This document shows positions 1-32,000 of a stretch of DNA of 32,000 nt, in pieces. Origin of the DNA: Caldicoprobacterales bacterium. GTDB taxonomy: Bacteria; Bacillota; Clostridia; Caldicoprobacterales; DTU083. The stretch lies in contig JBMNJE010000011.1 of assembly GCA_050951505.1 (NCBI GenBank), positions 483,168 through 515,167 on the forward strand, in the 5' to 3' direction. Position numbers and translations under genes: made by a program. The notes below the pieces were generated by a model. The model worked only from the letters and a program-made list of their open reading frames with translations, was not told the DNA's origin and made no database searches. Position 1 is the first letter of the stretch; every line of letters starts with the position of its first letter.

Positions 1-627
1 CCCATAGAAATCATGGCACGCCGAGGTGAGGATACCATTCGATTCGGACCGCTGAAGCCGGTAGGTCTGCCGGATCCCAGAACGGGGAAAGAACCGTATG
101 CCGTAGTCCAGCTGCGTCAGGATGATGCCAGGGGCACCCTCTATAATCTTGTCGGCTTTCAGACCAACTTGAAATTTGGGGAGCAGAAACGTGTTTTTTC
201 ATTGATTCCCGGGTTGGAACAGGCTGATTTTGTAAGATACGGAGTAATGCATAGAAATACCTACATCCATTCACCTAAGCTGCTCGATCAATTCTACCGA
301 CTGAAAAACAATCCCAATATCTTTTTTGCCGGTCAGATTACCGGAGTTGAAGGGTACCTGGAATCTGCATCAAGCGGTTTGCTGGCTGGTTTTAACCTGG
401 CCCGCGTCATTAAAGGAAAAGAACCGGTTGATTTTACAGATCAAACAGCCATCGGTGCTTTGGCACATTATATATCCGGCACAGTTACGAAGGATTTTCA
501 GCCTATGAATATAAATTTTGGTATCATTGCACCGCTGGACAGAAAAATCCGCAAGAAAAAAGAACGAAATAGGGAACTGGCTGCAAGAGCTCTGGCAGTT
601 GTGGAATCAGTACGAAAATATAAGTAA
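1..627 (+). CDS. trmFO: tRNA (uracil-5-)-methyltransferase TrmFO/Gid, C-terminal part (5' end outside the window)
   Basis: Frame 1 is open from base 1, so the ATG at 13 is internal. TrmFO-like C-terminal sequence ([15 protein letters not shown]...[23 protein letters not shown]). TAA stop at 625-627. Lies upstream of hslVU-codY as in Bacillus. Confidence 0.85.
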
Positions 628-675
628 GGAACCAGCATCATTTTGTCAGAATATACAGAATTGACTCAAATAATG

Positions 676-704
676 TTGAATTGTCTGTATTAATATGTTA
701 AGAT
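676..704 (+). promoter_or_regulatory. Candidate sigma-A promoter for hslVU-codY
   Basis: TTGAAT (676-681), 17-nt spacer, TAAGAT (699-704), with TGt immediately upstream (extended -10). About 35 nt upstream of the hslV start. Confidence 0.3.
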
Positions 705-738
705 TACAATGATTTGTGAAAAAAAAGGAGAAAACTGC

Positions 739-1269
739 ATGTTAAGAGGGACTACTATAGTTGCAGTGAGAAGAAATGGAAGTGGAGCCATTGCGGGTGA
801 CGGCCAGGTTACTCTGGGGCAGGCAACCATAATGAAACAAAAGGCACGAAAGGTGCGCCGTCTCTATCATGACAGAGTTCTTACAGGCTTTGCCGGTTCA
901 GTTGCTGATGCATTTACGCTTAATGAAAGATTTGAAGCAAAACTGGAAGAATACAATGGAAATCTGCAGCGTGCTGCTGTTGAACTGGCAAGGGAGTGGC
1001 GATCCGATAAGGTCCTGCAGAAACTGGAAGCCATGTTGATTGCCATGGACAGGAATAATCTTCTTATGATATCCGGTACTGGTGAGGTAATTGAGCCCGA
1101 TGATGACGTAACTGCCATCGGCTCAGGAGGAATGTATGCCATGGCAGCAGCCAAGGCATTGATTGCTCATACTGATATGAAAGCAGCCGATATCGTAAAA
1201 GAGGCATTGACGATCGCCTCTTCTATTTGTGTATATACCAATGATAATATACATGTGGAAGAAATTTAA
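739..1269 (+). CDS. hslV: ATP-dependent protease subunit HslV (ClpQ)
   Basis: Start chosen at ATG 739 ([10 protein letters not shown]...), with AAGGAG at 725-730, rather than the ORF-track start at 709. Motifs [22 protein letters not shown], and a TT nucleophile region near the N-terminus. Confidence 0.9.
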
Positions 1270-1286
1270 AGGGGAGGAAGAAAATA

Positions 1287-2678
1287 ATGGATCTGACCCC
1301 TAAGGCAGTTGTCCGCGAGTTGGACCGCTATATCATAGGACAGGCGGACGCCAAGCGTTCTGTAGCAATTGCTCTACGCAACCGTTACCGCAGAAGCTTG
1401 CTGGATGAAAAACTCAGAGAAGAAATTACACCTAAGAATATTATAATGATAGGACCAACCGGAGTTGGAAAAACGGAAATTGCCCGTCGTCTTGCCAAAC
1501 TCGCCCGTGCTCCTTTTGTCAAAGTTGAGGCCACCAAATTCACTGAGGTAGGATACGTAGGGCGGGATGTGGAATCCATTATCCGGGATCTGGTCGAATC
1601 ATCGATTCGTATGGTAAAAAATGAAAAGGTGGAAAGTGTAAAAGAAAAGGCAGCTTTAGCTGCTGAAGAACGACTGTTGGATGTATTGCTGCCTGCCGGG
1701 AAAAAGAAAATATCCAGTCCTTTTGGATTTTTTCAGGATTCTTCCGATGAGCCGGTGGATGGTGAAATTATATCCGCTGAGTCCAGAGAAGAAGCGCCTC
1801 ACAGTACCAGAGAAAAATTTCGTCAAAGACTACGCGCCGGAAAACTGGAGGATTCGCTGGTGGAAATTGAGGTGGACGAAAGCAGATATCCCGGTGCCGG
1901 CCTTATTGCCGGAATGGGCAGTGAGGAAATGATGATTCAGATTCAGGATGTCTTCGGCAACCTCTTCCCCAAAAAAACAAAAACAAAAAAGGTAAGTATC
2001 AAAGAAGCGCGCAGGTTGTTTGAGCAGGAAGAGGCTCAGAAAATAATTGATATGGATGAAGTGATAGACGAGGCTGTCCGTCTGGCGGAACACAGCGGCA
2101 TTGTCTTCATCGATGAAATTGACAAGATAGCAGGAAAGGAAATGGCACATGGCCCGGATGTGTCAAGAGAAGGAGTACAGCGTGATATCCTTCCAATAGT
2201 TGAGGGAACCGTTGTGATGACCAAGTATGGTCCGGTTCGGACGGATTATATATTATTCATTGCAGCAGGCGCATTCCATGTTTCCAAGATATCCGATTTG
2301 ATTCCGGAGCTGCAGGGGAGGTTTCCCATACGAGTGGAGCTGCAAAGCTTATCGGAAGATGATTTTCGGCAGATTCTGGTACAGCCCGAAAATGCCATAA
2401 TAAAACAGCATATTGCACTAATGGCAACAGAAGGAGTCGAGCTGGTATTTACCGATGATGCAATTGAAGAGATTGCAAGAATCGCCTGTATCATGAATCA
2501 GAACAGTGAAAATATAGGGGCCAGAAGGCTTCATACCGTAATGGAGAAGCTGATTGAGGAGTTGTCCTTTTATGCTGATGAGCTGCATGGACAGACCATA
2601 ACAATCAACCGGGCTTTTGTGAAACAGAAGCTGAATGATGTCATAAAAGAAACGGATTTACACAAATATATACTGTAA
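1287..2678 (+). CDS. hslU: ATP-dependent protease ATPase subunit HslU (ClpY)
   Basis: 463 aa. Walker [10 protein letters not shown], Walker [11 protein letters not shown], typical HslU N-terminus ([16 protein letters not shown]) and sensor region ([12 protein letters not shown]). RBS GGGGAGGAAG upstream. Confidence 0.95.
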
Positions 2679-2694
2679 TTGAAATGAACAGAAG

Positions 2695-3459
2695 ATGAGG
2701 AGTGACGTGCCAGTGTCCAAAGTATTATTGGAGAACACAAGAAAACTGAACAAAATTCTGCAGGCTTCCGGTCCGGATGGAGTTGTGTTTTCGGATCTTA
2801 CCAATATATTAAGCCAGATATTGGACTGCAATGTCTTTGTTGTCAGCAGAAAAGGCCGGATCCTGGGTATGACCCTGGCCGATAAAAACAGCAGCCTGCC
2901 TTTTGCCGAAGGTAATACAGGGGAGACAAGGTTTTCGGATCAATACAATGAAGATTTACTGAAGTACAACGAAACCCAGGTTAATATTAACGCAGACGGA
3001 GAAGCGAGAGTTTTTGTAACTATAATCCCAGTTAGATCCGGTGCAGAGAGATTAGGTACTTTGGTTTTCGAATGCTTTGGGAAGGAAATGACTACGGAAA
3101 GCATGGTCCTGGCGGAATACAGCGCCACCGTTGTCGGAATGGAAATCATGCGATCCAAGACTGAGGAAATTGAAGAACAGGTTCGTAAAAAAGCTGTGGT
3201 ACAGATGGCCATCGGCACCTTATCATATTCCGAGCTGGAAGCTGTAGAGCATATTTTCAACGAACTGGATGGCAGCGAAGGTTTACTGGTAGCCAGCAAA
3301 ATCGCGGACCGGGTAGGAATTACCCGCTCGGTTATTGTCAATGCTCTGCGTAAGTTTGAAAGTGCCGGTGTTATTGAATCACGTTCTCTGGGTATGAAGG
3401 GCACTCACATAAGAATATTGAATGATGAACTGCTGCCTGAGCTGGAAAAAGTAAAATAA
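2695..3459 (+). CDS. codY: GTP/BCAA-sensing pleiotropic repressor CodY
   Basis: Strong resemblance to CodY, including the C-terminal w[41 protein letters not shown]. The true start may be GTG 2713 ([12 protein letters not shown]...), 10 nt after GAGGAG at 2697-2702. Confidence 0.93.
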
Positions 3460-3491
3460 AGAGCCGGCATACAAGGGAGAGAGTGTTTTGC

Positions 3492-3932
3492 ATGGTGAAT
3501 GAAATGAATCGGATCAAGGAGATGATCAGGGCCAAAGGTTATAAGCTGACACCTCAGCGACGTGCTACCCTGGATGTAATATTGCGCAATGAGGGAAAAC
3601 ACATGAGTACTGAGGAGGTTTTCCAGGAGGTTAAAAAAACCTGTCCTGAAATTGGTCTGGCCACGGTATACAGGACTATGCTTCTCCTGGAGGAAGCACA
3701 GATTCTTCAAAGGCACAACTTTGACGATGGAAAAAACAGATATGAGTTGAAACATCCCGATGAAGATCATCACCATTTAATATGCAAAAAGTGTGGTAAA
3801 GTAATAGAGGTAGAAGATGATTTGTTAGAGGATCTGGAAAGTAAAATCCAGGAAAAATATTCATTCCGGATTGAGGAACACAAGGTACAGTTTACCGGCC
3901 TTTGTACAGAGTGTATTGATGGTATTATTTAA
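3492..3932 (+). CDS. Fur-family metalloregulator (Fur/PerR/Zur type; subtype not resolved)
   Basis: ATG 3492 lies 8-9 nt after AAGGGAGAGAG. Fur-family features: LTPQRRATLDVI, ATVYRTM, HHHLICKKCGKVIEV plus CTEC (two CxxC zinc pairs). Confidence 0.85.
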   Translation: MVNEMNRIKEMIRAKGYKLTPQRRATLDVILRNEGKHMSTEEVFQEVKKTCPEIGLATVYRTMLLLEEAQILQRHNFDDGKNRYELKHPDEDHHHLICKKCGKVIEVEDDLLEDLESKIQEKYSFRIEEHKVQFTGLCTECIDGII

Positions 3933-4030
3933 AAACCTATCCACTTCAGTTTAATAGAAAGCAGTATCTGTCAGCAATATTGCATTTGAAAGCAGAATCA
4001 ATATTGAGCAGCTGCAAGCTGTATCCTGGT

Positions 4031-4056
4031 AAGGACGGTTATCCGTCCTTTTTATT
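4031..4056 (+). terminator. Rho-independent terminator after the Fur-family gene
   Basis: Perfect 8-bp stem AAGGACGG (4031-4038) / CCGTCCTT (4043-4050), TTAT loop, followed by TTTTATTT. Confidence 0.65.
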
Positions 4057-4127
4057 TGTATTGTCTGGCAGAATATTCAAGGTCAGAGTGAACATACTAT
4101 TATTATACTTTGAGAGGATGATATTTC

Positions 4128-6545
4128 ATGAAAGGTATAATAATGGCAGGTGGTGAAGGTTCGCGCCTTCGCCCTCTGACTTGTGATCTGCCCAAGCCCA
4201 TGGTTCCGGTGATGAATAAACCGGTCATGGCATATAGTATTGAGCTTCTTAAAAAATATGGGATTAATGAGATCGGGGTAACCCTGCAGTATCGTCCGGA
4301 ACAGATTATGGACTACTTTCAGGATGGTTCCGATTATGGTGTAAAGCTGCACTACTATATCGAGGATACTCCCCTGGGCACGGCAGGCAGCGTAAAGAAT
4401 GCCGGCAGTTTTCTGGATCAACCTTTTGTTGTTATCAGCGGAGATGCTTTGACAGATATCAATCTGGAGAGAGCTGTGACATTTCACAGGAAAAGAAATT
4501 CTTTTGCCACATTGATTTTGAAACGAGTGGAAGTACCTTTGGAATATGGAGTGGTAGTAACCAATGGTACCAACCAGATTACCCGATTCCTGGAAAAACC
4601 CAATTGGGGTGAAGTGTTCAGTGATACAGTCAATACCGGCATATATATCCTGGAACCTGAAGTGCTGGATTACTTTGAATCAGGCCAGAAGTTTGATTTC
4701 AGCCAGGATCTCTTTCCAATGCTTCTCAGGGATAGAAAGCCAATGTATGGCTATATAGCGGAAGGATATTGGTGTGACATTGGAAATTCGAAAACCTATC
4801 TGACTGCCCATTATGATATGCTGGCAGGGCGGGTAGCTCATGGTTTCGACGGTGCAGAAAGAGAGAAAGGTGTTTTTCTTGGCAAAGGAGTCAAAATAGA
4901 CAAGGATGCGATTATAGAAGGGCCCTGCTTAATAGGGGATTACAGCAATGTGGAGAAGGGAGCTGTAATCGGCCCTTATACGGTGATAGGAGCAAACTGC
5001 AATATTAGAAAGGATGCTACCATTAAGCGCAGTGTTCTCTGGAACCATGTTGAACTGGGAAAAGGAGCGCAAATACGCGGCGCTACACTTTGTACCAAAG
5101 TAGAAACAGAGGAACGGGTTTCGATTTATGAAGGGGCGGTTGTCGGAGATGGATGCGAGCTCCTGCAAGGAGCTGTAATCAAACCGCAGGTAAAAATATG
5201 GCCGGACAAAACAGTGGAAGAAGGATGTATTGTACAAACCAATATTATTTGGGGCAGCAGGTCCGGTCGTTCTCTCTTTGGTAAGGACGGCATCAGCGGT
5301 TCTGTTAATGTGGAGCTATCTCCTCAAATTATGTCCAGAATCGGTGCAGCCTTTGGTGCCTTTCTAAATCCTGGTAAAAGAGCAGCTGTTTGCTGTGATA
5401 ACCTTCCCGGCAATGCCATGCTGAAGCACGGCATGATATCCGGATTGCTGTCAGCCGGAATTGAGGTATTTGATCTGGGTCAGCTGACGACACCTGTTCT
5501 TCGCTATGCGGTTAAACAACTTGCGTTGGATGCCGGCATACATATTTTTGCTTCGAAAAATAAGGAGGGGAATGCCAGGATTCATTTTGTGGATTCTGCT
5601 GGCAGCACTCTGTCTCCTGCTGAGGAACGAAAAATAGAAAACATTTATATTCGTGATGACTTCAAAAGGCAGAACCATCAGGACATTAAACGCGTCAATA
5701 CCTTATATGACATACCACTTTTTTACATACGCTCACTGATAGATGAAGTAAGAGCGGAAGATATTCGCAGAAAAAAGTACAGAATATTGGTCTCCACAAG
5801 CGGCAGCAGACTGGGCAGTTATCTCCTGCACAGGCTGCTTGAAGAGCTGGGGTGTGATGTGATAAAGTGCAGGGGTGAGATAGACAAGGAAAGCAAGACA
5901 GGTGAATATGACCTGAGCTGCATATTGGATGCAAACGGTGAGACTATTGCCCTGTCAGACGAAAATGGAAATAAGATCAGCAGAGAAGAGCATAATGCAC
6001 TTATCAGCTTAATTTACCTGAAGAGCAAGCCGCAAGGGAAAATAGCCGTACCATATACAGCCCCGGGAGTCATTGACAAACTGGCCCAATACTATGATTG
6101 TGATGTAGTGCGTACAAAATCCAGCAAACAAGCCATTATGAAGGAAACTATGGGAACGGATCTGTTTTTATTGTACTTTGACGGCATTGCCTTTCTGGCT
6201 AAGTTATTGGATAGGATGGCTGTGGATAATGTCAGTCTGTCCGATTTAATTGAAGAAATTCCCAAGTTCCACATGAAGGAGATAGAAATTCCCTGTCCCT
6301 GGAACAAGAAGGGCATGGTTATGCGTTCCCTGATAGAGGATGAGATGAACAGCAGGGGTAGAATAGAGTTGTTTGAAGGGATACGTATCAATCGTGACAA
6401 GGGATGGGCTTTGATACTCCCTGATTCTGACGAGCCTGTATGCAGAGTATACAGCGAAGGTTATAATGAGGAGTATGCGGAAGAACTGGCTGCCTATTAT
6501 GAGAAGCGAATCAGGGAAATCCAGTCAACTGAAGGTTTGAGTTGA
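4128..6545 (+). CDS. Fusion protein: sugar-1-phosphate nucleotidyltransferase (GMPP/RmlA-like) + left-handed beta-helix + phosphogluco/phosphomannomutase-like C-terminal domains
   Basis: 805 aa. N-terminal GGxGxRLxPLT...KP signature ([23 protein letters not shown]). Hexapeptide-repeat segment ([25 protein letters not shown]...). C-terminal half has PGM/PMM layout (LFGKDGISG...TTPVLRYAV...). RBS GAGAGGA upstream of the ATG. Confidence 0.8.
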
Positions 6546-6555
6546 CTTTAGCCGC

Positions 6556-6584
6556 TTGCAGACCCATGTGAATTAAAGTATAAT
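6556..6584 (+). promoter_or_regulatory. Candidate sigma-A promoter for rnj
   Basis: TTGCAG (6556-6561), 17-nt spacer, TATAAT (6579-6584). About 65 nt upstream of the GTG start. Confidence 0.4.
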
Positions 6585-6650
6585 GAAAATATTGGAGTTG
6601 AGCGGATATTTTACCAATGTGTATAGATTAAAAGGAGGAGAAATTCGTTA

Positions 6651-8312
6651 GTGTCATCAAAAACTAAAACTTTAAAAATAATTCCCCTGGGCGGGCTGGG
6701 TGAAATAGGCAAAAATATGATGGTGGTAGAGTATGCAGACGATATCATCATCATTGATTGCGGCGTCAGCTTTCCTGAGGATGAAATGCTGGGAATCGAC
6801 CTTGTGATCCCGGATATCTCCTATTTGCAGAAAAATAAGGAGAAAATAAGAGCAATAGTATTAACCCACGGGCACGAGGACCATATCGGAGCATTACCTT
6901 ATGTATTAAAGGAGATTAATGTACCGGTGTACGGTACCAAGCTTACATTAGGCCTCGTTAGGAATAAATTGGAAGAACATCGTGTTGATGCTTCCTTGCA
7001 GGTAGTAAAGGCAAAGGATGTAGTAAGGTTTGGGAAAATGAAGGTTGAATTCATCAATACCAGCCACAGTATAGCCGATTCCGTTGCCGTTGCCATACAT
7101 TCCCCTGCTGGTATCATTATTCATACCAGCGACTTCAAAGTTGATTTTACCCCAATAGACGGACAGGTAATTGACCTGGCCCGATTTGCCGGCCTGGGGG
7201 AACAGGGCGTCTTAGCCCTGTTTGCAGACAGCACCAATGTTGAGCGCCCCGGTTACACCATGTCGGAAAAAACGGTGGGTGAAACCTTTGAAAGAATGTT
7301 TGAAGATGCAAAAGGAAGGATCATAATCGCCTCATTTGCGTCCAATATACATCGTATACAGCAGGTTATCAATGCAGCAGCCAAATACAACAGAAAACTG
7401 TGTGTATCCGGCAGAAGCATGGTTAATGTGGTTAACGTAGCCACCGAGCTGGGATATTTGTCTCTGCCGGACAACATGCTGGTGGATATCGATAATATCA
7501 GCGATTATCCCGATGAACGGGTTGTGGTACTGACGACCGGCAGCCAGGGAGAACCCATGTCAGCACTGGCCAGAATGGCATCTTCAGAGCACCGAAAGCT
7601 GGATATAAAACCGGATGATTTGGTTATCATATCCGCTACCGCAATACCCGGAAACGAGAAACTGGTATCCAAGATTATCAATCAGTTATTCAAGAAAGGT
7701 GCCAATGTAATTTATGAGGGACTCATGGAAACCCATGTATCCGGCCATGCCTGTCAGGAAGAGTTAAAGCTCATTCATAGTCTGGTAAAGCCCAAATTTT
7801 TTATCCCTGTTCACGGGGAGTATCGTCATTTGAAACAGCACGCCAGGCTGGCAGAATCCCTGGGCATGCCCAGAGAAAATATACTGATTGCCGATCTGGG
7901 AAACGTAATCGAGCTTACTCCGGATTCATGCAGGATCAGCGATACGGTAACGGCCGGAAAGGTGCTGGTGGACGGCCTTGGCATAGGCGATGTAGGCAAT
8001 ATTGTTCTACGTGACAGAAAGCATCTGTCTCAGGATGGTTTAATGGTAGTGGTGGTTACGGTGTCCAGGGATAACTTCAGCATTATCTCCGGCCCTGATA
8101 TCATTTCCCGTGGGTTTGTATATGTACGTGAATCAGAAGAGTTGATGGATGATGCCAAAGAAGTAGTTATCAGAGTTATGGAAGAGTGCGAGGAAAGGAA
8201 CATCACCGACTGGGGCACCATTAAGCTCAATGTCCGAAGCGCATTGCGTGACTTTCTGTATGAGCGCACCAAACGTAAACCGATGATACTTCCCGTTATT
8301 ATGGAGATATAG
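6651..8312 (+). CDS. rnj: Ribonuclease J (metallo-beta-lactamase / beta-CASP RNase)
   Basis: 553 aa. GTG start after AAAGGAGGAG. Motifs LTHGHEDHIGALPY, beta-CASP region, HVSGHA, PVHGEYRH. N-terminus (LKIIPLGGLGEIGKNM) is typical of RNase J. Confidence 0.92.
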   Translation: MSSKTKTLKIIPLGGLGEIGKNMMVVEYADDIIIIDCGVSFPEDEMLGIDLVIPDISYLQKNKEKIRAIVLTHGHEDHIGALPYVLKEINVPVYGTKLTLGLVRNKLEEHRVDASLQVVKAKDVVRFGKMKVEFINTSHSIADSVAVAIHSPAGIIIHTSDFKVDFTPIDGQVIDLARFAGLGEQGVLALFADSTNVERPGYTMSEKTVGETFERMFEDAKGRIIIASFASNIHRIQQVINAAAKYNRKLCVSGRSMVNVVNVATELGYLSLPDNMLVDIDNISDYPDERVVVLTTGSQGEPMSALARMASSEHRKLDIKPDDLVIISATAIPGNEKLVSKIINQLFKKGANVIYEGLMETHVSGHACQEELKLIHSLVKPKFFIPVHGEYRHLKQHARLAESLGMPRENILIADLGNVIELTPDSCRISDTVTAGKVLVDGLGIGDVGNIVLRDRKHLSQDGLMVVVVTVSRDNFSIISGPDIISRGFVYVRESEELMDDAKEVVIRVMEECEERNITDWGTIKLNVRSALRDFLYERTKRKPMILPVIMEI

Positions 8313-8383
8313 CTGGAATTTATTAATATGGCATGTCAGCCGATACAGGAAAGTAAGCGTATGGAGTTTCGTCTGCTTTTATC

Positions 8384-8412
8384 TTGCCAAACTTTAAGCC
8401 GGGCTATATAAT
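8384..8412 (+). promoter_or_regulatory. Candidate sigma-A promoter for mltG
   Basis: TTGCCA (8384-8389), 17-nt spacer, TATAAT (8407-8412). Confidence 0.4.
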
Positions 8413-8458
8413 GTAACTAGATTAAACCTAAAAAAGCTACCATCCTGGGAGGTATTTC

Positions 8459-9628
8459 ATGGCTGAAACTACAGCAGCGAGGAGTAAGAAAACCGTACAA
8501 TCAGATAAACATAAATTCAGATTACATCCTGTATTGAAAAAAATGCTGAGACAGCTTCTTGTTTTTTTAGTTAGTCTTTCTATAGTGTCAGGCTCTATTT
8601 ATTTGGCTGTACAGACAGTTTACAGCAAGTTTTTTAAGCCGGTGGATCCTGAGAATGATACCAAGATTACCATCGAAGTGCCCATGGGCACTTCGATAAA
8701 CGGCATTGCCAAGATATTATACGAAAACAACCTGATTCGAAACACAGGTGCATTTAAGCTTATGGTTGATCTCTCCAATAAAGCCAATAAAATGCAGGCA
8801 GGAAAATACGAATTATCACAGAACATGACCCTGCAGGAGATGATTGACGAGCTGATGACCGGCAGGGTTTCAGTTTCCACTATACTTGTTACAATCAGAG
8901 AAGGCGAAGATATAAGGAAGATTGCATCCCGTCTCGTAAACGAGTATAAGATGAATTTTACAGTGGAACAGTTTATTGCAGAGGCCAAAAAAATTGACAA
9001 GTATGCGGAGGATTATCCCTTTCTCAACAATATACCTGAAGAAAGAAAGGCCTTGAAATTTCCAATGGAAGGTTATTTGTTTCCTGACACCTATGATTTC
9101 TATGCGGATTCAAGTCCCGAACGGATTATTCGCACCATGCTGAGTGAATTTGACGCCAACTTTACCTTGGAAATGCGCGAATTGGCCGAAGAGAAGGGAA
9201 TGAGCATGGATGAAGTTGTAACCCTGGCATCCATTATTCAGAATGAAGCTAAGAGCGAGGAGTTTACCAAGGTATCGGCTGTTTTTCATAATCGCTTGAA
9301 CATTAAAATGAATCTGGAATCCTGTGCAACGGTAAATTATGTTTTGGAGGACAGGGAGGTTAATCAAGTTACTATTACAGTAGAAGATACTAAAATAGAT
9401 TCTCCTTACAACACCTATCGAAATCCAGGGCTGCCCATAGGTCCCATTTCCTCCCCCGGCAAAGCAGCATTGGAAGCAGCTTTGCAGCCCTATGCTGAAT
9501 TTATGGAACCTAACGAGGCCATGCTGTTTTTTGTATTGATGGATCCCGAAATTGGTCATCATGCATTTAACAGCACCTATGAAGGGCATGTAAAGGATAA
9601 GAAAAAATATGAGGTTAACTGGAATTAA
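8459..9628 (+). CDS. mltG: Endolytic murein transglycosylase MltG (YceG family)
   Basis: 389 aa. N-terminal TM (LLVFLVSLSIVSGSIYLAV). YceG-like motifs (AGKYEL, EGYLFPDTY, LASIIQNEA, YNTYRNPGLPIGPISSPG). Confidence 0.9.
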   Translation: MAETTAARSKKTVQSDKHKFRLHPVLKKMLRQLLVFLVSLSIVSGSIYLAVQTVYSKFFKPVDPENDTKITIEVPMGTSINGIAKILYENNLIRNTGAFKLMVDLSNKANKMQAGKYELSQNMTLQEMIDELMTGRVSVSTILVTIREGEDIRKIASRLVNEYKMNFTVEQFIAEAKKIDKYAEDYPFLNNIPEERKALKFPMEGYLFPDTYDFYADSSPERIIRTMLSEFDANFTLEMRELAEEKGMSMDEVVTLASIIQNEAKSEEFTKVSAVFHNRLNIKMNLESCATVNYVLEDREVNQVTITVEDTKIDSPYNTYRNPGLPIGPISSPGKAALEAALQPYAEFMEPNEAMLFFVLMDPEIGHHAFNSTYEGHVKDKKKYEVNWN

Positions 9629-9657
9629 CAGTAATTTCATATTTAGGCCGACAGCAG

Positions 9658-9687
9658 GCTCACTTTTCAAGTGAGCTTTCTCTTTTT
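9658..9687 (+). terminator. Rho-independent terminator after mltG
   Basis: Stem GCTCACT(T) / (A)AGTGAGC with a short loop, followed by TTTCTCTTTTT. Confidence 0.55.
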
Positions 9688-9703
9688 AGTGAGGTGCAGA
9701 TAG

Positions 9704-10366
9704 ATGGAATATATAAACAAAAAATATATAGATGAGTATCTTGCTGATTTGATTGATTTTCCTGAGACGCCGGTTATGGCAGAAATACGGAAAGCTGCAG
9801 AAGAAAAGAACTATCCCATACTCAGACCCCTTGCTGCTTCCCTTCTTAATATCATGGTGCGCATGAAAAATCCGTATTCGGTATTGGAAATCGGCACCTC
9901 CATCGGCTATTCGGGGATGGTGATATTGGGGGCTATGGAAGCCAAAGGACGTCTGACTACAGTGGATTCGGATGAAGATGTACTTCGCCTGGCTAAGGAA
10001 AACTTCAGAAAACAAGGTGTATCGGATCGGGTACTGCTGATATGCGGAGACGGAAGGGATGTTCTGCATCATTTGGAGGACGCCTTTGACATGATTTTTT
10101 TGGACGGCCCCAAAGCCCAGTATCTGCTCTATCTGCCTGACTGTATCAGGCTGCTGAAGAATAATGGTATACTAATTTGTGATAATGTTTTATTTTACGG
10201 CATGGTAGCGAAGGACAGCCTGATTCAAAAAAGAAAGATAACAATTGTGAAACGGCTGCGAAAGTTCCTTCGTATTCTTACTGAGCATCCCATACTGGAT
10301 ACCACCATTATTCCAATAGGGGACGGAATTTCAGTCAGTATTAAAAAGGGCAGCGATATGATGTAA
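9704..10366 (+). CDS. Class I SAM-dependent O-methyltransferase (YrrM/TrmR-like)
   Basis: 220 aa. SAM motif VLEIGTSIGYS, acidic loop D..D, FLDGPK. Sits between mltG and a U32 peptidase as B. subtilis yrrM does (yrrL-yrrM-yrrN/O). Confidence 0.8.
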   Translation: MEYINKKYIDEYLADLIDFPETPVMAEIRKAAEEKNYPILRPLAASLLNIMVRMKNPYSVLEIGTSIGYSGMVILGAMEAKGRLTTVDSDEDVLRLAKENFRKQGVSDRVLLICGDGRDVLHHLEDAFDMIFLDGPKAQYLLYLPDCIRLLKNNGILICDNVLFYGMVAKDSLIQKRKITIVKRLRKFLRILTEHPILDTTIIPIGDGISVSIKKGSDMM

Positions 10367-10414
10367 AGATAAATTTAGGGCTATAAAGAACTATTACTAC
10401 AGGGAGGCAGAAAA

Positions 10415-11644
10415 ATGAGAAACAAACCGGAGCTTCTGGCACCTGCCGGAAACCTGGAAAAGTTAAAAACGGCTATTGCTTATGGTGCGGATGCGGTGTA
10501 TTTAGGAGGCCGGCAGTTTGGCTTGCGTGCCTTTGCAGACAATTTCAGTCTGGAAGAAATAAAAGAGGGCATAGACTACGCTCATAGTATGCATAGGAAA
10601 GTTTATGTCACTATGAACATATTTGCCCGCAATGATGACTTTATCGGAATGAAAGAGTATATAAAATCTCTCAGGCAATTAGGTGTAGATGCGGTTATCC
10701 TATCTGATCCGGGAATTCTTGACCTGATCAGGGAAACGGAACCCGATTTGGAAATTCACTTGAGCACCCAGGCAAACAATACCAATTACCGAAGCGCCAT
10801 ATTCTGGCACAAACTTGGGGTTAAGCGCATTATCCTGGCCAGGGAGCTGTCATTGAAGGAAATCCGTCAGATTCGGGATAATGTTCCCGATAGTCTGGAA
10901 TTGGAAGCTTTTGTTCATGGTGCCATGTGCATGTCCTACTCCGGCAGGTGCACCATCAGCAATTATCTGTCCGGACGGGATGCAAACCGGGGAGAATGTA
11001 CGCAGCCCTGCCGCTGGCGTTACTTTGTGGTAGAGGAGACAAGACAGGGAGAATACATGCCAATATTGGAAGATGAGCAGGGTACCTACCTGTTCAATTC
11101 CAAGGATCTTTGCATGCTTGAATATATCCCGCAATTGGTGGAAGCAGGCCTGTCCAGCCTGAAAATTGAGGGCAGGATGAAGTCCCTGTATTATGTGGCA
11201 AGTACTGTGGCACCTTACCGCAAGGAATTGAATCGGTATTATAAGGACCCTGAGAACTACCGATTTGATCCCAACAGCATGTCAGAGTTAAAAAAAGCCA
11301 GTCACAGACCCTTTACCACCGGTTTCTATTTTGGAAAACCCGGCAGCGATTCCAAACAATATGAAAGCAGCGGCTATATCAGAGGGTATGATTTTGTAGC
11401 CATACTGCTGGAAAATCATTGTGATGATGAAATGATTCTGGTGGAACAGAGAAATAATTTTAAACTAGGGGATAGGTTGGAAATCATGCAGCCAGGAGAA
11501 GAGTTCATTGATTATGTAGTTACTGAATTGTACGATGAGGACAGTAACCCTGTCACAGAAGCGCCGCACCCGCAGCAACGGCTCTTTATGCCATATAGGG
11601 GAAGCCTAAAACCCTTTTCATTGTTCAGGCGGAAAAAGGGATAA
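10415..11644 (+). CDS. Peptidase U32 family protein (YrrO/TrhP-like)
   Basis: 409 aa. U32 features: PELLAPAG, GADAVYLGG, ELEAFVHGAMCMSYSGRCTISNY, cysteine cluster CTQPCRW. Confidence 0.85.
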   Translation: MRNKPELLAPAGNLEKLKTAIAYGADAVYLGGRQFGLRAFADNFSLEEIKEGIDYAHSMHRKVYVTMNIFARNDDFIGMKEYIKSLRQLGVDAVILSDPGILDLIRETEPDLEIHLSTQANNTNYRSAIFWHKLGVKRIILARELSLKEIRQIRDNVPDSLELEAFVHGAMCMSYSGRCTISNYLSGRDANRGECTQPCRWRYFVVEETRQGEYMPILEDEQGTYLFNSKDLCMLEYIPQLVEAGLSSLKIEGRMKSLYYVASTVAPYRKELNRYYKDPENYRFDPNSMSELKKASHRPFTTGFYFGKPGSDSKQYESSGYIRGYDFVAILLENHCDDEMILVEQRNNFKLGDRLEIMQPGEEFIDYVVTELYDEDSNPVTEAPHPQQRLFMPYRGSLKPFSLFRRKKG

Positions 11645-11701
11645 GGAAAAGCACAATTTTTGCCTTTTACCACTAGCATCCTTTTTCTCAACCTATAATG
11701 C

Positions 11702-11729
11702 ACATTTTGATGTACACCTTCATATATTA
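11702..11729 (+). promoter_or_regulatory. Candidate mother-cell (sigma-K/sigma-E type) promoter upstream of sigK
   Basis: AC (11702-11703), 17 nt, CATATATTA (11721-11729). Fits the sigma-K consensus AC-17-CATAnnnTA as I recall it. About 30 nt upstream of the sigK ATG. The -35 element carries little information. Confidence 0.3.
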
Positions 11730-11758
11730 AAGAGCGGGTACTTTTTGGAGGTGACATC

Positions 11759-12496
11759 ATGGAAGCCATCACCGGAAGTCTTTTGGCACTGATAAAATTA
11801 TTGTTTTTTATTGCCCATGTTACCGGCAGTAATTCATTTCCCAAGCCTTTGAGCCCGGAAGAAGAAGAATATCATCTTATCAGGTATTCTCAGGGCAACG
11901 AAGAATCACGAAATATTTTGATTGAACATAATCTGAGGCTGGTTGCTCATATCGTTAAAAAGTACAACAGCACCGGCAGAGATGTGGATGATCTGATTTC
12001 CATAGGGACAATTGGATTAATAAAAGCGATTTCTACCTACAATATGGAAAAAAAAACACGACTGGCTACTTATGCAGCCCGCTGTATAGAAAATGAAATT
12101 CTGATGACCATTCGTGCTTCCAGAAAGACAAAGAGCGAAGTCTCCTTACAGGATCCTATCGGAGTAGACAAGGAAGGCAATGAAATAACACTGATTGATA
12201 TATTAGGCAGCCATCCTGATACGGTGACAGATCAGGTAGAGCTTAAGCTGCTGACAGTAAAACTATACAAAAAAATGCAGACTGTATTAAAAAAAAGAGA
12301 ACAGATTGTATTGGAGATGCGGTATGGACTTACTAATGGCAAAACAAGAACACAAAGGGAAATTGCGCAATTGCTGGGGATATCCCGCTCCTATGTGTCA
12401 CGGATTGAAAAAAGAGCAATCATGAAACTGGCGAAGGAAATGGATCCAAATTTCACAATGTCGAATGAAAATGTCTCAAATGAGGAGGTAAATTAA
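11759..12496 (+). CDS. sigK: Sporulation sigma factor, pro-sigma-K
   Basis: 245 aa. Hydrophobic pro-sequence, then SFPKPLSPEEEEY...NILIEHNLRLVAHIVKKY, which closely resembles B. subtilis SigK (from memory). Region 2/4 motifs DLISIGTIGLIKA, ATYAARCIENEILM, ISRSYVSRIEKRA. RBS GGAGGTGA. Confidence 0.85.
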   Translation: MEAITGSLLALIKLLFFIAHVTGSNSFPKPLSPEEEEYHLIRYSQGNEESRNILIEHNLRLVAHIVKKYNSTGRDVDDLISIGTIGLIKAISTYNMEKKTRLATYAARCIENEILMTIRASRKTKSEVSLQDPIGVDKEGNEITLIDILGSHPDTVTDQVELKLLTVKLYKKMQTVLKKREQIVLEMRYGLTNGKTRTQREIAQLLGISRSYVSRIEKRAIMKLAKEMDPNFTMSNENVSNEEVN

Positions 12497-12573
12497 GCCG
12501 CTGCTGCCGTCTTAATGTCATTTCATTATTCTGGAATATATGGAATAATTAATAATTAACTCCGGTAACTCCA

Positions 12574-12602
12574 TTGACATTCATCATATATTTCTATATT
12601 AT
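12574..12602 (+). promoter_or_regulatory. Candidate sigma-A promoter for the yqeG-aroE(-downstream) transcription unit
   Basis: TTGACA (12574-12579), 17-nt spacer, TATTAT (12597-12602). Confidence 0.45.
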
Positions 12603-12650
12603 ATAAACGATAAGCAAAGATTGAAGCAAAGGAAGATCATATTGCACAAC

Positions 12651-13157
12651 ATGCTGAAGCCTAACCTGACTGTCGGTTCTATATTTGATATTGATCTCCA
12701 ATCTCTGATGGAAAAGGGGTATAAATATATTATTATAGATGTTGACAATACGATAACTGCCTGGAATCATTATAAAATCAGTCAAAGGCTTAGAAACTGG
12801 GTATTCAAGGCTAAAGAAACAGGTTTTAGCATCTGTCTTTTGTCCAACAATAATCAAGCGAAGGTACAAAAATTTGCTTCGGAACTGAGTGTCATGGCTG
12901 CACCTGTCGGGGGAAAACCTCGTTTACGATCTTTTAAGAGTGCTCTGACTGCTCTAAGAGGCGGCACGCACAACACATTGGTCATAGGAGATCAAATTTT
13001 CACTGATATTCTGGGCGGAAACCGGGCAGGGCTTTTTACCATTCTGGTCGATCCTATTGACAATAAAGAATTCATAGGAACAAAGTTTACCAGGCTGATG
13101 GAACGTATAGTAGCAGGAAGGAGGCCCATATGCAAATCACACCGGCAACCAAGGTAG
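12651..13157 (+). CDS. yqeG: YqeG-family HAD phosphatase
   Basis: HAD motifs: IIIDVDNT (motif I), LSNN (motif II), GDQIFTDILGGNRAG (motif IV). Start placed at ATG 12651 (MLKPN...) by analogy with YqeG. The ORF-track TTG at 12621 is also possible. Confidence 0.8.
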   Translation: MLKPNLTVGSIFDIDLQSLMEKGYKYIIIDVDNTITAWNHYKISQRLRNWVFKAKETGFSICLLSNNNQAKVQKFASELSVMAAPVGGKPRLRSFKSALTALRGGTHNTLVIGDQIFTDILGGNRAGLFTILVDPIDNKEFIGTKFTRLMERIVAGRRPICKSHRQPR

Positions 13158-13972
13158 TCGGTCTCATTGGGCATCCGGTGGCTCACAGTCTGTCACCTGT
13201 TTTGCACAATCATCTTTACCAATCATTGGGACTTGATATGGTGTATCATGCCTTTGATGTATTGCCTGATCAGGTGGAAGCTGCTGCAGCCGGGCTGAAA
13301 GCCCTTGGATTCACTGGCTTTAATGTTACCGTTCCCCATAAGGAAGTGGTATATAATCTTCTGGATTGGATTGATGAAGAGGCCGAAATAGTTGGTGCTG
13401 TCAATACCGTGAAGATTGAAAACGGACGATTGGAGGGGTATAATACCGACGGGCAGGGGTTCATTCAGTCATTGCATGCATCGGGTTTTTCTGTCAGCAA
13501 TAAAAAAGTAGTTATGCTCGGCGCAGGCGGGGCCGCCAGGGCCATTGGAATATCTGTCTCTAAAGAAGAACCGGAAGAAATCTGTATTATAAACCGAACT
13601 TTCAGCAGGGCTGATAGACTGGCATACTTAATCAACAACCACAAAGGAAGAAGAATTGCCAGAGCCGCTTCAGTTATACCGGCAAATACTGATTTTATTA
13701 TTAACACAACCTGTCTGGGTATGTGGCCTGATACAGTTGGAAATCCAATACAGGGATACAGCTTATCAAGTCACATGGTAGTTTGTGATATAGTTTACAA
13801 TCCCAGGCAGACAGCAATGCTAAAGTATGCAGAGAAACATGGCTGCAGGGTCTGTGACGGGATGGGAATGCTGATAGGACAGGGAATCAAAGCAGTTGAA
13901 ATATGGCTGGATACTTCTCTTTCCAAGGATTCCTGGCAGCTCATGTCCAAGGCAGCCTATAATCATAAGTAA
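13130..13972 (+). CDS. aroE: Shikimate dehydrogenase
   Basis: 280 aa. GLIGHPVAHSLSPVLHN, FNVTVPHK, GAVNT, NTDG, GAGGAARA. RBS GGAAGGAGG 7 nt upstream. Overlaps the yqeG end by 28 nt. Confidence 0.92.
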   Translation: MQITPATKVVGLIGHPVAHSLSPVLHNHLYQSLGLDMVYHAFDVLPDQVEAAAAGLKALGFTGFNVTVPHKEVVYNLLDWIDEEAEIVGAVNTVKIENGRLEGYNTDGQGFIQSLHASGFSVSNKKVVMLGAGGAARAIGISVSKEEPEEICIINRTFSRADRLAYLINNHKGRRIARAASVIPANTDFIINTTCLGMWPDTVGNPIQGYSLSSHMVVCDIVYNPRQTAMLKYAEKHGCRVCDGMGMLIGQGIKAVEIWLDTSLSKDSWQLMSKAAYNHK

Positions 13973-14000
13973 GTATCATATTCAAAAGGAGGTCATCTGT

Positions 14001-15524
14001 TTGGCAGAGCGGCTGATTGAGCTACTAACGACAATGCTGGGGCCGTTTGTTTTTGAGTTTTCCCTGGGGCTCCTGCTCATTTTATGGATTGCACTTTACA
14101 TTTACTTCCATGTTATTATTTTGAGGCCTGTTTACATAAATTTAAAGCAGTTTACTGAGCTTTTATCCGGGCTTGATGATTATAGCAATGAAAACCATCC
14201 AAGGATAGAAGAATATATCTACAGCCAAAAAGATATAACATTCCTGCGTGATTTATGGAATGAATTCAAAGAAAAGCACAATGATACATCCAATGTAGAC
14301 CAATGTTTCAATAAACATACTATGGTAACTGCTCCTGCCAGGAGGAACCAGGCTAAATCATTACCGGCCTTTTTTTTGACCGTAGGGCTGACATTATCAT
14401 TATTTTGCCTGCTTCTTCGTTTTCCAGCAGCGCAGCCAGTCTCAGACTTTACCAGTCTTTTGTACACTGCAGTCAGCGAAGTAATCGTAATTGCCTTGTT
14501 TTCCATTTTGCTTTCCTTTATAACGGCTATCGTCAACAGGTATATGTTTAGCAAAGCAGATGCATGGGTATATGAAATTAACAAACTGTTGAAGCGAAAA
14601 CTGCCTTTATCTGATGAGGAAAGTGAGTTTGACAAAATGGCAGCAGCAATAGACAATATGGCCAGCAGTTTGTCCTCATATGCACAATATCAGGCAGATA
14701 TTCAGCGTAACGGTATGAACCAGCTGGTTGATGTCTTTCTTGAGAAGCTGCATAGTGAAATGGACGGGCAAATGCAAGTCCTGGGTGAGTCCTTGCAGAG
14801 TGTTTCTGAAACGCAGATGCAGCTGGCATCCCAAACAGGAGTATTTATAAATGAATTGATTAAGGGAACAAGAAACCAAATGCAGGTAAACGAGGTGACT
14901 GATTCCATTGTTTCTTCAATAGCAAGATATCATGAGCAAATCTCCAGCAGCAGTCAAAGTCTGGCAGGCAGCCTGGAGGACCTGCATATGATATCCCAAA
15001 CTCTTAACAACATGATCACTTTCAGCAGTGATGCACTCATGACTGTTAAGCAGGAAAGGGAGAGCCTGAAAGATGAATACGGGAAATACATTCAGGAGAT
15101 GATTGATTTAATACAAAAATACCGGCAAAGTGCAGCTGATGAAGTAATACAGGCCATAAACAGATTTACCGATGTTTCCGAGCAATACTTCAATAAGCTG
15201 GAAGACACGGTTAACAGGTCAATGCATGAATGGATTAATACAAATCAGTCTGCAGTGAAGCATTTTGAGGAAAAAACCCAGGATTTTTACAGTGTATCGA
15301 AGGAAGTTTCTCAGCTCCTGGGAGAGATGAACAACAGTCTGAGGGAAACTATGAAGGAATTCACTCAGGCGATTGAGAAGGGAACGATAAATACAATAAC
15401 AGAGTTTGACGAAGGTCTTACGGATATTACCAAGAGACTGAGCCATACAATAACGGAAATTAGAGACTCAATAGATGAGATTCCTGCTGTTATTAATATG
15501 CTGAAAGAAGTTAACAGTGAGTAA
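14001..15524 (+). CDS. MotA/ExbB/TolQ-like (ZorA-like) membrane protein with long C-terminal helical tail
   Basis: Start moved to TTG 14001, 8 nt after AAAGGAGG at 13985-13992. Predicted layout: TM1 (FSLGLLLILWIALYIYFHVIIL), ~95-aa loop, TM2 (LPAFFLTVGLTLSLFCLLL), TM3 (YTAVSEVIVIALFSILLSFITAIV, where SE resembles the GISEAL motif of TolQ/ExbB), then a ~320-aa tail rich in Q/E/S/L and lacking Pro or Gly breaks. Family call is by eye. Confidence 0.6.
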   Translation: MAERLIELLTTMLGPFVFEFSLGLLLILWIALYIYFHVIILRPVYINLKQFTELLSGLDDYSNENHPRIEEYIYSQKDITFLRDLWNEFKEKHNDTSNVDQCFNKHTMVTAPARRNQAKSLPAFFLTVGLTLSLFCLLLRFPAAQPVSDFTSLLYTAVSEVIVIALFSILLSFITAIVNRYMFSKADAWVYEINKLLKRKLPLSDEESEFDKMAAAIDNMASSLSSYAQYQADIQRNGMNQLVDVFLEKLHSEMDGQMQVLGESLQSVSETQMQLASQTGVFINELIKGTRNQMQVNEVTDSIVSSIARYHEQISSSSQSLAGSLEDLHMISQTLNNMITFSSDALMTVKQERESLKDEYGKYIQEMIDLIQKYRQSAADEVIQAINRFTDVSEQYFNKLEDTVNRSMHEWINTNQSAVKHFEEKTQDFYSVSKEVSQLLGEMNNSLRETMKEFTQAIEKGTINTITEFDEGLTDITKRLSHTITEIRDSIDEIPAVINMLKEVNSE

Positions 15525-15560
15525 ACCTGCAATTTAAAATAAGAGAGGAAAAGAAGAAGG

Positions 15561-16385
15561 ATGAGAATAATGCAAAGAGAGAGTTTCATATGGAATCCTT
15601 TCAACATAATAACAGCTATTTTTCTCTTCTTCATGATAATGTGTCTTTTATTTTTATCAGCATATAATTCAGCACAATTAATGGCGGAGGGCTCAACTGA
15701 AGAACCGATCAACCCGGATAATGAGCTGCTTACCATGAAAGAAATTCTTGCTGAAAAAGCACTCCTCAATAAACGGGAGTCCAGTTTAAACGAAAAGGAG
15801 GAAAGACTAAAAAAACAGGAAGAACGTTTGACTGATCAGGAAGCCTCATTAAACAAACTGATGGAGGTTCGTACAAAAATAATAAGGCAGCTGGTTGATA
15901 CATTCTCTCAATCCAATTTAATATTGGAAATAGATAAGCAAACCGGTGCAATCCGATTTAGTGACGGAATCTTTTTTGATGCCAGCCGGGATGTCATAAA
16001 TGAAAATGGTGCAGAGTATTTGAATGAGTTTATACCCGCTTATTTCTCCATTCTGCTCAATGATGATAATCGGGAGTTTATCGCAGAGATTATTATTGAA
16101 GGACATACAGACGATGTGGGGAGCTACCTCAGCAATCTGGAACTGTCTCAAAACAGAGCTCTGGCAGTTGCCAGATTTATACTCCATGATGATTTTCCTG
16201 AGTTTGAACATAAGGATATCATTCATAAATATTTAACAGCCAATGGAAGATCGTACAGCCAGCCTATAATGACTAATGGGGTAATTAACAGGGATAAGTC
16301 CAGGAGAGTGGAATTCAAGTTTCGCCTGAAGGACGAGGAAACCATAAAGGAAATGCAACAGATATTTGAAAGGACCAATAGGTGA
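15561..16385 (+). CDS. MotB/ZorB-like protein: N-terminal TM + coiled coil + OmpA-type peptidoglycan-binding domain
   Basis: 274 aa. TM segment WNPFNIITAIFLFFMIMCLLFL aligns by eye with the MotB YADFMTAMMAFFLVM. Coiled coil (LNEKEERLKKQEERLTDQEASLNKL). OmpA_C motifs IIEGHTDDVGSYLSNLELSQNRALAVARFIL and SRRVEFKF. Starts 36 nt after the preceding gene. Confidence 0.75.
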   Translation: MRIMQRESFIWNPFNIITAIFLFFMIMCLLFLSAYNSAQLMAEGSTEEPINPDNELLTMKEILAEKALLNKRESSLNEKEERLKKQEERLTDQEASLNKLMEVRTKIIRQLVDTFSQSNLILEIDKQTGAIRFSDGIFFDASRDVINENGAEYLNEFIPAYFSILLNDDNREFIAEIIIEGHTDDVGSYLSNLELSQNRALAVARFILHDDFPEFEHKDIIHKYLTANGRSYSQPIMTNGVINRDKSRRVEFKFRLKDEETIKEMQQIFERTNR

Positions 16386-17590
16386 TGGGATACGCTATAG
16401 CTTTTCCAGTACTTAAGTTTAACAAGACAGCGGAATATATCCGAAAAATGCATCCTTATACGAAAGAAATCCCCTTGATGGATATGAAGGATGAGGTGCA
16501 GGAATTGCTCAGCCAAATCGACCGGCTGGATGAAAACAAAATGGCTGATTATGTCTTGTCTCTCCCAAACAGCGACTTGGTACTGATTTTTCATGCACTG
16601 TTATATGATATATCTTCATTACAAAGAGAAAGGCTTTTATTCATTCTGTCACAAAGGATGAAAAAGCGTTTTTTTCATTATAATTGGATCATGCTGCAGG
16701 AGCATTATACCAATGCTTCTCTTATAGAGTCTTTCATTCTGCTTATGAAGTTTATGAAGGAAAAATATCCAATTGAATATAATCGTTCTTTGGCCAGTAA
16801 ATTATCATTTCCCAGAGGTGATTTGGTAAATCAGGCCTTAATGGTATTGGATGAAGAACAATGCACATTGAGTGATTTTTTAAAGCGATACAGCTTCATT
16901 GAAGGCAGCGCTCTTTCCGGAGCATTGTTGGAGACGTATTTTTTACAATGCAGCAAAGAAGGATTTCACAAGAATGCAGATTTATTTATAAAGTGGATCA
17001 ATACTTTAGACAGCATGCCTTATTCACAAATAATTCATTATCTGGATGTTATGAGCATTCTGGATTTCGTGGAAGATATTAACAATTATCTGATTGAGAT
17101 TATTGGATTACCGGGGCAGAGCGAGCATTGGAACAAAATAGAAAAAAGATTTCAGACAAAATTCCTGAAATGGATAAAATTCAAGGATTTGGGAAAATAT
17201 CTGGGGTTAAATACAGAAAAATTTGTTTTTTGGAATGATTATTATCATTATGTAGAGAAAGTTGAGTGTTATCCGGAACTGGGCATTTTGTTTTTGCACC
17301 TGCCCGGTCATGTGGTAGTTGACTTAAAGGAGAACAGCAGTACTTCCTATCTTTATAAAAATAACATCTTTCATGCAGCTTACGAACAATTTGATACTGC
17401 CGGCGGATTTGAAGGGAAAAGCAGCTGGCCGTTGGAATCAGAGGAAAGCATTGAGCCGATTAAGAATGCTATACTGGAAAATAATCATTCTGAAATATAC
17501 GAGCTGATATATGAAGGAATGGGCAAACTGTATATTCGTGACTATCTGGAATCATATTGTCAGAATAAGAGCATAAAATTAATTTACTGA
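16385..17590 (+). CDS. Hypothetical soluble helical protein; possible EH-signature (ZorC-like) domain protein
   Basis: ATG 16385 overlaps the preceding TGA by 1 nt (TGATG); GTG 16382 is an alternative. About 401 aa, no TM, no catalytic motif I recognise. The size and its position after a MotA-like/OmpA-like pair match the Zorya ZorC / EH_Signature context. It contains an E-H dipeptide (GQSEHWNKIEKRF), but I cannot verify that this is the family signature. Confidence 0.5.
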   Translation: MGYAIAFPVLKFNKTAEYIRKMHPYTKEIPLMDMKDEVQELLSQIDRLDENKMADYVLSLPNSDLVLIFHALLYDISSLQRERLLFILSQRMKKRFFHYNWIMLQEHYTNASLIESFILLMKFMKEKYPIEYNRSLASKLSFPRGDLVNQALMVLDEEQCTLSDFLKRYSFIEGSALSGALLETYFLQCSKEGFHKNADLFIKWINTLDSMPYSQIIHYLDVMSILDFVEDINNYLIEIIGLPGQSEHWNKIEKRFQTKFLKWIKFKDLGKYLGLNTEKFVFWNDYYHYVEKVECYPELGILFLHLPGHVVVDLKENSSTSYLYKNNIFHAAYEQFDTAGGFEGKSSWPLESEESIEPIKNAILENNHSEIYELIYEGMGKLYIRDYLESYCQNKSIKLIY

Positions 17591-17624
17591 TTATACAGAT
17601 GTACGGCAAAAAAGGAGGGGTTGA

Positions 17625-19307
17625 ATGGTTAATCGCAGCAAAAGAGGCTTAGGTGAGATCCTTTTAGAGTCCGGGATTATCACATCCAGCCAGCTGGAAG
17701 AAGCATTAATAAAGCAAAAAACAAGCGGAAAAAGACTGGGAGAGATTCTGATTGCCGAAGGCATCATCAATGAAAAACAATTAATAGAAGCACTTGAATA
17801 TCAGTTGAAGATACCCTATTTCGATTTTACAACCGAGTCCATTCAACCGGAGATTCCCAGACTTATCAGTGAAAGTTTGGCCAGGAGGCATATGCTTATA
17901 CCCATCAGCAGGGAAGGCAAACAACTGACGGTAGCAATGGTAGATCCGCTTAACCTATACGCCATCGATGATGTTAATATTGCTACCGGGCTTCAAGTGA
18001 AACCTGCTCTGGCATTACGCAGTCATATAGAAAGCGCCATTGATCGCTATTACGGCAAGGAGAGTGCAGAAAAAGCCGTAGAGGATTTTACGCGGGAGAT
18101 TGGAATAGAACAGATCAACGAAATAGAAGAAAATATACTCAGTGAGATTAATAATGCCCCAGTAGTCAGGCTGGTGGATTCCATAATACAGCATGCAGTT
18201 CGTGCAAGGGCAAGCGACATTCATATAGAGCCTTTTGAAAAGAATATACGGATTAGATTTCGTATTGACGGTGAACTGCAGGAAATAATGACTTCCTCAA
18301 AAACCACTCATTCTGCCATTGTAACACGTATCAAAATCATTGGCAGAATGGACATTGCGGAAAAAAGAATTCCTCAGGATGGACGTGTAGAACTCCAGGT
18401 AGACAATAAGGATGTGGACTTACGAATTTCAGTTCTGCCTACTGTCTATGGAGAAAAGATTGTAATACGCTTATTGGATCGCAGCAGCACGATTATGACC
18501 AAAACCCAATTGGGCTTTAGTGAAACCAATATCAGGATGTTTGACAAACTGATCCAAAGCCCAAACGGAATTATTTTGGTTACCGGTCCTACCGGAAGCG
18601 GAAAAACTACAACCCTGTATGCTGTTTTGCAGGAATTGAATAAAATTAACAGAAATATAATCACAGTGGAAGATCCGGTGGAATATCGATTGGACGGGGT
18701 AAATCAGGTGTCAGTAAATGTCAAAGCCGGACTGACTTTTGCCAACGGACTACGCTCCATTCTGCGCCAGGACCCGGATATTATAATGATTGGAGAGATA
18801 CGTGATGCGGAAACAGCTGAGATATCAGTACGTGCAGCAATCACAGGCCATCTGGTTTTAAGTACAATGCATACCAACGATTCGGCGTCCACTGTTTCAA
18901 GGCTGGTTGATATGGGTATTGAACCTTATCTTGTGTCCTCATCAGTTGTAGGTGTAGTAGCCCAACGATTGGTAAAAAAGATTTGCAGTAATTGTAAAGT
19001 GGAGTATGAGCCATTATCTTCGGAGAAAGATTTGCTGAATAAGCCTGATTTAGATGTATTGTATAAAGGAGAAGGATGCAGTTTATGCAATAATACAGGA
19101 TATAGAGGAAGAACCGCTATACATGAAGTAATGCTTATGACGAGGGAGATTCGTGAGATGGTAGACAGAAGAGCTTCGATTGATGCTATCAGAGCCGCTT
19201 CTGCCAAGTACGGTACGATTACTCTTAGAGACAGCTGCAGTCAGTTGGTTTGGGAAGGAATTACAACTACCGATGAAATGTTGAAGGTGACATATAGTAT
19301 AGAATAG
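17625..19307 (+). CDS. pilB: Type IV pilus assembly (extension) ATPase PilB, GspE family, with N-terminal MshEN-type domain
   Basis: 560 aa. Walker A GPTGSGKTT, Walker B/Asp box IIMIGEIRD, His box LVLSTMHTN, tetracysteine CSNC...CSLC. N-terminal tandem RLGEIL-type repeats. RBS AAAGGAGGGG. Confidence 0.95.
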   Translation: MVNRSKRGLGEILLESGIITSSQLEEALIKQKTSGKRLGEILIAEGIINEKQLIEALEYQLKIPYFDFTTESIQPEIPRLISESLARRHMLIPISREGKQLTVAMVDPLNLYAIDDVNIATGLQVKPALALRSHIESAIDRYYGKESAEKAVEDFTREIGIEQINEIEENILSEINNAPVVRLVDSIIQHAVRARASDIHIEPFEKNIRIRFRIDGELQEIMTSSKTTHSAIVTRIKIIGRMDIAEKRIPQDGRVELQVDNKDVDLRISVLPTVYGEKIVIRLLDRSSTIMTKTQLGFSETNIRMFDKLIQSPNGIILVTGPTGSGKTTTLYAVLQELNKINRNIITVEDPVEYRLDGVNQVSVNVKAGLTFANGLRSILRQDPDIIMIGEIRDAETAEISVRAAITGHLVLSTMHTNDSASTVSRLVDMGIEPYLVSSSVVGVVAQRLVKKICSNCKVEYEPLSSEKDLLNKPDLDVLYKGEGCSLCNNTGYRGRTAIHEVMLMTREIREMVDRRASIDAIRAASAKYGTITLRDSCSQLVWEGITTTDEMLKVTYSIE

Positions 19308-19320
19308 GTGGTGGATTATA

Positions 19321-20382
19321 ATGGTAAGCATAAATGATCTACTGGCGGATGCAGTAAATTCAAAGGCTTCAGACGTTCACCTAACAGTGGGTGTACCTCC
19401 TATCATTCGAATAAACGGTATTCTGCATCCATATAATGACACAATACTAACATCGGATGATACAAAACATTATATACTTCAGGTACTCAATGAACATGAA
19501 CGGGAACAGTTGGACAAATATGGTGAATGGGATTTATCCTTCTTCCTGCCCGGAGTGGCGCGCTTCCGGGTTAATGCTTACAAGCAGCGCGGCAGTTATG
19601 CCATGGCTATCAGAATAGTCAGCATCGACCCGCCAACTTTGGACGAGCTTGGTTTCCCGGATAGTCTGAAGGAACTGTCAATGAAACCAAGAGGGCTGAT
19701 TCTGGTGACAGGACCTACCGGGAGCGGCAAATCCACTACCCTGGCTGCCATGGTGGATCACATTAACAGAAACAGGCGATGCCACATTATTACCCTGGAA
19801 GATCCAATTGAATACTTACATAAGCACAATAAGAGTATTGTTAACCAAAGAGAAATCGGCAGTGACAGCAAGACTTTTGCCAATGGACTTCGTGCTGCCC
19901 TTCGTGAAGATCCTGATGTTATTCTGGTAGGAGAAATGAGGGACATGGAAACAATTTCCACCGCAATTACAGCGGCTGAAACCGGACATCTGGTCATGTC
20001 TACCCTCCATACCATGAGTGCTGATCAAACGGTAGATCGTATCATAGATACATTTCCCGGGCATCAGCAGGCACAGATCAGGACTCAGCTTTCTTTTGTA
20101 ATTGAAGGCATTATAGCCCAGCAGCTGCTCCCTCTCAGGAACAATAAAGGCAGAGTAGCAGCGTTGGAAATACTTTTGGCCAACAACGCCATACGTAATT
20201 TAATTCGTGAGGGAAGAACACATCAAATACAAACAGCTATTCAGACCGGACTAAGGACTGGTATGAGCACCATGGATTATTCCCTAGCAAATTTGGTACG
20301 CAGGAATTTAATTACATTGGAAGTTGCCATGGAACGTGCAATGGATACAGAGATGCTGAAACAGCATTTGAGAACCGGCTGA
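19321..20382 (+). CDS. pilT: Type IV pilus retraction ATPase PilT
   Basis: 353 aa. Walker A GPTGSGKST, ILVGEMRD, LVMSTLHT, PilT-specific AIRNLIREGRTHQI motif. Confidence 0.95.
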   Translation: MVSINDLLADAVNSKASDVHLTVGVPPIIRINGILHPYNDTILTSDDTKHYILQVLNEHEREQLDKYGEWDLSFFLPGVARFRVNAYKQRGSYAMAIRIVSIDPPTLDELGFPDSLKELSMKPRGLILVTGPTGSGKSTTLAAMVDHINRNRRCHIITLEDPIEYLHKHNKSIVNQREIGSDSKTFANGLRAALREDPDVILVGEMRDMETISTAITAAETGHLVMSTLHTMSADQTVDRIIDTFPGHQQAQIRTQLSFVIEGIIAQQLLPLRNNKGRVAALEILLANNAIRNLIREGRTHQIQTAIQTGLRTGMSTMDYSLANLVRRNLITLEVAMERAMDTEMLKQHLRTG

Positions 20383-20424
20383 TAAAGATCAAACCGATGC
20401 AGTTATGTCGAAAGGGGGATGAAT

Positions 20425-21630
20425 ATGCCTTTATTTGAATACAAGGCAATCAGTCAAACCGGTGAAAGCATAACCGGGCGGTACAATGCAAAAACACGTA
20501 ATGAAATTATGGAAATGCTTCGTAGTAAAAACTATCATCCCGTCCAGGTAAAGGAAGTTGGAGGAAGCAAGGATCTCAGTACGCTGAGTGTATTCAACAA
20601 AGTCAAAATTAAAGATATAGCTGTATTTGCAAGACAGTTTCACGCAATGCTGAATGCCGGTGTGACCATTATTCAGTGTCTGGATATTTTAAGACAGCAA
20701 ACTGAAAAACAAGCATTTAAGAATGTTATAGAAAAGGTTTACGAATCAGTCCAAAAAGGCTCAACCCTATCCGAGTCGATGAAGGAACACCGACAAACCT
20801 TTCCTGAACTGTTTGTCAATATGGTAGAAGCAGGAGAAGCCAGCGGAAACCTGGATAGTATCATGGATAGAATGGCTGTTCATTACGAAAAGGAAACCAA
20901 GATACAGAACAAAATTAGAGGTGCAATGACCTATCCTATTATCCTTGCAGTGGTTTCTGTTGTTGTTGTTGTGTTCATGTTAGTAGCTATCCTTCCTACC
21001 TTTCTCAGCATGTTTGAAGGCAGCGGTTTGGCTTTACCCGGGCCCACCAAATTTTTACTTTCCATTAGCAATGGGATCAGACAGTATTGGTATATAATTT
21101 TGATGGTCATAATTGCTGTAGTATATCTGATTCACAGATACATCAATACAGAGGAAGGGAGGAAACAATTTGACCGGTTGAAGCTGAAAATGCCGGTAGT
21201 CAACAACATGGTGATCAAGGTAGCCACCTCAAGATTTACCCGTACATTAGCAACTCTGCTGGCCAGTGGCATCCCTTTGCTGCCTTCAATGGATATAGTG
21301 TCCAAAATCGTAGGAAATCGGATTATTTCTGATGGCATATTAGGTGTTAAAGAAGATCTGAGAAAAGGCTATGATTTGGCAGGGCCTATCCGTCGACTGG
21401 GAATATTCCCGCCTATAGTAGACTCCATGATTCGAATAGGCGAAGAATCCGGTTCATTGGAGGAAGTGCTGCAGAGGACAGCAGATTTTTATGATGAGGA
21501 AGTAGATGTGGCAATACAAAAAATGACATCCATGCTGGAACCTCTCATGCTGGTTGTTATGGCAATTGTTATCGGCTTTCTGGTAGTAGCAATGTACCTA
21601 CCCATGATTGACATGATGCAGACGATATAA
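20425..21630 (+). CDS. pilC: Type IV pilus platform protein PilC (GspF family)
   Basis: Two GspF repeats (FARQFHAMLNAGVTI..., FTRTLATLLASGIPLL...) and three TM segments. Start set at ATG 20425 (MPLFEYKA...), 6 nt after the G5 SD. ATG 20419 abuts the SD. Confidence 0.9.
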   Translation: MPLFEYKAISQTGESITGRYNAKTRNEIMEMLRSKNYHPVQVKEVGGSKDLSTLSVFNKVKIKDIAVFARQFHAMLNAGVTIIQCLDILRQQTEKQAFKNVIEKVYESVQKGSTLSESMKEHRQTFPELFVNMVEAGEASGNLDSIMDRMAVHYEKETKIQNKIRGAMTYPIILAVVSVVVVVFMLVAILPTFLSMFEGSGLALPGPTKFLLSISNGIRQYWYIILMVIIAVVYLIHRYINTEEGRKQFDRLKLKMPVVNNMVIKVATSRFTRTLATLLASGIPLLPSMDIVSKIVGNRIISDGILGVKEDLRKGYDLAGPIRRLGIFPPIVDSMIRIGEESGSLEEVLQRTADFYDEEVDVAIQKMTSMLEPLMLVVMAIVIGFLVVAMYLPMIDMMQTI

Positions 21631-21642
21631 ATTAGAAATGAG

Positions 21643-22710
21643 GTGATCCCATTGGCTAAATACCTGATTTCTCTGGATCTGGGCAGCCAAAATATACAAA
21701 TAATATATGGCAGATACAATAAAGGGAATATAGAAATACGAAACGCAGTTACTGCCCCAATACCGGAGGAAGTGTACAAGGATGGAAGAATTGAGGATCT
21801 TGATATGATGAAGCAATCCATCCGGGATTTGATTACCGCAAACAAGATCAAGGAAAAAAGGACAGCACTAACGATACAAAGTACATCCATCATTACCAGA
21901 GACATTATGCTGCCGGCAACTGAGCGTCAGCATTTGGATAACATGGTAAAATATGAGATCGAGCAGTATCTGCCCATTGTAGCAACAGAGTATATCATAG
22001 ATTATTCTGTATTGGACGAGATTGATGAAGATGGAATAAGAAAATACAGGATACATGTAGCTGCAATTCCAAAAAATATGGTCGAACAATACTTGTCTCT
22101 GGTAAAGGGAATAGGGTTGAAGCCTATAGCTCTGGACATTCACTCCAACGCCGCAGCCAAGCTTTTTTCCCAAAACGCATCCATAAATGGAGAGGATTTG
22201 GACATCAGCAAGACTTTAGCCTATATTGATTTTGGATATCGAAGCATCAGTATTCATATACTATCAAAAGGAAAGCTGGAATTCAGCCGAATGATCAATT
22301 TAGGCGCGAGGGAAATGGATGAAGAAATATCTATTACCTGTAATTTATCACTGAGCCAGGCTGAAAAGAAAAAGATTCAGGAAGCAGATCTGAATCCTGA
22401 GGATTACAATGAACTAATGGCAGATTCTTTTCATGATATTATTCGTTCTCAGACAGATATCTGGCTGGCCGAAATTCAGAAGGTTTTTCAGTATTACATC
22501 AGCAGAACAACCGGTAATCATATTGAAGGTATTTATCTATATGGAGGCGGTTCCAGGCTTAAGGGTCTGGATAAATATGTTGAGCAGGCATTGAACCTTC
22601 GTACCAGAAACATTGATAATCTTGCTATTATCAAAACAGCGGTGAGCACTTCTTATTTCAACCCCAGGGACTATATTAATGCATTGGGGGCGCTGATACG
22701 ATATGAGTAA
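21643..22710 (+). CDS. pilM: Type IV pilus assembly protein PilM (actin-like ATPase fold)
   Basis: LISLDLGSQNIQIIYG, IDFGYRSISIHIL, IYLYGGGSRLKGL phosphate-binding loops. The true start may be TTG 21652, just after GAGGTGAT. Confidence 0.85.
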   Translation: MIPLAKYLISLDLGSQNIQIIYGRYNKGNIEIRNAVTAPIPEEVYKDGRIEDLDMMKQSIRDLITANKIKEKRTALTIQSTSIITRDIMLPATERQHLDNMVKYEIEQYLPIVATEYIIDYSVLDEIDEDGIRKYRIHVAAIPKNMVEQYLSLVKGIGLKPIALDIHSNAAAKLFSQNASINGEDLDISKTLAYIDFGYRSISIHILSKGKLEFSRMINLGAREMDEEISITCNLSLSQAEKKKIQEADLNPEDYNELMADSFHDIIRSQTDIWLAEIQKVFQYYISRTTGNHIEGIYLYGGGSRLKGLDKYVEQALNLRTRNIDNLAIIKTAVSTSYFNPRDYINALGALIRYE

Positions 22711-23299
22711 CATTAATCTGCAAAAACAGGATTTTAACTTTTTTTCCCATGAGATTTACTCCAAGCGCTCAACAAGAAAAAGAAGTATACAGCTTGGAGT
22801 TATGGTACTAATATTTTTGATGCTGATAGCGGGTGTTTATTTTTACTTTGAGTATGCTATTCATTCTGCTCAGGAACAAATCGATTCCCTTGATGAATTT
22901 CTGGCATCGGAAGAAGTTGATGCGAATCGGAGACTGGTTGCAGAGAAAAAACAGGAAATCAATGAACTGAAAAGACACTCTGCTGCTTTGAAATCCTTCC
23001 TTGAGAATATTCAGAGAAAGGACATCATAGGAACCGAATACATTAATCAGCTTACCTCTGCCATCCCTCAAGGCTTGTTTTTTGAAAGCATAACCCTGAC
23101 TACGGAACAGATACATATACAGGGAAAATCGCCGAATAGGCAGATTATTGCGGAATACCTGAACAATATGCAGGCTTTGGAGCTCTTTCAGGATGTCCAT
23201 GTACCAAGTATAACTACCATTTCCGAAGAAGAGGATAACGAGCAGGGTGAATACTCCTTTGTCATGACCTGTATCTTAAAGGATGTGATGGAAGAATGA
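22703..23299 (+). CDS. pilN: PilN-like pilus assembly protein
   Basis: 198 aa. Short cytoplasmic N-terminus (SNINLQKQDFNFF), single TM (LGVMVLIFLMLIAGVYFYF), coiled coil. Overlaps pilM by 8 nt. Confidence 0.7.
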   Translation: MSNINLQKQDFNFFSHEIYSKRSTRKRSIQLGVMVLIFLMLIAGVYFYFEYAIHSAQEQIDSLDEFLASEEVDANRRLVAEKKQEINELKRHSAALKSFLENIQRKDIIGTEYINQLTSAIPQGLFFESITLTTEQIHIQGKSPNRQIIAEYLNNMQALELFQDVHVPSITTISEEEDNEQGEYSFVMTCILKDVMEE

Positions 23300-24087
23300 A
23301 ACTAACAAAGAGAGAGGCCTTCCTGCTGAAGTTAGTCAGTTTTGTAGCTTTACTGGCTCTATCCTACTATTTTATAATAGCACCACAACTGGAAAGATTA
23401 GCTGAGACTGAACAGAATCTGGCATTAAAATCTTCGGAAGTTGAGACGATTGAATCAGAGATACAAAGTCTTCCCCTACTAGAGGAGGAAATTGCATCAC
23501 TGCAAGAAGAAATCAGGGTTTCAACAAAAACCTTTTACCCTGAACTGCGGCAGAAGAAGCTTATTGTTATTCTGGATGAACAGCTTAAACAGTCCGGAAC
23601 AGCAGCGGATTCTTTGACGTTTTCCCAGGTAAATTCTGAAGAAAGTACTGAAGATCTTGGAACAGATAATGAACAAACCGAAAATTCAGATGTCAATTCC
23701 AATGGAGAGCCTGTAAAGACAGTTCTTCAGTCCATATCAATTCAAGTCCCATTTACCGGCAGTTATGAGCAAATAATTGATTTGATAAGGAGACTGGAAG
23801 ACATGAATCGTACTTTCGTCATTAACAGCCTTCAGCTGTCCCAAGGTACAGACGGCACAATCAGCGGAACAATTAATCTGGATTTTTATTCATTGAAAAA
23901 ACTGTTCCCTGATCCACAGGATGAGGATTATCTTAGCTGGCCATACAATACACCTAAAGGTATAGACAATCCTTTCCGGTTCATAGAAAGTGAAGAATCG
24001 GTATCTGAAGATGACTTGGAAACAACAGCACCGGAGGGGACAGAATCTCTGCCCGAGTCAGAGAATCAGGATGAGGAACAACCATAA
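23296..24087 (+). CDS. pilO: PilO-like pilus assembly protein with acidic low-complexity segments
   Basis: 263 aa. N-terminal TM (LKLVSFVALLALSYYFII), coiled coil, ferredoxin-like-sized C-terminal region. ATGA overlap with pilN. Call rests mainly on position and architecture. Confidence 0.65.
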   Translation: MKLTKREAFLLKLVSFVALLALSYYFIIAPQLERLAETEQNLALKSSEVETIESEIQSLPLLEEEIASLQEEIRVSTKTFYPELRQKKLIVILDEQLKQSGTAADSLTFSQVNSEESTEDLGTDNEQTENSDVNSNGEPVKTVLQSISIQVPFTGSYEQIIDLIRRLEDMNRTFVINSLQLSQGTDGTISGTINLDFYSLKKLFPDPQDEDYLSWPYNTPKGIDNPFRFIESEESVSEDDLETTAPEGTESLPESENQDEEQP

Positions 24088-24103
24088 AATGAAGGGGATT
24101 TAA

Positions 24104-24874
24104 ATGGAATTTGTTCTTATAGCGCTCGTATCTATAGCAGGATTGCTGATGGGCAGTTTTTTCAATGTATGCATCTATCGTGTTCCGAGAGACCAATCCA
24201 TAGTAAAACCTGCTTCCCGATGTACCTCCTGCGGCACAAGATTAGCCTGGCGTGATTTAATGCCTGTAATCAGCTGGGTTAGTCTGGGAGGGAAATGTCG
24301 TTACTGCAAGAGTCCTATATCTTATAGATACACTTTAGTTGAACTGCTTACCGGTTTGATATATGTAGTTCTGTATCTGAAATTTGGAATAAGCGGCAGC
24401 TTTTTAACGTATGCAATACTTTGTTCGATATTAATTATTGCTACCCTTATCGATTTGGACTTTCAGATCATACCGGACGGACTGGTACTTACAGGGGCAA
24501 TATTCGCTTTATTGCTGATACCGGCCGGTCTGTCTGTTCACTGGAAAGATGCATTGCTGGGGATGCTGGCAGGAGGAGGCACATTTTTGCTGATTGCGCT
24601 TCTTTCCTCGTGGATTCTCAAAAAAGAAGGTATGGGCGGCGGTGATATCAAACTAATGGGCATGATAGGCCTGTTTATCGGATGGAAATTAACAGCTTTA
24701 TCCATCCTCTTATCAATATATGCAGGCGGAATAATTGGCGGATTACTGATGCTGCTCAGAAAGAAGAAACGCGGCGATGCCATACCATACGGCCCATTTA
24801 TTGCTGCAGGCACGGTTATTGCCATTCTTTACGGAAACGATTTGATTCAATGGTATATCCTGACGTTTTTGTAA
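24104..24874 (+). CDS. pilD: Prepilin peptidase / N-methyltransferase PilD (peptidase A24)
   Basis: 256 aa. N-terminal CxxC...CxxC (CTSCGTRL...CRYCKSPI). Catalytic Asp motifs LIDLDFQIIPD and GGGDIKLMG. Multiple TMs. Confidence 0.95.
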   Translation: MEFVLIALVSIAGLLMGSFFNVCIYRVPRDQSIVKPASRCTSCGTRLAWRDLMPVISWVSLGGKCRYCKSPISYRYTLVELLTGLIYVVLYLKFGISGSFLTYAILCSILIIATLIDLDFQIIPDGLVLTGAIFALLLIPAGLSVHWKDALLGMLAGGGTFLLIALLSSWILKKEGMGGGDIKLMGMIGLFIGWKLTALSILLSIYAGGIIGGLLMLLRKKKRGDAIPYGPFIAAGTVIAILYGNDLIQWYILTFL

Positions 24875-24903
24875 CAGCTAACCAAATACATAATACGAAC
24901 TAG

Positions 24904-24932
24904 AGGAAGAGCCTGTCTCTTCCTTTTATTAT
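24904..24932 (+). terminator. Rho-independent terminator after pilD
   Basis: Perfect 8-bp stem AGGAAGAG (24904-24911) / CTCTTCCT (24917-24924), CCTGT loop, then TTTATTATT. Confidence 0.65.
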
Positions 24933-24984
24933 TAACCTGATTGTGAAATATGCTGTAGACAATTTGGAAAAAGTTAAAATATTA

Positions 24985-25013
24985 TTGAAATATGTGGAAG
25001 TTTATAATATAAT
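24985..25013 (+). promoter_or_regulatory. Candidate sigma-A promoter for the pilin operon
   Basis: TTGAAA (24985-24990), 17-nt spacer, TATAAT (25008-25013). About 55 nt upstream of the first pilin ATG. Confidence 0.5.
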
Positions 25014-25069
25014 TGACTCAAATATTGGCTTATTATCCAAATATAGCCTTTCACAAAGGGGGGGTGGGC

Positions 25070-25555
25070 ATGCATCTATCATTAAAGAGAAATAAAGGCC
25101 TGACGCTGATAGAGTTACTGCTAGTCCTTTCCCTTCTCAGTGTGCTTTCCTTAATGACAATACCCAATCTTCTCCGCTCAAACAACCGATGGATTCTGCG
25201 AAGCACGGCATATATGATAGCCAATGATATAAGAAGGATTCAAAGGATGTCAGTACAGGAGTGCACACAATACAATTTTGAACTGCAGACAAAACAGTTC
25301 TATTATATACTTAGAAATAACGATCCGACCCATCACAACATTAAAAAGGTTCAACTAAACCCGAAAATCACTTCTATAACATCTACACTTTATAATCCTG
25401 GATATGCCGGGCCCAAAGAAGGATACCGTATCCTTAGGTTTTCCTATCTGGGCAGTCCCAATCAAGCAGGAGAGATCGTACTGGAAACGGGAAACGGCGA
25501 CAATATCCGTTTGACTGTTGACGTTGCCACCGGAAGGGTTAAGGTGTATGATTAG
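25070..25555 (+). CDS. Type IV prepilin-like protein (GspH/FimT-like features); first gene of the pilin operon
   Basis: Start at ATG 25070 (MHLSLKRNKG|LTLIELLLVLSLLSVL). Class III signal with Gly-1, Leu+1, Glu+5. 161 aa. G-rich SD upstream. The ORF-track start at 25013 lies inside the promoter. Confidence 0.8.
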   Translation: MHLSLKRNKGLTLIELLLVLSLLSVLSLMTIPNLLRSNNRWILRSTAYMIANDIRRIQRMSVQECTQYNFELQTKQFYYILRNNDPTHHNIKKVQLNPKITSITSTLYNPGYAGPKEGYRILRFSYLGSPNQAGEIVLETGNGDNIRLTVDVATGRVKVYD

Positions 25556-26366
25556 GAAAGGCAGGTCGGAAGGTTTTTCTCTCATGGAACTGGTATTGTC
25601 GCTGGGTATCATGGCTATTCTGATTTCCTCTTTTTTCGGCATTATGACCAGTTTTGCAAAAAGCAATCAAATAAGTTATTTGTATCTGACAACCGGAATC
25701 AATGCAGGTAATATATATGAAAAGGCAAAATCCATGTCTGTCTATGAACTGTCAGCATTTACATCAAACAATATAATGTATGAAAACAATATAAAATATG
25801 TTGTAGAAGCAGACTGGTATACCAATGATTCGTCAGCCAACCAAATCGTAATAGTTGTGCATCAGGATTCCTCACATGGGTTTTTATGCTATGCCTTCGG
25901 AGATTCCATACATAACTTATTCACTATGAGCGGGCAGGGAAGTCTGGAAATCCGGCTTATACCTGGTGATAAACATACAACCATTGCCTTTTCAGATGAA
26001 TTGGGCAATACGGCTGAATATTCTTTTGTAACAAGCAAGGCTGCTCAGATATTAAGAGTACTTACCAATAAAATGAATGCTGAGCAAAGAATACATATAG
26101 ATATGGCTCAATTGCCCGAAAACAATTGGAATCTGCACATATATGAACATCCTTTTGCAGGTAATATATCCATAAATGTGGACAGCCTGATAATTTATAC
26201 AAAACAGCTCAATAAACCAATACAGGTAGATAATCTGACTCTTACCTCCACAAAATCAAAAACAGGACTCAAAATACCAGTGTATATGCAAGTGAGAGCA
26301 TATCAGGAAGACAGGGATTATCATCCGATTTCCCAGCGGTTTGGAGTCTTTCTGATTAGTCCATAG
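25548..26366 (+). CDS. Type IV prepilin-like minor pilin
   Basis: Start at ATG 25548 (MIRKGRSEG|FSLMELVLSLGIMAIL). Canonical G/F cleavage site with Glu+5. 272 aa. Overlaps the preceding stop (ATGATTAG). Confidence 0.8.
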   Translation: MIRKGRSEGFSLMELVLSLGIMAILISSFFGIMTSFAKSNQISYLYLTTGINAGNIYEKAKSMSVYELSAFTSNNIMYENNIKYVVEADWYTNDSSANQIVIVVHQDSSHGFLCYAFGDSIHNLFTMSGQGSLEIRLIPGDKHTTIAFSDELGNTAEYSFVTSKAAQILRVLTNKMNAEQRIHIDMAQLPENNWNLHIYEHPFAGNISINVDSLIIYTKQLNKPIQVDNLTLTSTKSKTGLKIPVYMQVRAYQEDRDYHPISQRFGVFLISP

Positions 26367-26385
26367 TGCACGGGGGGTAGAAAAA

Positions 26386-26823
26386 TTGCAGAAAAATAAA
26401 GGTTTTACTCTGCTTGAGTGTTTAATAACACTCAGCTTGGTTTCCATTGTTATCGTTATAGCATTGAACATCTATCTGACGGGATACAAATTGTACAGAA
26501 GACAAGAATACAAGACAGAGGTAGAAGAGAATATCAGGGTGATTTTGAATAGAATTTCAGAAACCTTGCGCAGAACGGATCACCCTGCTGAAATGGTTTC
26601 CGTGTCCGGCAAAATGCTCATAATCGGATCTGCCAGATATTATTTGACTTCTGACAGTCTGCAGGAGCGAATCGGTCAGGGAACAAACAACTTAGGCCGA
26701 TATATTCATTCCTTTGATCCTTGTCTGGAGAACAATTGTCTCATAGTGCGTATTGCAGGAATGGGATTTCAAGGTGAGCCTCCTTTTGTGGTAGAACAAA
26801 TCTTTTATATTGGAGGTGAGTAG
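26386..26823 (+). CDS. Type IV prepilin-like minor pilin
   Basis: TTG start 8 nt after the G6 SD. MQKNKG|FTLLECLITLSLVSIV, G/F site with Glu+5. 145 aa. Confidence 0.8.
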   Translation: MQKNKGFTLLECLITLSLVSIVIVIALNIYLTGYKLYRRQEYKTEVEENIRVILNRISETLRRTDHPAEMVSVSGKMLIIGSARYYLTSDSLQERIGQGTNNLGRYIHSFDPCLENNCLIVRIAGMGFQGEPPFVVEQIFYIGGE

Positions 26824-28599
26824 TTGAGGGGTTCGGTGTTGATACTTACATTATACATTATGATGGCCATGTCATTTCTGATAATAACAGTTTTTTCAAT
26901 GGCAGGGACTCATTTAATCATCACAAAAAGCGATAATTTGCATCAACAGGCTTATTATCTGGCGGAGACCGGATTGTTTTTGGCACAAAGTGAACTCCAG
27001 CAGATAGTTGCAAGAGCCTATGAAGATTGCATGGCGGAATTTCAATGGGACCCCTTGCAGCAGCCCCTGAACAGCTTACAGGAATGTGCAGAAAAACATG
27101 TAGCTGTTAAAATAGATCCAATCATCAATAAAAGGCTGCTGGAACTGGGTTATTTGTTTCAATTCCCTGAGCCTGATCTGCCTGTTGATCTGCCTGATGC
27201 TAAAATAGATGTCAGGATTCGATTTGTGGACCTATATAAGAACCCTTCCAGGCTGTTGATTTCTTCCCGTGGAATCATCGGCGGAATCCGCAGAAGAATC
27301 GATGCAGAAGTCCACATAAATAAGATCAGCGGCATTAACAGCAGTCTGCTATTTGAAAAAGTACTCTATACCGGAGACGACTTGCTGGTAAGCAATGGAG
27401 GAAGGTTACTGTCTCTTGGTGCTGTTCATATTCAGGGGAGCATTCAGGTTTCGGACAACAGTTTACTTGAAATAAGAAGACAGTCGGCTATCCGGGATGA
27501 AGTAAGGCTGATTAACTCCAGTCAGGCATTTTTTGCGGAAGATATGGTCTGTGATGGAATAAGTGTGGAAGGTGAGCCGGATTCTTTTATCGAATGTCTG
27601 GGGAATGTATATTGTCATGAGGTAGTTTACGCCCATGGTACGAATAATATGATTGATATTCATGAAAGTTTGTACATCTGCCCTGAAGAAGAATTCGCTT
27701 CTGCAGGCGTAAAGGCAGGAGGCGGCGCAAGGATTACACTTATGGATAAAGTATTCATCAATGGAACATTGCACTATGAAACTGAAAAAAGTCATCTGTT
27801 CGGAATGGAGGAACTGCCTGTTTTTGGTGGAGTATATCACAGCTGTGAAAGTATTGGCGGATTTAACAGTACTTTTTATTTTCCTGATACAGCTCCGGAT
27901 GATGCCAGACGTTTTTTTGAGCCGGAATTTGCCGGCCTCAGCAGAACAGAGCAGGCGCTCATGATATATGAATATTTGAATGCTTCCCCCGATACAATAA
28001 TGGATCAAGAATCTTATGAACATCACTTGGCAGGAGTTGACTGTGACAGCATTCACCTTACTATGACCGACCCTGTGACCGGCTATACATCAGGTTTGAT
28101 TTTTGCCGGCAGCAAGGTTAGCAGAACACTTCACATGGAGCAGCCTGATGCCTTTTTTGCATCCATTCTCAGGAAGATGAAACAGCAAACCGGCTGGGAT
28201 TTTTCTTCCCAACTTAATGCAGGAATATCTGTATCAGAAAGCAATGTTATGATAGAGGGGGATTTTTTATCTGTTTTGAACCACAATCAGCCAATAATCT
28301 GCGTTGTCCCGGAGGAAAGAGACTTATATCTCCAATCCGGAGCATTCAGCGGAATAATAATCACAAACGGTTCAATTCATGTACCTCAGGATACGGAGGT
28401 TGAATTGACAGGTCTAATGATAGCCGGAGAAAACATATTTGTCGAGGGTGGTCTTACCTTGCGGGAAGATACAGGTATACTTTACCAACTGCTTGATCAG
28501 CAAGACCTTTCTTTGAGACGATTTTTTCGTATTGAACCTGAAAAACCATTGTTTGAAATCAGATCATGTCGCGAAGTATTATTTAATGCACAGTGGTGA
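26824..28599 (+). CDS. PilX-N-like large pilus-associated protein (putative tip/adhesin subunit)
   Basis: TTG start directly after the previous TAG, GGAGGTGA 5 nt upstream. N-terminus RGSVLILTLYIMMAMSFLIITVF...AYYLAETGL resembles the PilX_N/ComGG-type non-cleaved hydrophobic segment. 591 aa with no other recognisable domain. Confidence 0.6.
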   Translation: MRGSVLILTLYIMMAMSFLIITVFSMAGTHLIITKSDNLHQQAYYLAETGLFLAQSELQQIVARAYEDCMAEFQWDPLQQPLNSLQECAEKHVAVKIDPIINKRLLELGYLFQFPEPDLPVDLPDAKIDVRIRFVDLYKNPSRLLISSRGIIGGIRRRIDAEVHINKISGINSSLLFEKVLYTGDDLLVSNGGRLLSLGAVHIQGSIQVSDNSLLEIRRQSAIRDEVRLINSSQAFFAEDMVCDGISVEGEPDSFIECLGNVYCHEVVYAHGTNNMIDIHESLYICPEEEFASAGVKAGGGARITLMDKVFINGTLHYETEKSHLFGMEELPVFGGVYHSCESIGGFNSTFYFPDTAPDDARRFFEPEFAGLSRTEQALMIYEYLNASPDTIMDQESYEHHLAGVDCDSIHLTMTDPVTGYTSGLIFAGSKVSRTLHMEQPDAFFASILRKMKQQTGWDFSSQLNAGISVSESNVMIEGDFLSVLNHNQPIICVVPEERDLYLQSGAFSGIIITNGSIHVPQDTEVELTGLMIAGENIFVEGGLTLREDTGILYQLLDQQDLSLRRFFRIEPEKPLFEIRSCREVLFNAQW

Positions 28600-28600
28600 G

Positions 28601-29545
28601 GTGATTCAGTTGTTTTACCCAGGCAATCGGATTCTGTCGGTGGATATGGGCAGCCACACGTATAAATATATAGAAGCAAAAATGAAACCTGACATTAAGA
28701 TACTTCGTTATGGCTTTGTTGAAAAAGAACAGCTGTTTCAGGCAGATAAGCCTGCCCGGGAATGGAGAAAGCTGGGCTGCCGTACCAGAGATACCATTCT
28801 TTCTTACAAGCACCAGTCAATGATAATGCGTGAATTTACTCTGACTGCTCGTGATTCATTCCAGTTCCGGAACAAATTACAGGAGGAAATAAAACAATAT
28901 CAGATTGATCTAAAGGATGAGTTTGATTTTGACTGCTTAATGCAGTTTGTTGACAAGGATACCGGGCTTTATCAGGCTACAACCGCAGGAATCTCCAGAG
29001 GAGTAAATCGCGATTACATAAACAAAGCTTACTGTCTGGGTCTGAGGCCTAAAGCAGTTGATTTTCAGGTGTCTGCCGGATTTAGGTTAATCAACAGGGC
29101 TCTTGAACATTCAGAAGCAGGATCCTTTCCATATCTGATGCTGGATCTGGGATATGAAAGCACAATGGTGGGTATAGCAGATAAAGATAATATATTTGCT
29201 TTAAAGACCGTTCCGGCAGGATGTCGCTTAATTGCCGAGTCTGCATCTGAAAATGAGTATTATTACGATCAGCTCTCCATGCTCTGTATTGAAATGATTA
29301 ACTTCTATATGACACGGCATCATAAGGAATTGATGCAAGGCATCTTTTTTGGCGGAGGCAGCTGCTTTCCTGCTGTTTCTGCCTTTCTTAGGGAACAGAT
29401 TCCACTATATTGGAATGATTTGAATAATTACATCGCTTATTTACCGGAAATTCCCGATGATATGGATTTAAATCTGTATGCTAACTGTCTGGGATCCTTG
29501 TATTGGAATGACAGAGAGCAGGAAGAATGGGGAGTGGAGCTTTGA
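28601..29545 (+). CDS. Second PilM-like actin-fold protein
   Basis: ILSVDMGSHTYKYIEAK, LMLDLGYESTMVGIA and IFFGGGSCFPAV mirror the PilM phosphate loops. Start is ambiguous: ATG 28586 is upstream of the previous stop, and GTG 28601 or TTG 28610 follow GGTGAGGTGA. Confidence 0.65.
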   Translation: MIQLFYPGNRILSVDMGSHTYKYIEAKMKPDIKILRYGFVEKEQLFQADKPAREWRKLGCRTRDTILSYKHQSMIMREFTLTARDSFQFRNKLQEEIKQYQIDLKDEFDFDCLMQFVDKDTGLYQATTAGISRGVNRDYINKAYCLGLRPKAVDFQVSAGFRLINRALEHSEAGSFPYLMLDLGYESTMVGIADKDNIFALKTVPAGCRLIAESASENEYYYDQLSMLCIEMINFYMTRHHKELMQGIFFGGGSCFPAVSAFLREQIPLYWNDLNNYIAYLPEIPDDMDLNLYANCLGSLYWNDREQEEWGVEL

Positions 29546-30096
29546 TGAACTTTAATTTACTGCCTCCGGAATACAGGAAGAAGCCTAATATTCTTCGTCG
29601 CATTGTTTTGGTAATTATATCTGCTTTATTGCTATGGCCGATTATAGAGTATGGAATTCTTAGGCCTGTTAATGCTAAATCTGAAAGTCAAAAACAACTG
29701 TCCTTGTTGGAAGAAAAAACTGCCGGCTATAACAGTTTGGAAGAAGAGGAAGAGTATCAGCTTTCTCAACTGGAAGAAATGGAACAGCGAATGCGGAATC
29801 TGCAGCAAATGGATGAATGTACGCCCCTGTATTGGTATAAGATATTGGAGATCTTAACCCAAACCCTGCCCAGCGGCTGTTCCCTAAATCATTTTACTTG
29901 TAACGACAATATCATACTCTTGTCCGGTACAAGTAAAAATGACAAGATTTCTGCAGTTTATCTCCGAAATCTTCAAAACAGCAATTTTTTTTCAGAAGTG
30001 CGAACAGAAAAAATTATGTACCAGCAGAACGATGAGGCCAGTTTTACTTTACGCTGTATTTTAAAACAAAAACCGAAAGAGGAAGTCACGCCATGA
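29545..30096 (+). CDS. Second PilN-like protein
   Basis: ATG 29545 overlaps the previous TGA by 1 nt. N-terminus MNFNLLPPEYRKK carries the canonical PilN INLLP-type motif. Single TM (IVLVIISALLLWPII) and a coiled coil. Confidence 0.7.
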   Translation: MNFNLLPPEYRKKPNILRRIVLVIISALLLWPIIEYGILRPVNAKSESQKQLSLLEEKTAGYNSLEEEEEYQLSQLEEMEQRMRNLQQMDECTPLYWYKILEILTQTLPSGCSLNHFTCNDNIILLSGTSKNDKISAVYLRNLQNSNFFSEVRTEKIMYQQNDEASFTLRCILKQKPKEEVTP

Positions 30097-30668
30097 TTCC
30101 AGTAAAAAGAAAATTACTTCTATGCCTTATTACTGCCATACTGATTTTTCTCATGTATTATCATATGTTTTTAGGTCCGGTGCTGACAGAAATCGATTTG
30201 TCTCTGCGGAATATTGCAGCATATCAAGCAACTGTATCTAATATACAAAACAAGCAGAAAGAGATTGATGATATGCAAAAACGTGTGGAACAGGTTAAAA
30301 GGAGTCTGCTGGAGAAAAGAGAAGAGCTGCCGGAGGACCTTGATTCCTTTGATCTCATACATCTGCTGTCAGCTGCGAATGCAAATCAATTAATCAGGCA
30401 CAGCGCCATCTTTCTTGAACCTATTATATGTGAAGACTTTTTGATTCTGCCGGTACGGCTCAGTTTCAGCACCGATAATCTGGGTTTGTCAAAGTTTCTG
30501 CTTGCCCTGGAAGACTTGGAAAACAGGCCAACTATATCCTATTTACGGATAGCAGCAGATGAAATAACTGAAAATAGCCAAAATGTAATGAAGAAGAGCA
30601 GGAAAATCATGTATAATCTAGATGTGGAAATGACTATAAATTTTTATGTGAAAGGTAAGGATGAATGA
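30093..30668 (+). CDS. Second PilO-like protein
   Basis: 191 aa. N-terminal TM (LLLCLITAILIFLMYY), coiled coil (QNKQKEIDDMQKRVEQVKRSLLEKREEL). ATGA overlaps with both neighbours. Call is by architecture and position. Confidence 0.55.
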   Translation: MIPVKRKLLLCLITAILIFLMYYHMFLGPVLTEIDLSLRNIAAYQATVSNIQNKQKEIDDMQKRVEQVKRSLLEKREELPEDLDSFDLIHLLSAANANQLIRHSAIFLEPIICEDFLILPVRLSFSTDNLGLSKFLLALEDLENRPTISYLRIAADEITENSQNVMKKSRKIMYNLDVEMTINFYVKGKDE

Positions 30669-31189
30669 GAACAAATATCTTTCTTATCGGTTTCATGGGG
30701 GTAGGTAAAACCACAATCGGGCGCTTGTTGGCAGAGAAAGCCAATATGGAATTTTATGATCTGGATAGGATGATAGAAGAAGCAACAGGGCTTACCATTA
30801 ATGAAATATTCAGAAAAAGGGGGGAGTCATGGTTCAGACAGGTAGAAAACCGGGTATTAAGCGAGAATGCTTGCGGTTTTGACAAGGTATTTGCTACAGG
30901 CGGAGGTGTGGTATTGAATCCGGAGAACAGGAAAAGGATGAATTCCTGTGGCACTGTTGTAGCACTAACTGCCAGTGTGGATACCTTGTGGGACAGATTA
31001 AAGGATAAGACTGACAGACCACTGCTGTTTAGCAGAAAACCTAAAGAAACACTTAATCAACTTTATAATCAAAGAGAGGAACTATATAAGGAAGCACGGT
31101 TTATCGTGAAAGTGGATGGAAAATCAGCAGATGAGCTGGCAGAGGAGATCCTCCGGTTAGTTAATGATGATAATAGAATAGCAGACTGA
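30665..31189 (+). CDS. aroK: Shikimate kinase
   Basis: 174 aa. P-loop IFLIGFMGVGKTTIGR, DLD, shikimate-binding GGG (ATGGGVV). The start overlaps the PilO-like stop (ATGA). Confidence 0.9.
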   Translation: MRTNIFLIGFMGVGKTTIGRLLAEKANMEFYDLDRMIEEATGLTINEIFRKRGESWFRQVENRVLSENACGFDKVFATGGGVVLNPENRKRMNSCGTVVALTASVDTLWDRLKDKTDRPLLFSRKPKETLNQLYNQREELYKEARFIVKVDGKSADELAEEILRLVNDDNRIAD

Positions 31190-31327
31190 TACTAAAAAAT
31201 AAGCTTAATGGGAAAATGGCAAAGGATACTTTAGTATTGAAAGGCAGGTATGAAGGTAAATTATCTCTGTTCAATTTAGCTTCTTTATGGTAATATGTTC
31301 TATGTCAAAGGAAAAAGGTGTGGTTAT

Positions 31328-31780
31328 ATGAGATTGCTGCTTATCAATGGCCCGAATCTGAATCTTCTGGGAATCAGAGAGCCCGGTATTTATGGAAATA
31401 TTACATATGAAGATCTGATTGCAAATCTTCAAAACTACTCGAAAAACCTGGGCATAGAGCTTAGCTGCTTTCAGTCTAACAGTGAAGGGCAGCTTATAGA
31501 CCGTTTGCATGAAGCGATAGGAGAGGTTGACGGAATCATTTTAAATCCCGGAGCACTTACCCATTATAGCTATTCTCTGAGGGATGCCATCTCTGCAATT
31601 CAATTACCTGTTTTGGAGGTGCATATCTCCAATATACATTCCAGGGAGAGCTTTCGTAATGTATCTTTGACTGCTCCTGTCTGTATCGGTCAGATCACCG
31701 GTCTGGGAATCCACGGCTATTATCTGGCAATCGACTTCTTTGTACGCAACTTGATGAAAGAAAATGGGAGCTTAAAATAA
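31328..31780 (+). CDS. aroQ: 3-dehydroquinate dehydratase, type II
   Basis: Start at ATG 31328 (MRLLLINGPNLNLLGIREPGIYG). Motifs INPGALTHYS, EVHISNIHSRESFR. 150 aa. The ORF-track start at 31295 adds a non-homologous extension. Confidence 0.9.
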   Translation: MRLLLINGPNLNLLGIREPGIYGNITYEDLIANLQNYSKNLGIELSCFQSNSEGQLIDRLHEAIGEVDGIILNPGALTHYSYSLRDAISAIQLPVLEVHISNIHSRESFRNVSLTAPVCIGQITGLGIHGYYLAIDFFVRNLMKENGSLK

Positions 31781-31818
31781 ACCTGTAAACCAACAAACCA
31801 ATAATGGAGGAATCCCAA

Positions 31819-32000
31819 TTGAATCAAAGAATCGCCAAGCTGGTGGCAGCTTTAGAAGAACAACAAATTGATGCTGCTATCATATCAGAAAAAAACAACC
31901 TTAGATACTTTTCCGGTTTTACCGCAGAGGAAGCTCTATTGCTGATTCATCACTCTGCCCGTTACCTTATTACGGACTTCAGGTACATCGAACAGGCTCA
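31819..32000 (+). CDS. Xaa-Pro aminopeptidase/dipeptidase (M24B), N-terminal fragment running off the window
   Basis: TTG 31819 lies 6-7 nt after TGGAGGAA. Open to the window end. Creatinase/prolidase N-domain-like sequence (RIAKLVAALEEQQIDAAIISEKNNLRYFSGF). The aroQ-pepP adjacency matches B. subtilis yqhS-yqhT. Confidence 0.65.
   Translation, partial: MNQRIAKLVAALEEQQIDAAIISEKNNLRYFSGFTAEEALLLIHHSARYLITDFRYIEQA

What the first reader, a model, noticed from the sequence alone, without database searches (positions are those of the whole stretch)
14001..17590. Zorya-core-like triad inside a type IV pilus operon, with no helicase or nuclease effector
Three tightly packed genes lie between aroE and pilB. 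The gaps are 28 nt, 36 nt, a 1-nt overlap and 34 nt, and I could find no terminator hairpin on either side.

- Gene 1 has the ExbB/TolQ/ZorA layout: TM1, a ~95-aa loop, TM2-TM3 with a TolQ-like 'SE' in the last TM, and a ~320-aa uninterrupted helical tail.
- Gene 2 is a single-TM protein with a coiled coil and an intact OmpA-type peptidoglycan-binding domain, like MotB/ZorB.
- Gene 3 is a ~400-aa soluble helical protein with no motif I recognise. Its size and position match ZorC / EH_Signature proteins.

Known Zorya types add ZorD (helicase/nuclease), ZorE (HNH) or ZorF/G. Nothing of that kind is in the 32 kb. The immediate neighbours are instead the pilus motor ATPases PilB and PilT.

I see two readings. 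It could be an effector-less or new-subtype Zorya-like envelope sensor placed at the locus that builds a common phage receptor. Or it could be a stator-like, wall-anchored accessory of a Gram-positive T4P machine. Neither arrangement is described to my knowledge.
Basis: partly seen in the sequence, partly recalled or inferred. Interest (0 to 1): 0.85.

Follow-up and report, generated by a model that had tools for sequence, protein, structure and literature searches.

The report
Motor-dead Zorya relatives in pilus operons
Three genes between aroE and pilB descend from the ZorA, ZorB and ZorC parts of the Zorya anti-phage system, but they have lost the residues and the nuclease partner that Zorya needs, and their relatives sit inside type IV pilus gene clusters in many uncultured Clostridia, so they are probably a pilus accessory and not a defence system.

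Summary
Genes at 14001-15524, 15561-16385 and 16385-17590 are packed between aroE and pilB with gaps of 28, 36, -1 and 34 nt and no intergenic terminator-like site.

All three are homologues of type I Zorya ZorA, ZorB and ZorC. Their nearest relatives outside the clade are complete ZorABCD operons in Thermoanaerobacterium and Paenibacillus.

Every tested Zorya functional hallmark is missing or changed, and the changes are fixed across the clade:
- The essential ZorB transmembrane Asp is Asn.
- The ZorC E...H signature is D...Y.
- The ZorC-like protein is acidic instead of basic.
- No ZorD homologue is present.

The ZorC-like protein belongs to a large D...Y/F sister family of ZorC. In all 17 other loci with readable context (five subfamilies, four gene orders) it sits with a ZorA-like gene directly beside pilB/pilT/pilD or pilMNO. 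The ZorB-like gene is optional.

Best reading (inferred): a non-rotary ZorA/ZorC-derived scaffold or adaptor of the Gram-positive type IV pilus machine, anchored to the wall where the ZorB-like gene is present. A new pilus-guarding defence subtype is not excluded. I found no paper describing this arrangement.

The parts
13985..13992 (+). Ribosome-binding site AAAGGAGG of gene 1, 8 nt upstream of the TTG start
   Evidence: Read directly from the sequence.
14001..15524 (+). Gene 1, ZorA-like protein of 507 aa. It has three TM segments (aa 8-46, 119-144, 149-183) and an all-helical cytoplasmic tail of about 300 aa.
   Evidence: A clade-only profile hits the E. coli ZorA membrane domain (8qyh_A, E=1.1e-6). 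With Firmicute ZorAs added, the profile hits 8qyd_A at 1.6e-27. The five best Foldseek PDB hits are all ZorA chains. BLASTP to Thermoanaerobacterium ZorA gives E=1e-13, collinear over aa 20-498. There is no Pfam MotA_ExbB hit.
15318..15494 (+). Conserved tail-tip motif of gene 1 (aa 440-498, ...EFDEGLxDITxRLSxTIxEIRDSIDEIPxVI). This is the densest block of invariant columns in the protein.
   Evidence: Invariant columns are listed. The motif also aligns with the tail tips of the L015, L016 and L017 ZorA-like proteins and of canonical ZorAs.
15561..16385 (+). Gene 2, ZorB-like protein of 274 aa. It has one TM helix, a coiled-coil insertion of about 45 aa, and an OmpA-type peptidoglycan-binding domain.
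   Evidence: PADLOC ZorB1 model PDLC00609 at 1e-62, matching aa 66-269 only. Pfam OmpA at 7.9e-9. 52% identity to Thermoanaerobacterium ZorB over aa 90-271. The family profile hits ZorB chains 8vvi_A (1.4e-25) and 8qyd_F (1.6e-24), ahead of MotB.
15603..15605 (+). Codon for Asn15 of gene 2, at the position of the essential Asp of ZorB (Asp26), MotB, ExbD and TolR.
   Evidence: In alignment A1, every pilus-locus orthologue has N and every canonical Firmicute ZorB has D. Among the top 120 homologues, 87 are D-type and the N-type ones are ranks 1-20 plus P0063. The L018 and L015 ZorB-like proteins also carry N.
16385..17590 (+). Gene 3, ZorC-like soluble protein of 401 aa with pI 5.5. Its start overlaps the gene 2 stop by 1 nt (TGATG).
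   Evidence: BLASTP to the ZorC of the Thermoanaerobacterium ZorABCD operon gives E=1e-13 over 320 aa. Pfam EH_Signature is sub-threshold at E=0.005. The AF2 model has pLDDT 85.9. Its best Foldseek PDB hit is 8r68, ZorC, with probability 0.99.
17321..17323 (+). Codon for Asp313 of gene 3, at the position of the Glu of the ZorC EH signature.
   Evidence: In alignment A2, canonical ZorCs read VVVEF and all 16 orthologues read VV(V/I)D. The position is D in 103 full-length relatives among the best hits.
17510..17512 (+). Codon for Tyr376 of gene 3, at the position of the His of the ZorC EH signature.
   Evidence: In alignment A2, canonical ZorCs have H and all 16 orthologues have Y. The wider family has Y or F here.
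13130..13972 (+). aroE (shikimate dehydrogenase), the conserved upstream neighbour.
   Evidence: Pfam Shikimate_dh_N and Shikimate_DH. Syntenic in 8 related loci.
17625..20382 (+). pilB (17625-19307) and pilT (19321-20382), the pilus extension and retraction ATPases directly downstream.
   Evidence: Pfam T2SSE and MshEN. 74-86% identical in complete orthologous copies.
20419..24874 (+). The rest of the pilus machinery: pilC, pilM, pilN, a pilO/T2SSM-like gene and pilD, followed by pilin genes from 25013.
   Evidence: Pfam T2SSF, PilM_2, PilN, T2SSM_b, Peptidase_A24 and N_methyl.

Best explanation
The triad is a derived, effector-less and probably non-rotary descendant of the ZorA-ZorB-ZorC core of a Firmicute type I Zorya system. 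It has become a fixed component of type IV pilus (T4P) gene clusters.

Shown:
- All three proteins are homologous to ZorA, ZorB and ZorC.
- The proton-accepting Asp of ZorB is Asn.
- The ZorC E...H pair is D...Y, and the protein has switched from basic to acidic.
- No ZorD is present in the window or in any related pilus-linked locus.
- The ZorA-like/ZorC-like pair is always next to pilus genes, across five subfamilies and four gene orders.
- The ZorB-like gene is dispensable in several lineages.

Inferred:
- The ZorA-like protein forms a membrane pentamer with a cytoplasmic coiled-coil tail. If the roughly 300 tail residues form one continuous coiled coil, it would be about 40 nm long.
- The conserved tail tip docks the acidic ZorC-like protein, as the ZorA tail tip recruits ZorC in Zorya.
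- Where present, a ZorB-like dimer plugs the pentamer and ties it to peptidoglycan through its intact OmpA-type domain and an extra coiled-coil spacer.
- Without the Asp the complex cannot carry out ion-driven rotation, so it acts as a static scaffold or adaptor. It would position or regulate the pilus motor (PilB/PilT, the PilMNO platform) relative to the thick Gram-positive wall.
- It does not act as a signal-transducing motor that recruits a nuclease to phage DNA.
For: Homology:
- ZorA.
- ZorB.
- ZorC.
- The nearest relatives outside the clade are complete ZorABCD operons in defence-island contexts.

Lost hallmarks:
- D to N in gene 2 and in all pilus-locus orthologues, while 87 other homologues keep D.
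- ZorB D26N abolishes Zorya defence, and Asp26 is described as universally conserved and mechanistically essential (PMC11946911).
- The ZorA selectivity-filter residues T147 and S184 correspond to Ser and Ala here.
- E to D and H to Y in gene 3. E400A or H443A abolishes ZorC DNA binding and defence.
- D-type relatives have median pI 5.6 and net charge -8 (n=103). E-type relatives have median pI 8.9 and net charge +5.5 (n=26).
- In a midpoint-rooted neighbour-joining tree the 26 E-type proteins form one clade that contains no D-type protein.
- No ZorD homologue by tblastn in the window or in any pilus-linked locus. No defence effector among the 10 other window ORFs scanned against PADLOC.

Pilus linkage, in four gene orders:
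- aroE-A-B-C-pilB-pilT-pilC-pilM in 8 loci, at 38-68% identity for the triad.
- A-C-pilD(-)-pilB-pilT.
- pilM-pilN-pilO-A-B-C.
- A-C-pilT(-)-pilB(-).

Other support:
- No hit in plasmid or viral collections.
- All copies are intact ORFs with many invariant columns.
- Tight spacing and overlapping stop/start codons indicate co-translation with the pilus genes.
Against: - The functional link to pili rests only on gene neighbourhood. There is no expression, interaction or phenotype data.
- All carriers are metagenome-assembled or uncharacterised genomes.
- Context could be read for five of at least seven subfamilies. One locus (L015) is cut off upstream and has no pilus gene downstream.
- The triad evolves much faster than its neighbours: 38-59% identity for genes 1 and 3 against 74-86% for PilB, PilT and PilC. 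That pattern would also fit an arms-race gene.
- ZorD could be encoded elsewhere in these genomes.
- Asn at the Asp position has not been shown experimentally to inactivate this particular complex.
- No multimer model could be run, so 5:2 assembly and tail-tip binding to gene 3 are inferred by analogy.
Confidence: 0.55

Rival explanations
1. It is a new anti-phage Zorya subtype placed to guard the type IV pilus, a common phage receptor. The ZorA/B-like complex would sense pilus-mediated phage entry. The ZorC-like protein would act through an unknown effector, possibly the pilus motor itself, for example by blocking PilT-driven retraction.
For: - The components descend from a proven defence system.
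- The triad diverges much faster than the flanking pilus and housekeeping genes, as arms-race genes do.
- The ZorA tail tip, which recruits effectors in Zorya, is its most conserved part.
Against: - It lacks the essential ZorB Asp, the ZorC E/H residues and any nuclease. Each of these is individually required in E. coli Zorya.
- The ZorC-like protein is acidic, which makes DNA binding unlikely.
- It holds a fixed position in several deep subfamilies instead of the patchy, island-borne distribution typical of defence systems.
- It is absent from plasmid and viral collections.
- The ZorB-like sensor/anchor subunit has been lost repeatedly.
Confidence: 0.2
2. It is an ordinary type I Zorya system whose ZorD helicase/nuclease is encoded outside the window.
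For: Only 32 kb of this genome and at most 21 kb of each related locus could be inspected. ZorA, ZorB and ZorC homology is real.
Against: - Canonical Firmicute systems keep zorD directly after zorC.
- None of the 17 related loci has it.
- The D-to-N and EH-to-DY substitutions match loss-of-function mutants (D26N, E400A, H443A) of E. coli Zorya.
Confidence: 0.04
3. It is a decaying remnant of a Zorya system that inserted next to pilB. It has no current function, and the adjacency is historical accident.
For: - Catalytic and signature residues are lost.
- One lineage has cleanly lost gene 2.
- One MAG shows a disrupted gene 1 5' end.
Against: - Full-length intact ORFs persist in lineages whose copies are only 38-59% identical, with 53 invariant columns in gene 3 and 84 in gene 1.
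- The ZorA-like/ZorC-like pair is pilus-linked in four different gene orders, at PilB identities down to 55-62%. A single accidental insertion cannot explain that.
Confidence: 0.05
4. It is an ion-driven, MotAB-like stator that powers some step of Gram-positive pilus function.
For: Gene 1 has the ZorA/ExbB/TolQ fold. Gene 2 has MotB-like topology with an intact peptidoglycan-binding domain.
Against: - Gene 2 has no acidic residue in or beside its TM helix.
- No conserved acidic TM residue in gene 1 could substitute for it. TM1 E19 and TM3 E158 both vary among orthologues.
- The ZorB-like subunit is absent in several lineages that keep the other two genes.
Confidence: 0.06

Closest known systems
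Firmicute type I Zorya (ZorABCD), for example Thermoanaerobacterium thermosaccharolyticum CP117247 (locus L005) and Paenibacillus sp. (L006)
   Same: - Same gene order A-B-C, with overlapping or tightly spaced genes.
- ZorA of similar size (543-614 aa) with the same topology and tail-tip motif.
- ZorB peptidoglycan-binding domain 46-52% identical.
- ZorC of about 390-420 aa, lacking the extra C-terminal globular domain of E. coli ZorC.

   Different: Canonical systems:
- keep ZorD (916-930 aa Snf2 helicase) directly downstream;
- keep the ZorB Asp and the ZorC E...H pair;
- have basic ZorC proteins (19 of 26 E-type relatives have pI above 8);
- pass the Pfam MotA_ExbB and EH_Signature thresholds;
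- lie in defence islands, beside type I restriction-modification, UvrD/PD-(D/E)xK and WYL genes.

The window triad has none of these features and lies in a pilus operon.
E. coli type I Zorya (EcZorI; PDB 8QYD ZorAB, 8R68 ZorC; Hu et al., Nature 2024, PMC11946911)
   Same: Gene 1 and gene 3 have these structures as their best PDB fold matches. The gene 1 membrane domain aligns collinearly with ZorA residues 12-207. The ZorB profile match (1.6e-24) is stronger than to any MotB.
   Different: - The tail is about 300 aa, against about 500 aa in EcZorA.
- ZorB D26 corresponds to Asn.
- ZorA T147/S184 correspond to Ser/Ala.
- ZorC E400/H443 correspond to Asp/Tyr.
- There is no ZorC C-terminal domain and no ZorD.
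- Gene 2 carries an extra coiled-coil spacer.
- D26N, E400A or H443A, and deletion of any gene, abolish defence in EcZorI.
5:2 ion-driven rotary motors (MotAB, PomAB, ExbBD, TolQR)
   Same: The A-subunit fold is shared: TolQ and ExbB follow ZorA in the fold search. The B-subunit layout is shared: an N-terminal TM helix plus a periplasmic OmpA-type or related domain.
   Different: Those motors carry a conserved protonatable Asp in the B-subunit TM helix (described as universally conserved in PMC11946911). Here it is Asn, and the B subunit is optional. There is no Pfam MotA_ExbB match.
Peptidoglycan-anchoring accessories of envelope-spanning machines in Gram-negative bacteria (FimV and TsaP for T4P, GspAB for T2SS, TagL/TssL-OmpA for T6SS). 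This comparison rests on general knowledge and was not tested here.
   Same: A peptidoglycan-binding domain encoded within the machine's gene cluster, presumably fixing the machine to the wall.
   Different: Those use LysM or OmpA domains on unrelated scaffolds. None is built on a ZorA/ZorB-type complex with a long cytoplasmic tail and a ZorC-like partner. None is described for Gram-positive T4P.

Membership tests
Type I Zorya anti-phage system (ZorABCD) | ZorA: a MotA/ExbB-like three-TM membrane domain with a long C-terminal helical tail | tested here: met
   Profile hits to E. coli ZorA: 1.1e-6 for the clade-only profile (membrane domain only) and 1.6e-27 with Firmicute ZorAs added. The five best Foldseek hits are ZorA chains. 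Three hydrophobic segments plus a helical tail of about 300 aa. The Pfam MotA_ExbB model itself gives no hit.
Type I Zorya anti-phage system (ZorABCD) | ZorB: a single TM helix plus a peptidoglycan-binding OmpA-type domain | tested here: met
   PADLOC ZorB1 at 1e-62. Pfam OmpA above threshold. The GHTD...G...N..LS..RA and SRRVEF motifs are intact.
Type I Zorya anti-phage system (ZorABCD) | The essential protonatable Asp in the ZorB TM helix (EcZorB Asp26) | tested here: not met
   Asn15 in the window protein. Asn in all pilus-locus orthologues and in L015 and L018. Asp in 87 other homologues. D26N abolishes defence.
Type I Zorya anti-phage system (ZorABCD) | ZorA ion-selectivity filter (EcZorA Thr147 and Ser184) | tested here: inconclusive
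   In the alignments T147 corresponds to an invariant Ser133 and S184 to Ala. Canonical Firmicute ZorAs keep T and S. The TM3 register rests on a sequence alignment only.
Type I Zorya anti-phage system (ZorABCD) | ZorC: an EH_Signature domain with the Glu/His pair (EcZorC E400, H443) | tested here: not met
   The domain homology is real: E=1e-13 to a Firmicute ZorC, and the best fold hit is 8r68. However, Pfam EH_Signature scores only 16.6 bits (threshold 27.5), and the two signature positions are Asp313 and Tyr376 in all 16 orthologues.
Type I Zorya anti-phage system (ZorABCD) | ZorD Snf2-type helicase/nuclease effector in the operon | tested here: not met
   Only 34 nt separate gene 3 from pilB. 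tblastn with two Firmicute ZorDs finds nothing in the window or in L001-L004 and L009-L024. No defence effector among 10 other window ORFs scanned against PADLOC.
Type I Zorya anti-phage system (ZorABCD) | Anti-phage activity | not testable with these tools
   This needs phage challenge of a carrier or a heterologous host.
5:2 ion-driven rotary motors (MotAB/ExbBD/TolQR class) | A5B2 assembly, with the B-subunit Asp coupling ion flow to rotation | tested here: not met
   The A-subunit fold is present. The coupling Asp is absent, and no conserved acidic TM residue replaces it. Stoichiometry could not be tested because no multimer prediction was available.
OmpA-like peptidoglycan-binding domain (PF00691) | Domain match above the curated threshold, with the conserved D/N...R peptidoglycan-contact motif | tested here: met
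   36.2 bits against a cut-off of 27.2. The invariant columns E180, G181, H182, D184, G187, N192, L193, S196, R199 and A200 are shared with canonical ZorBs.
Type IV pilus machinery (accessory component) | Conserved genomic linkage with core pilus genes across divergent lineages and gene orders | tested here: met
   17 loci besides the window, in five subfamilies and four arrangements, all directly adjacent to pilB/pilT/pilD or pilMNO. One locus (L015) is uninformative upstream.
Type IV pilus machinery (accessory component) | Physical association with Pil proteins, or a requirement for pilus assembly or function | not testable with these tools
   This needs genetics, pull-downs or cryo-ET in a carrier.

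The most novel reading that the evidence does not exclude
A whole family of ZorA-like/ZorC-like pairs, with or without a ZorB-like wall anchor, is an unrecognised structural part of Gram-positive type IV pilus machines. It would be a non-rotary 5:2-type membrane complex whose long cytoplasmic tail and acidic ZorC-like adaptor organise the PilB/PilT motor. That would make Zorya defence and a pilus component two branches of one ancient module. Either a defence system was domesticated by a cellular machine, or Zorya evolved from a pilus accessory. A further speculative variant: in lineages without the ZorB-like gene, the paired TM helices of PilN/PilO might occupy the ZorA-like pentamer's central pore.
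Probability: 0.45. Interest if true: 0.85.

Novelty: new variant of a known kind. Interest (0 to 1): 0.75.

Why it matters
1. It would be a case of Zorya-type components living outside defence. That ties an anti-phage system to a core cell-surface machine and bears on where Zorya came from.
2. It supplies natural separation-of-function variants (ZorB Asp to Asn, ZorC EH to DY, no ZorD) that keep the ZorA tail tip and the ZorC core. This points to the tail-ZorC contact as the ancestral, conserved interaction.
3. It nominates new and testable components of Gram-positive type IV pili, including a wall anchor. To my knowledge no peptidoglycan anchor has been described for Gram-positive pili; no paper search here addressed this directly.
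4. It is a practical warning for defence-system annotation. A ZorB1 hit at 1e-62 plus ZorA hits can occur in a locus that is very unlikely to be a working Zorya system.

Tried and rejected
- **Pfam and NCBIfam on gene 1.** Only coiled-coil noise (apolipoprotein, tape measure and similar), and ZorA equivalog hits far below their cut-offs. These were not used as evidence. The tail-only PADLOC ZorA hits (aa 211-495) could be compositional, so homology was established through the membrane domain instead.
- **Profile of gene 3 plus Firmicute ZorCs against PDB sequences.** No hit, not even to ZorC. The link to E. coli ZorC rests on fold search and the Pfam EH_Signature model.
- **Metagenome scan with the 60-member D...Y alignment.** Repeated with subfamily 2 only.
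- **Gene 1 monomer model.** Low confidence in the tail (pLDDT 56.5 overall). Only its membrane-domain matches were used.
- **TolQ-like 'SE' in TM3, and E19 in TM1, as substitute proton carriers.** Rejected because neither is conserved among orthologues.
- **Mobile-element origin.** No relatives in IMG/VR viral contigs or in PLSDB plasmids.
- **Other defence genes in the window.** Only generic P-loop and metallo-beta-lactamase-fold partial hits on housekeeping genes.
- **Literature.** Searches for ZorA with type IV pili, for 'ZorA-like', and for MotA/OmpA in Clostridia pilus loci found nothing relevant. An attempt to identify the OW818679.1 organism from papers failed.
- **L012 gene 1 truncation.** It coincides with a partial aroE duplication and looks like a MAG assembly artefact, so it was not interpreted.

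Full report
**1. Observation**

- Gene 1 runs 14001-15524. It has a TTG start, with AAAGGAGG 8 nt upstream.
- Gene 2 runs 15561-16385.
- Gene 3 runs 16385-17590. Its ATG lies inside a TGATG junction.

The gaps are 28 nt, 36 nt, a 1-nt overlap and 34 nt. No + strand terminator-like site falls in a junction, and the scan counts equal those of shuffled sequence.

Hydropathy gives three hydrophobic segments in gene 1, one in gene 2 and none in gene 3. The AF2 secondary structure shows an uninterrupted helical tail in gene 1 from about aa 209 to 506.

Pfam confirms the surroundings.
- Upstream: mltG/YceG, an O-methyltransferase, a U32 peptidase, a pro-sigma factor, a YqeG-type HAD phosphatase and aroE.
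- Downstream: pilB, pilT, pilC, pilM, pilN, a pilO/T2SSM-like gene, pilD and pilins.

**2. What the three proteins are**

*Gene 2.* It matches the PADLOC ZorB1 model PDLC00609 at 1e-62, over aa 66-269 only. It passes the Pfam OmpA threshold. A family profile hits the ZorB chains 8vvi_A (1.4e-25) and 8qyd_F (1.6e-24), well ahead of MotB.

*Gene 1.* It has no Pfam MotA_ExbB hit. Its PADLOC ZorA hits cover only the coiled-coil tail, which on its own is weak evidence. Three further results settle it.
- A profile built only from its close orthologues hits the membrane domain of E. coli ZorA (8qyh_A, residues 12-207, E=1.1e-6).
- With three Firmicute ZorAs added, the profile hits full-length ZorA at 1.6e-27.
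- The five best Foldseek PDB matches of its model are all ZorA chains, followed by TolQ and ExbB.

*Gene 3.* It gives a sub-threshold Pfam EH_Signature hit (E=0.005). It aligns over 320 residues with the ZorC of a complete ZorABCD operon (E=1e-13). Its confident model (pLDDT 85.9) has E. coli ZorC (8r68) as the best of 350,542 PDB chains, with probability 0.99 but a low TM-score of 0.31.

*Nearest relatives outside the clade.* For gene 2 these are ZorBs of bona fide Firmicute type I Zorya operons. One is in Thermoanaerobacterium thermosaccharolyticum (ZorA 543 aa, ZorB 232 aa, ZorC 392 aa, ZorD 930 aa Snf2). The other is in Paenibacillus, next to a type I restriction-modification system.

**3. 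What is missing**

The Zorya structure paper (PMC11946911) makes these points.
- ZorB Asp26 is universally conserved and mechanistically essential, and D26N abolishes defence.
- ZorA T147 and S184 form the ion-selectivity filter.
- The ZorC EH motif (E400, H443) is needed for DNA binding and defence.
- Deleting any Zor gene abolishes defence.

In the window triad:
- Gene 2 has Asn15 at the Asp position. The same holds in every orthologue from pilus loci, whereas all canonical Firmicute ZorBs in the alignment keep Asp.
- Among the top 120 homologues, 87 carry Asp. The Asn forms are exactly ranks 1-20 plus P0063.
- No acidic residue lies in the gene 2 TM helix.
- No conserved acidic TM residue in gene 1 could substitute.
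- The filter positions correspond to Ser and Ala.
- Gene 3 and all 16 of its orthologues have Asp313 and Tyr376 where the ZorCs of the ZorABCD operons have Glu and His.
- tblastn with two Firmicute ZorDs finds nothing in the window or in any related pilus-linked locus.
- A PADLOC scan of 10 other window ORFs shows no effector.
- By contrast, the canonical Firmicute ZorAs and the Paenibacillus ZorC pass the Pfam MotA_ExbB and EH_Signature thresholds.

**4. Conservation and context**

Close orthologues are rare. There are 16 clusters for gene 3 and 10 for gene 1. Only six GTDB species representatives carry gene 3 orthologues, and all are Clostridiales, Eubacteriales or Firmicutes MAGs.

All eight independent contigs show yqeG-aroE-gene1-gene2-gene3-pilB-pilT-pilC-pilM.
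- The triad is 38-49% (gene 1), 46-68% (gene 2) and 44-59% (gene 3) identical to the window proteins.
- Over complete copies, PilB, PilT and PilC are 74-86% identical.
- Every copy is an intact ORF. There are 84 invariant columns in gene 1, concentrated in the tail tip, and 53 in gene 3.
- One lineage (L011) has cleanly lost gene 2 while keeping genes 1 and 3.

**5. A much larger family**

An exhaustive profile search with the gene 3 clade found 351 cluster representatives (E up to 1e-3).
- Among the full-length sequences in the best 150 hits, 103 carry Asp at the Glu position, with Tyr or Phe at the His position wherever that column is aligned. Twenty-six carry Glu.
- The ZorCs of the Thermoanaerobacterium and Paenibacillus operons cluster with the Glu forms.
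- In a midpoint-rooted neighbour-joining tree the 26 Glu forms make one clade with no Asp form inside it.
- The Asp forms are acidic (median pI 5.6, net charge -8). The Glu forms are mostly basic (median pI 8.9, net charge +5.5). This fits loss of the DNA-binding role shown for ZorC.

- L016 and L017 show a ZorA-like gene (764 or 652 aa) and the ZorC-like gene, followed by pilD on the opposite strand, then pilB and pilT. They have no ZorB-like gene.
- hhalign confirms that these long proteins are gene 1 homologues. L017 aligns along its full length (5e-19). L016 aligns at the tail tip (6.8e-16).
- L018, from a complete 4.34-Mb genome (OW818679.1), shows pilins-pilM-pilN-pilO followed by ZorA-like, OmpA/ZorB-like and ZorC-like genes. 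Its ZorB-like protein again carries Asn.
- L019 shows a ZorA-like tail end and the ZorC-like gene, convergent with pilT and pilB.
- A metagenome scan with subfamily 2 returned five more loci. All have ZorA-like, ZorC-like and pilD(-), and pilB and pilT follow wherever the contig extends that far.
- L015 is cut off upstream and has no pilus genes downstream. This is compatible with the L018 order but is uninformative.

In total, 17 loci besides the window are directly pilus-adjacent. They span five subfamilies, four gene orders and PilB identities down to 55-62%. No relative was found in viral contigs or plasmids.

**6. Interpretation**

*Shown.* This is a ZorABC-derived module without ZorD, without the ZorB Asp and without the ZorC E/H pair. 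It is vertically retained inside pilus clusters. Its invariant core is the ZorA-like/ZorC-like pair, and the ZorB-like wall anchor is optional.

*Inferred.* The ZorA-like protein probably still forms a membrane pentamer with a long cytoplasmic coiled coil. If the roughly 300 tail residues form one continuous coiled coil, it would be about 40 nm long. Its conserved tip probably binds the ZorC-like protein, by analogy with tail-tip-dependent recruitment of ZorC/D in Zorya. The constant co-occurrence of the two genes fits this.

With Asn in place of Asp, and with the B subunit lost in several lineages, ion-driven rotation is very unlikely. With an acidic, EH-less ZorC-like protein and no nuclease, DNA targeting is unlikely.

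The one constant neighbour across all arrangements is the pilus motor and platform. The most economical function is therefore a static scaffold or adaptor for the Gram-positive pilus machine, wall-anchored where the ZorB-like protein is present. I put this at about 0.55.

*Main rival (about 0.2).* A new defence subtype that guards the pilus as a phage entry site. Its best support is the fast divergence of the triad relative to its neighbours.

*Less likely.* An ordinary Zorya with ZorD elsewhere, a decaying remnant, or a true ion-driven stator, for the reasons given under the rival explanations.

**7. Comparison with known systems, and novelty**

The triad works least like, yet is most closely related to, Firmicute type I Zorya. 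It fails three defining features of that family: the Asp, the EH pair and ZorD. It should therefore not be annotated as a Zorya defence system. It also fails the defining Asp of 5:2 ion-driven motors.

I found no paper describing ZorA/ZorC-like genes in pilus loci. I therefore rate it a new variant of a known kind, and I rate interest high. A defence-system core embedded in, and apparently repurposed for, a pilus machine would surprise specialists in both fields. It also offers natural loss-of-motor and loss-of-EH variants for dissecting what the ZorA tail and ZorC do.

**8. Limits**

- All functional claims rest on sequence, predicted structure and gene neighbourhood.
- The carriers are almost all MAGs.
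- Two or more subfamilies were not sampled for context.
- ZorD elsewhere in these genomes could not be excluded.

Noticed in passing
L011:8424-11176 (DUOI01000074.1, Clostridiales MAG AS08sgBPME_164): In this orthologous locus the ZorB-like gene 2 is cleanly absent. Gene 1 ends at 9944 and the gene 3 homologue starts about 56 nt later, while the rest of the synteny (aroE ... pilB, pilT, pilC, pilM) is intact.
   Followed up: partly
L012:5952-9140 (DIQU01000060.1, Firmicutes bacterium UBA5454): aroE appears as a truncated copy (232 aa) followed by a second partial aroE ORF (244 aa). Gene 1 is shortened at its N-terminus (434 aa). This looks like an assembly artefact or a local duplication in the MAG.
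   Followed up: partly
L008:6352-8726 (Natroniella sp. ANB-PHB2, CP175562.1): A ZorA (545 aa, passes Pfam MotA_ExbB) and ZorB (Asp-type) pair stands alone among metabolic genes. It has no ZorC, no ZorD and no pilus genes nearby, making it another incomplete Zorya-like arrangement of unknown meaning.
   Followed up: no
window:28532-30668: A second pilM/pilN/pilO-like set lies downstream of the pilin genes: a 337-aa ORF with no Pfam hit, then PilN and PilO hits. It is preceded by a 591-aa ORF (26824-28599) with no Pfam or PADLOC match.
   Followed up: no
window:11759-12496: A sigma-70 family gene has an N-terminal extension (...HVTGSNSFPKPLSPEEE...) that resembles, from memory, the pro-sequence of sporulation sigma factors SigE/SigK. 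It is conserved at 80-85% identity in all related loci.
   Followed up: no
L016:7581-9875 and L017:5400-7358: The ZorA-like proteins of the subfamilies without a ZorB-like gene are much longer (764 and 652 aa) than gene 1 (507 aa). Tail length therefore varies widely, while the tail-tip motif (EFD.GL..I..R......I.(D/E)(S/A)VE.LP) is kept.
   Followed up: partly
window:15561-16385 (gene 2, aa ~41-100) and orthologues in alignment A1: The Asn-type ZorB-like proteins carry an insertion of about 45 aa, partly coiled-coil and partly low-complexity, between the TM helix and the peptidoglycan-binding domain. Most canonical Firmicute ZorBs lack it. In L018 and L015 the equivalent spacer is a Thr/Ser/Gln/Pro-rich linker.
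   Followed up: partly
window:14001-17590 compared with 17625-21630: The triad diverges far faster than the adjacent pilus genes. Genes 1 and 3 are 38-59% identical across orthologues, against 74-86% for PilB, PilT and PilC in the same genome pairs.
   Followed up: partly
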